Shown in pieces: positions 1 to 64,000 of a stretch of 64,000 nucleotides of DNA. The stretch is from a candidate division WWE3 bacterium (lineage in GTDB: Bacteria; Patescibacteriota; 4484-211; GCA-002791395). Every line of letters begins with the position of its first letter. Within the stretch, counting starts at the first letter, position 1. A program made the position numbers and the translations under genes. The DNA is taken from assembly GCA_013335095.1 (NCBI GenBank), contig JAAXWF010000001.1, positions 381,984 to 445,983 of the forward strand. The letters are read 5' to 3'. The notes under the pieces are model-generated. The model was not told where the DNA came from. It did no database searches and worked only from the letters and a program-made list of their open reading frames with translations.

Positions 1-1
1 G

Positions 2-424
2 CCTTATGGATTAATGATTGATCTTGGTGGGTTTGAAGGACTTGTTCCTCAAGAAGAAATTAGCTGGGATCAAGATCCTATTGATGAGGTACTCTCTACG
101 TTTGAAACTGGCCAAGAAGTAAAAGCTCAAGTATTAGAGATTGATCGTGAATTAGGAAAGATTCGTCTGTCACTTAAAAATGTAACACGTGACCCATGGA
201 AAGAATTAGCTGATGCTCATAAGGTGAATGACGTTGTTTCGGCAAAAGTGTTGCGTCTGACTAGCTACGGCGTTTTTGCGAGTGTCGCTGATGGTGTTGA
301 AGGTTTAATTTCAATCTCCTCAATTCCTCAAGACCAGGAATTAAAAGTCGGACAAGAAATCAAAGTCCAGATTGAAGCTTTAGATGTAGAGAAGCGTCGA
401 CTTGATTTAGTATATCAAGGCTAG
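2..424 (+). CDS. S1 RNA-binding domain protein, C-terminal part (ribosomal protein S1-like); 5' end is outside the window
   Basis: Repeated S1-type motifs (GQEVKAQVLEID..., VVSAKVLRLTSYGVFASV..., GQEIKVQIEALD). The reading frame is open to the window start. Confidence 0.6.
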   Translation, partial: PYGLMIDLGGFEGLVPQEEISWDQDPIDEVLSTFETGQEVKAQVLEIDRELGKIRLSLKNVTRDPWKELADAHKVNDVVSAKVLRLTSYGVFASVADGVEGLISISSIPQDQELKVGQEIKVQIEALDVEKRRLDLVYQG

Positions 425-534
425 ATTTTATCCCATAATATTGAATTTTTTAGTTTATATTGATACAATCCTGTTGTCTTTTGCGGCGAATTGATAACGG
501 AGCTGAGAGTTATCTCAGCATGTACAGGAGGCGT

Positions 535-915
535 ATGAGACACCGCAGTGTGAGCCCTCAGGATATCTCGGATCAATACGTCAAGCACCTGATTCTGGTG
601 CTTCGGATCTCTCCGGCAGAGATTGATGAGTGCGAGCTCATCGCCCAGTGGACCGCCACGCGCTGGGACCAGGTCCTTGAGTTCGTGCGGGGGCTTGGTA
701 CCCGCAAACTCGGCCTGCTGGTCGCCAGCGTCCAGGAGGATGTGAGCGTAGACGATCTTAGTCTGTACTCGGTCCACTGCGAGACGTGGCTGGCAAAGCA
801 CGCCTCGGGGCGAGAGTTGCTTGAGTCCATCGCCGCGACGATGCTGATCGCGCGTGTCTTTGGTCAGCTGCGAAGCCAGACCAAATGGGCGCGTCGGCCG
901 AGGGCTGCGGCGTAG
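535..915 (+). CDS. hypothetical protein (126 aa), GC-rich cassette
   Basis: SD AGGAGG 5 nt before the ATG at 535. GC-rich codon usage. Followed by a strong intrinsic terminator. No recognisable motif. Confidence 0.5.
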   Translation: MRHRSVSPQDISDQYVKHLILVLRISPAEIDECELIAQWTATRWDQVLEFVRGLGTRKLGLLVASVQEDVSVDDLSLYSVHCETWLAKHASGRELLESIAATMLIARVFGQLRSQTKWARRPRAAA

Positions 916-921
916 TTGAAT

Positions 922-968
922 GGCGGCGGGTGTGTTCCTTCGGGATACACATTCGCCGCATTTTTTTA
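922..968 (+). terminator. Rho-independent terminator (GGCGGCGGGTGTGT...ACACATTCGCCGC followed by T7)
   Basis: Long GC hairpin followed by TTTTTTT, read directly from the sequence. Confidence 0.7.
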
Positions 969-1095
969 TCTGTATACATTATTTTTTCAAATATATCTCG
1001 ATTAATTATTGAATATGGAAGTTGGTATGAAATTTGGGAGCGGATAATAATAGGGCAGGATTATTAGTCCTGCCCATGCGTTTTCCCTTTCTTGC

Positions 1096-1770
1096 TTAAG
1101 CCGGCTGGCCGGCGATCATCGCCTCGGCCCAGTACGTCTCGGTGTCATCAACCGACCTCTGGGTGAAAAGAACCCCGAGTCGTTCGATGACCTGGTCGAT
1201 GGTCAGCCCTGATAGTAGGATTGTGATCCCATTCTCAAAGTTGACCTGCGTGGTCTGCGGTATGATGAGCCCCAGCAGATCGGCAATCTGCGGGTTTCCA
1301 CACAGAATGTGGCATTGGTCGATCTCTGGGGGGAGGCCTACCACCCGATAGCTGGCCCGGTAGGGCTTCAAGATGATGACGCTGGGCCGCAGGATGGCGA
1401 GCTCGCGCGAGTACTCATCAATCCGGAAGTTTCCACCTGGCCTGGCAACTCGGATAATCTCGGCTGCCTTCATCTGGCGGTACGTGTTGTACTCCCTCCA
1501 GAAGAAGTTAGTCTCAGGCTTACTGTTTCGATAATCAGTGGCCTGGGCGAGACCGCCATGGTCGGAAACCATGTTGCTATATGGGTAGTACTCGTGGATC
1601 CCACGTTCCGGGCTCCATCGATACACCCCATGGTGGTGGCACTCCACCCACACCCGCCGATCCTCGCCTGGGAACACCCAGCCAAGGAAATCGACGATTT
1701 TGGCCTGATCGGCCGCATCCAGACGTAGTTCGCTCATAGAGCGTCCCTCCCTATAATTCTCCGAATTCAC
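1096..1770 (-). CDS. hypothetical protein (224 aa), GC-rich
   Basis: SD GGGAGGGAC 5 nt before the ATG at 1770. Coherent GC-rich ORF. Contains a His cluster (ECHHHG). No family recognised. Confidence 0.55.
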   Translation of the reverse strand: MNSENYREGRSMSELRLDAADQAKIVDFLGWVFPGEDRRVWVECHHHGVYRWSPERGIHEYYPYSNMVSDHGGLAQATDYRNSKPETNFFWREYNTYRQMKAAEIIRVARPGGNFRIDEYSRELAILRPSVIILKPYRASYRVVGLPPEIDQCHILCGNPQIADLLGLIIPQTTQVNFENGITILLSGLTIDQVIERLGVLFTQRSVDDTETYWAEAMIAGQPA

Positions 1771-1882
1771 TTTCTGCCGGTGCAGATGGATTAAGTATAA
1801 CGTAAAGTATGAAAAATGTCTAACACTATGGGGCTTTGTATCTATTAAGAAGGATGTGTCGATAGATATTCAGTAAATTTGG

Positions 1883-1918
1883 GAATAAAAAACCCGTATG
1901 CCAAACTGACATACGGGT
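1883..1918 (-). terminator. Rho-independent terminator for the minus-strand operon (ACCCGTATG...CATACGGGT followed by TTTTTTATT)
   Basis: Hairpin plus U-run on the minus strand, immediately 3' of the ORF that ends at 1929. Confidence 0.6.
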
Positions 1919-1928
1919 CCATGTTCGA

Positions 1929-2726
1929 TTACAGGTTGGATAAAAGATCTTCCAACCCATCCAGTTCCCCAGCGATTGCGGCGATTTCGCGTTCTCGCTG
2001 GTCGTCTTGAGCGGCCTGCTTTGCATCCCTCTGGATTTGTGCCGCCTTTTGCCTCTCGCGGAGCACTTCTTCCTCAGCGAGTTTTTCCATCATAGCCCGA
2101 TACCAAGCCAGGTATGCTGGCAGATCGGTTAACGTTGTCTGATCATAGATGCGCATATGTCCCATGTGCTCTCCATGATCACGCCACACCTCAAGACCGT
2201 TGCTGGTAATGCGGCTAGCGACTCCTTCGGGGATAACCACTTCGGCAAATAATGCCTCGTAGCGACTCCGCGATGCTTCTCGCTGTGCCGTCTCTACTGC
2301 ATACTGTGCATCATGCAGCGCCTGCACCTCTTGGCGTCTTTGAATCTCTTCTTGACGCCTGCGTTTATCCCTATCGATCCCTTGAGTAATGCCGATTATT
2401 GTCGGTTCGTACCCAAGAACCTGGCGAAGGAATTCATCCCCGTCATCTAGAAGTTGGCCATCAAACTGATGGGTACCGTAAGTGTAGGCGATCGGTCCAC
2501 CTTCACGGTAGCCACCTTTGGAACTAACCCCTTTGCCGTAATCGTAACCACCTCTTCCTTCAATACGAAGAAGGCAGCGCTCCATAAGAGCGATTGTTAC
2601 GACCCGATCCCGGTAGTCACCTGCATATCCTGATGTCCGGACCGAATCCGGAAATACCATCAGTGCCCAGTGATCCTTATATCGACCTTGACCGATGGTC
2701 TCGACCAAATACCAGAGACCGTGCAT
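1929..2726 (-). CDS. hypothetical coiled-coil protein, GC-rich. The start is uncertain. The ORF is open to 2915 and overlaps the upstream gene.
   Basis: Long GC-rich ORF with an Arg/Glu/Gln-rich C-terminal coiled-coil region and a Gly/Tyr-rich segment (GGYDYGKGVSSKGGYREGG). No good SD at 2915. An internal Met at 2726 lies just downstream of the stop of the upstream gene. Confidence 0.4.
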   Translation of the reverse strand: MHGLWYLVETIGQGRYKDHWALMVFPDSVRTSGYAGDYRDRVVTIALMERCLLRIEGRGGYDYGKGVSSKGGYREGGPIAYTYGTHQFDGQLLDDGDEFLRQVLGYEPTIIGITQGIDRDKRRRQEEIQRRQEVQALHDAQYAVETAQREASRSRYEALFAEVVIPEGVASRITSNGLEVWRDHGEHMGHMRIYDQTTLTDLPAYLAWYRAMMEKLAEEEVLRERQKAAQIQRDAKQAAQDDQREREIAAIAGELDGLEDLLSNL

Positions 2727-2812
2727 TCCCCGATGGCGGGATAGGCTGTTATGTCGGCCGTTTCTCAGGGTCCACGAGGTCGGACCTTGATCGGTAAACG
2801 CGCGCGTGGCCA

Positions 2813-4741
2813 CTATTGGCCTCCTTCGATCTTGGCGAGCAGTGCCGGCGGGAATATCGATAGAATCGACTTGCCAGCTTTTTCGCGCCAATCCTGATCG
2901 GCTGCCACTTCCCATCCATAGTCGCGGTAGGCGGTGAGTGCTGTCTCGATCTGCCGGTGGTCGGGGGTACCTGTGGTATAGATATCGCCCTTCCGGCTAC
3001 CACTGCCCTTGCGGCGTGACGTGGTGTAAGTCGTCCGGTCGAATTCGGTGAGAATCCAACCCTCAGCTCCTCCGACAAGTACGATGGGGTTACCGGTATC
3101 GGTATAGCGCCAACCCGATAAGATCAACCCATCGTCTTTGGCTCGACGAATAAGATCCCTGATTGCAGCGACCTTTTCCGCCGTTTCTTCTGCCGCAGTC
3201 TGAGGTGCTTCCCAGCGGTATACCCACCGGTAGTTTCCTCGGATCTTTACATACTCGACTGAAACCGTGCTGGATCCAGCGAAATGCTGGTTGCCCCGCG
3301 CAATGTCAGTGATCGTGTGCGGTCGAAGCTCATCGCCCTGGCGAATTAGAACCTGAGCAAAGCCCAGATTACTCGCCAGTTTAACCACCACATGGTGGGG
3401 GAGCTGAACGACAGCGTTAAATCTGTATGCATGGGGCTCTCCAGGCGTTTCGATGGCAATGATCTCTGCCTCGAGTTCACCCGGAAGTTGACGAAACCAT
3501 GCATCAAGCTCGTCCGATCGAAGCGGTCGAATATCCTCGACCGTGTCTGCCCGAATTCGAGCGATTTGCTCAGCATCAGGTTTCGGACCGTGTGGCCATT
3601 CAATCGATTCCCAAGCGTTTGCCGGAGCGTCTGATCTCATGACCGCATTTTCGAACGCATCGGTTGGTGCGCCCCAGTGTTGTGCGCCATCGAATAGCGG
3701 CAAAACATCGGGATGTATTACACCATGATTACTTCCAGCAGCCCAACCGTTCCATCCCGAACCTGCAACGCCGAGCCGGCGCAGTTCATAAAAGACTGCG
3801 TCTGGTACGGATCGGAGTCCAGCCATCTGGGCGGTTTGACCTGCTTCCTGATAAGCCGCGCGTGCTGCCTCCAGGTGAGACTGGGCTTCTGCCGGTACTT
3901 CTGGTACCAGGCTCGTCAGGTAGTGATTTGGCACTGGGCCAAATTTCTGCCAGACTATGGTGCCATTCTTAAGTTCCCCGACCTCGATTTCAAAGATTTG
4001 GCTCGGGAAACCGGGAATGCCCACTCTTATTAAGGCTAAGACCTTATTGGGGCGAAGTGCCCACTCAACAAACTGTCCCCACGCAGGGTTAACCCGAAGG
4101 GGATGGCAGTTAATTGAGCTGCGACTGCGCTCTGTGGTGATCCAACATACCGGTTCTGGTCCTGACAACCGATATGCTTCTTGCCCGAGCGTCACCAGTT
4201 GAGCATTGTTCCATGCTACGGTGACGCTTCGTGTTGCTCGTGCCCCAGGAACGATTTCTCCCTGCCAGCTGGCGGTAGCCACATAGCTGTGAACTACACC
4301 ATCGACGGAGAACGTCGTGCCTTCCAGGGTCACTGTAACCGTCAAGGTTTCACCATTGACGGCGATTGTCGGAGTGTCCTTGTCCCAATCTTGAAATGCA
4401 TCAAGCTGCGCTTGAACCAACGCCGCCATTTGATGGCGCTGGTTGGCCTGATCCTGTTGGATCTGCAATGCATTCTGCTGAGTAACTTCTCGCTCGTGGC
4501 GAGTGCTGATTCGCCGGATGATCGTCAAGAAGTGCACGGAACCGGACGCATTTTCCCCACCTTTGGTCGGAATTTTAACCAGCCAGATGTCTCCATTGGC
4601 TGGCTGTCGACCACTGCGTTGGGGAAAGGCAATGCGGCCGTTGATTCGTTGAGTGGCCATGACACCGCTATCGCGGGCAGGGCAAAACTCAACCTCAAAT
4701 TCTTGCTCTATGAGAGCTGCAATACCTTGAGTACGGGCCAT
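2813..4741 (-). CDS. hypothetical large protein (642 aa), GC-rich
   Basis: SD GGAGGGAC 3 nt before the ATG at 4741. Coherent ORF. No P-loop or other signature recognised. Confidence 0.55.
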   Translation of the reverse strand: MARTQGIAALIEQEFEVEFCPARDSGVMATQRINGRIAFPQRSGRQPANGDIWLVKIPTKGGENASGSVHFLTIIRRISTRHEREVTQQNALQIQQDQANQRHQMAALVQAQLDAFQDWDKDTPTIAVNGETLTVTVTLEGTTFSVDGVVHSYVATASWQGEIVPGARATRSVTVAWNNAQLVTLGQEAYRLSGPEPVCWITTERSRSSINCHPLRVNPAWGQFVEWALRPNKVLALIRVGIPGFPSQIFEIEVGELKNGTIVWQKFGPVPNHYLTSLVPEVPAEAQSHLEAARAAYQEAGQTAQMAGLRSVPDAVFYELRRLGVAGSGWNGWAAGSNHGVIHPDVLPLFDGAQHWGAPTDAFENAVMRSDAPANAWESIEWPHGPKPDAEQIARIRADTVEDIRPLRSDELDAWFRQLPGELEAEIIAIETPGEPHAYRFNAVVQLPHHVVVKLASNLGFAQVLIRQGDELRPHTITDIARGNQHFAGSSTVSVEYVKIRGNYRWVYRWEAPQTAAEETAEKVAAIRDLIRRAKDDGLILSGWRYTDTGNPIVLVGGAEGWILTEFDRTTYTTSRRKGSGSRKGDIYTTGTPDHRQIETALTAYRDYGWEVAADQDWREKAGKSILSIFPPALLAKIEGGQ

Positions 4742-4979
4742 GTCGTCCCTCCTAGCAAAATTACCCAGTAGGTTTCCATTCCTTACTCAGAGGCGATTAT
4801 TTCCGTCTCTTTTAGGGATCTTATTCGGCGTACTATTGATACCCAAAATAATATCCCTCAACGAGACATCTGTTAAAGTTCTGCGTATAAATCAATACAA
4901 GGCTTCATTATACGGTTAATTGGGTGTTATGTAAAATACTATAAGATCTAAAGCTGCACAATTTCATATGCGCGTATAA

Positions 4980-6314
4980 TTGTCGTATATGCCAAAAGAA
5001 AAGGTCGTATATCAATGTAATGCGTGCGGATTTACCTCGTACAAATGGCAGGGTAAATGCTTTGAATGTGGGGCGTTTAATTCATTTTCTGAGAAAAAAA
5101 TAACCTCAACTAAGAGCTCTTCTGTCTCTCCTGTGGGGTATTCATCGTCTGATACGGTAAAACTGAGTCAAGTCGCTATGGATGAGAAGAAACGAATATC
5201 AAGTACTATTAATGAGTTGGACCTTATCATTAACGGTGGATTCGTGCCAAATCAAGTCGTTTTGATTGGTGGGGAGCCTGGGGTGGGGAAGTCGACCTTG
5301 CTTTTGCAATTAGCGGGTCAATTCCAAAGTCTGTATGTGTGTGGTGAAGAATCAGAAGTCCAGGTCAAATTACGAGCTCAACGGATGGGAATATCGGCTG
5401 ATTCGATTACCTTATATCGTGATCGTGAAGTAAATCAGCTTACTAACTTTATTCACGATAACTATCCGTCCAATAATAACAACCAACCGACGTTAGTCAT
5501 CGTCGACTCAATACAATCAATTTTTTCTTCACATATAGAATCAACCCCGGGGGGAATTTCTCAAGTTCAATATTGCACAAATAAACTTGTCGAAACTGCG
5601 AAGAGAACAAACGTAATCTTGGTTATTATTGGGCAGATTACAAAAGAAGGCGGTATTGCCGGACCCAAACAACTTGAACATATGGTCGATTCGGTGTTGT
5701 ATTTAGAAGGTGATCGTAAAACTGACTTAAGAATTCTGCGCGTTGAAAAAAATAGATTTGGACCAACTGATCAGGTCGGGATGTTTCAGATGTCGGAATA
5801 TGGCCTAGTGAGTGCCGAGGATCTGTTAGCAAAGTTGATTGATTCGGGTCATCAAGATATTCCTGGGTCTGTTATAACGGTTGCGATGGAAGGGCAACGT
5901 CCGATACTTCTTGAAGTCCAGGCGCTCAATACAACCGCGCAATACGGAAATGCTCGCCGAGTTGTAAATGGAATGTCTTCAAATCGGGTTCAAATGCTCC
6001 TTGCCGTACTTCAGCGTCGCGTCGGATTAAAAACAAGTAATTACGATATCTATGTTAACCTCAGTGGTGGTTTTAAAGTTAATGATCCTGCGCTCGATCT
6101 TCCGGTCGCTTTAGCCGTGTATTCGGTGATTAAAAATAAGCCGTTGCCACAAGATTTAGTTGCGTATGGAGAAGTTGGGCTTTTAGGCGAAATTAAATCT
6201 ACCTGGCAATCGACTCGCCGTCGCAATGAAGCCGAAAAACGGGGATATAAAACGATTGTTGATCAGTCATTTGCCAAATCTATCGCCTCTTGTATTAAAA
6301 AACTTTTCGTTTAA
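4980..6314 (+). CDS. radA: DNA repair protein RadA/Sms
   Basis: N-terminal C4 zinc finger (CNACG...CFECG). Walker A GGEPGVGKSTLLLQ. KNRFG motif (RVEKNRFGPTD). Lon-like C-terminal domain. Confidence 0.9.
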   Translation: MSYMPKEKVVYQCNACGFTSYKWQGKCFECGAFNSFSEKKITSTKSSSVSPVGYSSSDTVKLSQVAMDEKKRISSTINELDLIINGGFVPNQVVLIGGEPGVGKSTLLLQLAGQFQSLYVCGEESEVQVKLRAQRMGISADSITLYRDREVNQLTNFIHDNYPSNNNNQPTLVIVDSIQSIFSSHIESTPGGISQVQYCTNKLVETAKRTNVILVIIGQITKEGGIAGPKQLEHMVDSVLYLEGDRKTDLRILRVEKNRFGPTDQVGMFQMSEYGLVSAEDLLAKLIDSGHQDIPGSVITVAMEGQRPILLEVQALNTTAQYGNARRVVNGMSSNRVQMLLAVLQRRVGLKTSNYDIYVNLSGGFKVNDPALDLPVALAVYSVIKNKPLPQDLVAYGEVGLLGEIKSTWQSTRRRNEAEKRGYKTIVDQSFAKSIASCIKKLFV

Positions 6315-6381
6315 TCCTTTTGTTCGTTATTTGTTAGGAAAATATCAATTAGTTTCATACTAAATAGTTACTATAGGTGTG

Positions 6382-6397
6382 TACTGTAATCACAGTA
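6382..6397. promoter_or_regulatory. 16-bp perfect palindrome TACTGTAATCACAGTA in the promoter region of the radical SAM gene; candidate operator
   Basis: Perfect inverted repeat (TACTGT aatc ACAGTA) about 65 bp upstream of the start codon. Confidence 0.4.
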
Positions 6398-6462
6398 TGC
6401 ACCTTTATAAGGAGCGGTCGTATGACCGCGTTATCTGGCTTCTGCCAGGCAAGGAGTGGACC

Positions 6463-7539
6463 ATGTTCACCAATGTTAACTCCAATATCTCGTATGACCT
6501 TTTTGGCCAGGGGGAAATTAATGTCGATGCTTGGGCAGCTATTTGTGCCCACCATAACATTGACCCACACCAGCCGGTGTTGATGCTTCCCCATGGGAAG
6601 ACCACCACGGCCGGGGGGCAAAAGATCAGTCGAATCCTGTGGGAGGTCCGAAAACTGTACTTCTATCAGGTGGTCGATACGATCGGCCAACTGTGGAGTG
6701 CCTCTCGGATCTCGACAATCGACGAATTACCGAGTGGTCTGCCCATGACCCGAATTATCTCGTTTGGCGAGTGCAACGTAAGTTGCCCGTACTGCAAGCG
6801 AGATTGCCAGTTCCGTGATGACGACGGTGAGGTGATCGTATCGATCCTGGTACCGTTAAGTCAAGTTCTGGCCGGGTGTGTGGGGGCACACTCGCGGGGC
6901 GAGATCGTCCGGTTCAGCGGCGGTGATCCGGTGATGTTTCGGCGTGAAACCGAAGCTATTGCCGAGTACCTAGCTGCTGTTCATGGGACTAAGGTTTCGA
7001 TTGCCCACAACGGCAGCGGGACCAGCTGGGTCAAACGGCTATTGCCGAACCTTAGCTCGGCGGCAATTGATCTTAAGGCTGTGCCGGAAAAAATCGGCAT
7101 GGTTATGGGGATCAAGTCCGAGCAGGGGCAAGCAATGTACACACGCTCACTAGCCACCCAAGCGGTGGTCAGCCAGGGCGGGGCATTGCTTGACGTTCGG
7201 ACGCCGGTTTTCGGTACCACTTCGACCGATGAAATGCGCCGATTGGCGTATGACATTTGTCGGGTGAATGATCTTCGGTACACCTTCTGGACATGGCGTC
7301 TGTACAAGGCGGTTCAGGGGTGTGACTGGGAGGTTGCCGAAAAGGATCGGGTGATCGAGCAGATGCAACGTGTTTCGGCCGAATTTCCTGACCTGTGGTT
7401 GGGGATTCGGGCCAAGTGGCAGCGCGGCGGCATGGAGTACCTCCGTGCTGGGCGCGTGATCGACCACTCGGCCGACGCCGAGGCCGGATATGATGCCGAG
7501 ATAGGCTCGGGCAACCAAGCCATCTTGGCGCCAGGATAA
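6463..7539 (+). CDS. radical SAM enzyme of unknown subfamily (about 358 aa), GC-rich
   Basis: CxxxCxxC cluster (FGECNVSCPYCKRD). SAM-binding-like segment (RFSGGDPVMF). SD AAGGAG 6 nt before the ATG at 6463. The upstream ORF frame from 6379 has no SD. Confidence 0.7.
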   Translation: MFTNVNSNISYDLFGQGEINVDAWAAICAHHNIDPHQPVLMLPHGKTTTAGGQKISRILWEVRKLYFYQVVDTIGQLWSASRISTIDELPSGLPMTRIISFGECNVSCPYCKRDCQFRDDDGEVIVSILVPLSQVLAGCVGAHSRGEIVRFSGGDPVMFRRETEAIAEYLAAVHGTKVSIAHNGSGTSWVKRLLPNLSSAAIDLKAVPEKIGMVMGIKSEQGQAMYTRSLATQAVVSQGGALLDVRTPVFGTTSTDEMRRLAYDICRVNDLRYTFWTWRLYKAVQGCDWEVAEKDRVIEQMQRVSAEFPDLWLGIRAKWQRGGMEYLRAGRVIDHSADAEAGYDAEIGSGNQAILAPG

Positions 7540-7560
7540 AAGGAGGTGCGAATAAATTCG

Positions 7561-7593
7561 GGCGGGTGTGTATTTCACATCCGCCTTTTTTTA
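7561..7593 (+). terminator. Rho-independent terminator (GGCGGGTGTG...ACATCCGCC followed by T7)
   Basis: Hairpin followed by TTTTTTT directly after the radical SAM stop codon. Confidence 0.7.
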
Positions 7594-7832
7594 TCTTCAT
7601 TCTAATAGTAGTCGGGGTGTTGTGGTTAATTCTGCAACATTCCGGCCTTTTTCTGATTTTCTATCTACAATTTATCAATTTTTTCCTGACAAAAAGCAAA
7701 AATCTCATTTTTTCCACTCAATTTTCATTATTCTGGTCTCATCGCACCTTAAGCGAATGGAGCCGGATCAAAATCCGGCACAATCTTGCCCCGCTGGGGC
7801 TAATCCCTCGTGCTGAGGGGAAGGAGAGGACC

Positions 7833-8276
7833 ATGTTCTCGATACTTACCGGCGTGACGGTGGACGGGATCGCGACAGAGCTTATCGTGGGGCTGATTGC
7901 GGCCCTGATTGGCTCGATTCTGGGTAATCTCATCTACCGGCCTATCCGCGAGCGATGGGAACTCCACCGCTTCGGCGGTTGGGTGTTCATCGTTCACATG
8001 CCGGACGGCCGCGAGGGCCTGCGGCGGCGCATGAGCGTCGCCCAGGTGCGGGAGTTCATTCCGCATGGTCAAAACGACCGCGATGTGGACGAGGCCGGGT
8101 TCGCCTCCTACATCACCGGGGTCGTTTCGAAGGCTGGTCCGCGGAGCGTCTGCTGGATCAATGGTGATCCGCTTACTCTTCCTGGGCTAATGACCATCAA
8201 GCGGGTTGAGCGTCAGGTCTTCATTGACCTGGCCAAGAATCCGCGAGATGAGTCGTCTGACCGTGGAGGCGGCTAG
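7833..8276 (+). CDS. small membrane-anchored protein (147 aa, one N-terminal TM helix), GC-rich
   Basis: SD AAGGAG 6 nt before the ATG at 7833. Hydrophobic N-terminus (ILTGVTVDGIATELIVGLIAALIGSILGNLIY). The 7566 start in the ORF track lacks an SD. Confidence 0.5.
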   Translation: MFSILTGVTVDGIATELIVGLIAALIGSILGNLIYRPIRERWELHRFGGWVFIVHMPDGREGLRRRMSVAQVREFIPHGQNDRDVDEAGFASYITGVVSKAGPRSVCWINGDPLTLPGLMTIKRVERQVFIDLAKNPRDESSDRGGG

Positions 8277-8286
8277 GTGCGAATTA

Positions 8287-8328
8287 GGGGTCGGAAAGCA
8301 CAGCGCTTTTCGACCCTTTCTTTTATTT
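8287..8328 (+). terminator. Rho-independent terminator (GGGGTCG...CGACCC followed by TTTCTTTTATTT)
   Basis: Hairpin plus T-run. Confidence 0.65.
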
Positions 8329-8586
8329 CTGACAATTACATGACTAAATCCACTTTTTTCCCTAACAGAAAGTAAAAAACCCACTTACCAGATTCTTTTT
8401 TCGGTATTGTGATCTTAGTAGCACATTAAAAGACCAGGTTTCCTCTTACCCAATACGAGCGGGGTGTTAGGCGGTTGATGCATAGACCGCCCGATACCCC
8501 GATCGTCCTAGCCAATCGAGCTAGGCGGGTACTCCGCATCTGCGGAGGTGGAGGCGCACATTGCGCCACTATAAGGAGGTAACCCC

Positions 8587-8943
8587 ATGGCTACCACGAT
8601 TGTTCGGATCACCCGCCACGCCGCCGAAGCCGCCCAGCTCGATGAGCTGAAGCGGATCTTTGGTGTGGTTGAGGTCGTCCAGGTCAGCGAAACGCTGCCG
8701 GGCGACCCCAAGGCTGCGGTGGCCCGGTTCGACGAGATCGCGGCGGATGCCGCGGTGGTCGAGGCCGTTCTGCCCACCAACCTGTTGGAGGCCGCGCTGA
8801 AGTTCAGCGCGTTCGCCAACCGGGGGGGCACCCTGATTCGTGCGGTCACCAACCGCACCATCGGGGTCGACGGCCAGGCCTCCTTCACCTTCGCTCACTA
8901 CGAGCGGGTGGTGAAGGTCGAGATCGTGACTGAGAAGCTGTAA
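8587..8943 (+). CDS. hypothetical small protein (118 aa), very GC-rich
   Basis: SD AAGGAGG 6 nt before the ATG. Ala/Val/Glu-rich globular-looking sequence. No motif recognised. Confidence 0.5.
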   Translation: MATTIVRITRHAAEAAQLDELKRIFGVVEVVQVSETLPGDPKAAVARFDEIAADAAVVEAVLPTNLLEAALKFSAFANRGGTLIRAVTNRTIGVDGQASFTFAHYERVVKVEIVTEKL

Positions 8944-8967
8944 CGCTTACTCGGTCACGATCTACTC

Positions 8968-9006
8968 GGGCAGGGGAGTAAAATCTCTCCTGCCCCTATT
9001 TTTCTT
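8968..9006 (+). terminator. Rho-independent terminator (GGGCAGGGGAG...CTCTCCTGCCCC followed by T-run)
   Basis: Hairpin followed by TATTTTTCTT. Confidence 0.65.
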
Positions 9007-9049
9007 GCATGAGGGAGCAATCTCTCCGCTTTTTTGATACTGTTAATAC

Positions 9050-10279
9050 ATGCACTCCCATCTAAAAATTGCAATCTGCGGAGCCCCCAATAGTGGAAAA
9101 TCAGTCTTTTCGCATGTGCTAGCATCTCTACTACCCCGTAATCGATTTACTTTAATAGAGGGAGCACCTGATGGCATCGGCGTTAACGGTGGGTTGTATC
9201 AACTGCCAACTTCAGTTGCTAAGCGATTGCGTCGGAAAGGAAGCTTTGTTCCTAAGTACGTCGACTGGATTGTTCGTTCAGTTCGTCAATCGACTGCAAG
9301 TATTACACTTGTTGATATTGGGGGGAAAATCAGTCCGGAAAACATGCAGATTATGCAGTCATGTAGCCATGTTATTGTGCTGGGGCGTACCCGTCGTCAA
9401 ATATTATCTTGGATCCATTTTGCTCAAACCCATCATCTCACTGTATTAGCTATTTTGCATACCTTGCTTCAAGGAGAAGATACGCTCTATTCAGAATCAA
9501 TTCCCATAAGAGGCGTTGTTACTGGATTAAAAAGAGATCAACCGCCGTTTAATTCGATGGTGATACAAAGGATTGCGAATTTACTACTGACTCTTTCAAC
9601 TACCGACGATCCTCGACTCGATGGATCAATGCTTGCTGATATTAATTTATCTAAACTCGCTGAAAAGCTTGATTTACCGATAAATCCTGGTGGTATCGAT
9701 AGGCGATGGACCCCCGAATCACTGAGCGAATTATTACAAAATATTGATAACCAGTGTCATAACAACAAACAAATTCTTTTGTGGGGCAATGCATCATCGG
9801 GGCTTCCGTACCATACTGTTGCGGCTAACCTTTTAAATCAACGAATTCGCTACTATGATCCCAAGATTAATCCTGGTTATGTGCCATTAGCCGATGTCGA
9901 TATGGGCATTAACGGGGATGATTTATTAGAGTGGGAGCGGAAGGACCGGTCCGGATATACTCATATTCATTTTAGACTTAAAGAGGGCGTCTTCGATGTT
10001 TTTGATTTACCGATGTTGAAGCCGCCATTTATTGATACCAAAAAGGGTTTAATTCTCACTGGTCGGGGAATGTGGTGGTTAACAGGTACAATATTGCGGT
10101 GTTACGCACGGTATAAATTGCCGTGGATTGCCGTGCTAAATACGGCCGAAATTTCGGAATGGTACAAACAACATCCTCAAAAAAATGATTCAAAATTATA
10201 TGGAGTTGCCGTCGTAATTATGACAAATTCACCGACTATACAATTAGGTACAACGATGGTTTTTCCGCTGGCTAGTTAA
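9050..10279 (+). CDS. P-loop NTPase of unknown function (409 aa)
   Basis: Walker A/G1-like motif IAICGAPNSGKSVF and DxxG motif (LVDIGG). AT-rich native-like composition. C-terminal half unrecognised. Confidence 0.55.
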   Translation: MHSHLKIAICGAPNSGKSVFSHVLASLLPRNRFTLIEGAPDGIGVNGGLYQLPTSVAKRLRRKGSFVPKYVDWIVRSVRQSTASITLVDIGGKISPENMQIMQSCSHVIVLGRTRRQILSWIHFAQTHHLTVLAILHTLLQGEDTLYSESIPIRGVVTGLKRDQPPFNSMVIQRIANLLLTLSTTDDPRLDGSMLADINLSKLAEKLDLPINPGGIDRRWTPESLSELLQNIDNQCHNNKQILLWGNASSGLPYHTVAANLLNQRIRYYDPKINPGYVPLADVDMGINGDDLLEWERKDRSGYTHIHFRLKEGVFDVFDLPMLKPPFIDTKKGLILTGRGMWWLTGTILRCYARYKLPWIAVLNTAEISEWYKQHPQKNDSKLYGVAVVIMTNSPTIQLGTTMVFPLAS

Positions 10280-11501
10280 GTTTAAGTTGAAAACCGCGTC
10301 CGCGAACGGTGATTAAATGTTTGGGATTATATTTATCAGTTTCAACTTTATCGCGTAAGCGGCTCACCAGTTGGTCAATTGCTTCATCGCTAACTCCTTG
10401 TTCCTTTCTGACCTCCCAAACTGCTTCGGCGATTTCATCACGGTCAATAACCCGGCCATGATGTTCGTACATATACCTAAAGAATTTATATTCATTTGGG
10501 GTAAAGATATCATCAATCCGAACTCCTTTTTTGTAAACTTCTCCGGTCACATCATCTAAATAGAGTGCGGGATGATTTTCAGTAATAAAATCAGCTAATC
10601 GTGAACTAAATACTTTTTTCTTTTCATTTATTACTCCAAGCTGCGATAGCTTTTTTAATTCGAGCTGATCTCTTTCGGTTAAATGTAATCCTACAACTAA
10701 TCGTTGGATCGCTTTTTGCTGAGACTCGGTTAATACATTTAATATTCTCTGACACTGGAAAATAACGGTCTCGTGATGAGCTGCTGATGTTAGTTTTTCT
10801 TTAAAAGAACCATGTTCAATTGCGGTTAATTGATAGATGTATGCATCAATCATTCGATTGTGCCCACCGGTTATTTCATAGACTGTATCGATTTCATCTG
10901 AATTTAAATGTAATCCACGCGCATTGGATTTATATTCAATGTAATAATTAGCTTCTTTTTCATCAAATGGTTCAAGGTAGAACGTGAATGGCGCAACGAG
11001 TGTATAAAATTGATCGATGTCTTGAATGTCTCGAATTGATTCTATTGGCTGATTGAGCGAGATTACCATGGTTACGTGTCGATTGCTCTGCACAACCATT
11101 GATCGCAATGTATCAAAAAATAAATTGGGAAGGTGAGCAAGTGCTTTTTCAAATCGATCAAAGATAATCACGTACCGTTTGCGTTGTTTTGCTGCCCATG
11201 TCACGAACTGTTCAATCGAGCTAATGTTTGTATTTTCCAGTGTTAAGTTAATTTCATTGATAATACATTCATGAATACCGTCGATTGTTAACTCCCGTAG
11301 ATTGTTTAAATCAACAAAAATAGGTTTGATCGAGGAATTTGATGATAATTTCTGTTTTATTTTTTGCAATAAGAAAGTTTTTCCGACCCCTGGAATACTG
11401 ACGATTAGACAACTGTCGCTTTGTTTAATTGAATTGCTCACATCGGTCGATATTTTTTGTCTAAACCATGAGGGGGTCTGTTTAAATATCGTTTCAGTCA
11501 T
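10272..11501 (-). CDS. AAA/STAND-like ATPase with C-terminal OmpR/PhoB-type winged-helix DNA-binding domain
   Basis: Walker A IVSIPGVGKTFLLQ. C-terminus ...EYKFFRYMYEHHGRVIDRDEIAEAVW...ITVRGRGFQL matches the trans_reg_C signature. Confidence 0.65.
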   Translation of the reverse strand: MTETIFKQTPSWFRQKISTDVSNSIKQSDSCLIVSIPGVGKTFLLQKIKQKLSSNSSIKPIFVDLNNLRELTIDGIHECIINEINLTLENTNISSIEQFVTWAAKQRKRYVIIFDRFEKALAHLPNLFFDTLRSMVVQSNRHVTMVISLNQPIESIRDIQDIDQFYTLVAPFTFYLEPFDEKEANYYIEYKSNARGLHLNSDEIDTVYEITGGHNRMIDAYIYQLTAIEHGSFKEKLTSAAHHETVIFQCQRILNVLTESQQKAIQRLVVGLHLTERDQLELKKLSQLGVINEKKKVFSSRLADFITENHPALYLDDVTGEVYKKGVRIDDIFTPNEYKFFRYMYEHHGRVIDRDEIAEAVWEVRKEQGVSDEAIDQLVSRLRDKVETDKYNPKHLITVRGRGFQLKLN

Positions 11502-11585
11502 GCAATTTGAGTATAAGATACGACCGGGATTGAATCAATGTAATACGCAATAGTCTACCAAAATATTTATTTTTGAGCGTGTGAA

Positions 11586-11918
11586 TTATTTAATCCGAAA
11601 CGGCATTGCTCGGTTTAAGTTGGTTGTACCTTTTGTATCTACTCGCGATACGCCATTTGATCGTTGGTTAATGTCGGTCGCCGGAGATGAGGGAAGCGTC
11701 ACATTTGCATTGCGTTGTACTGCATATCTTCGTGCAGACTCTAGGTCCGATTCTCTTAATGAAGGATTCTCTCTCAATATATCATCAGTAGATTTACCTC
11801 GGGAGAGGTCCTCTAAGACAGAGGACACTGTAATGCCAGTTCCCGAAAAAACAGCTTGGCCACCAGCTAATTGTGGGTTAAATTGAATATGGCCATAATC
11901 AGTATTACGCCGTGACAT
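11586..11918 (-). CDS. DUF433-family protein (putative antitoxin-like DNA-binding protein) with C-terminal extension
   Basis: Core AGGQAVFSGTGITVSSVLEDLSRGKSTDDILRENPSLRESDLESARRYA resembles the DUF433 signature. Confidence 0.5.
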   Translation of the reverse strand: MSRRNTDYGHIQFNPQLAGGQAVFSGTGITVSSVLEDLSRGKSTDDILRENPSLRESDLESARRYAVQRNANVTLPSSPATDINQRSNGVSRVDTKGTTNLNRAMPFRIK

Positions 11919-12175
11919 ACCTATATAGTATCAGACTTCTACAAAAACGTGTAGAAACTCGTTGCCGCTTGATCCTAAAGCCGAATTGACAGCTTTAGAA
12001 CAATGTTGTAATACAATACGTGGCACCATATACATCATATCGTTATGGGTAGTAAGATGAGTCCGTTTACTCATTTTTCTACCCTTAATCGAAGGGTCCG
12101 GATCTTTGATCTGGTGGCACACAATATGGAGCCTGAGCAACTCGTTTGTCTAGGCATGTAAAGGAGATCGCGGCG

Positions 12176-13285
12176 ATGGCGGATCTGACACAACGGAGTG
12201 GGTCAGAGGATCGGATGTATGGATTTATTCGAGAGTGGCGACGTGAAGCTCGTCGTCTGGTCGTTTATTCTGGTGAGCCGATTAATCAGTCCTATCCCCC
12301 TCAACCACAAGATGATGCGGTTCGTTTTCAAGCCAGCGTGGACGACTTAGCCCCTAGTGTTATTGGCTTGATCTTGTGCCGACAGGCGGCAGGACAACGG
12401 GTATCGTTTATCGTTGAGCGAGATGCTCTCAGCCATCGGAGCATTTCCGATGTCCATGCGAGCATCCGATTACCTCGGAATCTGCAGGCATATACACCTG
12501 AGCCGTCACGAGCGTCGAATCAGCCAATGATCATCACCCAAGTCCGTGATGATCAAAACCGAACTGATGATGGAGGGTACCGGATTATGCATTCCGGTAG
12601 TCGTACCGGAGGTATGCAGGTCCTATACCACGCTTCTTCAGCTGGGGTGTTGGCAGCATTCGACACCTTTGTGCCTGAAGGTAATTTCGGCAGGATACCT
12701 CCGGTCCTCGTCGTATCTGATACGAATCGGACAGGGTATCTTCTGGTGCCGATTCAGTCACGGTATCATATGCAACTTCCACGGACCGATTTCTATCCTG
12801 GATTTTGGCGAGAAGCGGCTCAATCGCTTGGGCTAGACAAGATTACTCTGGTGATCTGTCGAACCGTACCGGCGTATGTACTGAGCGTTCGGAGTCTCAC
12901 CGAACAATTTTCCTTTGCCGAAACCCGCATCTTAGTCGATGGCCGCGGTCGGGTGTGGGGGCAGCTGCAAAAAGATGGTAAGGCCTGGTGGGACGAGGCT
13001 CCCGTATTGGGTCTTGATCCAGCCTCATTTCCAACAGAGCCTCGACAAATCTTAACCGAGGCTCAAGGCACATCAGTCGAAGCGAATCGCCGTCTTTTGG
13101 AGATTCAATTCGTGGTGTCGCTTTTAGCCGCGGATGGAATCTTAGGACGAGTCTATACGCCGATTCGAACCTACGGCAAACCAGTGTTGCCGGTATCACC
13201 TTCGGCAGCGCTCGTCCATCGGGCAATCGAGAACATGCCCTTTGGGTTTCGTCCTCAGCTGCGCACTATAAGTGTTGCTAGCTAG
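12176..13285 (+). CDS. hypothetical protein (369 aa), GC-rich
   Basis: SD AAGGAG 9 nt before the ATG at 12176. The ORF track begins at an in-frame TTG at 12146. Coherent GC-rich ORF. No motif recognised. Confidence 0.5.
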   Translation: MADLTQRSGSEDRMYGFIREWRREARRLVVYSGEPINQSYPPQPQDDAVRFQASVDDLAPSVIGLILCRQAAGQRVSFIVERDALSHRSISDVHASIRLPRNLQAYTPEPSRASNQPMIITQVRDDQNRTDDGGYRIMHSGSRTGGMQVLYHASSAGVLAAFDTFVPEGNFGRIPPVLVVSDTNRTGYLLVPIQSRYHMQLPRTDFYPGFWREAAQSLGLDKITLVICRTVPAYVLSVRSLTEQFSFAETRILVDGRGRVWGQLQKDGKAWWDEAPVLGLDPASFPTEPRQILTEAQGTSVEANRRLLEIQFVVSLLAADGILGRVYTPIRTYGKPVLPVSPSAALVHRAIENMPFGFRPQLRTISVAS

Positions 13286-13297
13286 TTACTAAATACG

Positions 13298-13330
13298 TCT
13301 GGGAGCTTCCAAAAGCTCCCAGTTTTTCTT
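13298..13330 (+). terminator. Rho-independent terminator (CTGGGAGCTT...AAGCTCCCAG followed by TTTTTCTT)
   Basis: Perfect 10-bp stem plus T-run. Confidence 0.7.
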
Positions 13331-13360
13331 GACATCCTATAATATTTTTCGTACTATAAT
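13329..13360 (+). promoter_or_regulatory. sigma70-like promoter (TTGACA, 18 nt, TACTAT/TATAAT) followed by a structured leader of about 180 nt
   Basis: Consensus -35 TTGACA and -10-like hexamers. The leader contains nested stems (GGGGTACAAA/TTTGTGCCCC enclosing CCCTAAA/TTTAGGG; GATAACC/GGTTATC). Confidence 0.5.
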
Positions 13361-13544
13361 CTGTTACATATTGGATGGGGTACAAATTTCCCTAAAATGG
13401 GTATTTAGGGACGTTTGTGCCCCATTTGTTGATAACCGTCGGGGTTATCGCAATGTGGTAATGCAAGGCCTCTGTGAGGTTTTGCATTGTGTGGTGGGCT
13501 TGTGCCCATAGGCGTCTGTTGGTCTCCATATTAAGGAGGAAGCC

Positions 13545-13949
13545 ATGACGGCACCTGCAGGAGCGACCACTCATCGGCCGCTAGCGGATCGCTCGCTCGG
13601 TACCCCGGGCCAACTGCTCGACATCGATGGGTACACCATTGATGAGGTCGATGGCGGCGGTCGTCATTATCTCACGAGGTGGTTGCTATCGATCGATAGC
13701 CATGGTGTCGTTCACGAGGTCGAGGAGGTCGGGATCGTCGATCCGCGTGATCGGTCGGTATCAAAATCCATCTTCCCGAGGGAGATGGTGCCGGCCCTGA
13801 TGGCTGCTGAAGGCGATCTGCTCTCGTTGACCCTTGGGCAGATCAACGCCATGATTGGCGGCAGCGTCCTGACGGACTGGCGCGAGATCCGTGGTGCTGG
13901 GGTTAAAATCCGCCAGTATCGCGAATCACAGGCGGCTACTGCCGTCTAA
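13545..13949 (+). CDS. hypothetical protein (134 aa), GC-rich
   Basis: SD AAGGAGG 5 nt before the ATG. Coherent ORF. No motif recognised. Confidence 0.5.
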   Translation: MTAPAGATTHRPLADRSLGTPGQLLDIDGYTIDEVDGGGRHYLTRWLLSIDSHGVVHEVEEVGIVDPRDRSVSKSIFPREMVPALMAAEGDLLSLTLGQINAMIGGSVLTDWREIRGAGVKIRQYRESQAATAV

Positions 13950-13973
13950 TCACGCTAAGTTCGGGTCATTACG

Positions 13974-14010
13974 TGGGGCGGGCAGAGATTTCTCTGTCCG
14001 CCTTTTTTCA
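13974..14010 (+). terminator. Rho-independent terminator (GGGGCGGGCAGAGA...TCTCTGTCCGCC followed by T6)
   Basis: Hairpin plus T-run. Confidence 0.7.
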
Positions 14011-14068
14011 TCTAGGTTAATGAGACATGTAACAGGGGCCGTGACGTAAAATGTTAAAATAATCCTAG

Positions 14069-14812
14069 ATGATAAAAGAAGTCATCGATGCCGTCCGTCG
14101 GTTTCGAATCCCGAATATTTATGTGGTAGTTGCAGATCGTTTTCCAACTCCGTTTGCCGGACTTACTCCAGAAAGTAAACAAAAGGAACTCGCGCCTCCA
14201 AAAGAAATAGAAATTAAGAGTCGTCCTGCTTTGGTGGTCGATACATCGGCTCTAATTGATGGGAGATTAGCCGACATAATCGAGACTGGGTTCATTTCGG
14301 GTACTGTAGTTGTCCCGACCTTTGTAATCGAAGAACTTCAACGGGTTGCTGATTCAAAAGATAGTTTAAAGCGTAATCGAGGTCGGCGTGGTCTTGACGT
14401 CTTAAAGTCAATAAAAAAATGCCGTTATGTTAAGTTTCTTATCCCCAAAATAAAATCTGGTCGAGATCCTATCGATACGCAATTATTAAACTTTGCCAAA
14501 CAGATTAATGGTCGAGTTGTCACAACTGACTATAACTTGAATAAAGTAGGAAAGGTTACCGGTGTACCAATGCTGAATATAAATGAGTTGGCGAATATGG
14601 TGAAAACTGTTGTATTACCGGGCGAAATAGTCGAACTAAATGTATTAAAAAAAGGAAAAGAGCAGGGGCAGGGGATTGGTTATTTACCCGATGGCACGAT
14701 GGTGGTTGTTGAAGATGGAGGACGGCTTATAGGGGTAGATATTGAAGTTAAGGTCGAAAGACTTCTTCAGACCGATGCTGGGAAAATGATCTTCGCAAAA
14801 CCTATTTCATAA
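14069..14812 (+). CDS. PIN domain plus TRAM domain protein (YacL-like)
   Basis: PIN-like N-terminus (LVVDTSALIDGRL...TTDYNL). C-terminal TRAM-like beta segment (GEIVELNVLKKGKEQGQGIGYLPDGTMVVVEDGG). Confidence 0.6.
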   Translation: MIKEVIDAVRRFRIPNIYVVVADRFPTPFAGLTPESKQKELAPPKEIEIKSRPALVVDTSALIDGRLADIIETGFISGTVVVPTFVIEELQRVADSKDSLKRNRGRRGLDVLKSIKKCRYVKFLIPKIKSGRDPIDTQLLNFAKQINGRVVTTDYNLNKVGKVTGVPMLNINELANMVKTVVLPGEIVELNVLKKGKEQGQGIGYLPDGTMVVVEDGGRLIGVDIEVKVERLLQTDAGKMIFAKPIS

Positions 14813-15110
14813 GCAAATAATATCTTTATTCTGTATGGTGATAAATATTTTAATAGTTGTTTGACATAATTTATGGGGTGTGTTATAAGAAGGCCTAACA
14901 GTCTTAACTAGCACGTCCTTTGCTTTTGGGGCAGTGGAGCAAAGGCGTGCTAATTGAGACGGTTTAAAGGTGCTCTCCTAATTTTTATTAACAATTTGAC
15001 AGAACTGATTATCGTAGTATAAACTTTAAATAGTTCGTTATACGGAGAAATATTTCCTTTCATGTAGAAGTTTTCGTACGTAGCCCGTTCAATAAAAAGC
15101 AATAGTCCTT

Positions 15111-16322
15111 ATGTCTACAGAACCTATAATTCAGTCAACAGATCAAAACATGACACCACCGGTTGAAGTACTCGATACCATGGTCGAACAGAGCGATTTT
15201 TCGCCTGATGCCGAGACTAAAGAAGTTGATGGCGTCTTAGAAATTCTACCTGATTACGGTTTTTTGCGTACCGAAAATTTACGCCCTGGTCCTAATGATG
15301 TCTATATTAGTATGAGCCAAATCCGCAAATTTGATTTACGGATGGGGGATCGAGTTCTTGGTGTCGCGCGACCGCCTAAACCAGGTGAAAAATATTGGGG
15401 TTTACTGAGGGTCGATGAAGTTAATGGAATTAAGCCAGATAAAATGGGTCGCCGTCCTATTTTTGAACGTCTTACGCCAATCTTTCCGGATGATCGTCTT
15501 ACTTTAGAGAGTGAAAAGGATGTTATTACCACTCGTTTAATTGATATCGTTGCTCCAATTGGTAAAGGTCAGCGTGCTATGATCGTTGCTCCTCCCAAAG
15601 TCGGAAAAACTACATTACTAAAAGAGATCGCACATGGCGTGTCGGCAAATTATCCAGGTATAACCTTAATTGTTGTACTTATTGGAGAGCGTCCTGAAGA
15701 AGTGACTGATATGCGTCGGAATGTAAAGGGTGAAGTCATTGCAAGTAACTTCGATGAAATGCCAGAAGAACAGGTTAAAATCGCTAAACTAGCCCTTGAG
15801 ATGGCTAAGCGACAAGTTGAGTTAGGTCGAGATGTGGTTATGTTGGTTGACTCAATTACTCGATTAGCCCGAGCACATAACTTAGATGTTCCACCAAGTG
15901 GTCGTACCTTATCGGGCGGATTTGATCCAGCTGCGTTATATCCACCAAAACATTTCTTTGGAGCTGCTCGTAATATTGAAGAAGGCGGCTCGCTTACCAT
16001 TGTAGCTACCGCTCTTGTTGATACAGGTAGCCGAATGGACGATCTTATTTATGAAGAATTTAAAGGTACGGGAAATATGGAACTTCACTTAGATCGTAAA
16101 TTAGCTGAGCGTCGTGTATTCCCGGCAATTGATGTTGTTCGATCAGGGACTCGCCGTGAAGATCTTCTTATGACCCCCGATGAATTGGAGAAGGTATACA
16201 AGCTCCGAAAGATGATTGATACCTTGGGTGAAGGATCAGATACAACAAGTTTATTAGTTACTCGAATTAAAAAGACTAAGAATAACGCTGAATTTTTAGA
16301 AACTCTTCACGAAGTTAAGTAA
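15111..16322 (+). CDS. rho: transcription termination factor Rho
   Basis: Rho RNA-binding N-terminus. ATPase core (LIDIVAPIGKGQRAMIVAPPKVGKTTLLKEIAHG...VVLIGERPEEVTDM). Confidence 0.9.
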   Translation: MSTEPIIQSTDQNMTPPVEVLDTMVEQSDFSPDAETKEVDGVLEILPDYGFLRTENLRPGPNDVYISMSQIRKFDLRMGDRVLGVARPPKPGEKYWGLLRVDEVNGIKPDKMGRRPIFERLTPIFPDDRLTLESEKDVITTRLIDIVAPIGKGQRAMIVAPPKVGKTTLLKEIAHGVSANYPGITLIVVLIGERPEEVTDMRRNVKGEVIASNFDEMPEEQVKIAKLALEMAKRQVELGRDVVMLVDSITRLARAHNLDVPPSGRTLSGGFDPAALYPPKHFFGAARNIEEGGSLTIVATALVDTGSRMDDLIYEEFKGTGNMELHLDRKLAERRVFPAIDVVRSGTRREDLLMTPDELEKVYKLRKMIDTLGEGSDTTSLLVTRIKKTKNNAEFLETLHEVK

Positions 16323-16899
16323 TTTCCTGGTATCTGTTTTTGTAGTTTTCCGAATTATCTGAAAAGTGTCATCAATTGGGTAACTAAGTTACTCAGTCGA
16401 TGATCTTAGCGAAAATCTCTTGAGTTACGGGCCGTAGAATGGTGATTTACTATGGGGATGTTTTGGTTTTGTGTATGTTGAGTATATTTATTGACCGGAA
16501 CCTATTCTGGTGTCTTCTGTATAGCCGCTTAAGGGATAGATTCGAATACAGAGTATTTGCTGGATCGTTCTGAATGTCTTGTCGGAACAAGTAAATTCAT
16601 CTCGTGTCGATGATGAATGGCTCTACAGAGCCAACCTGAGCGCAGGCCAGCAGGTCGAATGTGCAGTCTGCTTGCTTTTTTGGTATAATAACTACACCAT
16701 GCAAAGTGAGATTCAAGAACCTCCTTTAGGAAGGTTCGCGAGCTCGGGAGATAGTTCGACTCTCGAATACCTCCACAATATAATTGTGTTTGTCCGAGTT
16801 TTGGTTTGGCGACTTGTTTCTTATGGAATCAATGTGGCCAATGCAATTCTTGGGGCGTTTAAAACCGTTCATCATTCAATCAACGAGTTTAAGCGTTTT

Positions 16900-17886
16900 A
16901 TGATCCGCCTCTTAATGTTTCGCGGGGGATATTTTTATCAAACTCCTCGTCTGGGATTAGCGGCGGTTACCTCAACTACTGTTTTCTCTATGTTTATTTT
17001 TCCAGTACTCGATCCATTAGGACAATCACGTTCATTGGCCCAGATTTTATCTCAAACTCAAATAGCCGAAGCATCTTCTTTGGAACTATTTGATAGTGTT
17101 CGTCCAAATCGGGTGTTAGGTTCTGGTCAACAACTTGAAAATGAAGTGATTGATTATACCGTTGAAACTGGTGACACGATGAGTTCTATTGCGGCCGAAC
17201 ACTTAGTCTCGATCGAATCTATTAAATACGTAAATAAGTTAACTGGCGATGTGATTCGGCCCGGTGACGTGTTACGAATCCCTCCAGTAAATGGATTGGT
17301 TCATACAGTTGATAGTTCCGAGACTATTAGTTCTATCGCGGGTATGTACCAGGTACCTGCTCAGGCGATTGTTGACTTTAATCATATTGAAGAGCCATAC
17401 GTTATCCATAAAGGGGAAGATTTATTAATTCCTGATGCTAAGATTCCGGCACCTAAACCAGTTGTAAATTTGGCCAAGGCTAATACTCCACCATCCGGAC
17501 TGGCGATACAATCGGCACCCGCTCAATCGGGTACCGGTGGATTTATTATGCCAACCAATGGTGTTATTACTCAGTATTTTTGGTGGGGACATACCGCTAT
17601 TGACGTTGCAAGTGCTTGTGGTACACCAATGTATGCCGCTGATAGTGGTACAATCACCTTTGCCGGTTGGTGGGCTGGTGGCGGTGGAAACTCAATATTT
17701 ATTGATCACGGAAATGGGTACGTAACAAAGTACGCCCACATGAGTGGATTTGCAAAAACTGGCGGTGGAGTGAGTCGTGGTGATGTTATCGGTTACGTCG
17801 GTGCTACCGGGCGCGCATTTGGTTGCCATGTCCACTTTATTGTTAACCAAAACGGTCAACCGATTAACCCAATGTCAGTGCTATAA
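16900..17886 (+). CDS. LysM-domain M23 family peptidase. The start is uncertain, and the ORF is open from 16579.
   Basis: Two LysM repeats (YTVETGDTMSSIAAEH..., HTVDSSETISSIAGMY...). C-terminal M23 motifs (HTAIDVA..., GNSIFIDHGNGYVTKYAHM, GCHVHF). Hydrophobic segment after the Met at 16900. Confidence 0.7.
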   Translation: MIRLLMFRGGYFYQTPRLGLAAVTSTTVFSMFIFPVLDPLGQSRSLAQILSQTQIAEASSLELFDSVRPNRVLGSGQQLENEVIDYTVETGDTMSSIAAEHLVSIESIKYVNKLTGDVIRPGDVLRIPPVNGLVHTVDSSETISSIAGMYQVPAQAIVDFNHIEEPYVIHKGEDLLIPDAKIPAPKPVVNLAKANTPPSGLAIQSAPAQSGTGGFIMPTNGVITQYFWWGHTAIDVASACGTPMYAADSGTITFAGWWAGGGGNSIFIDHGNGYVTKYAHMSGFAKTGGGVSRGDVIGYVGATGRAFGCHVHFIVNQNGQPINPMSVL

Positions 17887-17977
17887 ATAGCCCTATAGTT
17901 GATTTTTCCCTTTTTAATTTGTATTATTAACAGCGTCTGTTGGCTCATCGGGTCTTTTCTTTTACTACGGAGGGACT

Positions 17978-18436
17978 ATGTCTCAATCCACAGAAGAACT
18001 GGTTCATCCAGTTGAAGCCCGTCGGATTTTCGTGAGATGGTTGTATGAACGCAGCGAATTTCAAACCTTGGCCCAAAGTTTAGGCCAAGAGATGGTTCGC
18101 CTTGGAGTGCAAACGCTTGGTTCTGGTAAAAGGCCAAGTAACCCCGCTCTGGATGCTGGGGTGGGATTTTTGCGACGGATTCGTGCCTGCTATGTACAAA
18201 CAGGCATCGAAGCAACCTGTATTACGATCTTGTTCTGGAGTGTACAAAAGTCCGCATCGTTGTGGCTTCGTTCTAATGGAACGTTCATTGCCACTGAGTT
18301 TAGGGCAATGGCAACCCGACTTGACGAGCTTGGTATTGCTAAGGATGCTGACGCCCTTGACCTTTGGGGACAAGCCTTTGCAGGTATTGCTTTGGAGGTG
18401 GTTCAGTCTCAGGAGGGATCACATGATCCCGTTTGA
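17978..18436 (+). CDS. hypothetical protein (152 aa), moderately GC-rich
   Basis: SD GGAGGGAC 3 nt before the ATG. The stop overlaps the start of the next gene (translational coupling). Confidence 0.5.
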   Translation: MSQSTEELVHPVEARRIFVRWLYERSEFQTLAQSLGQEMVRLGVQTLGSGKRPSNPALDAGVGFLRRIRACYVQTGIEATCITILFWSVQKSASLWLRSNGTFIATEFRAMATRLDELGIAKDADALDLWGQAFAGIALEVVQSQEGSHDPV

Positions 18437-18839
18437 TTGTCAGGCCTACCAGCGCTGGATTGGTTGTGATCATCCTGATCTACAGATTAGGGAAGGCCAC
18501 TGTTCGTTGTGTTACGGTGGTTTGGAATACTGCGTGCGATGCGGCTACGAACTGCAGACTCACGAACTACAGTGTCCAGATCATCCTGATTTTGATGCAT
18601 CGTTTCCGGGTCTTTTGCGGATAGTCTTTTGGAAAGATATTCCGCTGGAGCTACGGCTTCGTCAGATTGAGGGGGTATATCTATTGCGGCTTCATAGTGG
18701 TTTCATCGCCATCATGAAGGATGGGGTCGTTCCCCCCGAAATAGAGGCCGTTTTATTTACCCCACCACCTGTACCAGGAATGACTCAGGATGAGGCGTTT
18801 CTGGTCGAAGTCCCATATTTAGGGATGAGTATGTCCTAA
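18423..18839 (+). CDS. hypothetical Cys-rich protein (139 aa), possible zinc-ribbon N-terminus
   Basis: SD AGGAGGG 6 nt before the ATG at 18423. N-terminal Cys pairs (CQAY...CDHP, CSLCYGG, CVRCGYE, CPDHPD). Confidence 0.45.
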   Translation: MIPFDCQAYQRWIGCDHPDLQIREGHCSLCYGGLEYCVRCGYELQTHELQCPDHPDFDASFPGLLRIVFWKDIPLELRLRQIEGVYLLRLHSGFIAIMKDGVVPPEIEAVLFTPPPVPGMTQDEAFLVEVPYLGMSMS

Positions 18840-18892
18840 AAGGACACCTTGTAATTTGGCTAATAACTAAATTACAAGTGATAAACTAGGTG

Positions 18893-19114
18893 TCCGCCGG
18901 GGGCCAGCGCTTGGCCTATTATCGCCCCGGACGACCCCTTCACCGATGAAAACGGTGTAAAAGAGTTAGGAAGTCAAGCAGCCCCTCTGGGGCTTACCCA
19001 GAGATGTGTCGATAAGACGTTGAGTAAAAGGAGGCCTGTCGTGAAGATGGGCATAACTATATCTAGTCGGGCGGATTAACCGTGGGTATAACCACGAATA
19101 ATCCGCCTTTTTTG
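18893..19114 (+). ncRNA. candidate GC-rich structured RNA or leader element ending in an intrinsic terminator (19069-19114)
   Basis: GC-rich block with multiple hairpins (GCCGGGGG...CCCCGG, CACCG/CGGTG, CTCTGGG/CCCAGAG) in an AT-rich genome. A 12-codon mini-ORF with SD has its stop inside the terminator stem GGGCGGATTA...TAATCCGCC followed by T6. Confidence 0.35.
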
Positions 19115-19152
19115 TTATTATGGTAATTAAGGCAGGTATTTGTTAACTATTT

Positions 19153-21438
19153 ATGCATAATCGTCGTCCATCAAAAACATACACGCTTTCATCAGTATTA
19201 ATACCGACATCTATGTTTGTTGCTATCGGCGTGTTTATCGGAATCGCTCAACTTTTTCCAATTAGTCGTGCTGGGTGGGGAAACCTCTTTGCAAAAAATC
19301 AATCATCTGCTGCATCAAGTACATATTATGTCGCAACCACGGGAAATGATCAAAATAGTGGGACTACGTCATCTCCCCTACGAACAATAAATGCAGCCTT
19401 AAACAAAGTTACTGCTGGAGATACTGTAATTGTTCGAGGCGGAACCTATCAGGAACGAGTTGAGGTGAAAAGGCCAGGGACCATCAATTCACGAATAACA
19501 TTAACAGGTCAGCCCGGTGAAACAGTGATCATTGATGGAAGTTCTGTGACACATACTCAGGACGAATCACTTCTTTTTGTTGCCGAATCTGCTGTTTATA
19601 CAACTATTAAAAATTTAACTATAACGAATTCCGCTGGCAGGTGTGTCAGGATTTACGGTGATAATGTACGGATCGAAGGTCTTAAAGTATCTTACTGCAT
19701 GATGGCAGGTATCATTGGTTATTACGTTAATAATCTTGAATTGATAAATAATGAGGTGTGGGAAGCCAGTCGAATGAATGTTGCTCATGAGCGTGTTGAG
19801 GGATGGCCGGGTGCAGTTATGGTCAATTCAGGAAAGAATGTTCGGATTATTGGGAATCGAGTCCATAATAATCATGGTGAAGGAATCATGACGTGGTATG
19901 ACTATGAAAATGCATATATTGCTTCTAATACGGTCTATGACAACTGGAGTTGTGATTTATATATAGAAAAAACGTACAACTCGATCATCGAAAATAATCT
20001 TATATACGAAACAGAAACTTCATATATTCCTCGTAGCTCTGGTCCGGCTGAGCGAGAATTGGCAACAGGTATCTGTTCAGCTGATGAAGGTGGAGGAAAC
20101 CTACTTAGAAATAATCAATATCGAAATAATATTGTCGTTAACACGCGATATGGTTTTTCTTTTTGGAATTCAGCCGGTGACACGGGGATTAAAGATTCGA
20201 TGGTTGAAAATAATACTTTTGTGAATACTTGGGATTATGGTTTTAGAATAAATGGCGGTAATCATTACAATAGTCACATTCGCAATAACATTGTCTATCC
20301 AAGACAGGGCGCCCTATTAGTTAGCGATGGGAAAGACGGAATCATTTTCGAGAATAACTTATTTTATAATCCTTCAAATATCTCAAGCTCGTTTGAGTGG
20401 GGTGGGAAAAAATATTCATATGAGCAATTTAAAGGATTGCGCGCTGATCTTACATCTAATCTTTACGGAGACCCTTCATTGGTATCAAAAGGTGGATATA
20501 CTTCAGAGTTATCAAAGATTAAAAGTGGTTCTGCGGCAATTGATACTGGAAAAGCAAACAGTCTCGCTATCGATTACTTCGGGGGAGTAAGACCATACGA
20601 TGGAAACTACGACGGACGAGATATCGTAGATATTGGAGCTCATGAATATGCAGCTCCGGTAAATGGATCTCCAACACCGACGACTGTGCCAAATCCGACG
20701 ATAACCGTTCAGCCGACAAGTCGTCCTAGTTTAATGCCGACTCCGACCAGTACAATAACGGTAACACCTATTCCGTCGGTTACATCAATTCCAACGGCTA
20801 CACCAACAATTACGAGAAATATTATCAAAAACGCTGATTTTGAAAATGAGACTTCGGATTGGATGTTTAACACAACCGGTACGGGTGCATTCACTATTAG
20901 TGGACCAGGATTAAGCGGTTCATCTTCAGGTCATGTTGCTATTACTACCGTTGGAACAGTAACCCAGCTGTACCAGGTCACGGGTGTCTTACGTCCCAAC
21001 GTACCGTATCATTTCGCTCTGAATGTCTTGGCGAATGTTGACGCAAACCTTCAAGTTGATTTAATAAAACATACAACACCGTTCACGAGCTATGGATTGT
21101 ATATGCCCGTTCAAGCTACAGCTGTTAAAAATACTATCGGGAAAGATTTTACAATTAGTTCATCAGATAGTATTAATGACGCCCGCTTACGAATTATGTT
21201 TTTAAATCCAGCAGATTATACCGTCGATGATGTGGTAATCTTCGAAGTAATTCCCTCTGATGTGAATCGAGATGGGGGTGTTAACGTTTTCGATTTAGGC
21301 GTGCTGATCGGCCTCTATGGTACTTCGGTTGAGAGTAGCAACATTCTTTCGGTCCAATCTGACATCAACCATGATGGATCTATCGATATATTTGATTTAG
21401 GCATACTTTCATCTATGTGGGGAACGTCCTCTTTATAG
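19153..21438 (+). CDS. secreted right-handed beta-helix (pectate-lyase-like) surface protein with Pro/Thr linker and C-terminal dockerin-type repeats
   Basis: N-terminal hydrophobic signal/TM. Repeated ...N...G... beta-helix repeats (NNHGEG, NTVYDN, NNLIYE). PT-rich linker. Paired DxNxDGxxNxxDL motifs (DVNRDGGVNVFDL, DINHDGSIDIFDL). Confidence 0.65.
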   Translation: MHNRRPSKTYTLSSVLIPTSMFVAIGVFIGIAQLFPISRAGWGNLFAKNQSSAASSTYYVATTGNDQNSGTTSSPLRTINAALNKVTAGDTVIVRGGTYQERVEVKRPGTINSRITLTGQPGETVIIDGSSVTHTQDESLLFVAESAVYTTIKNLTITNSAGRCVRIYGDNVRIEGLKVSYCMMAGIIGYYVNNLELINNEVWEASRMNVAHERVEGWPGAVMVNSGKNVRIIGNRVHNNHGEGIMTWYDYENAYIASNTVYDNWSCDLYIEKTYNSIIENNLIYETETSYIPRSSGPAERELATGICSADEGGGNLLRNNQYRNNIVVNTRYGFSFWNSAGDTGIKDSMVENNTFVNTWDYGFRINGGNHYNSHIRNNIVYPRQGALLVSDGKDGIIFENNLFYNPSNISSSFEWGGKKYSYEQFKGLRADLTSNLYGDPSLVSKGGYTSELSKIKSGSAAIDTGKANSLAIDYFGGVRPYDGNYDGRDIVDIGAHEYAAPVNGSPTPTTVPNPTITVQPTSRPSLMPTPTSTITVTPIPSVTSIPTATPTITRNIIKNADFENETSDWMFNTTGTGAFTISGPGLSGSSSGHVAITTVGTVTQLYQVTGVLRPNVPYHFALNVLANVDANLQVDLIKHTTPFTSYGLYMPVQATAVKNTIGKDFTISSSDSINDARLRIMFLNPADYTVDDVVIFEVIPSDVNRDGGVNVFDLGVLIGLYGTSVESSNILSVQSDINHDGSIDIFDLGILSSMWGTSSL

Positions 21439-21481
21439 TTAAATTTACCTAGACCTATCATTGATCAAGTACAATAAGGGT

Positions 21482-22588
21482 ATGAAACATTTTGTTGATA
21501 TAGCGACATTTGAAGTAAAAGCGGGGGATGGCGGAAACGGTGCCGTATCATTTCGTCGAGAAAAATACATTCCTAGAGGAGGTCCAGATGGCGGAGATGG
21601 TGGTAATGGTGGAAGCATCTATGCCAAAGCGACCAGTGCCCTCTCGACTCTTTACGACTTTACCCATCGTCATAAGTTTGTAAGCGAAGATGGAGAACAC
21701 GGTGGAAAAGCTCAAAAGTCAGGCAAATCGGGGAATGACATCGTCCTTAAATTTCCAATTGGAACTATTATTTACGAACATCAGTATCCCAATACGTCTG
21801 AAGCAAAATTAGTAAAAATCGCCGACCTTGACGAAGATAATGAGACCACTTTATTAGTAAAAGGTGGAAGAGGCGGACGAGGGAACGTTAATTTCAAATC
21901 AGCGACAAACCAGACCCCTGATTATGCTACTCCGGGTACTCCTGGAGGACATAAAGTTATCGTCGTCGAACTTAAAACCGTAGCCGATATTGGGTTGATT
22001 GGATTGCCGAATGCTGGAAAAAGCACACTCCTTTCTCGATTAACCAACGCTAAACCCGAAATAGCTGCATATCCGTTTACGACGCTTAGCCCCAATTTAG
22101 GTATTATGGAATATCGTAATCAGCGGATTGTGATTGCCGATATCCCTGGACTAATCGAAGGTGCCGCCCAAGGTAAGGGATTAGGGGATGATTTCTTGCG
22201 CCACGTCGAGCGGACACGCGTACTCGTACATCTAATTGATCCATTATTTCAAGACCCGATCCAAGCATATCAAACAATTCGTAAGGAACTAGGGGAGTAT
22301 TCACCATTACTTTTAGAAAAAAAGGAGCTCATTGTTTTAACAAAGGTCGATATTACCGAAGTTAAAGACTCAATTAATCAGATCTTGGAACGGTTTAATA
22401 AAGAACTTGGACGTAATGAAGTCGTATTTATCTCTGCAGCAACCGGAGAAGGGATTGACACCCTACAGGACCGAGTCGAAAAGCTTGTCGCCGCAGACCG
22501 ACTACAAGCACCTTCCGCCGAAGAAAAAGCGAAACAGAAGAACTCTGAAATTCCGGTGTTTACTCTGAATGATTTAAAATCTCGTTAA
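21482..22588 (+). CDS. obg: GTPase Obg/CgtA
   Basis: Gly-rich Obg fold (GGDGGNGGSIY, GGRGGRGN). G domain (GLPNAGKSTLL, DIPGLIEGA). Confidence 0.85.
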   Translation: MKHFVDIATFEVKAGDGGNGAVSFRREKYIPRGGPDGGDGGNGGSIYAKATSALSTLYDFTHRHKFVSEDGEHGGKAQKSGKSGNDIVLKFPIGTIIYEHQYPNTSEAKLVKIADLDEDNETTLLVKGGRGGRGNVNFKSATNQTPDYATPGTPGGHKVIVVELKTVADIGLIGLPNAGKSTLLSRLTNAKPEIAAYPFTTLSPNLGIMEYRNQRIVIADIPGLIEGAAQGKGLGDDFLRHVERTRVLVHLIDPLFQDPIQAYQTIRKELGEYSPLLLEKKELIVLTKVDITEVKDSINQILERFNKELGRNEVVFISAATGEGIDTLQDRVEKLVAADRLQAPSAEEKAKQKNSEIPVFTLNDLKSR

Positions 22589-22699
22589 CATTTCCTTAAA
22601 ATATACAAAAAGTTATCGGTAACTATTTTATCTTTAGCTAGATTTAGATTTTTTATAGAACTCAATTATGGGGATTATCGTGTGGTACGCAAAACAAAA

Positions 22700-22745
22700 A
22701 AACCGACGGGCCTGAGTTTTGTTCCTCTCAGGACCGTCGGCGATT
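22700..22745 (-). terminator. intrinsic terminator on the minus strand (CCGACGGGCCTGAG...CTCAGGACCGTCGG with U-run)
   Basis: Long nested hairpin with the plus strand carrying A7 immediately 5', which gives a U-run on the minus strand. Confidence 0.45.
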
Positions 22746-22998
22746 AATTCAAAAGAGCGGCGAAGGCCGCGGAGAATTACCCAGCATAACGCGCTGGGCT
22801 CCCGCGACTGACTACAACGCCGCTCGACGAACGACGGCAGCTATAAGCGCTGCCGGTGGTACCAGTCCCTCCCCCCGGTAGGGTACTGGCCTAAGGTGCG
22901 AACCTGCCCGACGTTGGCGAACCGAACATGGGCGGAAATGGGGTAATGTGCAAAAAAGAAAGTGTGACGCTACCCCCAGTGAGCGGGCGGGCGATCGG

Positions 22999-23127
22999 CT
23001 ATAGCTTAGAGCCGGCGCCGGCCAGGGTCTTGGCGTAGGGATCGGACTTGGCGATCAGGCCGTTGACATCATATGCAGTATCGAGGCAAAACCTCACAGG
23101 GCGATCTCTCGCATGGAGTCGATTCAT
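22999..23127 (-). CDS. candidate small protein (42 aa) inside the GC-rich island
   Basis: SD GGGAGGTG 4 nt before the ATG. A sigma70-like promoter (TTCACA, 16 nt, TATAAA) lies about 100 nt upstream on the minus strand. Function unknown. Confidence 0.3.
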   Translation of the reverse strand: MNRLHARDRPVRFCLDTAYDVNGLIAKSDPYAKTLAGAGSKL

Positions 23128-23277
23128 CGACACCTCCCTTTGTTTCTTACTTGTCGCGCCCCCGAGCGGCGCATGTGCGAATATTAAGTGAATTTTACGG
23201 CGCGATATTCTAGGGCGCAATATGTAATTTATTATGGGATTTATAAGAATTCAGTTTAAGTTGTGAATGAATTTGGT

Positions 23278-23320
23278 TAGAAAAAGAAAAGGCCGGGCCC
23301 CTTTTCAGGGAACCCGGCAC
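23278..23320 (-). terminator. intrinsic terminator on the minus strand (GCCGGGTTCCCTGAAAAGGGGCCCGGC followed by TTTTCTTTTTC)
   Basis: Hairpin followed by a long U-run when read on the minus strand. Confidence 0.55.
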
Positions 23321-24385
23321 ATATTGTAGCTATTGTTGTTGCTTCCTGGGGCGCTACTACCAAGAAGCTCCGATTTGGAGTACTGACGTCATCAAAAGGA
23401 CATCCCTCCTTCCAGAAGCTCGCATATGCGAGCGAGTAAACGCTGCCGCAGGCGAGGGCCGGCGGGCGGGCCGGGGAGTGGTGGGCTTTATACCACCGAT
23501 ACAACTCCCGGGCACAGTGCGGCCGGCGCAATTTGCCGATTGGGCAGCGAATTGATCCAATTCCTGATGCATGTTGATCATAGATCGACACCGCGCAGGA
23601 ACGAGCAGCCGTTCGGTTCCGGATATCTGCCTTAGCAGAGTACCGTCGAGCGGGAGCCAGCTTGGCTCCGGCGAAAACCGAATGGGCGATACACTCTTGC
23701 GCGGGGCCAGGGCCGGCGGGGCATGACGCGCATAATAATCGCGCCTGCCAGGAACAAGCCAGCCGGGCCCGCAGGTACTCCTGCGCGGTGCCTAACACAT
23801 CTGCCTTAGCCTACGCCGCTGTGCCTCCGGTCATAGCCGGGGCGAGGCGTTTGGGCCGCTCGAAGGCGAGATGTGTTTTGACGGCTGCTTACAGCCGTCA
23901 CGGCGTGAGGCCTTCACCAAGCTAGAAGCTTGATGAAGAACCTCCCTGGTGCTAACCAGGCTCGATGGACTGGCCCCGGGAATACCGGTTCCATTTCATC
24001 GTGATCACCTCACTGTTTCTACCACCAGATAAAGCTTTTAAAAATCTATGCCGGTTGGTCCGGCCGGTCTATCCTCCACCTCCTGGTGGTGAGGTAGGGT
24101 AGACCTAGATCTTCAGCTTCATGGGGTAGCCTCCTTTCGTGCCTAAACGGCACATTGCGCCCACACCAAGCCGCGCATGGCTATGCGGTGGGGCTATTCC
24201 AGGTGTGCGGCAAGCGCGCTATGGCGTCTTTTGCGTTTCTACGCCGCGGGCGCTGCCAGAGGTCGATCAGGCCGCAGGCCGATCAGGCATCATAAGAGTT
24301 TGCGCACGAGTTAATGTGCTGGTGCAATAAGCACCTCCTTCTACCTATCATAGCGGATCTACGTTACCCGCCAAACGTGCAGACA

Positions 24386-24413
24386 TTATAACATAATAGG
24401 TGAGTAAGTCAAA
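24386..24413 (-). promoter_or_regulatory. strong sigma70-like promoter on the minus strand (TTGACT, 16 nt, TATAAT), driving transcription into the GC-rich island
   Basis: Near-consensus -35/-10 with 16-nt spacing, seen on the reverse complement. Confidence 0.45.
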
Positions 24414-24479
24414 CTATGGGCTTTGTGGTGGTATAATACCAAGTGTCTAAAGGGTCGGTCATCATAGAGGAGGCATGCT

Positions 24480-24998
24480 ATGCCGATGGTCGTGATCGAA
24501 TTGGAGAAAGAGCCGAGCCAGGCTCAGATACTGGAGCTACAGGCAATTTGGCCTGTGGCATCGATTCGGGTTTTCGGCGATCCCCAGGTGATTCCACCAG
24601 CAGTGGCGGAAACTGAGGAATTGGTGTTGCGGGTTAAGATTGGGGCATGGGGGTATGAGAGTCTTATTTCGAGCCTCAAATCACATCCCAGTCGTCTAGT
24701 TGTTCTGATCATGTCGGACGCGACCGTCGTGATCCGCCGTCGTAACGGCAGCATCACTGCGGGGATCATGGCACATGACGAATGCGACTTTCGCGTCAGG
24801 AGTTGGGGGCGCATCGATGATTTTGTCGATGCGATTCGTGCCATTGGCCCGGGCTGCCATGCTCGGACTGGATGGGGACGAACTGCTCACCTAATCAAGG
24901 ACGGATCGGCAGATGTCGTAGGATTTGCTGAATTCACGAAGCAGCAAAATCTGCCACCGCTGGTAATTGCCGAGATCAATCGACACAAACGGGGCTGA
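24480..24998 (+). CDS. hypothetical protein (172 aa), GC-rich
   Basis: SD GAGGAGG 7 nt before the ATG. Extended -10 (TGGTATAAT) about 45 nt upstream. Terminator hairpin at 25025-25056. Confidence 0.5.
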   Translation: MPMVVIELEKEPSQAQILELQAIWPVASIRVFGDPQVIPPAVAETEELVLRVKIGAWGYESLISSLKSHPSRLVVLIMSDATVVIRRRNGSITAGIMAHDECDFRVRSWGRIDDFVDAIRAIGPGCHARTGWGRTAHLIKDGSADVVGFAEFTKQQNLPPLVIAEINRHKRG

Positions 24999-25045
24999 TT
25001 GATCTCGCAATCAGAAAATCGGGGGCCATAGAGCAATCTATGGCC

Positions 25046-26263
25046 TTATTCTTTTGAGTCGGGAAAATATTTTTTGTCTATAAGGTCATCGGGAAGATAG
25101 CTTTTTTCATCATACATTGCGTACCCTTTCCCGTACCCAATATCTTTCATCAATTTTGTCGGAGCATTTCTAAGATGTAGGGGGATTGGGAGATTTCCAT
25201 ATTTTTTAACATCGTCTACCGCCTTAAAATAAGCATCGTATGCCGATCGATTCTTTTTGCATAAAGAAAGATAGGTAACCCCATGCGCGAGGTTGATTTG
25301 ACATTCCGGATATCCAATGACTTCACATGCTTTAAATACCTCATTTGCTACGACTAATGCTGTTGGTTGAGCGATGCCAATATCTTCACTCGCAAAGATA
25401 ACCATACGCCTCGCAATAAAAAGAGGATCCTCACCGGCATCGACCATCCGTGCTAAATAATATAGTGCCGCATCTGGTTGGCTTGCTCTCATCGATTTTA
25501 TAAATGCAGACACGGTGTTGTAATGCTCTTCACCATTCTTATCATATTTAAGTGTGGTCTGCTGGACCGCCTCCAGCAGTATTTCTTTGGTTACGGTTTG
25601 TGTGTCATCTATTTCGGGTGTGATGGCGATAGCAGTTTCAAGTAAATTGAGGGCACTTCGTGCATCGCCATGGCATAGCTGGGGGATGATCGCTCGATCA
25701 AAATCTAGCATTATTCTACGATTACCGTATCCGCGGTCCTTGTCATGCAATGCTAACTCTATTAATGTACTAATATCTGAATCTGCTAAAGGTTTTAGCA
25801 CCAACACACGGCATCGTGATAGCAATGCTGGGTTAACCTCAAAACTAGGGTTTTCCGTAGTCGCCCCGACTAATGTGAGCGTTCCGTTTTCTACATGAGG
25901 CAATAGTGCATCCTGTTGATTCTTATTAAACCTATGAATCTCATCTATGAATAACAAGGTCTTCTTATTGAGGTCCTTTCGTATTTGTTTTGCCTGTCCC
26001 ACGATTAAACGAATATCTTTAACCCCATTTTCTATCGCACTAATTTGAATAAAATCATAATTACCGGTGTGGGCAAGTGTTTTGGCGATAGTTGTTTTTC
26101 CTGACCCAGGTGGTCCCCAAAAAATAATTGATGGGATCTGATCTTGCTCAACAATTTGACGAAGAATTCTTTTCTCACCGATTAAGTGACCTTGTCCGAC
26201 GACTTCATCGAGAGTTCTTGGCCGCATTCGTTCTGCGAGGGGTGCATCAAATTTATTTTGCAT
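25046..26263 (-). CDS. rarA: replication-associated recombination protein A (RarA/MgsA)
   Basis: AAA+ Walker A (GPPGSGKTTIAKTLAH). Walker B (LLFIDEIHRFNKNQQDALL). MgsA C-terminal domain. Confidence 0.85.
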   Translation of the reverse strand: MQNKFDAPLAERMRPRTLDEVVGQGHLIGEKRILRQIVEQDQIPSIIFWGPPGSGKTTIAKTLAHTGNYDFIQISAIENGVKDIRLIVGQAKQIRKDLNKKTLLFIDEIHRFNKNQQDALLPHVENGTLTLVGATTENPSFEVNPALLSRCRVLVLKPLADSDISTLIELALHDKDRGYGNRRIMLDFDRAIIPQLCHGDARSALNLLETAIAITPEIDDTQTVTKEILLEAVQQTTLKYDKNGEEHYNTVSAFIKSMRASQPDAALYYLARMVDAGEDPLFIARRMVIFASEDIGIAQPTALVVANEVFKACEVIGYPECQINLAHGVTYLSLCKKNRSAYDAYFKAVDDVKKYGNLPIPLHLRNAPTKLMKDIGYGKGYAMYDEKSYLPDDLIDKKYFPDSKE

Positions 26264-26524
26264 AATCTCTATTGTATCGTCAAAATGTTAGATTCTTAAA
26301 GATAGACAAGTGTACTCATTTTAAAAACATTTAGGTAAGTATTGTAAGCCGGTAGTGTTGTTGATGGGTTCGCTTCTTGTTGATGTACGTAGTGAGTAGC
26401 TTTATTGCTCGAATGATTATGACTCTGATATATAGGGCCTAACCTGCTGGATTAAGAATAGCGAGAGTTGCATCTGAGTAATATGTTATCTAGTTGGACC
26501 TAATTGAGGCTTACCTGCGGTAGC

Positions 26525-27217
26525 TTATAGCTTTGACTTACCATCGTCGGTTTTACTCTGTAAAAGCTTTTGGTTTGTTCGATATTTTTCTCTAAAACTA
26601 AAGTATTTATTGCTGCCTAAAATGACGTGGTCAATTAATTCGATCCCGAGTAGGCGACCGGCTTTAATTAATTGTTTTGTAATAATAATATCCTCCCGTG
26701 AAGGTTCCGGATTTCCGGAGGGGTGATTATGAACAATGATAATTCTCGCTGCATGGAATGATAAGGCGTAGCTAAATATTTCACGAGGATGTATGAGGCT
26801 AGCATCCAATGTTCCGATGGTTATTATTTTCTTTTTTATTAATTCGTTTCGTGCATTTAAATATATTCCAACCAGATGCTCCTGTTTTTTTTCGATAATT
26901 GCGTGTGTTAACGTTACGACGTCTTGGGCATTTTTGATTGTCGGCATCAAATCAATGTAATTAATTCTTCGATACAGTTCAGCTCCTGCAAGTAGAGCAG
27001 TTGCTTTAGATTTTCCGATACCTTTAATTAAAGATAATTGAGACGACTTCATCTGAAATAAATCGACGAGAGATCGCTGTTTAAGAATTTCTTTTGCTAC
27101 TTTATATGCACTCACCCCCGAGTAGCCGGTTCGAATCACTACAGCCAGAAGCTCTGCATCAGTAAGTGCAGAAGCACCTTTTTCGATCATTTTTTCTCTT
27201 GGTTTTATACTATACAT
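26525..27217 (-). CDS. radC: RadC-like JAB domain protein
   Basis: HhH N-terminus. JAMM/JAB motif HNHPSGNPEPSREDI. Confidence 0.8.
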   Translation of the reverse strand: MYSIKPREKMIEKGASALTDAELLAVVIRTGYSGVSAYKVAKEILKQRSLVDLFQMKSSQLSLIKGIGKSKATALLAGAELYRRINYIDLMPTIKNAQDVVTLTHAIIEKKQEHLVGIYLNARNELIKKKIITIGTLDASLIHPREIFSYALSFHAARIIIVHNHPSGNPEPSREDIIITKQLIKAGRLLGIELIDHVILGSNKYFSFREKYRTNQKLLQSKTDDGKSKL

Positions 27218-27380
27218 AACGTAAATATCATTGTATATAGTGAGTCAATACGTGCAATGCTCGCATGGCAAAGCTTGTTAGCGATTGATGGATATCTTTG
27301 TTGGGGAACTTTTGTCCTATTGTATGGGGAATTTGTCTTTATTAGTTTATTTTTTAACTAAGTTGTGTTATTAACAGAAT

Positions 27381-27818
27381 ATGAGAGTTGTCGATGTTAT
27401 GACAGATGAGGTTATAACCGTTAGGGAAACGACCCCATTTAAGCAAATTGTAAATATCTTAATTCAAAATAAAATTTCTGGAGTTCCAGTCGTAGATGAC
27501 ACAGATAGTCTCGTTGGAATAATTTCAGAAAAAGATTTGTTGCTCCGATTATTCCCTGAACATGAAGATTTTTATAAAACGTTCAAAGAATATTATGACG
27601 CAGAACTTATTCGTAAAGAAGTTGGTAAATTAAGTAGATTCGTTGCCCAAGATTTAATGACCAATAAAGTAATAACCGTGCAAAAAGATGAACCCGTACT
27701 GGGTGCATGTGCCTTAATGCTCGTGCATAATATTCGGAGATTACCAGTAGTTGAGGAGAATCATGTAATTGGAATTGTCACGACTAATGATTTGTATAAA
27801 AAATGTCTCACATTGTAG
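27381..27818 (+). CDS. CBS domain pair protein
   Basis: Two CBS repeats (VITVRETTPF..., VITVQKDEPV...). Confidence 0.6.
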   Translation: MRVVDVMTDEVITVRETTPFKQIVNILIQNKISGVPVVDDTDSLVGIISEKDLLLRLFPEHEDFYKTFKEYYDAELIRKEVGKLSRFVAQDLMTNKVITVQKDEPVLGACALMLVHNIRRLPVVEENHVIGIVTTNDLYKKCLTL

Positions 27819-27866
27819 TTTCTATCAAAGTTAGTAGTATATTGTCAGAATGGGACTAAGACCTTT

Positions 27867-28508
27867 TCAGAGAAGTATTTCGAGAGTTTTATTTGCTTCT
27901 TCCCAATTAATAATATTCCACCACGCATTTATATAATCAATTCTGTGATTCTGATATTTTAAATAGTAGGCATGTTCCCATACATCTAAACCAAGTATCG
28001 GAAATTGACCTACAAGTAATGGTGAGTCTTGGTTAGATGTCGAGGTTATTTCTAGTACATTTTTTTCTGGATCAAATATTAGCCAAGCCCAACCACTTCC
28101 GAAGCGATTGGACGCTGCCGTAGTGAAAGTCGTTTTAAAAGTATTCATATCTCCAAAGGTTGAATTAATAAAATCCAGCACGGTTCCTTGAGGATTATTA
28201 TTTTCTTGGTTTGGTCGCAGCGTATTCCAAAATATTGTATGGTTCGCATGACCTCCACCATGATTGATTACTACTTGCCGAATTTCTTCGGGTAGGTTTG
28301 CTATGCCGCTTAATAGTTCCGTTAGATTTTTTTGTTGAAGATCGGTGTAAGGTTTTAATGCCTCATTGAGTTTTGCAATATATGAAGCATGATGTTTGTC
28401 ATGATGTATTTCCATTGTCTGTGCATCGATTATCGGTTCTAATGCATCAAATTGATAAGGTAATGACGGCAACGTATATGGATAGGTCAGAGTATCTAGC
28501 ATTCGCAT
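27867..28508 (-). CDS. sodA: Fe/Mn superoxide dismutase
   Basis: HHDKHH...; DVWEHAYYLKYQNHRIDY signature. Confidence 0.85.
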   Translation of the reverse strand: MRMLDTLTYPYTLPSLPYQFDALEPIIDAQTMEIHHDKHHASYIAKLNEALKPYTDLQQKNLTELLSGIANLPEEIRQVVINHGGGHANHTIFWNTLRPNQENNNPQGTVLDFINSTFGDMNTFKTTFTTAASNRFGSGWAWLIFDPEKNVLEITSTSNQDSPLLVGQFPILGLDVWEHAYYLKYQNHRIDYINAWWNIINWEEANKTLEILL

Positions 28509-28639
28509 CCATTTAATATACCAATAGAATATGACGGCGTCAAAAATACAATTAATTAGTGTGTTGACATTGGTGGTATATTTATTCCTATATAGAAAGG
28601 GTTTTGGTATAATATCTAATCTGTAACTAGATAGTATTT

Positions 28640-28716
28640 GGGGCTGTAGCTCAGGTGGCTAGAGCGTTTGCATGGCATGCAAAAGGTCAGGGGTTCAAGT
28701 CCCCTCAGCTCCACCA
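28640..28716 (+). tRNA. tRNA-Ala (anticodon GGC), CCA encoded
   Basis: Cloverleaf GGGGCTG/CAGCTCC acceptor with G3:U70. Anticodon loop ATGGCAT. T-arm GGTTCAAGTCC. Confidence 0.8.
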
Positions 28717-28733
28717 AAACAATCTTGTCATCA

Positions 28734-31103
28734 ATGAACTATTTACCATACAAACCACTCGAAATCGAACAAAAATGGCAACAAAAATGGAAAGATAATA
28801 TTTTTTCACATGCCGTTGATTTCTCCGACAAGGAAAAGAAATATATTCTGATTGAATTTCCTTATCCATCTGGTGCTGGCCTTCATGTCGGTCATGTGTG
28901 GGGGTATACGATGGCCGATGTTATATCTCGTTTTTATCGAATGAACGGAAAGAATGTTCTTTTTCCAATCGGTTGGGATGCCTTTGGTTTGCCCGCAGAA
29001 AACTATGCCATTAAAACCGGTATACATCCACGAATTTCGACGCAGGAAAACATCGGAAACTTCACTAATCAATTACAACGATTGGGTTTTTCCTTTGACT
29101 GGAGTAGAGAAGTCAATACCACCGATCCGGATTATTATAAATGGACGCAGTGGATCTTTCTTCAATTTTACAAAAAGGGATTGGCATATCAGGATGAGAT
29201 TCCGATTAATTGGTGTCCTTTCTGTAAAACGGGGCTGGCTGATGAAGAAGTTACTTCTGATAATCGACACGAACGTTGTGGAAATATTGTTAGCAAGAAA
29301 AAACTTCGCCAGTGGATGCTTAAAATTACCGCCTATGCCGATCGATTGATCGACGATTTAAGTACTGTAGACTACTCCGATGACATTAAAAATCAACAAA
29401 TTAATTGGATTGGTAAATCCGAAGGGGCATATATTCGTTTTGGAGTGCAGTCAAACCCGGCTGATGTTATCGAGGTCTTTACCACTCGAGCAGATACTTT
29501 GCCAGGAGTTACGTTTTTGGTCATAGCGCCAGAGCATCCACTTGCGCTTAGTCTTCCGACTAAAGAATATATTGATGCGGTAAAAGATTATATCGATGAT
29601 TCCTTAGATCTTTCTGATATAGAACGTACTGATGTTTCAAAGAAAAAAACAGGTGTCTTTACCGGAAGGTATGTCGTTAGCCCTTATGATGGTAGCTTGG
29701 TTCCGGTTTGGGTGGCTGACTATGTACTTGGCAATTATGGGACTGGGGCTGTTATGGGAGTGCCTGCGCACGATGATCGTGATCGAGTATTTGCTGAAAC
29801 ATACGAGTTACCAATTGTTGAGGTCAAAGATATTGGATTCGATGCGATTACAAAGATGATCGAATACCTTTCCGAGAAAGGATGTGGTGAATCTACTGTT
29901 GTGTATAAGCTACGTGATTGGGTTTTCTCAAGGCAACGGTATTGGGGAGAACCCATCCCAATTGTGCATTGTCCTAAGTGCGGTGTTGTTCCGGTACCAG
30001 AAGAACAACTGCCGATTAAATTACCCGAGGTCGATACATATCAGCCTACTGACGATGGTTTATCACCTTTGGCTTCAATTCGCGAATGGGTCGAAGTTCC
30101 TTGTCCTCAATGTCAAACAATGGCTGAGAGAGAGACTAATACTATGCCGAATTGGGCGGGATCGTCTTGGTATTATTTACGATACGCCGATTCTCAAAAT
30201 ACTAATGAATTTGCTAATTTCGATAAGTTATCATATTTCTTACCGGTTGACCTTTATATAGGCGGCGCTGAACACACTACGTTGCATTTGTTGTATTCCC
30301 GATTCTGGCATAAGTTTTTGTTTGACTTGCATCTTGTTCCAACTCCAGAACCATACGCGAAAAGAAGGAATAGAGGACTCATACTTGGGCCTGATGGAAG
30401 AAAAATGAGTAAGAGTTTTGGGAATGTAATCAACCCTTTAGATGTCATTGAACAAGTTGGGGCGGATACGCTGCGATTATATGAATTATTCATGGGGCCA
30501 TTTAACGGTACCTTTCCTTGGAATTACGATTCTGTTCGAGGTGTGTATCGTTTCTTAGAGCGGGTTTGGAAATTAACTCAAGATATCGTGGATTCTTCGG
30601 TAGATCAAACCGAGAGATCTGTTATTATCAAACTGCACCAAACAATTAAGAAAGTGGGTGAAGATATTGGTGCTCTGAAATTTAACACTGCGGTTGCCGC
30701 GATGATGGAGTTTCTTAATGTTGCCGAGCAGCATAAAAAGTCGATTTCTATATTGGATTGGTCCTTATTCATAAGAATACTTGCCCCGTTTGCCCCATTC
30801 ATAAGCGAGGAAATATGGCAAGTAATGCATTTGTCTGATAGCGTTGGTACTATACATATACTAGAGTGGCCTAAATACGATGATTCTTGTATAAATGAGG
30901 ATCACGTTGAAATTCCTGTACAAATTAATGGAAAGATGCGAAGTACTATTATTGTTTCTCAAGAGGAATCGATGCGAGAAGATATCGTGGTGTCGCGGGC
31001 AAATGAATCCGAAGCGATACAAAGGTTCCTGAGTGGAACTAACGTGAAAAAAGTAATATTTGTCCCAGGTAGATTGATAAATTTCGTTGTCACTTTAGAG
31101 TAG
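28734..31103 (+). CDS. leuS: leucyl-tRNA synthetase
   Basis: HVGHVWGY (HIGH-type) motif. KMSKSFGN. Typical LeuRS length and editing domain. The ORF-track start at 28668 overlaps the tRNA; the first in-frame ATG after the tRNA was used. Confidence 0.85.
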   Translation: MNYLPYKPLEIEQKWQQKWKDNIFSHAVDFSDKEKKYILIEFPYPSGAGLHVGHVWGYTMADVISRFYRMNGKNVLFPIGWDAFGLPAENYAIKTGIHPRISTQENIGNFTNQLQRLGFSFDWSREVNTTDPDYYKWTQWIFLQFYKKGLAYQDEIPINWCPFCKTGLADEEVTSDNRHERCGNIVSKKKLRQWMLKITAYADRLIDDLSTVDYSDDIKNQQINWIGKSEGAYIRFGVQSNPADVIEVFTTRADTLPGVTFLVIAPEHPLALSLPTKEYIDAVKDYIDDSLDLSDIERTDVSKKKTGVFTGRYVVSPYDGSLVPVWVADYVLGNYGTGAVMGVPAHDDRDRVFAETYELPIVEVKDIGFDAITKMIEYLSEKGCGESTVVYKLRDWVFSRQRYWGEPIPIVHCPKCGVVPVPEEQLPIKLPEVDTYQPTDDGLSPLASIREWVEVPCPQCQTMAERETNTMPNWAGSSWYYLRYADSQNTNEFANFDKLSYFLPVDLYIGGAEHTTLHLLYSRFWHKFLFDLHLVPTPEPYAKRRNRGLILGPDGRKMSKSFGNVINPLDVIEQVGADTLRLYELFMGPFNGTFPWNYDSVRGVYRFLERVWKLTQDIVDSSVDQTERSVIIKLHQTIKKVGEDIGALKFNTAVAAMMEFLNVAEQHKKSISILDWSLFIRILAPFAPFISEEIWQVMHLSDSVGTIHILEWPKYDDSCINEDHVEIPVQINGKMRSTIIVSQEESMREDIVVSRANESEAIQRFLSGTNVKKVIFVPGRLINFVVTLE

Positions 31104-31763
31104 GTGAGTGCTAATAATTACTCAGGAGATAAGCAGAATTATCTTGATATTGGATTTAAATCTTTCATTGTCAGATATCGAGTTGAGTTAGCCGCCAGTT
31201 TTAGTTTGATAGCCTTAATAGGAAGCGTTATTCTTGTTAAATTAGTATTCAGTTATCAGAAGCCAATACCTGTAGTACTCAATCCATCAAATACAGAAAT
31301 ACAAGAAAATAAAGGTGATTCATTGACACATATTTTTATAGATGTTTCTGGTGCCGTTGTGTCACCTGGAGTTTATCAGTTTAATCAAGGGAATCGCATT
31401 GGTGATGCCATTAAGGCTGCCGGTGGTATCTCGGAAGAAGCAGATCAGATGTACATCGCTGAAAAAATCAACCTCGCACAATTATTAACCGATGGACAGA
31501 AGGTCTATATTCCGTTTTTCGCCCCTACAGTTTCCCTGCCGGTTGAAGCTTCCGACTATTCACCGTCTACGCCCGAATCAAAATTAATCAATATTAATAC
31601 CGGTACTCAAGATGAACTAATGACCTTACCTGGAATTGGTAAAACCTATGCTCAGAATATCATTAACGGACGTCCATATACATCAATTGATGAATTACAA
31701 AATGTTTCAGGCATTGGCGAGCGGCGTTTTGAACAAATAAAAACCCTAGTTACGCTTTATTAA
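31104..31763 (+). CDS. comEA: competence protein ComEA (helix-hairpin-helix DNA-binding)
   Basis: N-terminal TM. SLBB-like region. C-terminal HhH pair (LMTLPGIGKTYAQNIINGRPY...LQNVSGIGERRFEQIK). Confidence 0.75.
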   Translation: MSANNYSGDKQNYLDIGFKSFIVRYRVELAASFSLIALIGSVILVKLVFSYQKPIPVVLNPSNTEIQENKGDSLTHIFIDVSGAVVSPGVYQFNQGNRIGDAIKAAGGISEEADQMYIAEKINLAQLLTDGQKVYIPFFAPTVSLPVEASDYSPSTPESKLININTGTQDELMTLPGIGKTYAQNIINGRPYTSIDELQNVSGIGERRFEQIKTLVTLY

Positions 31764-31764
31764 C

Positions 31765-32706
31765 ATGTCGTCGCTAAAATATGTTTTATTTTTTATTGGT
31801 GTTGCTGTGCTTGTTCTATTACGGCTGGGTACTTTTTACCACCATTATGCAGTGGGGATAGTACACGGTTCTACCAATAGTCATGGGGGGCAGTCTGTTC
31901 CCGATATGAATAACTACTTTATTGACGATATTATCTACCCAATTCAGCACTTCGTTTCGTATAAGCTTACCAGTATATTTTCCGAACCGTATGGTCCTTT
32001 AGTTCTTGGGATCGTTTTTGGTATTGATACGAAGCTTAATTCCGATTTAAAGAGTTTAATGCGAGTATCTGGATTAATGCATATTATAGTTGCTTCAGGT
32101 TATAACATTTCATTTTTAATCTCATTATGTATCTATCTACGCTATCTTGCTGGGTTTAAGTGGGCTAACCTCGTAATACTCATCCTGCTATTAATGTATG
32201 CAGCGGTAGCGAACTTTGAGCCTCCAATAATGAGAGCGTTTATTACGGGAGTCGGGGGAATAATAGCGTCTTCTTTAGGTCGTAAACAAAATCCGCTTGT
32301 TTGGTTGTGTTACTCGGCGATCCTTATGGTGGTATTTAACCCTGAGATAATAAGTTCATTGAGTTTTCAATTAAGCTGTGCTGCGACGTTAGGCACCTTA
32401 TTGTTTAGTGATAGGGTAAATCGAGCGCTGATATTATTGCCAGAATTTTTCCGTGAATCTGTTAGTGGTACTTTGGCGGCACAACTGTGTACCGCGCCAA
32501 TCATTATGTATGTATTTGGAGAGTATTATGTAGAGTCAATTCTTATAAATGGTTTGGTTTTAATGTTTGTTCCGTACGTTTTTATCACAAGTTGCATCTG
32601 TGTTTGTATTGCATGTATTTCAACTTCATTTGGTGCTCTCAGCGCCTTTATTCCGACCTCCTTATTAAAAATTGTATTAGTTACCTCAAGGACTATTAGC
32701 TTCTAA
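31765..32706 (+). CDS. comEC: ComEC/Rec2 competence channel, membrane domain
   Basis: Polytopic membrane protein with ComEC-like competence domain, immediately after comEA. Confidence 0.6.
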   Translation: MSSLKYVLFFIGVAVLVLLRLGTFYHHYAVGIVHGSTNSHGGQSVPDMNNYFIDDIIYPIQHFVSYKLTSIFSEPYGPLVLGIVFGIDTKLNSDLKSLMRVSGLMHIIVASGYNISFLISLCIYLRYLAGFKWANLVILILLLMYAAVANFEPPIMRAFITGVGGIIASSLGRKQNPLVWLCYSAILMVVFNPEIISSLSFQLSCAATLGTLLFSDRVNRALILLPEFFRESVSGTLAAQLCTAPIIMYVFGEYYVESILINGLVLMFVPYVFITSCICVCIACISTSFGALSAFIPTSLLKIVLVTSRTISF

Positions 32707-33551
32707 TGAAGAGATTTATAAAGTTATTATTCATTTTCTCTATTTTGTCTTGTGTGGTGATATTTTTCTTATTGAAGTCTAGTATTGGTCCTTACTTCAA
32801 AATGTCTTTTTTAAACGTGGGACAAGGAGATGCTACCTTAATACAGGTTGGTTTGTATACTCAGATACTTATAGATACTGGCCCAAATAACATTACTCTT
32901 TCAAGGCTTGCCGAAGAAATGCCCTTCAACGACCACTCGATTGAATACATATTCATTTCTCATCCTCATGCAGACCATATTCAGGGACTCTTAGATATTT
33001 TAGATGTTTATAACGTCGGCACTGTTTTTATGAATCCCATCGTTTACGAATCACCGATTTATGCCAAATTAGTTGAAAAGCTCGCGTATATGAATATTAT
33101 CGTTCGGCAATTTAGGGCTGGGAGTGATTTAATGATCGGAGATGTATCTGTGCACTGTCTGTGGCCCAACGTTGATGAATTAACCCCGACCGATAATCCA
33201 CACGATTATATGATGATACTGGTTGTCAGATATAAGAAAATATCAGCCTTGTTTCCTGGGGATTATGAGTTAAGCGGAAATTTACCTGAGCTTATACGCA
33301 GTCACTTGGATCCTGTTGTGATTGTGAAGGTCCCTCATCAAGGGAGTGATGGCGCCATTGATTCTGATATATTAATGCGATTGAGTCCGGATATTGCCAT
33401 CATTCCGGTGGGGCCGAATAAATATGGACATCCGACAAGAGAGACACTCGACTTGCTGCATCGTTCTGTCAGGTTGGTGTTTAGGACTGATAAGGATGGT
33501 ACTATTAGGATAGTCTCTCAATCTGATGGGAGTTATGGGATTATGCGATAG
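32706..33551 (+). CDS. ComEC-type metallo-beta-lactamase domain protein (separate ORF)
   Basis: N-terminal TM, then MBL motifs (ISHPHADHIQG..., HQGSDGA). Confidence 0.6.
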   Translation: MKRFIKLLFIFSILSCVVIFFLLKSSIGPYFKMSFLNVGQGDATLIQVGLYTQILIDTGPNNITLSRLAEEMPFNDHSIEYIFISHPHADHIQGLLDILDVYNVGTVFMNPIVYESPIYAKLVEKLAYMNIIVRQFRAGSDLMIGDVSVHCLWPNVDELTPTDNPHDYMMILVVRYKKISALFPGDYELSGNLPELIRSHLDPVVIVKVPHQGSDGAIDSDILMRLSPDIAIIPVGPNKYGHPTRETLDLLHRSVRLVFRTDKDGTIRIVSQSDGSYGIMR

Positions 33552-33580
33552 GGCATCTTTGTGGTGCTTACTATATCAAA

Positions 33581-34513
33581 ATGAAGAAGATTTTATTATT
33601 AATTACAATTTTAGGAGGAATTACATTTCTACTATTCTGGCTTCGATTCTCTTTACTGAATGTCGGTAGAGGATTGGTTAGTCAGTTTTCAGTCTCTGTA
33701 TTAAGAGAAGAATTCAGTACCTTTTTTGATAAAAGTCGTTCATCAGTCGAGTCCTTGCAAAAACAGGTAGCATCTCTCCCAGAGCAGCTTTCGAATGAAT
33801 CAACCGATAAAGATAAACAAATTCGCGGGCAGGTCATTTTGAAAATCGGAATAATATCTGATAGTCATGGGCATAAGGAAAACATTCAACTCGCGTTGAC
33901 TCGAATGGTTGAAGAAAAGGTTGATCTTGTTTTCCATCTAGGGGATTTTACTGCTGGAGGCGAATCTGAATATTTTGCAGACGCCAAAAATTTGCTTGAG
34001 AAAAGTGGTATACCGTACTATGTGTTGCCCGGCGATCATGACTTTAATTGGTTTCCTGAAAGGTCTCGAAGTAATTATGAATTATTTTTTGGTCAATCAT
34101 ATAATCGTATTTTTAGCATAAATGGTATTGATTTGATACTGTACGATAACTCCACTGTAGAAGTGAATTCTCCTGATTCAGATGCCTGGCTATCTCAAAG
34201 CTTGGAGTTGATTGCTAGCGATGGCACTGCGCTTTTTTTTAGCCCAAAACCACTATACAATCCCTACTTTGAATCAAAAAACGATCCATCTGGTCATACT
34301 ATAATTGAAAAACTTGTCTCTTATGGTGTCCGATATTCTTTTGCAGGAGATACCCATATATTTGCACGGTATCTTGATCCAACCGAGAAGTTAAATATGG
34401 TAACAGTAGGCGCTGTTGGTGAGTATAAAAATCCGTTGCCGCAGTGGGTACTGCTTAGTATTACAGACTTAGGCGAGATTATGATCGACCCTCGTCCGAT
34501 TGTTAAGTTGTAG
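33581..34513 (+). CDS. calcineurin-like metallophosphoesterase with N-terminal TM
   Basis: GIISDSHGH...VFHLGDF...GDHD motif series. Confidence 0.65.
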   Translation: MKKILLLITILGGITFLLFWLRFSLLNVGRGLVSQFSVSVLREEFSTFFDKSRSSVESLQKQVASLPEQLSNESTDKDKQIRGQVILKIGIISDSHGHKENIQLALTRMVEEKVDLVFHLGDFTAGGESEYFADAKNLLEKSGIPYYVLPGDHDFNWFPERSRSNYELFFGQSYNRIFSINGIDLILYDNSTVEVNSPDSDAWLSQSLELIASDGTALFFSPKPLYNPYFESKNDPSGHTIIEKLVSYGVRYSFAGDTHIFARYLDPTEKLNMVTVGAVGEYKNPLPQWVLLSITDLGEIMIDPRPIVKL

Positions 34514-34553
34514 GATCTTGTATATTAAATGAGGATACGATAAAATCCCGAAT

Positions 34554-35636
34554 ATGGAGTTTCCAATTTTTGCCAGTAAAACACGTCCCGGAAAAAAATT
34601 CTATGATCTAAATGATCCAGCTGGTCGTCATGAATATTTTCATGATAAGGCTGGTCGAGAGATTGAACGACTTCGTGAGTATATTGATAATAACACTTTC
34701 TTAGCATTTCTTTTAGCCAAAAAAGCCGCTGGTAAAGGTACTTACTCGAAAATGTTTGCTGAGATTTTTGGGAATGATCGAGTTGCTCACTTGTCCGTAG
34801 GTGATCTTGTTCGAGATGTTCATAAAACAATAGAAGATCCAAAAGAACTAGAAAGCCTTGTTGAATATTTGAAAAAGCATTACCGCGGTTTTATCTCAGT
34901 TGAGGATGCAATGGATGCATTTTTGGGTAGAAGTCAATCTACATTAATTCCTACTGAATTGATTTTAACGATGGTCCGTCGAGAGATCGAAAAGATCGGT
35001 AAAAAAGCCATTTTCTTAGACGGCTTTCCTCGGAATCTAGATCAAATATCATATTCATTATATTTTCGGGAGATTATGAACCTACGTGATGACCGCGACT
35101 TTTTTGTTCTTATTCAAGTGCCAGAGAAAGTAATTGACGCCCGCATGAAGTCTCGGGTTGTTTGTCCGCTCTGTAATACTTCCCGGAATACTAAGTTATT
35201 ACCGACTAAATTTGTTAAATATGATCAAGAATCAGACAGTTTCCTACTCATGTGTGATAATTCACAATGTAGCGGATATGGAAAAGAAGTATTGGTCCGT
35301 AAAGAAGGAGATGAGTTGGGTATTGAAGCTATTCGAGATCGAATTGAAGCAGATGGGGAACTCATTCGTAAGGCATCTTCGCTCTATGGTATCGCCCAAA
35401 TTAAAGTACGTAACGCTATTCCTGTATCAGTAGCTCATGAGATGGTTGAGGATTATGAACTTACTCCAGGATACGAGTATGAGCTATTAGATAATGGGGA
35501 AGTTCGTACAATTGAAAAACCATGGGCAGTTGAAGATGACGAGGGTGTTGAGTCACATAGCTTACTCGCAGCTGCAGCCGTCTTATCTTTTATTGTTCAA
35601 ACCCATGATCTATTGTGCGGTCCGGTAGAAGATTAA
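34554..35636 (+). CDS. adenylate kinase-like nucleoside monophosphate kinase, unusually long at 360 aa with N- and C-terminal extensions
   Basis: P-loop KKAAGKGTYS. DGFPRNLDQ. Zn LID (CPLCNTSRN...CDNSQCSGYG). Confidence 0.55.
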   Translation: MEFPIFASKTRPGKKFYDLNDPAGRHEYFHDKAGREIERLREYIDNNTFLAFLLAKKAAGKGTYSKMFAEIFGNDRVAHLSVGDLVRDVHKTIEDPKELESLVEYLKKHYRGFISVEDAMDAFLGRSQSTLIPTELILTMVRREIEKIGKKAIFLDGFPRNLDQISYSLYFREIMNLRDDRDFFVLIQVPEKVIDARMKSRVVCPLCNTSRNTKLLPTKFVKYDQESDSFLLMCDNSQCSGYGKEVLVRKEGDELGIEAIRDRIEADGELIRKASSLYGIAQIKVRNAIPVSVAHEMVEDYELTPGYEYELLDNGEVRTIEKPWAVEDDEGVESHSLLAAAAVLSFIVQTHDLLCGPVED

Positions 35637-35666
35637 TTTCCTGACAAATTAAATTTATATTAATAA

Positions 35667-35743
35667 TGGTACTCCTGGTAGGAATCGAACCTACAGTCTT
35701 CTCCTTAGGACGGAGCTGCTCTATCCAATTGAGCTACAGGAGC
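35667..35743 (-). tRNA. tRNA-Arg (anticodon CCT)
   Basis: Reverse-complement cloverleaf GCTCCTG...CAGGAGT-A-CCA. Anticodon loop GTCCTAA. T-arm GTAGGTTCGATTCCTAC. Confidence 0.7.
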
Positions 35744-35824
35744 TAGTCATTTTATTTTATCCTATATCCGCCAGTTATTTTTTCCCTAGTATATAATGAT
35801 GATGACCTTAGTTATTCGGTAGGT

Positions 35825-35900
35825 ATATATATTGCGGGGTGTGGCGCAGTTGGTAGCGCGCTACGTTCGGGACGTAGAGGCCGTCGGTTCGAGTCCGACC
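35825..35900 (+). tRNA. tRNA-Pro (anticodon CGG)
   Basis: C1:G72 acceptor CGGGGTG/CACCCCG. D-arm GCGC-AGTTGGTA-GCGC. Anticodon loop TTCGGGA. T-arm GTCGGTTCGAGTCCGAC. ACCA 3' end. Confidence 0.75.
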
Positions 35901-35941
35901 ACCCCGACCAAAAATGATTCCTTAACTGCTACAATGTAGTA

Positions 35942-36493
35942 ATGATTAAACATTCTTCTGTTGAGAATATTAATTTACCTAACGATGTTGAATTGGAACC
36001 AAACGAACATGCGGTATTGATGGTTCGCCAACATTGGTTTGTTTTTAGAGATTCCTTTTTAATTATGTTTTTCATTCCATTTGTATTGTTATCGGGTGTG
36101 TTTTTCTTGGACTATATTGATATGTCTTCACTTTTACGCAATATTTTAGGTGTTGTATTTCTATACGGTAGTGGAGTAATGTTCTTTCTGGGCATTCTAA
36201 TGTTTATTTGGCGTTTGTATTTATGGTATGGGACGTATTACATTATTACGAATCGGCGTCTCATATTAGTTACTCAGCGGGGAGCCTTTTCCCACGATGA
36301 TCGCGAAACTGGACTTATAAATATCCAAGATGTACAAGCTTCTGTTGATGGTCTGCAGGCCAGCTTATATGGATATGGCAATGTACGCATTCAAGTGTCA
36401 AGTGAGGATGCGCAATTAGTTCTAGAAAAAGTGGGGAAACCACGAGCCGTCCAACATTTAATTATCCGAGAGGCTCATCTTAAGACAAAGTAA
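35942..36493 (+). CDS. membrane protein with bacterial PH-like (YdbS/YdbT-type) domain
   Basis: Two TM segments followed by ITNRRLILVTQRG...DVQASVDG pattern. Confidence 0.45.
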   Translation: MIKHSSVENINLPNDVELEPNEHAVLMVRQHWFVFRDSFLIMFFIPFVLLSGVFFLDYIDMSSLLRNILGVVFLYGSGVMFFLGILMFIWRLYLWYGTYYIITNRRLILVTQRGAFSHDDRETGLINIQDVQASVDGLQASLYGYGNVRIQVSSEDAQLVLEKVGKPRAVQHLIIREAHLKTK

Positions 36494-36494
36494 A

Positions 36495-37670
36495 TTATTG
36501 AAGCTCTATTGAATACAAGTTATATGCTTCACTTTGAGTATTGAATGATGTTAATATAACGACTTTTGTTCCATTTGGATTAGGATATGCCTGGAGGTCT
36601 TTGATCAGTCCGGTAAATAAATGCGTTCGATTTGTTCCTGTTGTTTCAATAATCTCAATTGTCGTGTCGTCATTATTAGCATCAGATTGATAGGTGAGCA
36701 TCAGATGTTGGCTATTTGGAAACCAGCTTACTTGATGGGGTGTATTTTTATTAATACTGAAAACGGTATCGGTACTTGAAACCTTAAGAGTCGGAGTTGG
36801 TATATTTGAACGGGCTGAATTAACATTTACGACCTGATAAACATGATAATTAATCAGGTCTCCGTCATTTGTTTGATAAAGTATAAATTGATCATCAGGT
36901 GACCAAGCAGGATTGACGAACTTGGTTATTTTCTCTTTTTCTGTGTCGCTAACAGTTGCTAGAAGTTCATTTAAGCTTAATTTATTAAGATCATCCCATT
37001 GTTTAGAAATCTCTTCAATATTGGCTAGCGGAGTGGTGGTAGACTCTGTTAGATCAAATAACTGATATGTTTTTGTGCCACTTTTGTCTGTGAGCTCAAT
37101 CAATAATTGACCACTCGTTGGGGACCAAGTAAGTTTTGATTGTGAGTAATTAAATTGATCTGTGTTTTTTAGCAATTGTTGAGGCTGTCTGTTTAAATTG
37201 AATGGCCGTTCCTCTAAATTAACTGTCCATATTCCGGAGGAGTTGTTTGTGTTTACCGTATATGCAATCTTTTGATTATCCGGAGAAATGTATGTTGTGT
37301 TCACCCCGGTGTATGTTAGCGGACGAAAACTCGGATATAATGGAATTAACAATGCATCGATTTTAGTTACCAACTCTTTCTCTACAGCAACTTTTTGTTC
37401 CCAATCTGCATAGCCCTCTTTTTCAAAACGAATAGTATACGTTCCAGGGCGTAGATTTGTAATCGTTGTGTTGGTGGCATCTTTCGGCACCGCGTCGACA
37501 TACACAATGGCTCCGTCTGGATTTGAGGTCGCGGAGATTATGCCGGTTCCTTGAATGCTTCTACTGGCAAAATCAAATCGGTAGCCACTTGCCATAAAAA
37601 TAATTATTAAGCTAATCAGAGTAATGGTTGTGACTGTTATTAAAAGGTAAATTATTCTTTTAAGACTCAT
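36495..37670 (-). CDS. membrane-anchored PEGA-domain plus TolB-like beta-propeller protein
   Basis: N-terminal TM. PEGA-like motif (GAIVYVDAVPKDATNTTITNLRPGTYTIRFEKEGY). WD40/TolB-like repeats. Confidence 0.5.
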   Translation of the reverse strand: MSLKRIIYLLITVTTITLISLIIIFMASGYRFDFASRSIQGTGIISATSNPDGAIVYVDAVPKDATNTTITNLRPGTYTIRFEKEGYADWEQKVAVEKELVTKIDALLIPLYPSFRPLTYTGVNTTYISPDNQKIAYTVNTNNSSGIWTVNLEERPFNLNRQPQQLLKNTDQFNYSQSKLTWSPTSGQLLIELTDKSGTKTYQLFDLTESTTTPLANIEEISKQWDDLNKLSLNELLATVSDTEKEKITKFVNPAWSPDDQFILYQTNDGDLINYHVYQVVNVNSARSNIPTPTLKVSSTDTVFSINKNTPHQVSWFPNSQHLMLTYQSDANNDDTTIEIIETTGTNRTHLFTGLIKDLQAYPNPNGTKVVILTSFNTQSEAYNLYSIELQ

Positions 37671-37703
37671 ATTCTTATGATATCACTATGCTACAATTTG
37701 GGT

Positions 37704-38717
37704 ATGTCTAACCTGTTTTCTCAACGTATTGGTATCGATTTAGGTACTGCCAATACGTTGATTTATGTGAAGGGGAAGGGGATAACCTTAAATGAACCGA
37801 CTGTTGTAGCCGTGTCTGAGCTTGATAATAAAGTCATAGCTGTTGGAAACGAAGCTAAGCACATGCTTGGACGTACTCCAATAAATATTATTGCCCGAAG
37901 GCCTATGCAGGATGGTGTTGTGGCAGATTATTCGGTTACAGAGGCAATGATCAGATATTTTTTAGACCAAGTTTCGGGGAAAATTCGTTTTATTAAGCCC
38001 GAGGTAATGGTATGCGCCCCTGCAGGGGTAACAAGTGTTGAACGCCGGGCTATTTTAGATGCTACGTTATCTGCTGGCGCTCGGACTGCATATTTGATAG
38101 ACGAAAGTTTAGCTGCAGCTATTGGGTCGGGTATTCCTGTTGCAGAGCCATCCGGACACATGATCGTTGATATTGGCGGAGGTACTACTGAGGTTGCGGT
38201 TGTCAGCCTTGGTGGTATTGTGGTGTACCATACGGCTCGTGTCGGAGGAAACAAGCTTGATGAGGCGATTATTAGCTACATTCGTCGAAAGCACGACCTG
38301 ATTATTGGTGAACGTATGGCTGAGCATGTTAAGGTTACTATTGGTTCGGCCCTGCCCTTGCAAGAACTAAAGACCATTGAGGTAAAAGGTCGGGATGCTA
38401 TTGCCGGATTACCTAAAACAATTGTAATTAGTAGTAGTGAAGTTACTGAAGCGCTACAACCATACTTAAACGAAATGTTGGCTGCTGTTAAAACGGTATT
38501 AGAAGAAACCCCACCAGAACTTTCTAGCGATATAGTTGATAAAGGTATGGTTTTATCTGGCGGCACATCTATGTTAAAGAATTTAGATCGATTATTTACT
38601 CAGGAAACTGGGGTACCTGCGCATGTTGCAGAAGACCCTCTGCTGTGTGTCGTTAAGGGAACAGGAATTGCTATCGAGAATTTAGATCGTTTTAAGAGAA
38701 ATATTACTGGACGTTAG
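37704..38717 (+). CDS. mreB: rod-shape determining actin homolog MreB
   Basis: IGIDLGTANTLIYV; DIGGGTTEVAV; actin-fold motifs. Confidence 0.9.
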   Translation: MSNLFSQRIGIDLGTANTLIYVKGKGITLNEPTVVAVSELDNKVIAVGNEAKHMLGRTPINIIARRPMQDGVVADYSVTEAMIRYFLDQVSGKIRFIKPEVMVCAPAGVTSVERRAILDATLSAGARTAYLIDESLAAAIGSGIPVAEPSGHMIVDIGGGTTEVAVVSLGGIVVYHTARVGGNKLDEAIISYIRRKHDLIIGERMAEHVKVTIGSALPLQELKTIEVKGRDAIAGLPKTIVISSSEVTEALQPYLNEMLAAVKTVLEETPPELSSDIVDKGMVLSGGTSMLKNLDRLFTQETGVPAHVAEDPLLCVVKGTGIAIENLDRFKRNITGR

Positions 38718-38724
38718 TAATAGT

Positions 38725-39861
38725 ATGAATACATATACACATAGAATTGGCATTGACGCAAGTCGTGCATTTACTGCTAACCGTACAGGTACAGAAAATT
38801 ATAGTTATCAAATAATAAAATCAGTCGCTAGTTTAAATAAATATCAAAAAATCGAGCTATTTGTTCGACCGACCGATTCTATTTCGACTAACTTTACTCA
38901 ACTGCCAGTAAATATACAGACAATTCCGTACCACACGTTGTGGACACAAGTTGGACTCGCTAAACGAACGTGGACCGATCAGCTCGATCTATTATTTATC
39001 CCGGCTCATGTGATTCCATTTTTAAAACGGCCATCACTACCAGTTGTTGTTACTGTTCATGATTTACGGACTGAGTTTCTTCCTCAACATTCTGATTGGA
39101 GGCAAAGGATTTATCTTAACCAAGCTATTGAGTTAATACGTGCGCGTTTAGCGGCTCATATTATCGCGGTTTCTGAATCGACGAAAAAAGATATTGTCAA
39201 ACTACTTGGTATTGCGCCAAACAAAATTACTGTTGTGTATGAAGGTGTCGATCGTAATCGGTTTAACTCAAAATTAAAGACACGTACAACAGAGATTCAA
39301 AAGATAATGAGGAAATATAGCATTGATAAGCCATTCTTATTGTTTGTCGGTACGGTGCAACCACGTAAGAACATCGCTCGGTTGATCAATGCATATGCTA
39401 AGCTATTAAAATCAGGCCTAGAAAAAGAGTACGAACTCGTTATTGCTGGCAAAAAGGGCTGGATGTCTGATGATATTTATGAGACGCCATCAGTATTAAA
39501 CATTCATAATCAGGTACATTTTTTAGATTATATTGATGATGCTGATCTACCATATCTATATGCTGGCGCTGAAGTGTTCGTTTTCCCGTCTTTATATGAA
39601 GGATTTGGTTTGCCAGTTCTGGAAGCTTTAAGTAGTGGTACCAAGGTTCTCACCTCGAATAATTCGAGTTTGCCTGAAGTGGGTGGGAATGTTGTTACGT
39701 ATGTTGATGCTGAAAATATAGATGATATCGCAGCCGGAATTAAACAAAGTTTAGCATCCGAGTTTAATTTTGATCTAGTCAATCGGCATTTACAAAAGTT
39801 TTCATGGGAAAAGGCAGGTTTAGATACGACAGTGGTGTTTGATAAAATTTTACGCAAATGA
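38725..39861 (+). CDS. glycosyltransferase family 4
   Basis: C-terminal EGFGLPVLEALSSGTKV motif (GT4 E-x7-E region). Confidence 0.7.
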   Translation: MNTYTHRIGIDASRAFTANRTGTENYSYQIIKSVASLNKYQKIELFVRPTDSISTNFTQLPVNIQTIPYHTLWTQVGLAKRTWTDQLDLLFIPAHVIPFLKRPSLPVVVTVHDLRTEFLPQHSDWRQRIYLNQAIELIRARLAAHIIAVSESTKKDIVKLLGIAPNKITVVYEGVDRNRFNSKLKTRTTEIQKIMRKYSIDKPFLLFVGTVQPRKNIARLINAYAKLLKSGLEKEYELVIAGKKGWMSDDIYETPSVLNIHNQVHFLDYIDDADLPYLYAGAEVFVFPSLYEGFGLPVLEALSSGTKVLTSNNSSLPEVGGNVVTYVDAENIDDIAAGIKQSLASEFNFDLVNRHLQKFSWEKAGLDTTVVFDKILRK

Positions 39862-40742
39862 ATGTCAAACAATGTCTACCAGAACCAGTCGAGATTAACG
39901 GAGTATTAATTGACCCTGTAGGTATCGATGATGCCGTGTCTTTTGTTCAATCGGCCATCAAACATCAACGAAAAGTACATATAGTTACTCCCAACCCAGA
40001 GATGATAGTTCTTGCGCAATCTAATGCTCAATTCAAACAAACGTTAAACGATTCCTCGCTACATATTCCCGATGGTGTAGGAGTTCAGGTGGCCGGAGAA
40101 TATTTCGCACATAAGGGAACTGTTAATGTTCCCGTGTTACGTGAAGCGATGGCCGTCATGTTTTGGTTTTACTTATTGTTCAGAGGACTACTGGCGAGTC
40201 GTTCATTCAAAACGATACCTTTTAGAACCACCGGAGTTGACTTATGCAATCAAATAGTTCACCTACCTGGTGTAAAGTTATTTCTTTTAGGTGGTTCAGT
40301 CGGTGTAGCAGAGGAGGCTGCTCAGTTGTTGAACGAAAAATATCCGAATTTACCTCCAGTCGGTTTTCATCAAGGCGGCGATATCAATTCTGATGGCCGT
40401 GGTCCGTTAGATGAAGAAATAGTTGTCACCATAAATTCATATAAACCAGATGTCATACTCGTCTGTTTTGGCGCTCCTCAGCAGGATCTCTGGTTATCTA
40501 AAAACTTATCCCTACTAAATACCCACGTCGGTATCGGAGTTGGAGGAACGCTCGACTTCATCGTTAATCGTCAGCAGCGGGCTCCGAGGTGGATCCGTAG
40601 AATTTCACTAGAGTGGCTGTGGCGATTCATTAAGCAACCTTCGCGGATACATAGAATTTGGACTGCTGTATATGTATTTTCTTGCCTATGTATAAGGAAG
40701 AAGATAACTATGGTACAATCGGGTTATGGCACCCGCGGTTAA
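39858..40742 (+). CDS. WecB/TagA/CpsF-family (GT26) glycosyltransferase
   Basis: ...DGVGV...FGAPQQDLW... signature of the WecB/TagA family. Confidence 0.6.
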   Translation: MNVKQCLPEPVEINGVLIDPVGIDDAVSFVQSAIKHQRKVHIVTPNPEMIVLAQSNAQFKQTLNDSSLHIPDGVGVQVAGEYFAHKGTVNVPVLREAMAVMFWFYLLFRGLLASRSFKTIPFRTTGVDLCNQIVHLPGVKLFLLGGSVGVAEEAAQLLNEKYPNLPPVGFHQGGDINSDGRGPLDEEIVVTINSYKPDVILVCFGAPQQDLWLSKNLSLLNTHVGIGVGGTLDFIVNRQQRAPRWIRRISLEWLWRFIKQPSRIHRIWTAVYVFSCLCIRKKITMVQSGYGTRG

Positions 40743-42321
40743 TCTCTCTATCCTTGATAAGGTTGAAGACTTTCTTGTACCAAAGTCATTGCTTAATTCT
40801 CGATCACATAATATCGTCATGGTTACCCCCGAAGCGAGTCCCTATGCGAGTGTTGGTGGGCTCTCTCGAGTTATTTCAGCCCTGTCTACGGCATTGATAA
40901 AATTGGGTCATGATGTCCGTATCTTTATGCCGAAATTTGGATCGATTGATGAACGCGAGTTTGAGCTAGAAATGGTTTACGAAGGCCTAAAAGTTCCAAC
41001 CGGTAATTCAGATAAACCGTACTTAATTTGCAATGTTAAACGTCATAAAATACCAGGAAGAGCCCCGGTATATTTTCTTGAGAACCGTGAATACTATGAA
41101 CTTCGAGCGAATGTATATGGATACAATGATGATGCGGTTCGGTGGGGGCTTTTAAGTCGTGGTGTCTTGGAGTACCTATTGTGCTGCAGTGATTGGATTC
41201 CAGATATCATTCACGCAAATGACTGGCAAACGGGATACATTCCTAATTATCTCGAAACTGCGCTAAAAGAATCCCCACTATATGAGAAAACTGCGACGGT
41301 GTTTACTATCCACAACCTTTCATATCAAGGTATGTTTGATCATCGAAACGTTAGTGACTTCGATTTTGACGACGGTAAAAGCGATATTGCTGATTTCTTT
41401 AATCCACGATTAATGAAGCAGAATTTCATGCGTCGTGGGATTATGTATTCCGATGTCGTCAATACTGTAAGTCCTACCTATTCACGTCAAATAATGAAAC
41501 CTGAATATGGCGAAGGGTTGGATCGCCTGTTATCGGAAAGTCGATCTAAGTTGTCAGGAATCTTGAATGCTATTGATTATGCTGAATATGATCCAACCAG
41601 CGATAAATTATTAACAGCTACGTTTAATGTCCAAACTCTAGAGCGTCGGAAATTTAATAAGGCGGCTTTGCAAAAGGAATTCGACTTAAAGCAAGATTTG
41701 AGTATTCCATTAATCAGCTATGTAGGCCGTTTAGATGGATATAAAGGTCTTCATCTTTTATTAGAAATAATTCCGCCATTATTACGTGACTTTAGTGTCC
41801 AATTTGTATTTGTTGGTGGTGGCGATAGTGGTATTGCCTCACGAATTCGCGCCATTCAGGAAAAATATCCAGATATGGTTGGTGCTCACCTGATGCTTGA
41901 TTTTGATCTACCTCGGCTCGTATTTGGTGGATCTGATTTAGTCGCAATGCCAAGCGCGTTTGAGCCATGTGGATTAGTTCAAATGGAAGCTATGCGATAT
42001 GGAGCTATTCCAATTGTTCACTCAACTGGTGGTCTGGCTGATTCTGTTCAAGACTACAATCCGGCGACTGAAGAGGGATTTGGCTTTGTGTTTAGAAATT
42101 TCGATGGCTGGAGTTTATTTGCACAGATTATTCGGGCAATCGAGACCTATCGCTCAAAAGATATCTGGACCAATTTACAAAAGAATGCAATGTCACTGGA
42201 TAACAGTTGGGAAGCTCGTGGTGTTGAGTATATTTCACTCTATGATAAGGCTATTCAGCTTCATAATCGAAAACTATCCCATCAAGGGAAAAACTTTTTA
42301 CAACGAGATATCTTAGAATAG
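40726..42321 (+). CDS. glgA: glycogen/starch synthase (GT5), copy 1
   Basis: IVMVTPEASPYASVGGLSRVISALSTAL...; C-terminal EPCGL... Confidence 0.75.
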   Translation: MAPAVNLSILDKVEDFLVPKSLLNSRSHNIVMVTPEASPYASVGGLSRVISALSTALIKLGHDVRIFMPKFGSIDEREFELEMVYEGLKVPTGNSDKPYLICNVKRHKIPGRAPVYFLENREYYELRANVYGYNDDAVRWGLLSRGVLEYLLCCSDWIPDIIHANDWQTGYIPNYLETALKESPLYEKTATVFTIHNLSYQGMFDHRNVSDFDFDDGKSDIADFFNPRLMKQNFMRRGIMYSDVVNTVSPTYSRQIMKPEYGEGLDRLLSESRSKLSGILNAIDYAEYDPTSDKLLTATFNVQTLERRKFNKAALQKEFDLKQDLSIPLISYVGRLDGYKGLHLLLEIIPPLLRDFSVQFVFVGGGDSGIASRIRAIQEKYPDMVGAHLMLDFDLPRLVFGGSDLVAMPSAFEPCGLVQMEAMRYGAIPIVHSTGGLADSVQDYNPATEEGFGFVFRNFDGWSLFAQIIRAIETYRSKDIWTNLQKNAMSLDNSWEARGVEYISLYDKAIQLHNRKLSHQGKNFLQRDILE

Positions 42322-42323
42322 CT

Positions 42324-43508
42324 ATGAAAGTTGGACTTTTTTTACACGCCTACCAGCCGCCAATTCAATTACCTCCTGTTACTAAAAGAATTGCTCAACA
42401 ATCATATATTCCGATTATTAAAGCACTCTTAAACAATAAAAAAGCCAAGATCACGATGAATATAGCCGGTTCATTAACCGAACAGCTTGTACAGCTCAGT
42501 GAGTATGAATTGTTGAATCAAGTAGGGTATGCGGCTACCCAAGGGCAATTAGAGTTGGTTAGTAGCGCTATGTTTCACCCTCTGCTAACTCATTTACCCA
42601 ATGACGAAATAATTCGACAACGCCAATTAAATGATGAAATCAATCTAAGGGTATTCGGCGAAAATGTCTATTCACCAAGAGGTTTTTTTCTCCCGGAGAT
42701 GGTTTATGACCATCGCGTTGGAGAAGTTTTATCTTCTGATGGAGTGGAGTGGTTATTGCTCGATGAGTCAGCTTATCCAAATGCTGGCTATCAAGAGGAC
42801 TGGCATAGTGATAGCCACTTTGATAGACATGTTTCGAGGGGATTAAATAAAATAAAGGGGCTAAGTACATTTGTCTTTTTTAGAGACCGGCCGATATCAT
42901 TAACTATTGCTTTCAATGGTGATCTAAAAGTTACACAAATAATCGAAGATATACGCCGTCATTTCTTAGATGGTCAAGAAAGTTACGTTATTTTAGCAAT
43001 GGACGCAGAAACTTTTGGTCACCACCATCCACATAACCTTACTTTGCTTGAAGATTTGATGAATGAAGAGTCGATTGAGATGGTCACAATGTCGGAATTA
43101 ACAAGCACTATCGATCAAATTACCGAAGTCTCTCCAGTTGTTTCGACCTGGGGGATAGCAGTTGAAGGATCAGAGGGTAAGCCCATTTTTCCTCGGTGGG
43201 ATAACCCTGATAATCCGATTCATGCTCTTCAGTGGGAATTATTTAATCTTGCGGTATCGGTTCGAAGTCATACCTCTAATATTCCAGATAATTTAGATCG
43301 GGGAGTTAATTCCGATCAATTTTGGTGGGCGAGTGCTAACCCTTGTTGGTATCCTGAAATGATTCGACGGGGGGCTGATTTTCTTCGTCAATCAATATAT
43401 CAGTCGGTGTTATCGAGCCCAGAGCAAAAGCAGTTAGCCGACGAATTAGTTCAATCAATTGTAAATGTCGGCACCGCTATGTATGGCAGCCATGTGCAGG
43501 GTTGCTAA
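42324..43508 (+). CDS. glycoside hydrolase family 57-like protein
   Basis: N-terminal LFLHAYQPP motif and length typical of GH57 alpha-glucan enzymes. Assignment is by motif memory only. Confidence 0.45.
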   Translation: MKVGLFLHAYQPPIQLPPVTKRIAQQSYIPIIKALLNNKKAKITMNIAGSLTEQLVQLSEYELLNQVGYAATQGQLELVSSAMFHPLLTHLPNDEIIRQRQLNDEINLRVFGENVYSPRGFFLPEMVYDHRVGEVLSSDGVEWLLLDESAYPNAGYQEDWHSDSHFDRHVSRGLNKIKGLSTFVFFRDRPISLTIAFNGDLKVTQIIEDIRRHFLDGQESYVILAMDAETFGHHHPHNLTLLEDLMNEESIEMVTMSELTSTIDQITEVSPVVSTWGIAVEGSEGKPIFPRWDNPDNPIHALQWELFNLAVSVRSHTSNIPDNLDRGVNSDQFWWASANPCWYPEMIRRGADFLRQSIYQSVLSSPEQKQLADELVQSIVNVGTAMYGSHVQGC

Positions 43509-43512
43509 CGTG

Positions 43513-44577
43513 TTATTGGATTAACTCGCGATACAAATTTTCGTAATCAGAGACCATCTTTTTCAGGGAAAAGTTTAATTCAATATATTTTCGACAGGCT
43601 TTACGGTCTAATGTCTGAATATTTTGGGCAGCATCTACCAGTTCATTGACTTCGATAGTATTTGTGATGATACCGTTTTTCCCATTCACAATAATTTCAG
43701 GAACAGATGCTCTATTTGGTGCAATTACAGGGGTTCCGGTTGACATTGCTTCGGTCATAACCAATCCAAATGGTTCGTTCCAGCGGATTGGGCAAACGAG
43801 TGCTAATGCATTTTGATATAAATCTTTGAGTGTATTTTGATCGACGGAACCGAGATATTGAATCTGTTCTCCAAGATAAGGTTTAATGGTTTGATCAAAG
43901 AAGCCTTGAGAGTAAGGATAAATACTTCCGGCAAGTACAAGTTTTTTATTTGATTTAAGTGCAACTTGAACTGCTATGTCTGGTCCCTTTTCTTCAATAA
44001 TCCTTCCACTATACAAAAGATAGTCGCCACCATCTCCATATCCCCAAAAGTCAGTATCTATTCCATTGTGTACTGTTTTCGACCAATGAACCTTAGGTTG
44101 TGGCTGTCGTTGCGCATTGGTTAAACTCACTAGGTGAATATTTGGAAAATCATTAAATAAATGAAGAATATTAAAGGCGGAGTCGACTACAGGGTCGTGG
44201 ACGGTCGCAATAACAGGTAATTCTGATGCTATCGGTGCGAAGTCAACAACGCTAAATGGCCGACAGTGGGTATGAAAGACATCAAAATTGTGCGTTGTTA
44301 GATAGTGCAAAGCCTTGATCATCATGACATTTTCGTATTGGTAACTAGAGCCTTCATGAGGATACTGGCTATAGATACGTTCATCATCAAACGGCAGCAT
44401 ATCAAACGTAATTAACTGAGCTCTAGTTTTAGTACCCTCAGGAGCAAAAAATACGACTTCATGACCGCGCTCTACTAATTCATCAGCAATCTGACCCGCT
44501 AAAGCCATACTTGCATAGATTGATCCTGCGGAAAGAGGATACGTTAAGTTATTAGTGCAATAAATACCGATTTTCAT
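43513..44577 (-). CDS. glycosyltransferase family 4
   Basis: GT-B fold. EPFGLVMTEAMSTGTPVIA motif. Confidence 0.65.
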   Translation of the reverse strand: MKIGIYCTNNLTYPLSAGSIYASMALAGQIADELVERGHEVVFFAPEGTKTRAQLITFDMLPFDDERIYSQYPHEGSSYQYENVMMIKALHYLTTHNFDVFHTHCRPFSVVDFAPIASELPVIATVHDPVVDSAFNILHLFNDFPNIHLVSLTNAQRQPQPKVHWSKTVHNGIDTDFWGYGDGGDYLLYSGRIIEEKGPDIAVQVALKSNKKLVLAGSIYPYSQGFFDQTIKPYLGEQIQYLGSVDQNTLKDLYQNALALVCPIRWNEPFGLVMTEAMSTGTPVIAPNRASVPEIIVNGKNGIITNTIEVNELVDAAQNIQTLDRKACRKYIELNFSLKKMVSDYENLYRELIQ

Positions 44578-45677
44578 TACTGTATTAGATTATAGTAAAA
44601 TTCTTCATATTGTAGGGCCATTTTCTCGGCGGTAAATCGTTGTTCAAAGTCTTGTCGGCATTGTTGCCTTGATAATGAATCAGCTTTCTCAAGGCTTTTT
44701 GCTAATTCTTCTATTGAATGGACTAAAAACCCTGTCTGACCATCGCGAATTATTTCGGGCATTGCAGCCCGATCCCATGCTATAACTGGGGTGCCGCATG
44801 CTAACGATTCAATGGCAACCAATCCAAATGGCTCATCCCATTGAATCGGCATCAAAGTTGCTTTCGCCTGCTGTAGAAAATGTTGCTTTTCTGAATGCCC
44901 CAGTGGACCTACCCATTCAATCTGATCTCCGTCGAGATATGGTTCTATGTTGTGTTTAAAATATTCTTTACTGGCATGGTCATGAATATCGATTGGACCG
45001 GCTAGACGTAGCTTATGCTTTGTTTTAAGTATTGCTTGAATAGCCTCTGCCGCACCTTTATTACCCGATAAATAACCAAGGAAAGCAAAGTAATTTCCCG
45101 GTTCTGTTGAATAATTTTCCCACTCTGCTAATGAGATGCCGTTATGTATGGTGGTTGATTTCCGGCCTAGTAACTTATTTAGCATTTCTCTCTGGAAATT
45201 GCTAACAACGACTGCGTGGGCATCAGCAAAGTGGGAATCGATTATTTTTACGTATGGGTCATATTCAGGTCCAAATTGATTGGTAATATCTGCTTCAAAT
45301 GATGCAGGGTGATGCATTGTAACTACAACGGGAGTATTTATAAGTTTAGCAAAATGCGAGCCAATAAAGTACGTATGGTCGTGAATAACATCAAATTCTT
45401 CGGCATGTCGAAACGCTTCTGAGATTGCCCAAACTGAAAAAGTTTCAGGACTACGTATCGCCGTCTGTGGATCGTTGCTAAGACCAGTTGGCCATAGAGG
45501 ATAGAGCTTTGCCGATGTCTTCGAATCTGCGGTACCAAATACGGTGACGTCATGACCACGTTTGATTAATTCCTCGGTAAGGTAATACACCATTTGCTCC
45601 AACCCTGCCTTATGCTTAGGGGGGATTGACTCCATTAAGTTAGTAACTTGCGCAATTCTAAGTCGTTTTTTGTTCAT
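44577..45677 (-). CDS. glycosyltransferase family 4
   Basis: EPFGLVAIESLACGTPVIA motif. Adjacent paralog of the previous gene. Confidence 0.65.
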   Translation of the reverse strand: MNKKRLRIAQVTNLMESIPPKHKAGLEQMVYYLTEELIKRGHDVTVFGTADSKTSAKLYPLWPTGLSNDPQTAIRSPETFSVWAISEAFRHAEEFDVIHDHTYFIGSHFAKLINTPVVVTMHHPASFEADITNQFGPEYDPYVKIIDSHFADAHAVVVSNFQREMLNKLLGRKSTTIHNGISLAEWENYSTEPGNYFAFLGYLSGNKGAAEAIQAILKTKHKLRLAGPIDIHDHASKEYFKHNIEPYLDGDQIEWVGPLGHSEKQHFLQQAKATLMPIQWDEPFGLVAIESLACGTPVIAWDRAAMPEIIRDGQTGFLVHSIEELAKSLEKADSLSRQQCRQDFEQRFTAEKMALQYEEFYYNLIQ

Positions 45678-46915
45678 GTTAAATGTGGTAACTTCGCATA
45701 AAAATCGCTTCGATCTTTATCGAATTTCTCGTATCCTTCTTCAATTTTTCCTGACCAATGATAAAGCCATAGTTCTTTGATGAATTCACTAAATAGAACC
45801 TCAGTCTCTCGTTTTAGTTCAATTGTTCCAGGTAAACTGCGCATACTTCGAATAAGTTCCTGCGCCCCCGCTTCGGCCAAGTCGGGATGCCACCATGGGT
45901 AGTTAGATAACCAAAACAGATGACACGAAGATATACCACGGTCAAAATGTCTTTCAGCCGATGAATAAATCAGATTAATATCGTTATCGGGTCGGGGTAT
46001 CTCGTGAAAACCTTGTTCAACCAGTCTCATTAAACGTATATAAAGTTCCTGTAACCGATTGTCTTGCGCAAACCAAGTCGGAAAATAGTCATGGCGCTTA
46101 TGTTGCTCGTATGTTGTTTCCCACGTTCCTGGATAGATATCTTTTCGTTCAATTGTAGGTATTTGTTGTATTTGTGTAATCGCTTCGGTTACTTTTCTGA
46201 TCTGTAAATCTTTGCGATTCATTAGTTCGATGAAGAAATCGAGACGTCCCTGATAGTGATGACCAAAAAGCTCAACATCGTTAACAGATATGATGGGTAA
46301 ATCGTTTGATTTGCCCTGGGATAAGAACTCGACAAATTTGTCGGCATTTATGCGTTCTCGATGTGATCTGAGTACTTCTGTTACTCCTTGCGTCGATTGG
46401 ATCAGTGTTAACCCATTAAAGTTTAATATTGGATGTTTAGGGAATTCAATTAGGTTGTAATCAGGGTTTATGCTGCTCTCACTAACAATGCAAAAATCGA
46501 ATTTATCAATCAGGCAATCGAGTACGCTGGTCGTTATTGCAAGTTCGGGCGGATAAATTCCACTAATTGTCTCTGTATTGTAAAATTGACGGGTTATCTG
46601 AGCATTGTATTCAATCTGTCGAAGCCCAACGCTTGGTGGTATTAAGGGGAGTAACGGATGGTATAGTGGTGTCGAGAGTATTTCAATCTGTTCTCGACCA
46701 GTTAACTCTTTCATTAGGTCGAAAAAATCATTTGCATCGAGTTCTTGGAGCTGGAGGGTCAAAGATCCTGTGATGTTAATGGTGAGGTGGACGTCTGGGT
46801 GTTGTTGAATTGCCTTTAGGATCGGCAGGTAATTAGATCGTAGCACTTGTTGAGTAATGCCGATGTCTTGTGTGGGGGGTTGGTAAAAATGTAATATGGG
46901 AGACCAGGTAAGCAT
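45674..46915 (-). CDS. glycoside hydrolase family 57-like protein (second copy)
   Basis: N-terminal ILHFYQPP motif paralogous to 42324..43508. Confidence 0.45.
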   Translation of the reverse strand: MLTWSPILHFYQPPTQDIGITQQVLRSNYLPILKAIQQHPDVHLTINITGSLTLQLQELDANDFFDLMKELTGREQIEILSTPLYHPLLPLIPPSVGLRQIEYNAQITRQFYNTETISGIYPPELAITTSVLDCLIDKFDFCIVSESSINPDYNLIEFPKHPILNFNGLTLIQSTQGVTEVLRSHRERINADKFVEFLSQGKSNDLPIISVNDVELFGHHYQGRLDFFIELMNRKDLQIRKVTEAITQIQQIPTIERKDIYPGTWETTYEQHKRHDYFPTWFAQDNRLQELYIRLMRLVEQGFHEIPRPDNDINLIYSSAERHFDRGISSCHLFWLSNYPWWHPDLAEAGAQELIRSMRSLPGTIELKRETEVLFSEFIKELWLYHWSGKIEEGYEKFDKDRSDFYAKLPHLT

Positions 46916-46963
46916 AATACCTTATTATATCAGGAATAAACTAAGGAAAGGAAAAATATTATT

Positions 46964-47977
46964 ATGGGATTGATTTCTGAATATACTGACAATATTGAAA
47001 AGTTATTAATTGAACATTATGATCTTGGTGAATATATCTCTGATTATCAATTTCTTGGAGGTATTCAAAACATAACGCGTAAGATAACAACAACAAAAGG
47101 GGAGTATGTACTAAAGCAATATCAACACAGTAGTGGGAATGTCGAGCGACTTACTGCGGTATTAAACGCAATTCAACTACTACATGATCATGGGGCTCCC
47201 ATTCCATCAATTATTAACACTAAATCAGGTAGTCTTTTTGTGCCTCTAGATGACGATACTTATTATGCAATCGCAATCTCTCAATTTCTTGATGGCGTAT
47301 TAGTATTTTATGATGATATCGATTTATCCCATGCTCAAGCGGCAGGAAATGCATTGGCGAAATTGCATCAGACCATTGATTCAATTGACATGAAGTCCAT
47401 TCACCTACCTCAACCTTTATCCCTACCTGAACGAATAAACCGGCTTGATCAACGTTTGCGAAAAAATCTTCAACACAATTATTTAGAACTTAACCCAAGT
47501 ATGCTCGAACGAATTGATAATTTATGGGAATCTGTATTTACTGAGCTATTAGGATTGAATCATATTTTTATCGTCCAAGATCGGATCATACACGGTGATT
47601 TTATTAGGGGTAATTTATTGTTTGATGGCGATGATGTTTGCGGCATTCTTGATTTTGATGCAATGAGAAAGGGGAGTTTCCTTGAGGATTTAAGCGGGGC
47701 GGTATTTCAGTGGTTTTGGGATGAACGAAAAATGTTTGCGTACGAAGATATACGTGACGCCCTAGTACATGGATATAAAAATATCCGTCCGGATGAAAGT
47801 AGTTTTACCACCGATGTTCGACTTATTGACCTCTTTGTACTACTTATTGCTTGGGAAAAAATGACAGGATTTTTAGATCATCCTCGGGATGAAATTCAGC
47901 TGGCTTTTCACGAAAGCTTATTTAATGAATTAAAAGATAAACTGTTTTTAATGAGTGCGCGTCTGTCGTACAATTAA
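46964..47977 (+). CDS. aminoglycoside-phosphotransferase-fold (APH/maltokinase-like) kinase
   Basis: Brenner motif HGDFIRGNLLF and DFD metal-binding motif. Confidence 0.6.
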   Translation: MGLISEYTDNIEKLLIEHYDLGEYISDYQFLGGIQNITRKITTTKGEYVLKQYQHSSGNVERLTAVLNAIQLLHDHGAPIPSIINTKSGSLFVPLDDDTYYAIAISQFLDGVLVFYDDIDLSHAQAAGNALAKLHQTIDSIDMKSIHLPQPLSLPERINRLDQRLRKNLQHNYLELNPSMLERIDNLWESVFTELLGLNHIFIVQDRIIHGDFIRGNLLFDGDDVCGILDFDAMRKGSFLEDLSGAVFQWFWDERKMFAYEDIRDALVHGYKNIRPDESSFTTDVRLIDLFVLLIAWEKMTGFLDHPRDEIQLAFHESLFNELKDKLFLMSARLSYN

Positions 47978-47990
47978 ATAAAGTCAGGAT

Positions 47991-48575
47991 ATGAAAACAT
48001 TCTTTTTAGTAAGGCATGGGTACACTCAAGTACCAGAACAAGATCAAACCGCTAATACTCCACTTAGTGATATCGGAAAGAATCAAGCTGCATCTTTGGC
48101 GGATCGTTTATGTGGGATGGAGATCGACCACATCTTTACCAGCCCCTTTCACCGCGCAATCGAAACGGCATCAATCGTGAATCTTAAATTAAATGTACCG
48201 ATCTCTACGGATGATCGACTCAAAGAGATTAGTCTATGGCTAACACCATCTGATTTACATAACCAACCTCGTCGAAAGTACCAAAAGGAGATTAGCATGT
48301 TACGCCATACTAAAATACAACTTCATAAAATGCTTGATGAAGTCATTAATCATCCAGATGAATCGTATAAAAATATCGTCATGGTTAGCCATGGAAACCT
48401 TATGCGGGCGATTTTGGCGTACACTTTAAAGATGGATTTAGAGACGGTTGTACGCCTTAATATAGGGCATGCATCGATTTCGATATTAAAATGGGAGGGG
48501 AGTGCATCTGAACCGTTCTTTCGACTCGATCGATTCAATGATACAGCTCATTTAGAGGAGGGGATTATCGTATGA
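47991..48575 (+). CDS. histidine phosphatase (phosphoglycerate-mutase family)
   Basis: LVRHGYTQ (RHG catalytic motif); ...SHGN... second His. Confidence 0.65.
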   Translation: MKTFFLVRHGYTQVPEQDQTANTPLSDIGKNQAASLADRLCGMEIDHIFTSPFHRAIETASIVNLKLNVPISTDDRLKEISLWLTPSDLHNQPRRKYQKEISMLRHTKIQLHKMLDEVINHPDESYKNIVMVSHGNLMRAILAYTLKMDLETVVRLNIGHASISILKWEGSASEPFFRLDRFNDTAHLEEGIIV

Positions 48576-50059
48576 GAGTGATTCTTGCCGCTACAGAGAT
48601 GGCACCATTACTAAAATTGGGCGGACTTGGAGATGTTATTGGCAGTTTACCAAAAGAACTAAAGAAGCTTGGAGTTGATGTTTCGGTAATTATTCCTTTT
48701 TACCATGAGGTTGAAGTTAGTAAAAGCCAAAAACCTTTGTGCTCGTATTCGATTGCATTTGCTGGTCAGGATGAATCGGTATCAATTTATAAAACGAGTG
48801 TTGATGACGTACCAGTATATTTGGTAGATAACCAGAAGTATATTGATCTGTATGAAAAGGTTGCAATTGCGTTTGATCAACGTGAGGTTGACCATTACGC
48901 CTTTTTTAGTAAAAGCGTCGTGGAGTTTTTAGGGCGTGAATATGATGGAATTTTTGATATTGTTCATTTACATGATTGGCACGTGGGTCTTGTGCCGCAT
49001 CTATTCAGAGTTCTTTTCCCAAATCGAATCAAACCGAGTTTTCTATTTACCATACATAACCTGGGATATCACGGATACTCCGAAACCGAATTAATTAAAC
49101 GACTTGCGATCAAAAATATTACCGAAATCAGCGACGATCCATTTTTTGATTTTGATGCTCGCCAAGACGATCAACTAGATCTCTTGTTACAGGGACTTAT
49201 CGGTTCAGATTATATTTCAACGGTATCGCCAACGTATGCGAAAGAGATTCAAACCAAGGAATACTGCGACGGTTTATGCGACATACTTCAGATCCGCTCG
49301 AATAAATTGTATGGCATTATTAATGGTCTAGATACTGAATTGTGGAATCCTAAATCTGATCGTGATATATATGCCACATATGCATTGGAGCCGATTAGTG
49401 AAAAAGATACACCTTCACTAATCTCAAAACGAATTATGGATGCAAAGGATTTAAATAAAGCATCTTTGCAGCATGATTTACATTTAACAGTAGATAAACG
49501 GGTTCCGTTGCTGGGCTTTGTGGGTAGGTTAGAACCGGGGCAGAAAGGTTTGGATTTACTGTACGATGCGATAACGAGCCTTCTAAGCGATGCCTCTTTT
49601 CGTTTCCAATTTGCCTTAATTGGGGTCGGCCTTCCAGAATGGGAGGAGCGTTTTAGGGCACTTGCAGAAAGTAATCCGAAACGCGTTTCTGCCTCGATCG
49701 TATTTGATGAGCAGATCGCACGAAGAATATATGCCGCGAGTGATTTAATGCTGATTCCGAGTCGATATGAACCGTGTGGTTTAGTTCAATTGATTGCAAT
49801 GAGATATGGAGCAGTGCCAATTGTACGAGCTACAGGGGGGCTAAAAGACACCGTAGAGGACGGGGTTGATGGATTAGTGTTTGAAAACTACGATTCATAT
49901 GAATTCGTTAATAAAATAAAATCGGGGTTGAATTCATATAACTATGACGATCAACATTTCAAAGAGATGATTATTCGTGGTATGAGTAAGGATTTTAGTT
50001 GGAATCAACCGGCTAAAGAATACATGAACTTGTATCAGAAGATTTTTACGAATAGATAA
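48572..50059 (+). CDS. glgA: glycogen/starch synthase (GT5), copy 2
   Basis: [49 protein letters not shown]. Confidence 0.75.
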   Translation: [495 protein letters not shown]

Positions 50060-50067
50060 TTAGGACC

Positions 50068-50256
50068 TTATTGTTTTGCGGCTCCCAAAAATTCTAATAT
50101 TTGATCTTTAAAATAACGACGATCACCACGTCCATTTATTTTTATAGGAATAAGTATTCCTTTCTTTTCCCATCGCTTTAAGGTTAGAGGAGTTACTTGT
50201 AATATTTCAGCAACTTGAGTGATTGTTAATATTTGCGGATAAGCTTCGAGCAACAT
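50068..50256 (-). CDS. small excisionase/MerR-type helix-turn-helix DNA-binding protein (62 aa)
   Basis: LTITQVAEILQVTPLTLKRWEKKGIL...GRGDRRYF resembles the excisionase-family HTH. Confidence 0.5.
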   Translation of the reverse strand: MLLEAYPQILTITQVAEILQVTPLTLKRWEKKGILIPIKINGRGDRRYFKDQILEFLGAAKQ

Positions 50257-50358
50257 ACTCTAAAATACTATATCAAACTGATTGCGAATGGTAAATGATA
50301 AAAGGAGGAAACCAATTCGCCCTACCGGCGTTTTCACCAAAAGGGTAGGGCGTCTTGA

Positions 50359-50739
50359 TTATTTGAGTTCTACAGCAGCTCCGGCAGCCTTGAGCTTTTC
50401 TTCCATCTTCTTTGCTTCTTCTGTTTTTACGCCTTCAGCAATGTTTGATGGGGTTTTATCAACTAAGTCTTTTGCTTCTTTGAGTCCGAGTTCTGGTTTC
50501 AATTCTCGAATAACTTTAATTACGTTAATCTTATTGTCTCCAGCACCAGTGAGGACAACGGTGTATGAATCTTTCTCTTCTGCGGCGGCTTCAGCACCAG
50601 CACCTGCGACAGGAGCGGCAACAGCCATTGGCGCAGCAGCAGAAACGCCGAATTCATCTTCGAGTGCCTTTACTAATTCGGCAACATCCATAATACTAAG
50701 TTCTTTTATCTGACTTACAATTTCTTCAACTTTAGCCAT
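50359..50739 (-). CDS. rplL: 50S ribosomal protein L7/L12
   Basis: [32 protein letters not shown]...; Ala-rich hinge. C-terminal domain. SD GGGGGTGAGG upstream. Confidence 0.9.
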
Positions 50740-51271
50740 TTGCCTCACCCCCTCCTTTTTTCTCAATCGCGCTTAAAGCATAGACAAGGTTACGGACGTT
50801 TGCGGTAAGTACATAGGCCAATCCATAGAGAGGGGCCTTGATCTGACCCATGAGCCTTGCAACCAATTCCTCTTTAGATGGAAGCATTGATATATTTTTG
50901 ACTTGGTTTTCATCAACAAACTGATTTTCAATAATGGCCCACTTAATTTTGGGTAATTCATTCTTTTTCATGAAATCGGCTAATTTTTTAATTGGTGTAA
51001 CGATATCTTCGCCGATAAATAGGGTAGCTGTTGGACCGGTTAGATCATTATCTATGGCACGAACGGCTTCGACGTCATGCTTGCTCAACGCAATTTTCAT
51101 TAAAGTGTTTTTGGTAATTTCAATTGATCCACCATCTTCAGCTATTGCTAAGCGTAAATCTTCTAATTGACGATGGGTGAGACCTTTATAATCTAAAAAT
51201 ACGACACCAGTGGAGGTGTTAACTCGATCGGTAAGATTTTCAACTCGTTGTATATTTTTTGTGTTTGGCAT
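50732..51271 (-). CDS. rplJ: 50S ribosomal protein L10
   Basis: Typical L10 sequence and its position upstream of rplL. Confidence 0.85.
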
Positions 51272-51423
51272 AAAGTTCCTACGTTGGATTTATTTCGCGG
51301 AAATGAAACCAACGGTCTTTGGATAACGTCGGTATTATATCTTAGCTACTATTATCTGACAATAGGGATTTGTATCAATGAGTAAGCCCGAGCTGACAGA
51401 TTGCTGTCAGCTCGGGGGCGGTC

Positions 51424-51780
51424 TTAAGCCTTCTGATCGATCCGCATTGTCGTGCTGTACCCCCCGGGGTGAACGACGAAGATGACGAGTGCCTTTTCCG
51501 GACCGTCACCGACCGTCGCTACGAGGCTAGAGGGAACTGTCGACCCGACGATCAACTGGTCGAGCGTCAGCCAGCGGTACTCGCCAGCTGGCACTAGTGC
51601 ACCCGTTAGATCGACGACAACAGCACCCTTTTCCGAGTGGCTTTCGCGATATGCCCAAAGGTTAGGCAGCTCGCGAACCAGCAGCTCCTGATCCTCTCGT
51701 TGTAGCCGCGTAACTAGAGCGGCTTCCTCATCGCCCGACATAGTCGGACTCCTTTCGTTATAGAGCCTAATTAACGACAA
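51424..51780 (-). CDS. hypothetical protein (118 aa), GC-rich, inserted between rplK and rplJ where rplA normally lies
   Basis: Coherent GC-rich ORF. No L1 features. Location read directly from gene order. Confidence 0.45.
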   Translation of the reverse strand: MSLIRLYNERSPTMSGDEEAALVTRLQREDQELLVRELPNLWAYRESHSEKGAVVVDLTGALVPAGEYRWLTLDQLIVGSTVPSSLVATVGDGPEKALVIFVVHPGGYSTTMRIDQKA

Positions 51781-51824
51781 TATTATTATATAAGAAAGAG
51801 ACCTATAAGTCTAATTACGTGGGG

Positions 51825-52247
51825 TTAAATCACATCAATGCCCATGGATCGGGCGGTACCAGCGATGATTTTAGCGGCTTGTTCAACGTTTTTGGTATTT
51901 AAATCAATTTTCTTTTCTTCGGCGATGCTGCGAACTTGATCCATCGTTATTTTACCAACTTTTTGACTTGGGCTTTTTCCGCTACCTTTAGGAATACCAG
52001 CGGCTTTAAGGATGAGTGAACTTGCTGGAGGAGTCTTAAGAGCGAGCTCAAAACTGCCATCTTCAAAAATAGTGCATTCTACTGGAATTATTTGACCCTT
52101 TTTATCAGCGGTCATTTTATTGTATTGGTTAACAAATTCCATGAGTGGCACGCCATGTTGACCTAATGCTGGTCCAACAGGAGGTGCTGGAGTTGCTCCA
52201 CCAGCGGGTAAATTTAATTTTACAACTGTTTTAACTTTTTTTGCCAT
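51825..52247 (-). CDS. rplK: 50S ribosomal protein L11
   Basis: [33 protein letters not shown]... canonical L11. Confidence 0.9.
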
Positions 52248-52357
52248 AACTTTTTTAACTTTCCAGACTGATTATAAATCAAGTCGTTAAATATGCAATC
52301 TCCGAAAGTGAAGAAATCAACTCATTATCTTCTATCGGGGGACAGTAGTGTTTCTTT

Positions 52358-52951
52358 TTAGAGTTTTCCGACCTGTAAGAAGTCTAATTCAACAGGTGTT
52401 TCACGTCCAAAAATTGAAACAAGTACTTTAATTTTACCGCGTTCGTGGTCAATTGAATCAACGGTACCAACGAAATCAGAGAATGGCCCGTCGATAATCT
52501 TGACGCCTTCACCAACTGAAAATTGAGTTTCATACTGCGGTGCTTCTTGCTCAGAGAATTTCTTGATTGCAGCAACTTCTGTTTCGGTCAGCGGTACTGC
52601 TTTTTCTGCGGTACCAACAAACGATGTTACTCCAGGAGTATCTTTAACCAAGCTAAAACTTTCGTCGGTTAAGATCATTTTTACTAAAACATACCCAGGG
52701 AATAGACGTTCGGTAATTTCGCGGCGCTTTCCTTCTTTAACTTCAATTTTCTGTTGTGTTGGAATATAGATTTCTTCAATTAACTCAGAGAGTCCGAAGA
52801 ACTTCATTCTTTTTTCAAGGTTAATCTTTACTTTATTTTCATGACCACTATACGTATGGGCGACGTACCACTGTGGCTGTCTTTTTGCCTCAAGATGTTT
52901 TTTAACTGAGGTTTCTTGTATCTCTTGTGTTTCTTGTCTTTCTTCAGTCAT
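52358..52951 (-). CDS. nusG: transcription antitermination factor NusG
   Basis: NGN domain (WYVAHTYSGHENKV). C-terminal KOW (GEGVKIIDGPFSDFVGTV). Confidence 0.85.
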   Translation of the reverse strand: MTEERQETQEIQETSVKKHLEAKRQPQWYVAHTYSGHENKVKINLEKRMKFFGLSELIEEIYIPTQQKIEVKEGKRREITERLFPGYVLVKMILTDESFSLVKDTPGVTSFVGTAEKAVPLTETEVAAIKKFSEQEAPQYETQFSVGEGVKIIDGPFSDFVGTVDSIDHERGKIKVLVSIFGRETPVELDFLQVGKL

Positions 52952-52970
52952 ATTTTTAAAAAACTAATAC

Positions 52971-53153
52971 TTATTGAATAAATGTTTCGATGACTTTTGT
53001 CAAACCGAAATCAATTACTCCGACATATGCACCAACTACTACGGTAGCTATTATAACAAGTGTTGTCATCTTTATTGTTTCTGCCCTGCTTGGCCAGCTT
53101 ACTTTCTTCAGCTCGGCGTACACATCCTGGAAGAAACCGATTACCGTTTTCAT
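52971..53153 (-). CDS. secE: preprotein translocase subunit SecE
   Basis: 60-aa single-TM protein (ELKKVSWPSRAETIKMTTLVI...) immediately upstream of nusG. Confidence 0.8.
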   Translation of the reverse strand: MKTVIGFFQDVYAELKKVSWPSRAETIKMTTLVIIATVVVGAYVGVIDFGLTKVIETFIQ

Positions 53154-53201
53154 TGACTTTTGATTTTACCATAAAACCCGGTATAATGGCAATTAACGCC
53201 C

Positions 53202-56000
53202 ATGCCCCAATACTTTAATAACACTGGCGATAGTCGGCCGATGTCGGTAGATGAGTCTCGCGAGCGATTAAAAGGACTTTTAAATCGCGATGGACAGCCT
53301 ACGAATACTCCAGTGCCAGAAGAGGGTGTCAAAGTTCGTTCTCGAATAATGTCCCAACTCCAAGAAGCTGCTCGTCCTATAAATCAGACCGAATCTCCCC
53401 AAGAAAAATCTTTTGTTCCCTTAGCTCAGGTCCATTCTGAAGATTCTTTGTCTAATGGATATGAACAAATGGACGCTCAACCCGCAGCATATAACGAAGT
53501 TCCTGTTTCACCAGTCGAATCTCCCGAGATCCTAAATCCTACGCCATCGTCAACCCCTGCAGTTATTGCACCACAGCCACAAGCAACCGAGCATGCTCAG
53601 GTCGCAGCGGCTACTGCCAAATTAGAGCAAGCGTACTCTGAAGAACCTGTTGATAACGGTCCTGCGCTCTCTACTGAAGTCGACTACAAAACGTTAAATC
53701 CCCAGAATGGAAATTATTGGAATACCCTTTGGAATAAGTTTGTTAAATCAGGTACTGTTTTTCATCAATCCGAAGAAAAAGTAGTGTTGGAGGTGTCGGT
53801 GCCTCAGGATAATGAGGTCGAAATTCCAGCGGCCGAACAACTCTATTCAAGTCTTACGAGTGTTGGGCAAAAACAAGGATTTTGGTTCGATATGGTTGTT
53901 GGTATACTGCCTCAATTTGAAATCTTTTTTAAAAATCCCGAGCATTCAATCTCGTGGGAAATTGCCGCTAATAATGATTCTATTCGTTTTTGGGTTGTTG
54001 TACCAAAATCAATTGCTGAGTACATCGAAAGACAGATTCACGGTAGCTATCCCGATGCTGATATCTCAATTGCTAAGACGGATGATTTCTTTTTAGAACG
54101 TGGTCATGTTCAAGTTTCAGAAGTCGCGATAAAAGGACGATCATTTTACCCAATTCGTGATGCTGAAGATTTAGGAGTTGATCCATTAAGTTCAATTACC
54201 TCAGCGGTAAGTAAATTATCAGAACATGAACGAGTATTGCTACAAATCATGATTCAACCAGCTGATGATGGCTGGCGGAATAAGGGACAGGCATTTATCA
54301 ACGGCGCTCAGAATCCGCCAAAAGATGATAAGGTTAGACGAAAGAACGTTGATCCTCAATTAATTCAGGCTGTCCAGGAAAAGTTAAGTCGTCCAGGGTT
54401 TCGGGTCGCAATTCGGATACTTGTTCAAGCTTCGGATCCGCAGCAAACCAAGATGCTTACCGATAATATAATTCGTACTTTTGATCAATTTGATATGCCT
54501 CAGATGTCGAATTTGATGAAAACCCACGTAAAGATGAATCATCAAGTAGCTGAAGCGATTGTTGTTCGAAGGTTTCCAGAATGGGGGAATTATCCGGTGT
54601 TAAATACAAAAGAACTAGCCGCTCTGTATCATTTTCCAAATAAAAATATTCATACTCCACGCTTATCTTGGTTACGATTTCGAAAAAGTCCGCCGCCAAC
54701 AAACGTTCCGACTGAAGGTTTGTATTTAGGAAAAAGTGAGTTTAGAGGTACTGATCTTAAAGTTCATTTAGGCAGGGAAGATCGACGTCGACACCTTTAT
54801 ATTATTGGACAGACCGGTACCGGTAAATCGGAATTCCTCAAATATTTGGCCTATCAAGACATAATGAACGGAGATGGGTTAGCCTTCATTGATCCCCATG
54901 GAGAGGCTGTTGAAGATATTCTCCAGATGATACCAAAAGAACGGGCCGAAGATGTGATATATTTTAACCCCGCCGATACTGAGCGGCCGTTTGGCTTAAA
55001 TATTTTAGATGCCAAAACGGAAGATGCTCAACATCTTGTGGTAAATTCCTTTATCGGCCTTTTATACAAATTGTATGATCCAAACCATAGCGGAATAATA
55101 GGGCCGCAACTTGAGCGTGCCGTGCGTAACGTTATGCTGACTGCAATGGCCGAACCTGGCAACTCGATGATTGAAGTACTAAAGCTTTTGGTGAATGATA
55201 AGTTTGCAGAGTCCAAGATTCCATTGATCAAAGACCCGTTAGTAAAGAGCTTTTGGACCGATCAGATGGCAAATACGTCTCAACAAACTAAATCAGAAAC
55301 ACTAGGATATTTTGTTAGCAAATTCGATCGTTTTGTGACAGAAAAAATGATGCGTAACGTGATTGGTCAGTCGACTTCTTCGTTTGATTTCCGCGAAGTT
55401 ATGGATAAAAGAAAGATATTATTAGTAAATCTCAGTAAGGGGTTAATTGGTGAAGATAATAGTAATTTTCTTGGGCTTATTATTGTTCCTCGAATTCTAG
55501 CAGCTGCGATGAGTCGTGCGGATATGGCTAACCAAGATCGAAAAGATTTTTTCCTATATGTTGATGAGTTTCAGAACTTTGCGACTCCCGATTTTGCTCA
55601 GATTCTTGCCGAGGCACGAAAATATAGACTAAACTTAGTTGTCGCTAACCAGTTCATTGCACAAATGAAGGAGGAAATTCGTGATGCAGTATTCGGAAAC
55701 GTCGGTACGATGGTAAGTTTCCGGGTTGGTGTTGACGATGGTGGGTATCTAGAAAAACAATTTGATCCAGTTTTCAAGCAGTCCGACTTGATTAACCTAA
55801 CCATGGGACAATGTGTTGTTCGTCTATTAATCGGGGGACAACAATCGAGGCCATTTTCATTCAAAACTGATTGGCCAGCTATGCAAGAAGTTAAGAAAAA
55901 CTCCAGAATCGCCGAAGTAATAAAAGAGATTAGTCGACTGAAGTATGGCCGAGACCGATCAATTGTCGAAAATGAGATAGCGGTAAGAGCGGGGTTCTAG
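53202..56000 (+). CDS. large soluble P-loop ATPase of the TraD/VirD4/HerA-FtsK (type IV coupling protein-like) superfamily, with a long low-complexity N-terminal half
   Basis: Walker A YIIGQTGTGKSEFLKYL. Walker B LYVDEFQNFA. Arginine finger-like region. No TM helices. TATAAT promoter at about 53175. Confidence 0.55.
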   Translation: MPQYFNNTGDSRPMSVDESRERLKGLLNRDGQPTNTPVPEEGVKVRSRIMSQLQEAARPINQTESPQEKSFVPLAQVHSEDSLSNGYEQMDAQPAAYNEVPVSPVESPEILNPTPSSTPAVIAPQPQATEHAQVAAATAKLEQAYSEEPVDNGPALSTEVDYKTLNPQNGNYWNTLWNKFVKSGTVFHQSEEKVVLEVSVPQDNEVEIPAAEQLYSSLTSVGQKQGFWFDMVVGILPQFEIFFKNPEHSISWEIAANNDSIRFWVVVPKSIAEYIERQIHGSYPDADISIAKTDDFFLERGHVQVSEVAIKGRSFYPIRDAEDLGVDPLSSITSAVSKLSEHERVLLQIMIQPADDGWRNKGQAFINGAQNPPKDDKVRRKNVDPQLIQAVQEKLSRPGFRVAIRILVQASDPQQTKMLTDNIIRTFDQFDMPQMSNLMKTHVKMNHQVAEAIVVRRFPEWGNYPVLNTKELAALYHFPNKNIHTPRLSWLRFRKSPPPTNVPTEGLYLGKSEFRGTDLKVHLGREDRRRHLYIIGQTGTGKSEFLKYLAYQDIMNGDGLAFIDPHGEAVEDILQMIPKERAEDVIYFNPADTERPFGLNILDAKTEDAQHLVVNSFIGLLYKLYDPNHSGIIGPQLERAVRNVMLTAMAEPGNSMIEVLKLLVNDKFAESKIPLIKDPLVKSFWTDQMANTSQQTKSETLGYFVSKFDRFVTEKMMRNVIGQSTSSFDFREVMDKRKILLVNLSKGLIGEDNSNFLGLIIVPRILAAAMSRADMANQDRKDFFLYVDEFQNFATPDFAQILAEARKYRLNLVVANQFIAQMKEEIRDAVFGNVGTMVSFRVGVDDGGYLEKQFDPVFKQSDLINLTMGQCVVRLLIGGQQSRPFSFKTDWPAMQEVKKNSRIAEVIKEISRLKYGRDRSIVENEIAVRAGF

Positions 56001-56211
56001 TTTATCCTTTCTTCGTTGAATAGTTACCCGACACAACATCTACCTGTTTTAAATTTTTAGGTTCAGTGATGAATACTCGTGTCTGGCATAAGGAATGGCT
56101 TTATATGTAAGAATTTACCAATGTTTATAACAGTATAAAAGTATATCAAAGAATAAAGAACTAGTGCTAATTGAGCAGCTACTTGGATTAATATTAGTAG
56201 CTGCTCATGTG

Positions 56212-56781
56212 TTATCGGGCTTTCAAAAAACATTCGAGGCATCGTGGTTCATAAACCTCTTTGCCGCCAACTATAATTGTCTCTTCGTCATTAACACCGC
56301 CCTCATTCTGGGGGAGGCGAATGGTCCGGGTTGCTTCTTCGCCGCACAGCGTACATATTGCCGTTAGTTTTTCTACTCGTTGGGCAATCGCCAGAAGACC
56401 TGGAATTGGACCAAACGGTAGACCTCGAAAATCCGTATCAAGCCCAGCGATGTAGACTTGAATTCCTCTGGAAGCCAATGTTATGACGACGTTAATTATC
56501 TCGTCGTTAAGAAACTGGGCTTCGTCGATTGCGACTACCTGCGTATCCTCTCGAATATATGCCAGAATCTCTTCGGCTCGCTGTATTACGATCGCATTCA
56601 TTTGCCGTCCATCGTGAGATACGATCCGATCTGGACTGTATCGTTGTTCGATAAACGGTTTGAACGAGATCCAGTTGAGCCGAGCTATCTCAGCTCTTCG
56701 GACTAGGTCTTGAAGACGGCTCGTCTTTTGGGCAAACATGCATCCGCACAATACCCAAATAGATCCTTTTTTGCCTGGCAT
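56212..56781 (-). CDS. tdk: thymidine kinase
   Basis: P-loop LCGCMFAQKTS. VVAIDEAQFL. C-terminal Zn ribbon (CTLCG...CLEC). SD AAGGAG 8 nt before the ATG at 56781. Extended -10 (TGGTATAGT). Confidence 0.75.
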   Translation of the reverse strand: MPGKKGSIWVLCGCMFAQKTSRLQDLVRRAEIARLNWISFKPFIEQRYSPDRIVSHDGRQMNAIVIQRAEEILAYIREDTQVVAIDEAQFLNDEIINVVITLASRGIQVYIAGLDTDFRGLPFGPIPGLLAIAQRVEKLTAICTLCGEEATRTIRLPQNEGGVNDEETIIVGGKEVYEPRCLECFLKAR

Positions 56782-56914
56782 GGCAAGGCTCCTTTCCGAA
56801 TCGTTGTGCTTTAGTCGCATCCGAACTATACCAGAAAATGTTATGGAAAATAAAAAAGCCACGACCCTTGGGGTCATGGCTTACAAGTTTAGTCGTTGGC
56901 GAACATGTTTATGG

Positions 56915-57415
56915 TTACCACGCTAAAGCGCCTGCCTCCATGAGGTCACTCAGGTGCTGCTTAATGTCATCACCCGAGAGTTCCTTGCTGTTTACATCGA
57001 TGAACTTCACCGTAACACCTTGGGGGCATTCACGGATCACCTGTTCGTAGATGTTCATGCTGGATAGACGAGTCCGACCGAGAGCCTCTGCCCTTTGAGT
57101 CAAGTCCCCGAATCCTTTCGAGCTTCCCCAATATACCCCAAATCTGACCGCATATTTGATCTTGCGTCCTTTTGGGGGGATTGAGGTTATTTGGACTTCG
57201 TGAATATAAAGCCCAATGTGACCCATGGGGAGGTAGGGGTCATCAGCCAAGAATTCGAGCATATTCTCAGGCCGAATCACTGCCTCGACCGTAATCTCGG
57301 TTACACCGAGATCCTGTGCCCTCGCGATGAATCCCTTGAGAGTTTTGAGGCGTTTGGGAATCAGACATCGCGTCCAGTCATAGGCTTTTTGAAACCTGCG
57401 AGTGATTTTGGACAT
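56915..57415 (-). CDS. hypothetical protein (166 aa), moderate GC
   Basis: SD GGAGGAC 5 nt before the ATG. Extended -10 (TGGTATAAT) upstream. Own terminator at 56860-56900. No family recognised (HIGLYIHEV segment). Confidence 0.5.
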   Translation of the reverse strand: MSKITRRFQKAYDWTRCLIPKRLKTLKGFIARAQDLGVTEITVEAVIRPENMLEFLADDPYLPMGHIGLYIHEVQITSIPPKGRKIKYAVRFGVYWGSSKGFGDLTQRAEALGRTRLSSMNIYEQVIRECPQGVTVKFIDVNSKELSGDDIKQHLSDLMEAGALAW

Positions 57416-57531
57416 TGTTCGTCCTCCATTTGGTTCGGCCTTTGGGCCGTCCGATAGCGTGTGAGCAGTACGATTATACCATTTAAAGAGAAAAGTGCTA
57501 AAGCGGCTGCTGTCGGATGGGCGATGGCACT

Positions 57532-59280
57532 CTATTTGTTGAGTTGGGGTAAAATTTCAGCTAATCCTTGTTGTACAGACATCACGGTAATACTGTGATT
57601 TTTAATCATCTGTAATTGTTCGGTAAACTGCTGTTCCGAGATGTCAGTTGATCGATATTCAGTACCGACATTGTGGTAGACCAAGATTAGCCATCCTTTT
57701 GTTGATGTCGTTTGTGTTATTTGATTCTCGATCGACGCAAGAGGGGTATCATTTTTGACAAAGAATACTTTGAGGTTCTGTTGATCAAAGTTAAGACGGG
57801 TATTGACTCCAGTATCGGTTCCTCGGTTTGATACAAAGTATTTTGCGTAGAGTTGGTCGGTCAGCTCGTCATGTTTGCCATATGGAGCCGCAAAATTTAT
57901 CCGCGAATATGGTGAGTATTGAGACAGATAGTCGGCCGACTTTTGTAATTCATCTGTCAACTGATTCTGTGGGAGTAGTGTGGTATCTGTGTGGTGATAG
58001 CTGTGTGATCCTATTTCAAATCCATTTTTTAACATATTGATCAGATCATCTTCATGGAGGTAGTTTTGTGTTCCGATTGTAGTCGGATTCACATAAAAGG
58101 TTGCATTGAATCCATATTTCTTTAGAATGGGAAGGGCCGTTGTTGCCTGGCTCTTCCAGCCATCATCAAACGTTATTGATATAAGTGGGCGATCAAATCC
58201 AATATCCGAATCTGTTAATACAAGTGCGTAGTTATCTGTTTTAAGATACCCTTTTGACTCGATAACCCCCGTAACGGTAATGTCTTTAATGTCGGGGAGT
58301 GTCGCAAAATCAACAGAAAAATGTGTCCATTCTTGAGTTGGCGGTAATGTTGTTAAAGTTGAGAATAATCGATTTCCTGAGTTAGTAGAATATTCGGCAA
58401 TTAGACTTGTCGTGGTGTTGCTTTGGTAATCTAATTCGAATCGCGCTTTTTTGTTTCCGGATGATTTGAGGGGAGTATATTGCCACTTTGCCTCACCGTT
58501 TTTATAGTCAGTAACATCTATTTGTAAAAAATGGTTTTGATCTGTATTCGCGTAGCTAAATTTAGAGATATTTTCTCCATATGTATAGGTTGACCAGGTT
58601 GTCGGTTGATCAAATTTATTTTTTTCTTCTACGTTTGGATTTAGTATCATATTTGGTTGATCTATCGGATCGGTTATGGTCGATTTGATCTGATCATTTG
58701 TTTCTATGAGGTAACTTCCACCCAATGTAACGTATCCACTACTGCCTATTTCAATAATGAAAGATACTGTTGCTGCGTCATTTGGAGCTATAAACGATGC
58801 GGATAATGATGACCAATCCTCTTCATCGGCTAGGTATTGTTTGAGTAATAGTCGTTTTGATACTCCATTTGCATCGGTAAAACGAATGATTAAAGTTGTG
58901 CGTACATTTGTAACGAGATAATTTTTAATAAAATAGTGATGATTTGGTGTGATCTGTACTTGTGGACTCTCAATAGATACATTTCCTTGAGAATAATTTG
59001 GAATGACGATCTTAAGAGCTTTTTTACCTATTATTCCAGGTGCTTTTTCGATTGAATACTCGGCTTGAGAGCCTGTTATTTTCCAGCCGTTTGGCTTTCC
59101 TGAGGCATCGATCTGTTCAAACGATCCGTTTGGTAATAAGTTGCTTGCCGGTGTATCGTACTTTGGCTTAGAAAAAGTATCGCTTAATCTCACAATTCCA
59201 TAGAGAATAGCAATTGCCAGTACTGTGCCGATAATTGTTGAATTTCCCAGTATACGAAGTAGTTTGTGAATCATGTCCAT
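57532..59280 (-). CDS. membrane-anchored polysaccharide deacetylase (NodB/CE4 domain) with N-terminal beta-sandwich domains
   Basis: N-terminal TM. C-terminal ISITFDDGWKSQ...HSYHH CE4 motifs. Confidence 0.7.
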   Translation of the reverse strand: MDMIHKLLRILGNSTIIGTVLAIAILYGIVRLSDTFSKPKYDTPASNLLPNGSFEQIDASGKPNGWKITGSQAEYSIEKAPGIIGKKALKIVIPNYSQGNVSIESPQVQITPNHHYFIKNYLVTNVRTTLIIRFTDANGVSKRLLLKQYLADEEDWSSLSASFIAPNDAATVSFIIEIGSSGYVTLGGSYLIETNDQIKSTITDPIDQPNMILNPNVEEKNKFDQPTTWSTYTYGENISKFSYANTDQNHFLQIDVTDYKNGEAKWQYTPLKSSGNKKARFELDYQSNTTTSLIAEYSTNSGNRLFSTLTTLPPTQEWTHFSVDFATLPDIKDITVTGVIESKGYLKTDNYALVLTDSDIGFDRPLISITFDDGWKSQATTALPILKKYGFNATFYVNPTTIGTQNYLHEDDLINMLKNGFEIGSHSYHHTDTTLLPQNQLTDELQKSADYLSQYSPYSRINFAAPYGKHDELTDQLYAKYFVSNRGTDTGVNTRLNFDQQNLKVFFVKNDTPLASIENQITQTTSTKGWLILVYHNVGTEYRSTDISEQQFTEQLQMIKNHSITVMSVQQGLAEILPQLNK

Positions 59281-59500
59281 GGTATTGTATCGAAAAATTT
59301 AAAATCAGCAAGCCTATAATAACTTCTATTTTAGAATCTCAGTTAGCTATCCGATCTATTGAACAAGCTTTTACTTTCTTTAGGCAAGAGCAGGATGCCT
59401 CAATTTATGCATACATGCAAAATGGGGGTGGTTCTCAAAAAAATTAAATCCGAATTTTATTTAAATCAGAACTTGGGGAATTCGCTTAGCTCAAAAAATT

Positions 59501-59575
59501 TGGCAGGGCCACGAGGATTCGAACCCCGGCTTTTGGTTTTGGAGACCAACGTGCTACCGCTGACACTATAGCCCT
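59501..59575 (-). tRNA. tRNA-Trp (anticodon CCA)
   Basis: Reverse-complement cloverleaf AGGGCTA/TGGCCCT acceptor. Anticodon loop CTCCAAA. T-arm CGGGGTTCGAATCCTCG. GCCA 3' end. Confidence 0.7.
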
Positions 59576-59662
59576 ACAAGATCGTACCGTATAGATTATA
59601 ACTGTTTACACAACTATTCCCAACGATATATTTTTTAAAATTTAATGAAAAGTACCACGATA

Positions 59663-59836
59663 TTACTGTGGTTTTGGAATTTTCTTTTGAACGTGAGGTT
59701 GATGATTATTACAACCTCGGCAAAAACGACTAATCCCATCAAGTTTTGCCGCCTTAGGAGAGCGCTTGACGGTGTAATTAAATCGGTTACATTTTTTACA
59801 GTGTAAAGCCACTGTGACTTTTTCTTTTTTTGCCAT
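59663..59836 (-). CDS. rpmG: 50S ribosomal protein L33
   Basis: Translates to MAKKEKVTVALHCKKCNRFNYTVKRSPKAAKLDGISRFCRGCNNHQPHVQKKIPKPQ (57 aa, Zn-ribbon L33). The ORF-track 59635..59943 is a different frame. Confidence 0.8.
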   Translation of the reverse strand: MAKKEKVTVALHCKKCNRFNYTVKRSPKAAKLDGISRFCRGCNNHQPHVQKKIPKPQ

Positions 59837-59898
59837 ATGTCCCTTTCAAACAGGTCACGCAAATTATACCACAGCTTTCGCAAATATGATGTATCAAC

Positions 59899-59973
59899 TG
59901 GAGCCGAGAGAGGGGATTGAACCCTCGACCTTTTCCTTACCATGGAAACGCTCTACCACTGAGCTATCTCGGC
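59899..59973 (-). tRNA. tRNA-Thr (anticodon GGT)
   Basis: GCCGAGA/TCTCGGC acceptor. Anticodon loop ATGGTAA. T-arm GAGGGTTCAATCCCCTC. Confidence 0.75.
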
Positions 59974-60053
59974 ACATATCATCTGTATTTGGATCACATA
60001 AAATGATAATGAACTCTACGATTGTAACAGTGAGAGCAATATACTTCACCTAG

Positions 60054-61190
60054 TTATCGCGTAACCGTAAGTTGATCCATTTCACTGAGCAGTTGATGCC
60101 TATCTGTATCGGCAAAATGCTCGCGCACAGGTCTTAATATTTCGATTAATTCATCTGCCAGTGCATTCTTAAGGTCGGTCGGGTAGAGGGCGCCGCTCAT
60201 ATAATCCCTGTTTAAATCCTCTATGGAACTGTACGAAATAGTTCCTCCATATTTTTCATCTCGAATAATTGTAAATTGCTTATTATCGGTATCAAGAACT
60301 AAGTGCTTAACCCAATCTATTATTGGATTAAATTCGACATCTTGTGGTGGGCAATATGCTTTTTGGATTTTCTCTTTGATAACGTCAGCGGAATCGGTGA
60401 TAAATACCGCGCTGTTTGGTTTGGATTTGCTCATTTTAAGCTCTGTCCAAAGTTCTCTTTTATCTTCAACGTTTTGAGGGCTTTTAGACGGTTTTGCTAA
60501 ACCGAGTAAAAGGTGATGATGGATTGCAACGGGTTTGATAATCTCGCCAATGTCATTTTTAAGGGGATGAATCGTGAGGTGATGCGCGACATCACGGGCA
60601 ACGACGTGGGCTTTACGCTGATCGGTTCCTGCATGGGCTATATGGATGTTTTGGATGAATATATCAGCCGCTTGCATCGCCGGATAAATAAGCTTAGCAA
60701 AGTCGACTGAATCCTGCTCGCTGCGTCCTAATATGCTGATAGATCGCTGCATTCTTGCGAGTGATGTGTTTTTAGATATCTCGATTACCGTTGCCCAATA
60801 ATCATTGGACATCGATTCGTATAATTCGGAACCTAAAACGAAATGCAATTCAGACGGATCTCCGCCAATTGCTTTATAGCATGCAATCATACCCTCCTTG
60901 AAATATCCACCTGCCACTTTTTTAATCATCTCTCGGTCTCCACCTAATTTATCGTTTATCCACGTATGCCAATCCGCCAATAATATGTGAGTTTTTACCC
61001 CGACGGCATTTAAGTCCTTAATGACCTTCATGCACATCAATCCTGTACCTAAGTGTATTTTTCCGGATATTTCAAAACCGATGTAATGATTAAGTGTTGA
61101 ATTTTTTTCTAATAACGCTTGTAAATCTTCTTTAGTAATTACCTCTTCAGCATGTTGGGTCGCTTGTGTGAGTTTGTCCATAGAATGCAT
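60054..61190 (-). CDS. trpS: tryptophanyl-tRNA synthetase (class I, KMSKS)
   Basis: Class I fold with KMSKS (LKMSKSKPNSA). Length about 378 aa. A Trp versus Tyr assignment would need alignment. Confidence 0.65.
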   Translation of the reverse strand: MHSMDKLTQATQHAEEVITKEDLQALLEKNSTLNHYIGFEISGKIHLGTGLMCMKVIKDLNAVGVKTHILLADWHTWINDKLGGDREMIKKVAGGYFKEGMIACYKAIGGDPSELHFVLGSELYESMSNDYWATVIEISKNTSLARMQRSISILGRSEQDSVDFAKLIYPAMQAADIFIQNIHIAHAGTDQRKAHVVARDVAHHLTIHPLKNDIGEIIKPVAIHHHLLLGLAKPSKSPQNVEDKRELWTELKMSKSKPNSAVFITDSADVIKEKIQKAYCPPQDVEFNPIIDWVKHLVLDTDNKQFTIIRDEKYGGTISYSSIEDLNRDYMSGALYPTDLKNALADELIEILRPVREHFADTDRHQLLSEMDQLTVTR

Positions 61191-61252
61191 TATACCGGAA
61201 CAATATTCGTCAAAAAATGGGTGATATCAACTGTGACATCACCCCGCGTAGA

Positions 61253-61597
61253 TTACCACTCGAGCAGGCATGATCCTAAATCCACGCCGTTTGGCTTTTG
61301 TTGTCCCTCCTTCATAAGGCTGAACCGAATAATTCTTACCAACGCATTGATTCCGATCGCAGTGGCGCGTAGTCGTCGTATCAGCCTTCCATCGGGTAAG
61401 GCGATGTTTTCTGCACATACGGCATAAAAGCAAAGCTCATCGCCGGATGTCGGAAATTGGATAATATGGACCGGTAGTTTAATACTTGGTCCGTCGGGAT
61501 TGTTGCTTAACGTAATCATCAACGCTGGAACTGTGCTGTATGGAACAAGTCCTTCCTCTACGTCCGAGCTATTAACCAGATCGTTTCCTTGAGACAT
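61253..61597 (-). CDS. hypothetical protein (114 aa)
   Basis: SD GGGAGGGAC 3 nt before the ATG. The 18-nt start context is identical to that of gene 17978. Confidence 0.45.
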   Translation of the reverse strand: MSQGNDLVNSSDVEEGLVPYSTVPALMITLSNNPDGPSIKLPVHIIQFPTSGDELCFYAVCAENIALPDGRLIRRLRATAIGINALVRIIRFSLMKEGQQKPNGVDLGSCLLEW

Positions 61598-61724
61598 AGT
61601 CCCTCCCTTTACTCTGTCAGATTCCCTGAGTGCTCATTGATTATAGTTTGTAGGAAAATAAAATAACAGTCTTTGGAAATTATGAGTTAATTATTAATTA
61701 GAAGATAAACTTAATGGTCCGGGG

Positions 61725-61810
61725 GGTAGGACTCGAACCTACGGAGGGCGAGGCCCGAGAGGTTTACAGCCTCTTGCAATTGCCGCTATGCGACCCCCGG
61801 AACAAAACCA
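61725..61810 (-). tRNA. tRNA-Tyr (anticodon GTA), type II with long variable arm
   Basis: CCGGGGG/CCCCCGG acceptor. Anticodon loop CTGTAAA. Variable arm CGGGCCTCGCCC. T-arm GTAGGTTCGAGTCCTAC. Confidence 0.65.
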
Positions 61811-61850
61811 ATTATAGCATCTAAATTAGACTCAATTGACTGGAGCCGGA

Positions 61851-61925
61851 GGAGGGACTTGAACCCACGACTTGCTGTTTACAAAACAGCTACTCTACCA
61901 CTGAGTTACTCCGGCACAATAGACG
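61851..61925 (-). tRNA. tRNA-Thr (anticodon TGT)
   Basis: GCCGGAG/CTCCGGC acceptor. Anticodon loop TTTGTAA. T-arm GTGGGTTCAAGTCCCTC. Confidence 0.75.
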
Positions 61926-62084
61926 AATTTTAACACGAAAGTACCGTTCTGTCTTCGTAGAATGTGTTAATAAACGACACTAGCAATGGTGGTTTTGGCT
62001 TGCTAGATTGCCTGTAATATCCTTTAGTAGAGGTGTTTTTAGCGTTTTGGGAATTTGTGGGTAGTTAGGTAACAAAAAAAGAAG

Positions 62085-62112
62085 AGACGTATCTCTTCTT
62101 TTTTATGATAAG
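62085..62112. terminator. bidirectional intrinsic terminator (A7-AGAAGAGAcgtaTCTCTTCT-T8)
   Basis: Perfect hairpin flanked by an A-run and a T-run. Confidence 0.6.
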
Positions 62113-62398
62113 GCCATCCCGCTGCAACGGAAATGCAGATGTTTTCTTATATCGAAACGCTGCATCAAGTACGTATTTATGCTCCTGGCAAACCAGGTGG
62201 GTGGACGCAGTCTCAGTCCTCAGACCGAAACAATATGGTCTTCCCAAATAAATCAAAAGTGTCGAGCAAAATTGAACGTGCTTGTTTGTCCACGTTAGCA
62301 GCAGGACAAAATGATGATCAATGTGCTGTTGCGCATGATCTTAACTAAACGATAACTCTAATTGCAAAAAGTGTCAATGTGTTTTTGTGGTGTATGGG

Positions 62399-63295
62399 TT
62401 ACTGTAGGTATCCTCGAGAGAATTGTTCCCAAGAAACAGGTGTTTTCCCTTCAAGTTGGAGCGTTTCGGGGATTATGTCATTACCTGCGGGGTGTGCGCT
62501 ATGTATTTTAACTCGTTGACTTAATTGCTTAGGTGATGGTGTCTTGTTTGAGTAGCGGCTGATAAGTTCACCCAGCGTTGTCCAGGCGACAGGTTTTGGG
62601 TAGAAGGCCCGGATAAGTAAGCTAATCTCATGCGGAGATTTTTGCCAATTAATACGGCACGGCTCTTGAGTAAAGAAGCTCGTATAGGTTGCGTTGCTAT
62701 CATCTTGTGAGTACTTAGGTATGTCATTTCTATCGATGTGGGGGAGTAATCGTATGAATTCGTGTGCGCCGATTTGAAAAAGGCGTTTTAACAATGATGC
62801 TGTTGTGTCGGTTTCTTTGATTGGTTCTATCAGTTGGGATAATATATCGCCAGAGTCCATTTTTTCGGTTATTTCCATGATTGTAATTGCCGTTTCTTTT
62901 TCATCATCAAGTATTGACTGCGGAACCGGTGATGGACCACGGTATTTTGGTAGTTTTGAGGGATGAAGATTTAGAGTTTTAAAGTGGGGGAGTTCAAATA
63001 GTTCTTTAGGGATGATTACGCCATAGGACGCGACTAATCCAATATCAGGGTTGAGATTTTCGATTGTTTCAAGCTGTTCTAAGAGCTCCTTTTTCTTCTC
63101 CGCGTAAATAATAGGTATGTGGTTCTTTTGAGCGATCTCACTTACGGAATCATATGAAAAGGGCATAGAAGATTTGTTTTTTCCGGTTATAACTCCAACT
63201 ATTTCGATTTTGTGGTTAATTAGAATTTGTAATGGGATTGTTGAATAGTAGTCTGATCCCCAAAATAATACGCGCATTTTCTTATTATACGACAT
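62399..63295 (-). CDS. fmt: methionyl-tRNA formyltransferase
   Basis: N-terminal formyltransferase fold (RVLFWGSDYYS...). HPSKLPKYRGPSPV. C-terminal Fmt domain. Confidence 0.8.
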   Translation of the reverse strand: MSYNKKMRVLFWGSDYYSTIPLQILINHKIEIVGVITGKNKSSMPFSYDSVSEIAQKNHIPIIYAEKKKELLEQLETIENLNPDIGLVASYGVIIPKELFELPHFKTLNLHPSKLPKYRGPSPVPQSILDDEKETAITIMEITEKMDSGDILSQLIEPIKETDTTASLLKRLFQIGAHEFIRLLPHIDRNDIPKYSQDDSNATYTSFFTQEPCRINWQKSPHEISLLIRAFYPKPVAWTTLGELISRYSNKTPSPKQLSQRVKIHSAHPAGNDIIPETLQLEGKTPVSWEQFSRGYLQ

Positions 63296-63418
63296 ATTTT
63301 ATGTGCACGATGTGGAATGGATGTGTATAATAGGTGTAACCTTATAGGCTGTCGGGTTTTGGTGCCCGGCTGGATACTTTAGTGGTGGGCGGATTAGCCC
63401 ACTATGGAGGACACACGT

Positions 63419-64000
63419 ATGTCCTATGGAGAAAGGCCGCACGAGGCCCTTCCGCAGAGGCAGGCGACCGGGATCGGCATTGGTCCATGGTCCTGGCTAT
63501 TGGTAGCCGGGTGGATCGGTGTGATGGTCTGGCAGGCTCAGTACTTCTCAGATAATCAGCTCTGGGGGTGGGCCTTCGGGTTTCTTGGGATCCTGGTGGT
63601 GCTGAATCTGCTCCTCCATCTGCTGATCTACGGCATCATCGCTGCTGTGATCGGTGTCGTGATGGAGATCGCATGGGTTCAGCTCATCGAGCCCACGTGG
63701 TCGTTCTATGAGTACGGCAACCCGCAGGATTATCGGTGGGTGCTGCCAACTCTAGGGGTGACCGTCGTGATTATCGTTGCGATTGCCCGCTTACTCCAGA
63801 CTTTTGGGGTCGGAGGGGCGCGCAATGATAGTATCGGGGATGTTCCCCGGGGAATGTATCTGGCGATGGGGCTGTTTTCGCAGGCCCAGCGGCGCCAGTA
63901 CCACCGGGGTATCCATGATCAGTACAAGGCGCTGCCATGGTACCAGCGTATGGTGCTCCGAATGCGGGGCCAGGGTGTCCGCAAGCCCCGGAGGGGGCAG
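63419..64000 (+). CDS. hypothetical polytopic membrane protein, GC-rich, truncated by the window end
   Basis: Extended -10 (TGTGTATAAT) at 63325. SD GGAGGAC 6 nt before the ATG at 63419. At least three hydrophobic helices. Open to the window edge. Confidence 0.4.
   Translation, partial: MSYGERPHEALPQRQATGIGIGPWSWLLVAGWIGVMVWQAQYFSDNQLWGWAFGFLGILVVLNLLLHLLIYGIIAAVIGVVMEIAWVQLIEPTWSFYEYGNPQDYRWVLPTLGVTVVIIVAIARLLQTFGVGGARNDSIGDVPRGMYLAMGLFSQAQRRQYHRGIHDQYKALPWYQRMVLRMRGQGVRKPRRGQ

Follow-up and report, generated by a model that had tools for sequence, protein, structure and literature searches.

Bases 535-4741 of the window (the whole stretch of DNA that was analysed, 64,000 nucleotides from a candidate division WWE3 bacterium, Patescibacteria/CPR) hold four real-looking genes of 53-62% GC, inserted between native S1 and radA in a genome of 40% GC. 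Horizontal origin of these GC-rich genes is well supported. Two of them, F1 (642 aa) and F2 (294 aa), form a translationally coupled operon, F1 then F2; the protein family is new, while its setting, a flexible genomic islet, is of a known kind. The explanation tentatively preferred here, with confidence somewhat short of even, is that the four genes represent three independent, horizontally acquired transcription units placed between S1 and radA, of which F1-F2 would be the conserved core and may act as a nucleic-acid-sensing conflict module. The features of the region are as follows.

441..469, plus strand: promoter-like site TTGAAT-17 nt-TACAAT with an upstream TG, consensus match 9/12, in AT-rich spacer DNA upstream of the 126-aa gene
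526..531, plus strand: Shine-Dalgarno AGGAGG, 3 nt ahead of ATG 535
535..915, plus strand: 126-aa orphan gene HGA91_02040, GC 0.62, GC3 0.76
923..967, plus strand: intrinsic terminator of the 126-aa gene, a long GC stem then AUUUUUUU, -28.2 kcal/mol, z -6.5
1053..1075, minus strand: hairpin GGGCAGGA...TCCTGCCC past the stop of the 213-aa gene, -18.2 kcal/mol, z -3.2
1096..1737, minus strand: 213-aa orphan gene HGA91_02045, GC 0.58, GC3 0.72
1743..1750, minus strand: Shine-Dalgarno GGAGGGAC, 5 nt ahead of ATG 1737
1794..1822, minus strand: promoter-like site TAGACA-17 nt-TATACT of the 213-aa gene, consensus match 10/12
1890..1920, minus strand: intrinsic terminator of the F1-F2 operon, a 14-bp stem then UUUUUUAUU, -20.8 kcal/mol, z -4.2
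1929..2813, minus strand: F2, 294 aa, HGA91_02050, GTG start; homologues align from the residue at GTG 2813 onward
2813..4741, minus strand: F1, 642 aa, stop TAG at 2813-2815
4745..4752, minus strand: Shine-Dalgarno GGAGGGAC, 3 nt ahead of ATG 4741
4848..4935, minus strand: AT-rich spacer of the F1-F2 operon with two promoter-like sites, GC 0.37
4876-4848, minus strand: promoter-like TTAACA-17 nt-TATTAT, consensus match 10/12
4871..4882, minus strand: leader box AGAACTTTAACA, the same 12-mer being found in the F1 leader of three distant loci
4935-4907, minus strand: promoter-like TTTACA-17 nt-TATAAT, consensus match 11/12

The F1 stop and the F2 start have one base in common (TAGTG, 2811-2815), confirming the minus-strand overlap between the 642-aa and coiled-coil ORFs described in a sequence-only reading of this DNA. 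All four ORFs of that reading look real, although its 224-aa protein is 213 aa long (ATG 1737) and its coiled-coil protein is 294 aa long (GTG 2813). Its proposal of a terminator for each transcription unit is upheld by the hairpins at 923-967, 1053-1075 and 1890-1920, the second of which, a terminator-like palindrome, can be read on either strand and has a weak U tract. The tail of the 126-aa gene terminator is similar to the terminators of other islets. The same strong Shine-Dalgarno sequence, GGAGGGAC, does precede two genes as had been stated. Private promoters fared less well: hexamers are present in the AT-rich spacers at sensible positions, but as a class they show no enrichment, 11 being present against 9.7 expected from shuffling. 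The leader box AGAACTTTAACA has one exact copy in the 64-kb window and overlaps the -35-like TTAACA.

The base composition of the four genes (GC 0.617 for the 126-aa gene, 0.576 for the 213-aa gene, 0.534 for F2 and 0.550 for F1, 2816-4741) stands well above a background of 0.401 at 25-63 kb, 0.401 in S1 and 0.417 in radA. GC3 is 0.76, 0.72, 0.51 and 0.53, respectively, which is 5-13 sd higher than the native value of 0.336 (sd 0.033, n=29 genes), and GC1 and GC2 are raised too, so that the reported excess of GC over the neighbouring genes is real. The enrichment is restricted to coding sequences: three GC-rich blocks are separated by AT-rich spacers of GC 0.25-0.37 that resemble host DNA. A Shine-Dalgarno core lies ahead of 9/12 genes in GC-rich islets versus 1/28 native genes (Fisher p = 7e-6), in line with the earlier statement that the native neighbours (S1 protein, radA) lack one, and islet ends are the only places with CCGCCTTTTTT-type terminator tails. 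At least five further GC-rich, Shine-Dalgarno-led orphan islets lie in the following 20 kb of the same genome. The description of compositionally foreign, self-contained genes thus holds, each having a Shine-Dalgarno sequence, a terminator and an AT-rich promoter spacer. A single four-gene module is not what is found. There are three units, and the GC3 of 0.72-0.76 in the 126-aa and 213-aa genes versus 0.51-0.53 in the pair points to separate acquisitions. When the same gene set was sought in other genomes, F1 and F2 alone were seen to travel together; the 126-aa and 213-aa genes are missing from all related loci, and the 213-aa protein matches only itself among 5.8 billion proteins.

None of the four window proteins has a match in Pfam, PHROG, PADLOC or NCBIfam, which bears out the view that they belong to no known family. 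For F1, the searches without a match extend to the PDB and to phage and plasmid collections, and 15 F1 and 5 F2 relatives give 0 matches in Pfam, NCBIfam and PHROG. F1 is laid out as a predicted OB-like barrel at about residues 14-80, a helix at 81-114, a variable beta-rich middle, which one lineage has lost, and a C-terminal domain conserved around the motif GWRYTDTGNP...RKGxGSxKG. On the basis of an AF2 model (pLDDT 85), the N-terminal barrel is a putative new OB-like domain. This N-terminal domain is common to about 50 protein clusters with unrelated C-termini; the GenBank model of F1, at 551 aa, begins at residue 92 and leaves out this most conserved domain. F2 consists of a conserved N-terminal domain of about 140 aa rich in Gly, Arg and His, for which the structural model is unreliable (pLDDT<55), followed by a long coiled coil into which a beta-hairpin is inserted. 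Its GLWYLVG motif suggested WYL-domain ligand sensors (PF13280), but Pfam gives no match at E<=1 for the 5 F2 relatives.

Beyond the window, metagenomic contigs of about 11 lineages, Saccharibacteria among them, carry the pair. In all loci examined (L001, L003, L004, L005, L007, L010, L012, L013, L015 and L016, plus two contigs without DNA), the F2 homologue, of 37-48% identity, comes directly after an F1 homologue, and the pair is always higher in GC than its flanks. Full-length relatives come from metagenomic contigs only, mostly AT-rich, with few named sources, mostly CPR. The pair lies amid variable orphan genes, and its position depends on the lineage: between S1 and radA in the window, at HDAC/P-type ATPase genes in L003 and L010, and, in L005, adjoining genes for P-loop and Csx3 proteins. 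In Saccharibacteria-like contigs (L001, L012 and a JGI contig, at least five such contigs in all), the genes run methyltransferase, TrmB, variable ORFans, pair, variable genes, YchF, S6, SSB. Comparison of the syntenic loci L003 and L010 shows that the pair is under purifying selection yet diverges 4-10 times faster than its flanks, which are about 90% identical (dN 0.04-0.08), while F1 is 52% identical (dN 0.45, dN/dS 0.35) and F2 62% identical (dN 0.31, dN/dS 0.26).

Full type III hammerhead topology is seen in the leaders of two F1 homologues, at 7986-8044 in L001 and at about 1462-1531 in L015. A descriptor search for the core and helix order found 3 candidates with helices of 4-6 bp, two in L001 and one in L015; relaxed criteria yield about 0.4 matches per shuffle. 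All three stems vary in sequence between copies. The window has no hammerhead element, its F1-F2 leader having promoter-like sites instead.

The four genes might be artefacts, either assembly or binning chimeras or spurious frames in GC-rich non-coding DNA, and the origin of the sequence in a metagenome-assembled genome, together with the lack of homologues to confirm coding, in related loci for the 126-aa gene and among 5.8 billion proteins for the 213-aa gene, could be read in that sense. This is very improbable, because the blocks of 0.4-3 kb are interleaved with native genes on a single 536-kb contig, independent Logan assemblies recover the same proteins on contigs of 12-17 kb, and the same architecture and GC pattern appear in unrelated metagenomes. 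As to coding, F1 and F2 have conserved motifs and dN/dS of 0.26-0.35, and each of the four genes has the positional GC pattern of coding sequence (0.65/0.44/0.76 in the frame of the 126-aa gene), well-spaced Shine-Dalgarno sites and terminators. A likelier, though still unlikely, alternative is that F1-F2 is a resident, lineage-specific Patescibacteria function inherited mostly vertically, for example an RNA- or DNA-handling complex tied to an unusual translation or epibiotic lifestyle. Its high GC would then reflect the amino acids it encodes (Gly, Arg, Ala, Trp, Pro), or GC-biased gene conversion at a hotspot of recombination, and not recent transfer. In the Saccharibacteria-like contigs, the fixed position and a divergence of F1 and F2 resembling that of neighbouring TrmB fit old vertical inheritance there. 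The GC3 excess persists even where the pair is syntenic, so that high GC may be an intrinsic property that is maintained and need not signal recent transfer. The raised GC1 and GC2 and dN/dS < 1 also speak for the resident reading. The refutation named in the sequence-only reading, conserved synteny with ordinary housekeeping annotation, is only half present: the position is fixed in these contigs, but the pair carries no housekeeping annotation there and has other positions elsewhere. The resident reading also has to accommodate the great rarity of the family (14 proteins at E<1e-10 among 1.84 billion representatives), flanking genes that differ in WWE3, the L003 group, L005 and L015, the accelerated divergence between L003 and L010, variable orphan and toxin-antitoxin genes as neighbours, and the loss of the F1 middle region in one lineage.

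Alternatively, the units could be remnants or cargo of a CPR mobile element or prophage, with F1 and F2 serving structural or replication-related roles such as a nucleic-acid-binding or packaging protein and its scaffold. This is unlikely. Some relatives do show traits of such elements: tRNA genes stand at the island border in L013 and L003/L010, L007 has a tyrosine recombinase at a distance of 2.4 kb from the pair, and the hammerhead-like elements in the leaders of L001 and L015 resemble a type common in phage and prophage contexts. The combination of a conserved N-terminal module with variable C-termini likewise recalls phage fibre or polymorphic proteins. Nevertheless, PHROGs give no match, 50,697 phage records (searched by tblastn) and 72,556 plasmids give 0 matches, IMG/VR viral contigs have none, and Foldseek against BFVD returns only matches of TM<=0.12. 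Capsid, terminase, portal and replication genes are near no locus, and the window lacks integrase and repeats.

A search with PADLOC (5027 models), by which the sequence-only reading had proposed to look for a catalogued defence system, gives 0 matches for the four window proteins and two isolated, chance-level matches only for the 15 F1 relatives, and F1-F2 has no recognisable catalytic motif and no effector domain such as a nuclease, NTPase, TIR or protease. Within 10 kb in the window are a generic radical SAM gene, a P-loop-Csx3 fusion, an AAA-wHTH gene and a PIN-TRAM gene. In the small sample of relatives, AbiEii, BrnT/CopG, a MazE-like gene, Csx3, tRNA genes and a tyrosine recombinase occur near the pair, and a paralogue of the F1 N-terminal domain lies in a 12.5-kb GC-rich island alongside four toxin-antitoxin pairs. 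A defence function is no more than a plausible guess to which this association and the fast evolution of the pair point. The OB-like barrel of F1, as modelled, would bind single-stranded nucleic acid, and F2 would oligomerise and dock on F1, forming a cytoplasmic nucleic-acid-sensing conflict module for defence against phage or mobile elements or for element-borne addiction, and probably not a housekeeping function. The pair may have spread by transfer from GC-richer, Shine-Dalgarno-using Patescibacteria. The most far-reaching version, which we consider unlikely, is that F1-F2 is an unrecognised Patescibacteria-specific conflict system, in which about 50 clusters reuse a new OB-like sensing domain before unrelated C-terminal modules, the pair is carried by GC-rich, Shine-Dalgarno-translated islets that pass from one of these ultrasmall bacteria to another, and the mRNA is in some lineages freed from longer transcripts by a hammerhead ribozyme.

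Compared with known OB-folds of the S1, TRAM, cold-shock and ribosomal S17 type, the F1 barrel has no sequence similarity by Pfam or, for S1, TRAM and CSD, by hhalign: none of the 15 F1 members matches Pfam at E<=1 (S1, TRAM and CSD profiles included), and hhalign against the S1, TRAM and CSD domains in the data gives a probability well under 1%, at <=0.2%. It has a strongly conserved motif of its own, GVMa..RvnGRvaFPdRrGpQP..GD.WeVei.GeNP.gtVyFL, and is always followed by the helix ST.AERe. The leader elements of the relatives resemble the type III hammerhead (RF00008) in the order of stem III, NUH site, stem I hairpin, CUGAUGA, stem II hairpin, GAAA and stem III. The element in L001 is a predicted ribozyme, its Rfam score of 26.3 bits being under the gathering threshold of 48.5, and the Rfam search returns neither the L015 site nor the other one in L001.

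Patescibacteria have many genomic islands, with transfers mostly within the phylum (PMC12455944). The units described here resemble these islands and islets in their host-deviating composition, which all four window genes show, in their orphan genes, in content that varies between relatives, in the toxin-antitoxin, tRNA or recombinase genes near the pair of some relatives, and in donors that are probably from the same phylum; the pair adds a patchy distribution and a lineage-dependent position. They differ in being very small, single genes or operons of 0.4-3 kb, in having GC enrichment in coding sequences only with host-like spacers, in the fixed position of the pair within Saccharibacteria-like genomes, and in the borders, since the window has no mobility gene or att repeat, no tRNA within 23 kb, no flanking repeat and no recombinase domain. 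With respect to the two-gene anti-phage systems represented in PADLOC, no model fits the F1 relatives or the F2 of the window and there is no recognisable effector, whereas F1-F2 is like these systems in being a compact, co-translated pair, in its fast evolution, variable central region and patchy distribution, and in having toxin-antitoxin, AbiEii and Csx3 neighbours in some loci.

The four GC-rich genes (HGA91_02040 to HGA91_02055) lie between the native S1 and radA genes on a 536-kb contig of a metagenome-assembled genome of candidate division WWE3 (Patescibacteria/CPR). Background GC in the window is 0.40, and the flanking S1 and radA genes have GC of 0.401 and 0.417, respectively. The four genes are arranged as two single genes and the two-gene unit F1-F2, with AT-rich spacers between the blocks:

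535-915, + strand, gene for a 126-aa protein, GC 0.617, GC3 0.76
972-1052, AT-rich spacer, GC 0.25
1096-1737, - strand, gene for a 213-aa protein, GC 0.576, GC3 0.72
1738-1889, AT-rich spacer, GC 0.37
1929-2813, - strand, F2, gene for a 294-aa coiled-coil protein, GC 0.534, GC3 0.51
2816-4741, - strand, F1, gene for a 642-aa protein, GC 0.550, GC3 0.53
4742-4979, AT-rich spacer, GC 0.37

Native GC3 is 0.336±0.033 (29 genes of the window), which places the four genes 5 to 13 standard deviations off, and the composition shift is therefore more than an amino-acid effect. The sequence-only reading had described one foreign four-gene island, of the kind expected of an accessory or defence module. 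Its observations on GC, gene models, SD sites, gene overlap, terminators and absence of a family match are confirmed, and a foreign origin of the genes is supported by GC3 values (0.51 to 0.76) that stand clearly above the native background. The single module is not upheld, as the genes form three units separated by AT-rich spacers and differing in GC3 (0.72-0.76 in the single genes versus 0.51-0.53 in the operon), and neither single gene is present in any related locus; the 126-aa and 213-aa genes are therefore read as separate acquisitions. The 213-aa protein finds only itself among 5.8 billion proteins. The four proteins have no paralogues within the window, and a search around the islets for att-like repeats and common borders yields only similar terminator tails and SD-start contexts.

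The 126-aa gene occupies a + frame with a coding-type GC1/GC2/GC3 pattern, agrees with the GenBank model, and has AGGAGG 3 nt ahead of its ATG and a terminator past its stop. The ORF previously given as 224 aa is revised in length, the most likely start being ATG 1737, giving 213 aa as annotated. F2 starts at GTG 2813 (11 homologues begin at the aligned residue), with AAGGAGG 6 nt upstream. A shared SD, GGAGGGAC, is found on the minus strand at 1743-1750 and 4745-4752, ahead of the 213-aa gene and F1. The F1 stop TAG and the F2 start GTG overlap by one base (TAGTG), and the sequence shows an operon whose first gene is SD-dependent and whose second is coupled. Terminal hairpins are present on all three units (-18 to -28 kcal/mol, z -3.2 to -6.5). 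Promoter-like hexamers are well positioned, but as a class they do not exceed their frequency in shuffled sequence. The public model of F1 (HGA91_02055, 551 aa) begins at residue 92, whereas homologues align from about residue 13 and ATG 4741 has a strong SD ahead of it, so the annotated protein omits the most conserved, OB-like domain. The public start codon, corrected here, is likely an annotation error that hides this domain.

In the window, an SD core stands ahead of 9 of 12 GC-rich islet genes but of only 1 of 28 native ones (Fisher p = 7e-6); native examples lacking one are at 4980, 25046-26263, 53202 and 57532-59280. A TATAAT-like (-10-like) hexamer ending at most 14 nt from the start codon occurs in 9 of the 28 native genes and in none of the 12 islet genes, which suggests that the native genes bearing it may be expressed from leaderless or very short-leader mRNAs.

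The AlphaFold2 model of F1, built on a 15-sequence alignment, has a mean pLDDT of 85 and, together with residue conservation, indicates the following parts:

residues 14-80, five-stranded barrel
residues 81-114, long helix
after the helix, beta-rich middle domains, poorly conserved and partly deleted in the lineage of contig L003
C-terminus, conserved alpha/beta domain with GWRYTDTGNP...RKGxGSxKG...GW

The barrel bears no sequence relation to S1, TRAM or CSD; it forms a distinct, sharply conserved module that in every case precedes the 'ST.AERE' helix and is joined to many unrelated C-termini. At its N-terminus F2 has a conserved Gly/Arg/His-rich domain (140 aa), whose model is unreliable (pLDDT <55) and was left out of the fold search; the protein is confidently predicted to continue in a long coiled coil carrying a beta-hairpin insert. 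Two candidate relationships were rejected: the KG..S.KG-like loops of the F1 C-terminal, F2 N-terminal and OB domains do not mark homologous repeats (hhalign probability at most 1.3%), and the GLWYLVG motif of F2 receives no support from Pfam as a WYL domain in five F2 relatives.

Searches of Pfam, NCBIfam, PHROGs and PADLOC with the four window proteins return no match, bearing out the earlier statement that none belongs to a known family. Nothing usable is obtained for 15 F1 relatives from Pfam, PHROGs and PADLOC, nor for the five F2 relatives from Pfam, and a PDB sequence search with the F1 and F2 family profiles returns nothing. Foldseek comparison of the F1 model with PDB and BFVD gives only TM values of 0.12 or less, discarded as meaningless. 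No match is found by tblastn of F1, F2 and an OB-domain relative against phages or of F1 against plasmids, and an IMG/VR scan with the F2 profile detects no relative.

An F1 homologue stands directly upstream of an F2 homologue (37-48% identity for F2) in every inspectable metagenomic contig, namely L001, L003, L004, L005, L007/L008, L010, L012, L013/L014, L015, L016 and two more that lack a DNA sequence. Exhaustive HMMER scanning of 1.84 billion representatives yields no more than 14 proteins at E<1e-10, along with about 45 more clusters that match only F1 residues 13-90. Named sources of the pair comprise WWE3, Candidatus Saccharibacteria and a single 8.5-kb contig assigned to an Anaerolineales bin; gene content and synteny suggest that the other contigs are probably CPR-like. 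The pair is GC-richer than its flanks in every locus (GC3 0.35-0.47 versus 0.17-0.27 in L003/L010 and 0.47-0.50 versus 0.31-0.44 in L001), and AGGAGG-type SD sites are usual on it. Flanking genes vary by lineage, and one gene order recurs in several Saccharibacteria-like contigs: methyltransferase, TrmB, variable orphan genes, F1-F2, variable genes, YchF, S6, SSB. Between the syntenic contigs L003 and L010, flanking proteins are ∼90% identical (dN 0.04-0.08), F1 is 52% identical (dN 0.45, dN/dS 0.35) and F2 is 62% identical (dN 0.31, dN/dS 0.26), indicating that F1 and F2 are real and constrained, yet evolving, or being replaced, far more quickly than the genes around them. Assembly artefact or spurious ORFs would be a most improbable explanation of the GC-rich genes, and confidence is high that F1-F2 is a real, foreign, conserved pair.

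Genes of other kinds are also found near the pair. tRNA genes border its GC-rich block in two lineages (L013 7644-8110; L003 5740-5814 and L010 6075-6149), and a third lineage encodes a tyrosine recombinase (PF00589; L007 9565-10608) 2.4 kb downstream of F2. Both may be marks left by site-specific integration, of which the window shows none. In L005, a P-loop gene (461-1087) and a Csx3-like gene (1158-1511) stand directly upstream of F1-F2 in a GC-rich block. A native-composition gene of the window (9050-10279, + strand) encodes the two domains fused (Csx3-like domain PF09620, E 4.5e-8). Its P-loop part shares 29.5% identity with that of L005 (E 2e-19), which could point to a functional link or be coincidence.

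Native genes of the window are interspersed with at least five further GC-rich islets (GC 0.50-0.66, GC3 0.48-0.86), with essentially none at 25-63 kb. These islets and the terminators with a common tail (CCGCC/CCGCA, T-run, ATCT), found at the 3' ends of four islets, are:

6463-8943, GC-rich islet
12146-13949, GC-rich islet
17978-18839, GC-rich islet
22800-24998, GC-rich islet
63000-64000, GC-rich islet
955-971, islet terminator
7580-7596, islet terminator
13997-14013, islet terminator
19102-19118, islet terminator

Exact CCGCCTTTTTT is confined to islet ends in the 64-kb window, and with one mismatch allowed there are 7 matches versus 1.7 expected. Most ORFs of these further islets have an AGGAGG-type SD, with near-identical SD-start contexts, GGnAAGGAGnGGACCATGTTC, at 6448 and 7818, and Pfam matches none of them except for one radical SAM domain. 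The GC-rich gene bearing it (6463-7539, + strand) does not encode a viperin (∼30 bits, cutoff 180); it scores 46.7 bits against NrdG-type activases (cutoff 131) and is a generic radical SAM enzyme. The islet at 17978-18839 (+ strand) comprises two overlapping ORFs in different frames (17978-18436 and 18102-18839), with GGAGGGAC immediately ahead of the first ATG; a frameshift in the gene, an error in sequencing or programmed frameshifting could account for this. Between islets lie native-composition genes for an AAA ATPase with a fused winged-helix Trans_reg_C domain (10272-11501, - strand) and for a PIN-TRAM protein (14069-14812, + strand), types common in conflict-related neighbourhoods.

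Some leaders of the pair carry further elements. Type III hammerhead-like elements, with the core complete and all three helices present, occur at L001 7986-8044 and L015 ∼1462-1531, both in the leader of an F1 homologue, and at L001 ∼11370-11425. All three lie on the coding strand within the GC-rich islands of relatives, and every helix differs in sequence between copies; Rfam scores the first at 26.3 bits (threshold 48.5) and does not report the others. By inspection, 'CUGAUGAG' in L012 is a stop-codon pair ahead of a terminator and not a hammerhead. The window contains no hammerhead-like element, and its F1 leader no ribozyme or known RNA. This leader does contain a 12-mer, AGAACYTTAACA (4871-4882, - strand), also found in the F1 leaders of L013 (9965-9976), L014 (8215-8226) and L015 (1534-1545, directly after the hammerhead-like element), with near-matches in L016 and L001. 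The F1 proteins concerned are only ∼35% identical, and the 12-mer may be a candidate operator, promoter -35 or RNA motif.

As to function, the F1 barrel would bind single-stranded nucleic acid, the F2 coiled coil would oligomerise and may pair with the F1 helix, and the variable middle of F1 would face a changing partner. The pair could be a conflict module, serving defence or element addiction, that spreads among Patescibacteria out of GC-richer, SD-using lineages. This explanation as a whole, a foreign nucleic-acid-binding conflict module spread by transfer, is put forward tentatively, at somewhat less than even confidence, and a defence function in particular is doubtful. Gene context backs the conflict reading weakly. 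A 12.5-kb island in L017 (5600-17950; GC 0.54-0.67, GC3 0.52-0.82, against GC 0.41-0.48 in the flanks of this 1-Mb contig) encodes, besides orphan genes and a DEAD-box helicase, a 727-aa protein with the F1-type OB-like N-terminal domain and a set of four internal repeats, and is flanked by four toxin-antitoxin pairs (HicB, Phd/PIN, FitA/PIN, NTP_transf_2/HepT); BrnT/CopG, a MazE-like gene and AbiEii occur near the pair in other loci, and in L005 it is preceded by the P-loop and Csx3-like genes. Patescibacteria have many genomic islands and exchange genes mostly within their own group (PMC12455944).

Against the conflict module, the proteins show no recognisable effector motif and no PADLOC match, and the window has neither a mobility gene nor an att repeat. 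The synteny among Saccharibacteria is moreover compatible with old vertical inheritance, as would be expected if the pair were a resident, CPR-specific nucleic-acid-handling complex of intrinsically high GC, an alternative considered rather unlikely. Also unlikely, and slightly more so, is that the pair is cargo or a remnant of a CPR mobile element or prophage not yet described; the tRNA adjacency, the one recombinase and the hammerhead-like leaders in relatives favour such an origin, and the lack of any phage or plasmid similarity counts against it.

CPR/Patescibacteria make up a large part of bacterial diversity with tiny genomes, and to our knowledge few defence or accessory systems are recognisable in them. 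In the window, flexible DNA takes the form of very small GC-rich, SD-led cassettes amid SD-less native genes, and this combination of composition and SD offers a simple means of spotting, from sequence, genes that genomes of this kind have gained recently. Orthologues are known in Saccharibacteria-like contigs, and some cultivated Saccharibacteria are open to genetic work, which could allow a test of function in a cultivated strain should one carry the pair. Even an ordinary function would leave the locus a clean example of how a streamlined genome gains genes as islets. F1-F2, a conserved, fast-evolving two-gene family with a reusable N-terminal domain, neither of them in any current database, is a new, uncharacterised protein pair and domain within a type of feature already known, the small flexible-genome islet.

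What the first reader, a model, noticed from the sequence alone, without database searches (positions are those of the whole stretch)
6315..8330. Foreign radical-SAM enzyme cassette with palindromic operator and downstream membrane protein
A GC-rich radical SAM enzyme (CNVSCPYC cluster about 100 aa from the N-terminus; FSGGDP SAM motif) is inserted directly after radA. It has its own SD and terminator. A perfect 16-bp palindrome (TACTGTAATCACAGTA) sits in its promoter region. It is followed by a small GC-rich single-TM protein that uses a nearly identical initiation module (AAGGAGnGGACCATGTTC). Radical SAM enzymes outside core metabolism in mobile, self-regulated cassettes include prokaryotic viperin-like antiviral nucleotide modifiers and RiPP maturases. 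I cannot decide which from sequence.
Basis: partly seen in the sequence, partly recalled or inferred. Interest (0 to 1): 0.65.

Follow-up and report, generated by a model that had tools for sequence, protein, structure and literature searches.

The report
Foreign radical-SAM gene linked to cyclic-oligoadenylate modules
A horizontally acquired radical-SAM enzyme gene in a tiny-celled (CPR, WWE3) bacterium belongs to an uncharacterised family found only in such bacteria and in phages. In about half of the loci examined, this family sits beside sensors or degraders of the cyclic-oligoadenylate alarm molecules used in antiviral immunity, a link I could not find described.

Summary
The gene is real: a 358-aa radical-SAM protein (ATG 6463 to 7539) with CNVSCPYC and FSGGDP motifs, its own Shine-Dalgarno site and a terminator. 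It lies after radA and has foreign codon usage (GC3 0.65 against 0.27-0.37 in native genes). The "perfect 16-bp palindrome" is wrong. It is TACTGT-AATC-ACAGTA, the core of a 13-bp RNA hairpin 60 nt after radA.

The downstream 147-aa single-TM protein is an ORFan, paired with the enzyme only in a sister strain.

The enzyme fails the membership tests for pVip, glycyl-radical activases, QueE and RiPP maturases. It belongs to a small family in Patescibacteria and phages, including cultured Fusobacterium phages. Its fold is closest to PFL-activase.

Across 58 non-redundant loci with at least 3 kb of flank, 31 carry a partner within 3 kb:
- a TM-anchored SAVED4 sensor in 24 loci (18 directly adjacent);
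- a DUF1874/AcrIII-1/Csx16 ring-nuclease homologue in 7;
- an AAA-Csx3 in 4, including this window (9050-10279).

No cyclase, Cas10 or glycyl-radical enzyme recurs nearby. Best reading: an accessory radical enzyme acting in an adenylate-signal conflict module; its chemistry is unknown. Interest is moderately high.

The parts
4980..6314 (+). radA/sms, the native upstream flank (not part of the element)
   Evidence: TIGR00416 at 459.9 bits against a cut-off of 403. GC3 0.37, typical of native genes.
6375..6404 (+). 13-bp RNA hairpin with an AAUC loop. Possibly a weak radA terminator or a 5'-leader structure.
   Evidence: Fold -18 kcal/mol, z = -3.8. Only 6-bp DNA arms are self-complementary. Unique in the window. 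Not conserved upstream of homologues.
6451..6456 (+). Shine-Dalgarno AAGGAG of the radical-SAM gene
   Evidence: Sequence. It is part of the 21-nt module repeated at 7818-7838.
6463..7539 (+). Radical-SAM enzyme, 358 aa (HGA91_02070), from an uncharacterised Patescibacteria/phage family
   Evidence: 100% match to the WWE3 protein P0001. PF04055 at 27.3 bits, below its 29.5 cut-off. NrdG2 at 47 bits against 131 and viperin at 29.8 against 180. AF2 pLDDT 89. Foldseek top hit is PFL-AE 3c8f, E 3.5e-8. GC3 0.65.
6772..6795 (+). CNVSCPYC, the CX3CX2C [4Fe-4S] motif (C104, C108, C111)
   Evidence: Invariant in 42 aligned homologues.
6913..6930 (+). FSGGDP, the SAM-binding 'GGE-like' motif (S152-P156 invariant)
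   Evidence: Aligns with the GGEP motif of the viperin-like enzyme 7n7h.
7560..7593 (+). Intrinsic terminator of the radical-SAM gene
   Evidence: 11-bp stem plus T7. Fold -21.8 kcal/mol, z = -5.3.
7833..8276 (+). 147-aa single-TM ORFan protein, also foreign by composition. Its functional link to the enzyme is unproven.
   Evidence: One hydrophobic segment and GC3 0.74. Only 2 database relatives. Conserved with the enzyme's 3' end in sister-strain contig L138, at 87% aa against 81% nt identity. No profile similarity to the SAVED-like, B116 or fam2 families.
8286..8318 (+). Terminator of the 147-aa gene
   Evidence: -24.3 kcal/mol.
8587..8943 (+). 118-aa foreign alpha/beta protein (HGA91_02080). 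An independent cassette, not part of the enzyme's conserved neighbourhood.
   Evidence: GC3 0.86. Family of 18 found in other islands without the enzyme. AF2 pLDDT 94 with no PDB fold match. Replaced by an unrelated 130-aa gene in L138.
9050..10279 (+). AAA-Csx3 (Crn3-type ring-nuclease domain at about residues 294-366), the recurrent partner of this enzyme's subclade
   Evidence: PADLOC C3a67 'AAA-Csx3' 1.1e-42. Pfam Cas_csx3 at 33.3 bits against a cut-off of 21. Matches A. fulgidus Csx3 6yud/3wzi/6vjg. Homologues lie beside the enzyme in L001, L029 and L073. Native composition, GC3 0.36.

Best explanation
The gene encodes a functional, horizontally acquired accessory radical-SAM enzyme. Its family is uncharacterised and confined to Patescibacteria (CPR) and phages.

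Shown:
- It has the [4Fe-4S] triad (C104/C108/C111), a GGDP SAM motif and a confidently predicted partial TIM-barrel core most like the small PFL-AE/NrdG/QueE-type enzymes.
- It also has a conserved N-terminal beta-rich cap, about 95 aa in the long form.
- It carries many invariant Arg/Lys residues: K112, R113, R150, K205, R246, R279, R316.
- Family members sit next to proteins that bind or cleave cyclic oligoadenylates. These are TM-anchored half-SAVED (SAVED4) sensors, DUF1874/AcrIII-1/Csx16 ring-nuclease homologues and AAA-Csx3. No Cas10, CD-NTase or glycyl-radical enzyme recurs nearby.

Inferred:
- The enzyme reductively cleaves SAM to a 5'-deoxyadenosyl radical.
- It acts on a nucleotide-type (adenylate-based) small molecule in an immune-signal pathway. 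It either makes or alters the ligand read by the SAVED sensor (a defence module in CPR), or inactivates a host signal (counter-defence in phages, beside AcrIII-1 homologues).

In this window it is a monocistronic insert with its own SD and terminator, between radA and two other unrelated foreign genes. An AAA-Csx3 gene lies 1.5 kb downstream. The upstream hairpin is a transcript structure, not a demonstrated operator.
For: - Identity and fold.
- Foreign origin: GC3 0.65 against 0.27-0.37. The enzyme gene is GC-richer than its surroundings in most loci, by up to +0.14.
- Restricted, isolated family: 185 homologues, named ones all Patescibacteria. Only 95 clusters among 1.84 billion representatives.
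- Phage copies: 14 IMG/VR loci. Cultured Fusobacterium phages FNU1, FNU2, FNU3, JD-Fnp4 and phiFN37.
- Partner census: of 58 non-redundant loci with at least 3 kb of flank, SAVED-like lies within 3 kb in 24 (18 within 300 bp), DUF1874 in 7 and AAA-Csx3 in 4. Any one of the three occurs in 31. Partners occur in 15 of 29 clades at 60% identity.
- Proximity: 27 of 28 SAVED-like hits lie within 1.1 kb although flanks reach 5-8 kb.
- Tight operons: in L053, B116 ends at 2599 and the rSAM starts at 2602. L047 reads rSAM / fam2 / TM-SAVED / B116.
- Partner identities, SAVED: Pfam SAVED in 16 of 16 members. PDB profile hits to 9r8s and CalpL 7qda. PADLOC names SAVED4--SAVED and SAVED_TM.
- Partner identities, ring nucleases: B116-like proteins hit PF08960 at 4e-31, PADLOC Csx16, and AFV3-109, the DUF1874 protein 6scf and STIV B116 in the PDB. 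In phiFN37 the adjacent gene is annotated 'YddF family'. In FNU1, ORF79 is DUF1874 and ORF82 is the rSAM (PMC6591296).
- No recurrent cyclase or glycyl-radical-enzyme neighbour among 130 larger neighbours or the large phage ORFs.
Against: - No biochemical evidence exists, and the substrate is inferred only from neighbours.
- In this window the SAVED-like, DUF1874 and WDGH partners are absent.
- Two unrelated foreign genes separate the AAA-Csx3 from the enzyme, and the AAA-Csx3 has native composition. The two were therefore not acquired together.
- About half of the loci show no partner. Some members sit among housekeeping genes (L012).
- Defence and anti-defence genes cluster in islands, so some co-occurrence could be co-localisation without shared function.
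- The nearest folds are protein-radical activases, not nucleotide-modifying enzymes.
- Radical chemistry on cyclic oligoadenylates has no precedent.
Confidence: 0.5

Rival explanations
1. It is a glycyl-radical-enzyme-activase-like enzyme (PFL-AE/NrdG type). It would install a radical on a protein substrate encoded elsewhere, or on a small neighbour such as the WDGH/fam2 protein.
For: - Best structural matches are PFL-AE 3c8f/3cb8 (E 3.5e-8, TM 0.61-0.63 normalised by target) and a viral PFL-AE.
- The best NCBIfam hit is NrdG2.
- JGI names several homologues 'pyruvate formate lyase activating enzyme'.
- Long forms carry a conserved C-terminal GSGN tail.
Against: - Scores are far below cut-offs: NrdG2 47 bits against 131, and PFLA 16.5 against 232.
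- No NrdD or PFL-type partner appears among the large neighbours of about 55 loci, the phage loci or the window's large ORFs.
- The family has a conserved C-terminal region and an N-terminal cap that the activases lack.
Confidence: 0.15
2. The association with cOA-related genes is island co-localisation only. The enzyme has an unrelated accessory function, for example modifying another small molecule, RNA or DNA.
For: - Half of the loci lack any partner.
- In the window the neighbours are compositionally heterogeneous and separately terminated.
- Other recurrent neighbours, TrmB regulators and GNAT acetyltransferases, have nothing to do with cOA.
Against: - SAVED-like genes are directly adjacent, often overlapping or within 100 bp, and co-oriented in 18 loci across many clades.
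- Three unrelated cOA-binding folds recur.
- The pairing is kept in both phage and CPR genomes.
Confidence: 0.17
3. It is a prokaryotic viperin-like enzyme that converts an NTP into a 3'-deoxy-3',4'-didehydro chain terminator.
For: - Weak hits to pVip models (PADLOC 4.9e-8, NF038283 3.1e-7).
- The closest solved sequence is the viperin-like enzyme 7n7h (E 2.4e-5).
- Many invariant basic residues could bind a triphosphate.
Against: - 29.8 bits against a cut-off of 180. The match covers only the generic radical-SAM core, residues 103-231.
- The conserved C-terminal half is unrelated to viperin's.
- No nucleotide-kinase family appears among the recurrent neighbour families listed.
Confidence: 0.08
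4. It is a housekeeping or metabolic enzyme of the QueE/NrdG COG0602 type, used in 7-deazapurine or ribonucleotide metabolism.
For: - Weak QueE-like hits: TIGR03963 at 0.0029, and phrog_2076 'QueE-like' at 2e-7 for a phage short form.
- L012 lies among translation and replication genes.
Against: - All scores are far below cut-offs.
- No recurrent QueC, QueD, FolE or TGT neighbours appear.
- Distribution is patchy: 27 loci found among representatives of 185,579 species.
- Composition is foreign.
Confidence: 0.07
5. It is a RiPP maturase acting on a small neighbouring precursor peptide.
For: An N-terminal extension precedes the cluster, and small ORFs abound nearby.
Against: - No SPASM, twitch or PqqD/RRE hit.
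- Only eight Cys residues, with no auxiliary-cluster motif.
- Neighbour clustering, which covered ORFs of at least 60-70 aa, found no partner resembling a precursor peptide.
- The N-terminal cap is beta-rich and packs on the core with high pLDDT.
Confidence: 0.03

Closest known systems
Glycyl-radical-enzyme activases and their small relatives (PFL-AE, NrdG, QueE; COG0602-type radical-SAM enzymes)
   Same: Compact partial TIM-barrel core, CX3CX2C close to the first strand, and a GG(D/E)P SAM motif. They are the top fold matches and give the top HMM hit, NrdG2.
   Different: Scores lie far below family cut-offs. This family has an extra conserved N-terminal cap and a distinct C-terminal region (FWTWRLYK, RAKW, and a GSGN tail in long forms). 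No glycyl-radical enzyme or queuosine genes lie nearby.
Prokaryotic viperins (pVip)
   Same: A radical-SAM enzyme in a conflict-type setting that is phage-associated. Weak core similarity.
   Different: Fails the NF038283 cut-off (29.8 against 180). The neighbours differ: SAVED and ring nucleases instead of kinases. The C-terminal half is unrelated.
Type III CRISPR cA4 signalling accessories: SAVED4/CalpL-type sensors, Crn3/Csx3, Csx16 and viral AcrIII-1 (DUF1874)
   Same: The enzyme's recurrent neighbours belong to exactly these families.
   Different: Neither Cas10 nor any CRISPR effector family appears among the recurrent neighbour families. A radical-SAM enzyme is not a described component of these modules; the literature searches found none.
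Minimal CBASS (CD-NTase plus a TM-SAVED effector)
   Same: A two-gene core of one enzyme plus one TM-anchored SAVED-domain protein, sometimes with a signal-degrading enzyme.
   Different: A radical-SAM protein occupies the enzyme slot instead of a nucleotidyltransferase. The SAVED unit is a single CARF-like half of about 110 aa.

Membership tests
Radical SAM superfamily | CX3CX2C [4Fe-4S] motif | tested here: met
   C104-X3-C108-X2-C111, invariant in 42 homologues.
Radical SAM superfamily | Pfam PF04055 at or above its gathering score | tested here: inconclusive
   27.3 bits against a 29.5 cut-off for the window protein. Most homologues carry a precomputed PF04055 hit.
Radical SAM superfamily | Partial TIM-barrel fold with a SAM-binding GGE-type motif | tested here: met
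   AF2 pLDDT 89 with alternating beta/alpha from residue 95. 60 PDB matches at E <= 0.001; the 50 listed are all radical-SAM enzymes. SGGDP is invariant.
Prokaryotic viperin (pVip, NF038283) | Curated HMM score at or above 180 bits over the full length | tested here: not met
   29.8 bits, covering residues 103-231 only. PADLOC pVip gives 30.8 bits.
Prokaryotic viperin (pVip, NF038283) | Production of ddhNTP from NTP | not testable with these tools
   Needs an anaerobic enzyme assay.
Glycyl-radical-enzyme activase (PFL-AE TIGR02493 / NrdG2 TIGR02495) | Curated HMM score above cut-off | tested here: not met
   NrdG2 47 bits against 131.15, and PFLA 16.5 against 231.75.
Glycyl-radical-enzyme activase (PFL-AE TIGR02493 / NrdG2 TIGR02495) | A cognate glycyl-radical enzyme (NrdD or PflB-type) encoded nearby | tested here: not met
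   None appears among large phage neighbours, the window's large ORFs, the recurrent families of 130 neighbours or the precomputed Pfam of CPR loci.
Glycyl-radical-enzyme activase (PFL-AE TIGR02493 / NrdG2 TIGR02495) | Fold similarity to PFL-AE | tested here: met
   3c8f at E 3.5e-8, TM 0.61 normalised by target and 0.43 by query.
RiPP radical-SAM maturase (SPASM/twitch plus RRE) | C-terminal SPASM/twitch auxiliary-cluster domain | tested here: not met
   No Pfam hit. Cys residues lie at 28, 104, 108, 111, 115, 139, 266 and 287, with no CX2CX5CX3C-type motif.
RiPP radical-SAM maturase (SPASM/twitch plus RRE) | Adjacent precursor peptide and/or RRE (PqqD-like) domain | tested here: not met
   No PqqD hit. 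Neighbour clustering of ORFs of at least 60-70 aa found no precursor-like partner; shorter ORFs were not screened.
QueE (7-carboxy-7-deazaguanine synthase) | Curated HMM above cut-off and queC/queD/folE context | tested here: not met
   TIGR03963 gives 17.3 bits against 260. No such neighbours appear among the recurrent families.
Type III CRISPR / cOA-signalling accessory module | Adjacent cOA-binding or cOA-degrading protein (CARF/SAVED, Csx3, DUF1874) | tested here: met
   In the window, AAA-Csx3 lies 1.5 kb downstream. Across the family, 31 of 58 loci have such a partner.
Type III CRISPR / cOA-signalling accessory module | Cas10 or another cOA synthase in the locus or genome | tested here: inconclusive
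   None is seen within 5 kb in the loci examined or in the window ORFs scanned. Whole genomes were not available.

The most novel reading that the evidence does not exclude
The radical-SAM enzyme is the catalytic core of a Cas10- and CD-NTase-independent signalling (or counter-signalling) module. In one version it makes or remodels the nucleotide ligand read by the TM-anchored SAVED4 sensor, with DUF1874/Csx3 ring nucleases as off-switches. In the other it destroys adenylate-based immune messengers (cOA, SAM-AMP) by radical chemistry on behalf of phages and CPR episymbionts. Either version would be the first radical-SAM step in cyclic-oligonucleotide immunity.
Probability: 0.22. Interest if true: 0.85.

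Novelty: new variant of a known kind. Interest (0 to 1): 0.64.

Why it matters
Cyclic-oligonucleotide immunity (type III CRISPR, CBASS) is understood as cyclase, sensor/effector and ring nuclease. This family puts a radical-SAM enzyme next to the sensor and ring-nuclease parts, repeatedly and with no cyclase in sight. It occurs in two kinds of host-dependent entity: CPR bacteria and phages.

If the link is functional, it reveals either a new way of making or editing an immune messenger, or a new anti-immune chemistry. Either is directly testable, because cultured Fusobacterium phages (FNU1, phiFN37) carry the enzyme beside an AcrIII-1 homologue.

For this window alone, the gene is one of many GC-rich foreign inserts in a low-GC WWE3 genome. 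That mosaic says something about gene flow into reduced CPR genomes.

Tried and rejected
- Palindromic operator: the sequence is not a perfect palindrome, has no second copy, is not conserved upstream of homologues, and has no adjacent regulator. It recalls an E. coli SOS box (CTGT...ACAG, from memory) but the spacing is 4, not 8, so I did not pursue it.
- Riboswitch or known leader: Rfam gave nothing above gathering in 6200-9100.
- The 147-aa TM protein as a divergent TM-SAVED analogue: hhalign probabilities were below 2% against the SAVED-like, B116, fam2, fam8 and GNAT profiles. TM-bearing small neighbours are not a feature of loci that lack SAVED.
- The 118-aa protein as a ring nuclease or CARF: no profile similarity. 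The confident AF2 model has no PDB match (best E 1.8e-3, TM 0.40). Its relatives lie in islands without the enzyme.
- The N-terminal cap as a fused WDGH, B116 or SAVED domain: hhalign was negative.
- NrdD/PFL partners: none found.
- The shared SD-ATG module as evidence of one cassette: the 147-aa gene's module is partly conserved in sister strain L138, but there its ATG is out of frame with the called gene. Upstream regions of the enzyme's homologues do not align with the window's and show no such module. It is therefore local and of unclear meaning.
- Literature: searches pairing 'radical SAM' with AcrIII-1, ring nuclease + Csx3, SAVED domain, cyclic oligoadenylate, CARF, type III CRISPR and anti-defense found nothing describing this association. 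The DUF1874 pairing returned only the FNU1 genome paper, which lists both ORFs without comment.
Full report
**What is at the coordinates**

The window is a low-GC (about 0.40) genome with short GC-rich islands. The database holds the enzyme at 100% identity as HGA91_02070 of a candidate division WWE3 (Patescibacteria/CPR) MAG, on a 536-kb contig.

ORF 6379-7539 most likely starts at ATG 6463. AAGGAG lies at 6451-6456, and conservation among homologues begins at about residue 9. This gives a 358-aa protein.

- CNVSCPYC is residues 104-111.
- FSGGDP is residues 151-156.
- The gene follows radA (4980-6314; TIGR00416 at 460 bits).
- It ends in a strong terminator-like hairpin, 7560-7586 plus a T-run.

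Composition is clearly foreign. GC3 is 0.65, against 0.27-0.37 for radA, rho, obg, mgsA, S1 and others.

The 147-aa ORF (7833-8276; GC3 0.74) has one N-terminal hydrophobic segment and its own terminator. The two start modules share 19 of 21 bases, and the core pattern occurs nowhere else in the window.

**What is wrong in the observation**

The 'perfect 16-bp palindrome' is TACTGT-AATC-ACAGTA: 6-bp arms and a non-palindromic spacer. As RNA it extends to a 13-bp stem with two G-U pairs (6375-6404; -18 kcal/mol, z = -3.8). It lies 60 nt after the radA stop and is followed by only UUUAUAA.

- It has no second copy in the window.
- It is not present upstream of the closest homologues.
- No sigma-70-like promoter was detected on this strand.
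- No Rfam family matches.

I read it as a transcript hairpin, either a weak radA terminator or a leader structure. An operator role is unsupported.

**What the enzyme is not**

| Candidate | Result | Cut-off |
|---|---|---|
| NrdG2 (TIGR02495) | 47 bits | 131 |
| Viperin (NF038283) | 29.8 bits | 180 |
| MoaA, QueE, PFL-AE | weaker still | not reached |
| Pfam Radical_SAM (PF04055) | 27.3 bits | 29.5 |
| PADLOC pVip | 31 bits, generic core only | none given |

There is no SPASM or RRE hit and no auxiliary Cys motif.

An AF2 model built on 42 homologues is confident (pLDDT 89, pTM 0.89). Foldseek places it nearest to PFL-activating enzyme (3c8f, E 3.5e-8). RlmN, NifB and viperin-like enzymes follow. 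A viral PFL-AE is the top hit in BFVD.

So the core is of the small PFL-AE/NrdG/QueE type, but the protein is a member of none of those families. No glycyl-radical enzyme was found next to any member or among the window's large ORFs.

**The family**

- The 5.8-billion-protein search gave 185 homologues. The few that carry names are all from Patescibacteria.
- The exhaustive representative search found only 95 clusters at E <= 0.001 among 1.84 billion representatives.
- Long forms of about 340-400 aa conserve the whole length, including the N-terminal cap (E61 and R63 invariant). They also carry a GSGN motif in a flexible C-terminal tail.
- Short forms of about 250-285 aa lack the first 50-95 residues. 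They occur in CPR genomes and in phage contigs.
- Cultured carriers are Fusobacterium phages FNU1, FNU2, FNU3, JD-Fnp4 and phiFN37.
- Invariant basic residues are numerous: K112, R113, R150, K205, R246, R279, R316.

**The neighbourhood signal**

I collected 137 loci from assemblies, IMG/VR, GTDB genomes, JGI metagenomes and GenBank phages. I called ORFs, clustered neighbours with phmmer and HMMs, and collapsed loci at 85% enzyme identity. This left 70 clusters, 58 of them with at least 3 kb of flank.

| Recurrent neighbour (within 3 kb) | Loci | Identity evidence |
|---|---|---|
| 150-200-aa protein: N-terminal TM helix plus a single CARF-like SAVED half | 24 (18 within 300 bp) | Pfam SAVED in 16 of 16 members. 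Profile hits to 9r8s and CalpL 7qda. PADLOC 'SAVED4--SAVED' and 'SAVED_TM'. |
| DUF1874 / STIV_B116 protein | 7 | PF08960 at 4e-31. PADLOC Csx16. PDB AFV3-109, 6scf and STIV B116. This is the family of the viral ring nuclease AcrIII-1 (my knowledge). |
| AAA-Csx3 | 4: window, L001, L029, L073 |. |
| 'fam2' family containing the WDGH domain (PF25311) | 9 |. |
| TrmB regulators, GNAT acetyltransferases | CPR loci only |. |

- At least one of the three cOA-related partners is present in 31 of 58 loci, and in 15 of 29 clades at 60% identity.
- 27 of 28 SAVED-like hits lie within 1.1 kb of the enzyme although flanks extend 5-8 kb. This serves as an internal control against mere island co-occurrence.
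- Operons are tight. In L053, B116 ends at 2599, the rSAM starts at 2602, and WDGH starts at 3465. L047 reads rSAM / fam2 / TM-SAVED / B116. L004 reads fam2 / SAVED / rSAM / GNAT.
- In phiFN37 the enzyme and a 'YddF family' (DUF1874) gene sit in the early region after the CI-like repressor.
- In FNU1, ORF79 is DUF1874 and ORF82 is the enzyme (PMC6591296).
- Among 130 larger neighbours, no family recurs more than four times. No cyclase, Cas10 or glycyl-radical enzyme appears among the recurrent families.

**The window's own arrangement**

The SAVED-like, DUF1874 and WDGH partners are absent here. The partner present is AAA-Csx3 (9050-10279). It lies 1.5 kb downstream and has native composition (GC3 0.36).

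Between the enzyme and AAA-Csx3 lie two further foreign genes:

- The 147-aa TM protein is an ORFan, with only itself and an 86% relative in the database.
- The 118-aa protein belongs to a family of 18 that occurs in other islands without the enzyme. Its model is confident, but its alpha/beta fold matches nothing solved.

A sister-strain contig (L138, 81-88% identity) keeps the enzyme's 3' end and the 147-aa gene. Aa identity (87%) exceeds nt identity (81%), which is consistent with a real coding gene. The same contig replaces the 118-aa gene with an unrelated 130-aa gene, between a conserved leader and a conserved terminator.

The region is therefore a string of independently exchangeable foreign genes, not one operon. 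The 'cassette with downstream membrane protein' is not a conserved unit.

**How it most likely works**

Shown:
- the cluster and SAM motifs, and the fold;
- accessory and foreign status;
- carriage by phages and CPR bacteria;
- the statistical and positional association with cOA-binding and cOA-cleaving proteins.

Inferred:
- The enzyme cleaves SAM reductively and uses the 5'-deoxyadenosyl radical on a nucleotide-type substrate that belongs to an adenylate-signal pathway.
- Two directions are open. In CPR operons with a TM-SAVED sensor and a ring nuclease, the layout resembles a minimal signalling defence system with the radical enzyme in the 'synthase' slot.
- In phages, adjacency to AcrIII-1 homologues in early regions suggests counter-defence.

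I give the cOA-linked reading 0.5. The rivals are:

| Rival | Confidence |
|---|---|
| Island co-localisation with an unrelated function | 0.17 |
| Activase-like protein radical chemistry | 0.15 |
| pVip-like | 0.08 |
| QueE/NrdG-type metabolism | 0.07 |
| RiPP maturase | 0.03 |

**Novelty and verdict**

Full-text searches pairing 'radical SAM' with AcrIII-1, ring nuclease + Csx3, SAVED domain, cyclic oligoadenylate, CARF, type III CRISPR and anti-defense found no description of this association. The DUF1874 pairing returned only the FNU1 genome paper, which lists both ORFs without comment. The library is incomplete, so this is absence of evidence.

I classify the finding as a new variant of a known kind: a radical-SAM enzyme family in an unreported partnership with cOA-signalling parts. 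Its two candidate identities are not supported. Interest: 0.64.

Noticed in passing
window 460-4741, 6463-8943, 12146-13949, 18102-18839, 23277-24998: At least ten GC-rich genes (GC3 0.48-0.86, against 0.27-0.37 for native genes) are interspersed singly or in small groups between housekeeping genes (S1, radA, rho, obg, mgsA). None except the radical-SAM gene has a Pfam hit, and those also scanned against NCBIfam or PADLOC had none there. This is a striking mosaic of foreign ORFans in a reduced CPR genome.
   Followed up: partly
window 8587-8967 versus L138 1130-1555: A sister strain carries an unrelated 130-aa gene in place of the 118-aa gene. The 5' leader, including the first few codons (MAT...), and the 3' terminator (8968-9003) are conserved. 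This is a cassette-like gene swap with no recognisable integrase or repeats nearby.
   Followed up: partly
window 6398-6414 and 8562-8578: A shared motif, TGC(A/G)CC..TATAAGGAG, lies upstream of two foreign genes. At 6406-6424 it precedes an out-of-frame ATG (6422) that opens a 53-codon ORF overlapping the radical-SAM start. This could be a leader-peptide remnant or chance.
   Followed up: no
window 10272-11501 (- strand): A 409-aa protein with a P-loop/STAND-like ATPase and an OmpR-type winged-helix domain converges on AAA-Csx3 and overlaps it by 8 nt. A DUF433 gene (11586-11918) lies beside it. It may be a regulator or sensor of the local island.
   Followed up: no
rSAM residues about 340-358 (window 7480-7539) and alignment A1: Long-form family members end in a low-confidence flexible tail carrying a conserved E..GSGN motif that short (phage) forms lack. 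It could be a partner-docking or auto-regulatory tail.
   Followed up: no
L026 9056-10153: A TnpB/IS605 OrfB gene is inserted between the radical-SAM gene and its TM-SAVED partner in one phage contig. The related phage L016 has the two genes directly adjacent.
   Followed up: no
L018 8976-9353, L053 3465-3824, L004/L038/L046/L047 fam2: A WDGH-domain protein (PF25311, function unknown), or a longer relative of it, is a further recurrent operon partner of the enzyme. It has no PADLOC hit.
   Followed up: partly
L006, L033, L037, L039, L041, L048 (and others): In CPR loci a divergently oriented TrmB-family regulator, and often a 900-990-aa protein with no annotation, lie 1-3 kb from the enzyme. 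This suggests a larger conserved island or hotspot.
   Followed up: partly
window 28640-28716 and 28668-31103: The mechanical TTG start of the LeuRS ORF overlaps tRNA-Ala(GGC), so the real start must be further downstream.
   Followed up: no
window 53202-56000: A 932-aa protein with weak VirD4/TraG/TrwB coupling-protein domains, which hints at conjugation or DNA-uptake machinery in this genome.
   Followed up: no

Follow-up and report, generated by a model that had tools for sequence, protein, structure and literature searches.

A GC-rich islet between obg and rarA in a WWE3 bacterium with two predicted minus-strand transcription units, one of them probably a large structured RNA

The large, ornate bacterial non-coding RNAs OLE, GOLLD, ROOL and HEARO have functions that are unknown or poorly known (PMC12286853, PMC3413148). 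TU-B, the larger of two predicted transcription units in the window analysed here (a 64,000-nt stretch of a candidate division WWE3 genome), resembles these RNAs as a stand-alone promoter-to-terminator unit (0.6–1.1 kb) that folds far more densely than composition predicts, has no coding capacity, and forms a G+C anomaly in an AT-richer genome on what is, as often among them, accessory or mobile DNA (PMC12286853, PMC3413148). It differs from them in matching 0 of 4227 Rfam models (E ≤ 1) at three loci, in being known from only three assemblies of one WWE3 subclade, in a sequence evolving so fast that the third locus shares only the architecture and the 3′ end, and in possessing strong SD/mini-ORF modules. 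To our knowledge, such modules are not a feature of OLE, GOLLD, ROOL or HEARO. The STAB-SD of Bacillus thuringiensis cry3A is an SD-like stabiliser at the 5′ end of an mRNA, and the predicted 5′ end of TU-B likewise has an SD ~40 nt away. Minigenes that are toxic or regulatory, phage lambda bar among them, act through peptidyl-tRNA sequestration, and TU-B shares with bar strong SDs followed by ORFs of 1–5 codons whose product would be irrelevant (PMC2490762). Unlike the sites of bar and STAB-SD, those of TU-B occur inside a 1.1 kb structured CPR RNA, and base pairing is predicted for several of the SDs. The smaller unit, TU-A, may resemble the dual-function small RNAs that encode a peptide, such as Staphylococcus aureus RNAIII/hld, SgrS/SgrT and Bacillus subtilis SR1/SR1P, in its size (~0.5 kb), its SD-preceded ORF of ~40 codons and its long untranslated portion, structured and closed by an intrinsic terminator, although it has no sequence or Rfam relationship to them and its peptide is 41% conserved.

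Both units fall within an island (22690–24470) that an earlier note had described as GC-rich and devoid of a credible long ORF, a description borne out by composition (56–63% G+C in a 43% genome; 0.55–0.64 G+C in 300–400 nt windows across 22700–24400, compared to a mean of 0.43 for the whole 64 kb), by a period-3 signal of 1.4–2.0 compared to 10–12.6 for obg and rarA, and by longest ORFs of 173 aa (minus strand) and 87 aa (plus strand), neither credible as a long gene. Recoding TGA, TAG or TAA, as in alternative genetic codes, opened no long frame in the island. An AT-rich spacer (23190–23290) divides the island, and the GC-rich stretch runs on through a divergent gene, ORF172, to about 25000. 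A repeat search recovered no tandem repeats in the island and only short two-copy families; the repeats noted earlier are present (a 12-mer, D9, and a 16-mer, D2, at 94%), but near chance expectation and with only one copy of each conserved in the relative described below. No paralogue of the island occurs among the other GC-rich patches and ORFs of the window, where it is single-copy. The genome is dotted with other GC-rich orphan cassettes, which are protein-coding. The coordinates of all features are collected in Table 1.

Table 1. Predicted features of the islet, with window positions and strand
Feature	Position	Strand	Remarks
TU-B	23280–24378	minus	~1.1 kb hairpin-dense, GC-rich predicted RNA without conserved ORF
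TU-B promoter TTGACT-16-(TG)TATAAT	24385–24412	minus	11/12 positions plus TG; predicted start near 24378
TU-B 5′ module AAGGAGGUGCUUAUUGCACC	24321–24340	minus	SD; its 3′ half and the UUG start within a 5-bp hairpin
TTG-initiated 14-aa ORF	24327–24283	minus	
TU-B module 2	24066–24153	minus	hairpin 24153–24139; SD AAGGAGG 24136–24130; MKLKI 24122–24105; long hairpin 24105–24066
TU-B conserved core	23575–23910	minus	alignment A7, mean column identity 79%
Core hairpin GACGGCUG-UAAG-CAGCCGUC	23899–23880	minus	
Core 13-bp long-range helix	23792–23780 / 23599–23587	minus	
Core hairpin	23669–23653	minus	
TU-B 3′ domain	23280–23411	minus	SD-like AAGGAGG 23411–23405; 9-bp helix; intrinsic terminator
3′ domain 9-bp helix, conserved loop UAGUAGCGCC	23368–23360 / 23349–23341	minus	
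TU-B intrinsic terminator and U-run	23318–23292	minus	found by terminator scan
TU-A	about 23235–22690	minus	~0.5 kb predicted transcript
Candidate TU-A promoter TTCACA-16-TATAAA (weak)	23240–23267	minus	read from sequence; below scan criteria
SD GGGAGG and 42-aa ORF MNRLHARDRPV...GAGSKL	SD 23138–23133; ORF 23127–22999	minus	
TU-A structured 3′ region and intrinsic terminator	22690–22998	minus	hairpin 22741–22703; U-run 22702–22690
ORF172	24480–24998 (element 24429–24998)	plus	same GC-rich islet; SD; divergent from TU-B
ORF172 extended −10 promoter TGGTATAAT	24429–24437	plus	box conserved in L082

At the island site obg and rarA are convergent, and in two more distant relatives (L086 and L087) they are separated by just 33 bp. 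The site is therefore variable, and the island an accessory insertion there. Other relatives hold unrelated orphan genes at this position. The closest relative found (L082; obg 81% identical in amino acids) carries a collinear copy of the island, and a third locus (L083) retains the length and architecture of TU-B with almost no sequence identity outside a common 3′ end; a scan of genome contigs with Obg as the query returned distant phyla only and no WWE3 relative. Neither target duplications nor terminal inverted repeats conserved in L082 flank the island. A 14-nt direct repeat (at 22665 and 23231) was rejected as a target-site duplication and is probably due to chance, as it is not conserved in L082. 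Inserted relative to the 33-bp junction and divided into two units with conserved signals, the island agrees with the earlier description of one or two foreign transcripts of non-coding or leader-peptide type.

Conservation of the island exceeds neutral expectation. Between the window and L082, obg has reached saturation at its fourfold-degenerate sites (30% identical compared to 26% by chance), and the island nonetheless aligns at 60–63% identity with blocks of 84–100% and a run of 38 identical bases, which is not neutral at 63% identity. The promoter and terminators persist as well. Part of the block conservation may stem from a later horizontal transfer of the islet. Within each block, mismatches are spread evenly over the three phases, unlike in the obg control (64, 31, 228; p = 1e-45), alignment gaps are not multiples of three, the called long ORFs of TU-B are not conserved in the relatives, and translated similarity to L082 is spread over several frames on both strands across the same stretches. 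A six-frame comparison of the island with Pfam and PHROGs gave no match in any frame. This combination contradicts the decayed gene remnants that the earlier note had offered as an alternative, under which the island would be decaying foreign DNA, made of frameshifted and now functionless pieces of horizontally acquired GC-rich genes. That account draws on the variable insertion hotspot at obg/rarA, the protein-coding nature of the other GC-rich orphan cassettes and the cassette-like start of TU-B (a strong SD and start codon), and the six-frame search against 5.8 billion proteins is unreliable as a blastx equivalent in countering it: no match was returned, a null result discounted because the run also missed the 173-aa ORF present in that collection. 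Weighed against the absence of codon periodicity from both composition and substitutions, and against a third locus that keeps length, architecture and extreme folding, gene decay is very improbable. The island is probably neither junk nor dead genes, and the pattern of sequence conservation suggests two small transcription units under selection.

The promoter reported earlier upstream of TU-B is confirmed, with TTGAC-N17-19-TATAAT occurring at this site only in the 64 kb (0.19 expected). In L082 the −35 and −10 boxes are kept with a diverged spacer, and L083 has TTGACA-17-TACAAT at the corresponding position. The terminator at the opposite end, one of two claimed in the earlier note and both recovered here, is unchanged in L082 (100% identity) and retains 87% identity in L083, which has A-U in place of G-C. 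The tiny ORFs that had been seen behind strong SDs are likewise in place, as part of two modules. In the 5′ module all 20 nt are identical in L082, the L083 counterpart reads GGAGGUGG..AUG..CACC, and the ORF that follows has 14, 24 or 3 codons across the three loci. In module 2, the order of hairpin, SD, mini-ORF and long hairpin recurs in the centroid fold of each of the three loci with differing hairpin sequences, and the mini-ORF varies from MKLKI (5 codons) to a start-stop (AUG-UGA) to MKLRS. In full-length ensembles, base pairing is predicted for most TU-B SD motifs; the module 2 SD, AAGGAGG, is predicted to be single-stranded and is alone among them in having above-average predicted accessibility. 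Several observations argue for the minus strand, including the conservation of promoter and terminators on that strand, G-U pairs in the conserved helices, and a bias in GGAGG (9 on the minus strand and 0 on the plus strand of the island); of the 16 AAGGAGG heptamers in the window, three are in TU-B, all on the minus strand.

The large structured RNA listed among the earlier suggestions fits TU-B, which lacks a coding signature and folds to an extreme degree (z = −9.2 for 991 nt of the minus strand relative to composition-matched shuffles). Homologous loci of ~990 nt, the folding of which had been proposed as a check, gave z = −13.4 (L082) and −9.4 (L083), the control values being +0.96 (obg) and −2.4 (mRNA of the GC-rich ORF172). 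Whole TU-A had a z of −3.1. The plus strand of TU-B is also strongly negative (z = −7.4), and the core alone scores −6.7 (minus) and −4.2 (plus). The hairpins might thus function in the DNA itself, as an origin of replication or transfer, a site of recombination or a palindrome cluster of a mobile islet, transcription then being incidental. The insertion hotspot would suit such an element, as would the RNAalifold result, in which ‘compensatory’ pairs are about as numerous on the plus strand (−212 against −225 kcal/mol). No recombinase, Rep or relaxase gene is found near the island, which is also without conserved flanking duplications or terminal inverted repeats and without a second copy in the window, and the conserved promoter, terminators and SD motifs are strand-specific. 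Further, the core 13-bp helix keeps its pairing through two G-C/G-U switches that would give A·C mismatches in plus-strand single-stranded DNA. On these grounds a DNA-level function is quite unlikely.

Compensatory changes in TU-B include two double changes in a 6-bp core hairpin and, relative to L082, four double and one single change in the 9-bp helix of the 3′ domain. Individual helices carry 2–5 such changes, a count drawn from two alignable sequences only and similar on the plus strand, so that covariation lends limited support. In a single-sequence MFE test of the core, pairing survived in 46–48% of the changed pairs for the minus strand, in 27% for the plus strand and in 36% for slid controls, a modest signal; the same test gave no signal for the TU-A 3′ region. 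A covariance model built on the TU-B core did not detect L083.

Database searches linked the island to no described family. The cmscan run suggested in the earlier note (permissive filters, E ≤ 1, 4227 Rfam models) produced no match in 22690–24470, a gathering-threshold scan of the whole window found seven tRNAs only, and the L082 and L083 loci likewise matched no Rfam family. The Rfam families without a match include OLE, GOLLD, ROOL, HEARO and raiA as well as group I/II introns, RNase P, tmRNA, 6S and SRP. Readings as an integron cassette, retron, OMEGA/bridge RNA or group II intron were rejected for the lack of an Rfam signal and of an integrase, reverse transcriptase, TnpB/IscB or recombinase gene. 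Neither the island (blastn) nor a neighbouring GC-rich ORF (tblastn) matched phage and plasmid collections, and the conserved motifs had no true match in metagenome and viral collections; one motif hit, L090, reflects a chance resemblance to a terminator of a phage rich in AT. A full-text literature search found no report of large structured RNAs in the CPR group. Since no Rfam family matches and transcription is predicted, ‘regulatory RNA’ is an inferred label.

The candidate promoter of TU-A is the second promoter of the earlier note, which is present, but weak and unlisted by the scan; its −10 box lacks the invariant final T, and in L082 only that box is kept. The SD-preceded 42-aa ORF reported earlier was found as described, and L082 has at the same position a 41-aa ORF with an SD and a TTG start, so TU-A may be a small-protein or dual-function RNA. 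The two ORFs align with gaps of 6, 6 and 3 nt and conserve their first 11 residues, where three codons differ synonymously (AGA>CGG, CGC>CGG, CCT>CCG); the 41% conservation refers to these two homologues, whose mismatch sites are too few for a period-3 test. The TU-A terminator was read directly and predicted by RNAalifold, and is absent from the scan output because of its 10-nt loop. Relative to L082 it has three compensatory changes, and the helices GAGCGGCG/CGCCGCUC and GCCCAGCG/UGCUGGGU of the 3′ region are conserved. ORF172, on the opposite side of TU-B, belongs to an orphan family of two (AlphaFold pLDDT 67): its sole homologue, an ORF of 188 aa at the L083 hotspot, shows 27% identity from end to end, and ORF172 had no match in Pfam, PHROG or PADLOC or in a PDB fold comparison.

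The strong SDs and correctly spaced starts at conserved positions, together with the first three residues (MKL) common to MKLKI and MKLRS, could also indicate that TU-B is a polycistronic mRNA for micropeptides, or that TU-B and the 42-aa ORF of TU-A act jointly as a toxin-antitoxin or defence module of RNA and peptide. In type III toxin-antitoxin loci, tandem direct repeats form an RNA antitoxin and are followed by an endoribonuclease toxin gene. The order of non-coding RNA, terminator and small ORF on one strand recalls such toxIN-like loci, and toxin-antitoxin genes (PemK and a Pol-beta nucleotidyltransferase) adjoin obg at the hotspot in relatives. Unlike toxIN, the island has neither a tandem-repeat array nor a ToxN/AbiE-like protein, and its 42-aa ORF, the product of which is not hydrophobic, has no match in Pfam or PADLOC. 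The peptides are conserved in neither length nor sequence (14, 24 and 3 codons at the 5′ site), the AUG of the pentapeptide is lost in L082, and the conserved blocks fall in the >90% of TU-B that no mini-ORF covers. A micropeptide or toxin-antitoxin function is accordingly unlikely.

On balance it is probable that the islet is a lineage-specific accessory element with two minus-strand units, of which TU-B is a selected non-coding RNA with ribosome-engaging modules. TU-B would be transcribed from the best sigma-70-type promoter of the window to its intrinsic terminator as a non-coding RNA of ~1.1 kb, folding into stable hairpins and long-range helices, with selection acting on the RNA and not on a protein. 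Its modules, each a strong SD with a mini-ORF of 1–5 codons between stable hairpins, may recruit 30S subunits or ribosomes, whose presence would make the RNA more stable or reshape its fold, the peptides being irrelevant. TU-A would be a transcript of ~0.5 kb whose 42-aa ORF may be translated and whose 3′ region, 300 nt long, is structured. Transcription of the units, its strand, ribosome engagement and any cellular role are what we infer from sequence. A bolder version, which is quite doubtful, would make TU-B a novel type of RNA directed at ribosomes, an abundant nuclease-resistant scaffold with several strong SD/minigene sites on display that captures 30S subunits or undergoes abortive translation of 1–5 codons with peptidyl-tRNA drop-off, and so serves as a translation throttle, toxin or anti-phage decoy on a mobile islet of an ultra-small CPR bacterium.

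CPR genomes are small (roughly 0.5–1 Mb) and contain little non-coding DNA, and a conserved non-coding island of 1.7 kb in such a genome suggests a real function. In the model presented here, TU-B is probably a new large structured RNA that is restricted to this lineage and probably interacts with ribosomes. If expressed, TU-B would add a new family to the few bacterial non-rRNA RNAs longer than 1 kb, and its SD/mini-ORF modules would connect a structured RNA to the ribosome in a way open to testing. For this lineage, the obg/rarA junction serves as a hotspot for storing GC-rich orphan cassettes of obscure origin.

The island, a GC-rich interval (22690–24470) between obg and the RarA/MgsA ATPase gene (rarA), is as strongly GC-rich as an earlier note had read it, with G+C up to 55–64% across 22700–24400 compared to a window mean of 43%. 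It is split by an AT-rich spacer (23190–23290), and the raised G+C runs on to ~25000 through ORF172, a 172-aa ORF (24480–24998, plus strand). A Logan contig of run SRR11449211 carries the same locus. Among contigs of related WWE3 genomes, located through their Obg homologues, obg and rarA were convergent and 33 bp apart in L086 and L087 (Obg 58% identical), and were separated by one orphan ORF in L089, by five unrelated genes in L084 and by 5.6 kb of GC-rich orphan ORFs in L083 (Obg 66%); downstream of obg lay an orphan ORF and a PemK toxin gene in L085, and AT-rich sequence unrelated to the island in two short contigs (L091, L092). Such varied contents mark the convergent junction as a variable insertion site, a hotspot for this WWE3 lineage, and the island as accessory DNA. 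On the other side of obg, a gene for a 761-aa beta-helix/CBM/dockerin protein (19153–21438) follows the LysM-M23 peptidase region; in L083, L084, L086, L089 and L091 the peptidase gene directly precedes obg, without the beta-helix gene, which is probably a second lineage-specific insertion.

Cassettes of 53–67% G+C are scattered elsewhere in this 43% G+C genome (520–4800, 6380–9000, 12100–14100, 51380–51790 and 63300–64000), which is unusual because the G+C content of acquired DNA tends to lie below that of its host. An AT-rich promoter and a strong SD are present in all five cassettes that were read (~520–915, 8587–8943, 51424–51780, 63420 onward and ORF172), and an intrinsic terminator closes each of the four lying wholly within the window. 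Almost every cassette ORF is an orphan that matches nothing in Pfam, PHROG or PADLOC; the sole exception is a weak radical-SAM match at 6379–7539.

Two minus-strand transcription units are predicted within the island, TU-B (~24378–23280, ~1.1 kb) and TU-A (~23235–22690, ~0.5 kb). The whole interval has a collinear counterpart in the closest relative found (L082; Obg 81% identical in amino acids, 71% in nucleotides), with window 22698–24448 corresponding to L082 3306–5280 at 60–63% identity overall, island blocks at 74–93% by blastn and some windows at 84–100%. Since fourfold-degenerate sites of obg are saturated between the two (30% identical compared to 26% expected from composition), neutral ancestral DNA would be expected to be unalignable. 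Surviving in L082 are both TU-B promoter boxes, -35 and -10 (the spacer has diverged), the extended -10 box of the promoter that serves ORF172 in the divergent direction, a 20-nt motif (AAGGAGGTGCTTATTGCACC), a hairpin (GACGGCTGTAAGCAGCCGTC), several further blocks and 38 consecutive identical bases at the terminator. This alternation of identical blocks and unalignable linkers is not neutral, even if the islet had been transferred horizontally after the genomes split. In L083 the terminator hairpin (87%) and the 3' end of the window's island recur within the same overall architecture. The L082 spacer from the TU-B terminator to the TU-A ORF (L082 3860–4210) is ~300 nt longer than that of the window, AT-rich and unalignable.

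As the earlier note said, no credible long ORF is present: the longest are 173 aa (minus strand) and 87 aa (plus strand), and the period-3 Fourier signal is 1.4 (23290–24380) and 2.0 (22690–23190), compared to 12.6 for obg and 10.3 for rarA. Searches for known RNA families and for pseudogene remnants yielded neither, with no Rfam 15 match at E ≤ 1 over 21500–26000 (seven tRNAs only in the whole window at gathering thresholds) and no match of six-frame translations of the island to Pfam or PHROGs. An alternative genetic code was rejected, as recoding any stop codon opens no long frame. No paralogue of the island was found elsewhere in the window, nor any similarity to phage and plasmid collections. 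A 3.8-kb six-frame concatenate (stops as X) had no match at E ≤ 10 among 5.8 billion proteins, a negative that is uninformative because the locus's 173-aa ORF, a singleton in that set, was not returned. Across 15 ungapped TU-B blocks, mismatches between the window and L082 were even across the three phases (p > 0.19 in all testable blocks), compared to 64, 31 and 228 in obg (p = 1e-45), and TU-B alignment gaps were 1, 2, 3, 5 and 6 nt. The long ORFs that gene finders call on the two homologues encode proteins with no relation to each other, and where translated similarity does occur, one and the same stretch shows it in several frames and on both strands. Overall, the conservation of TU-B is not due to coding constraint.

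The minus-strand signals listed in the earlier note were largely borne out: the near-consensus promoter, both intrinsic terminators and the tiny ORFs behind strong SDs are present as described, while its second promoter exists as a string weaker than the TU-B promoter and its two short repeats exist at near chance expectation. The terminator scan missed the TU-A hairpin because its loop is 10 nt. TTGAC-N17-19-TATAAT occurs once in 64 kb, at the TU-B promoter (0.19 expected). Within the island all nine copies of GGAGG are on the minus strand, and TU-B contains three of the window's 16 copies of AAGGAGG.

Features of the obg/rarA junction, in window coordinates
Feature	Position	Strand	Basis or remark
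obg	21461–22588	+	left neighbour of island
TU-A terminator, hairpin (followed by a U-run)	22741–22703	-	clear in sequence and consensus fold
42-aa ORF of TU-A	23127–22999	-	counterpart in L082
Candidate second promoter, TTCACA-16-TATAAA	23267–23240	-	string present, weaker
TU-B terminator, hairpin (followed by a T-run)	23318–23292	-	terminator scan
9-bp helix	23368–23360 / 23349–23341	-	consensus fold, window and L082
13-bp long-range helix	23792–23780 / 23599–23587	-	consensus fold, window and L082
TU-B module 2: hairpin, single-stranded AAGGAGG, AUG-AAG-CUG-N6-UAG, long hairpin	~+250 to +330	-	
TU-B 5' module: SD and start codon in small hairpin GGUGC-UUAUU-GCACC	near TU-B 5' end	-	
TU-B promoter, TTGACT-16-TATAAT	24412–24385	-	11/12 positions, TG upstream
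rarA	25046–26263	-	right neighbour, convergent with obg

The predicted folding energy of TU-B (991 nt) is -464 kcal/mol compared to -385 ± 8.6 for shuffled sequences (z = -9.2); z-scores were -7.4 for the plus strand of the region, -3.1 for TU-A, -2.4 for the GC-rich ORF172 mRNA and +0.96 for obg. With z = -13.4 (L082) and -9.4 (L083) in the homologous regions, the extreme predicted folding persists where sequence identity is gone. In a consensus fold of two sequences, the window and L082 (RNAalifold), the 9-bp helix (GCUUCUUGG/CCAGGAAGC in the window, GCGAUCCGG/CCGGAUCGC in L082) differs by four double changes and one single, with its loop UAGUWGCGCC kept, and a 6-bp hairpin (23669–23653) has two double changes; these helices and the 13-bp helix are well supported there. 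The terminators of both units covary as well. The 13-bp helix differs solely by G-C/G-U switches, which would be A·C mismatches on the other strand. Single-sequence folds of the core kept a modestly higher share of pairs on the minus strand (46–48%, compared to 36% in slid controls and 27% on the plus strand), and RNAalifold totals were -212 (plus) versus -225 kcal/mol (minus) with similar compensatory counts, a comparison of two sequences prone to overfitting. The TU-A 3' region had no excess pair preservation over slid controls, and a covariance model of the TU-B core did not detect L083.

Very short ORFs, each with its start codon behind a strong SD, recur at matching positions of TU-B in the window, L082 and L083. 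The ORF behind the 5' SD has 14, 24 or 3 codons among the three loci; that of module 2 encodes MKLKI in the window and MKLRS in L083, and in L082 its AUG is lost and an AUG-UGA start-stop lies just upstream. Hairpins flanking module 2 hold the same places in centroid folds of L083, whose sequence there is wholly different, and a third SD lies ~100 nt ahead of the TU-B terminator. Because the mini-ORF peptides are not conserved, the sites and not their products would be under constraint. The second SD alone is predicted to be more accessible than average in full-length ensembles, and ribosome engagement is therefore something that we infer.

The TU-A ORF has at its position in L082 a 41-aa ORF with an SD and TTG start; alignment gaps are 6, 6 and 3 nt, and conservation covers the N-terminal eleven residues (MNRLHxRDRPV), three of whose codons differ synonymously. 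This suggests translation, though such an open frame would arise by chance about one time in four in GC-rich sequence (base-composition estimate). The 300 nt past its stop hold conserved helices and the covarying terminator. The promoters of ORF172 and TU-B stand back-to-back in both the window and L082. Among 1.84 billion representatives ORF172 has one homologue, a 188-aa ORF in the L083 hotspot (L083 8550–9116; 27% identity over the full length), making a two-member orphan family with no match in Pfam, PHROG or PADLOC and, for its AlphaFold model (pLDDT 67, pTM 0.65), none in the PDB by Foldseek at E ≤ 0.001. Between ORF172 and rarA, a terminator hairpin that looks bidirectional (25005–25056) matches the Rfam family BjrC68 below threshold (21.9 bits, gathering score 39, E = 0.02), almost certainly just through its terminator stem.

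The size of TU-B, its autonomy, its dense structure and its place on accessory DNA liken it to OLE, GOLLD and ROOL, large ornate RNAs of bacteria (PMC12286853, PMC3413148), but it matches none of them, and TU-A resembles dual-function peptide-encoding sRNAs. A type III toxin-antitoxin system fails as a candidate, lacking both repeats and a toxin family. A full-text literature search for structured RNAs in Patescibacteria and GC-rich islands in WWE3 found nothing. The feature itself is real, and the earlier reading of non-coding or leader-peptide-type transcripts rather than protein-coding DNA is essentially right: the island is probably a conserved, accessory two-unit RNA locus, known so far from three assemblies of one WWE3 subclade, whose main predicted product would be a new, very highly structured RNA of ~1.1 kb. 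For its SD/mini-ORF sites, parallels exist in lambda bar-type minigenes (PMC2490762) and in SD-like 5' stabilisers, and ribosome engagement is the most specific hypothesis that the anatomy of TU-B supports.
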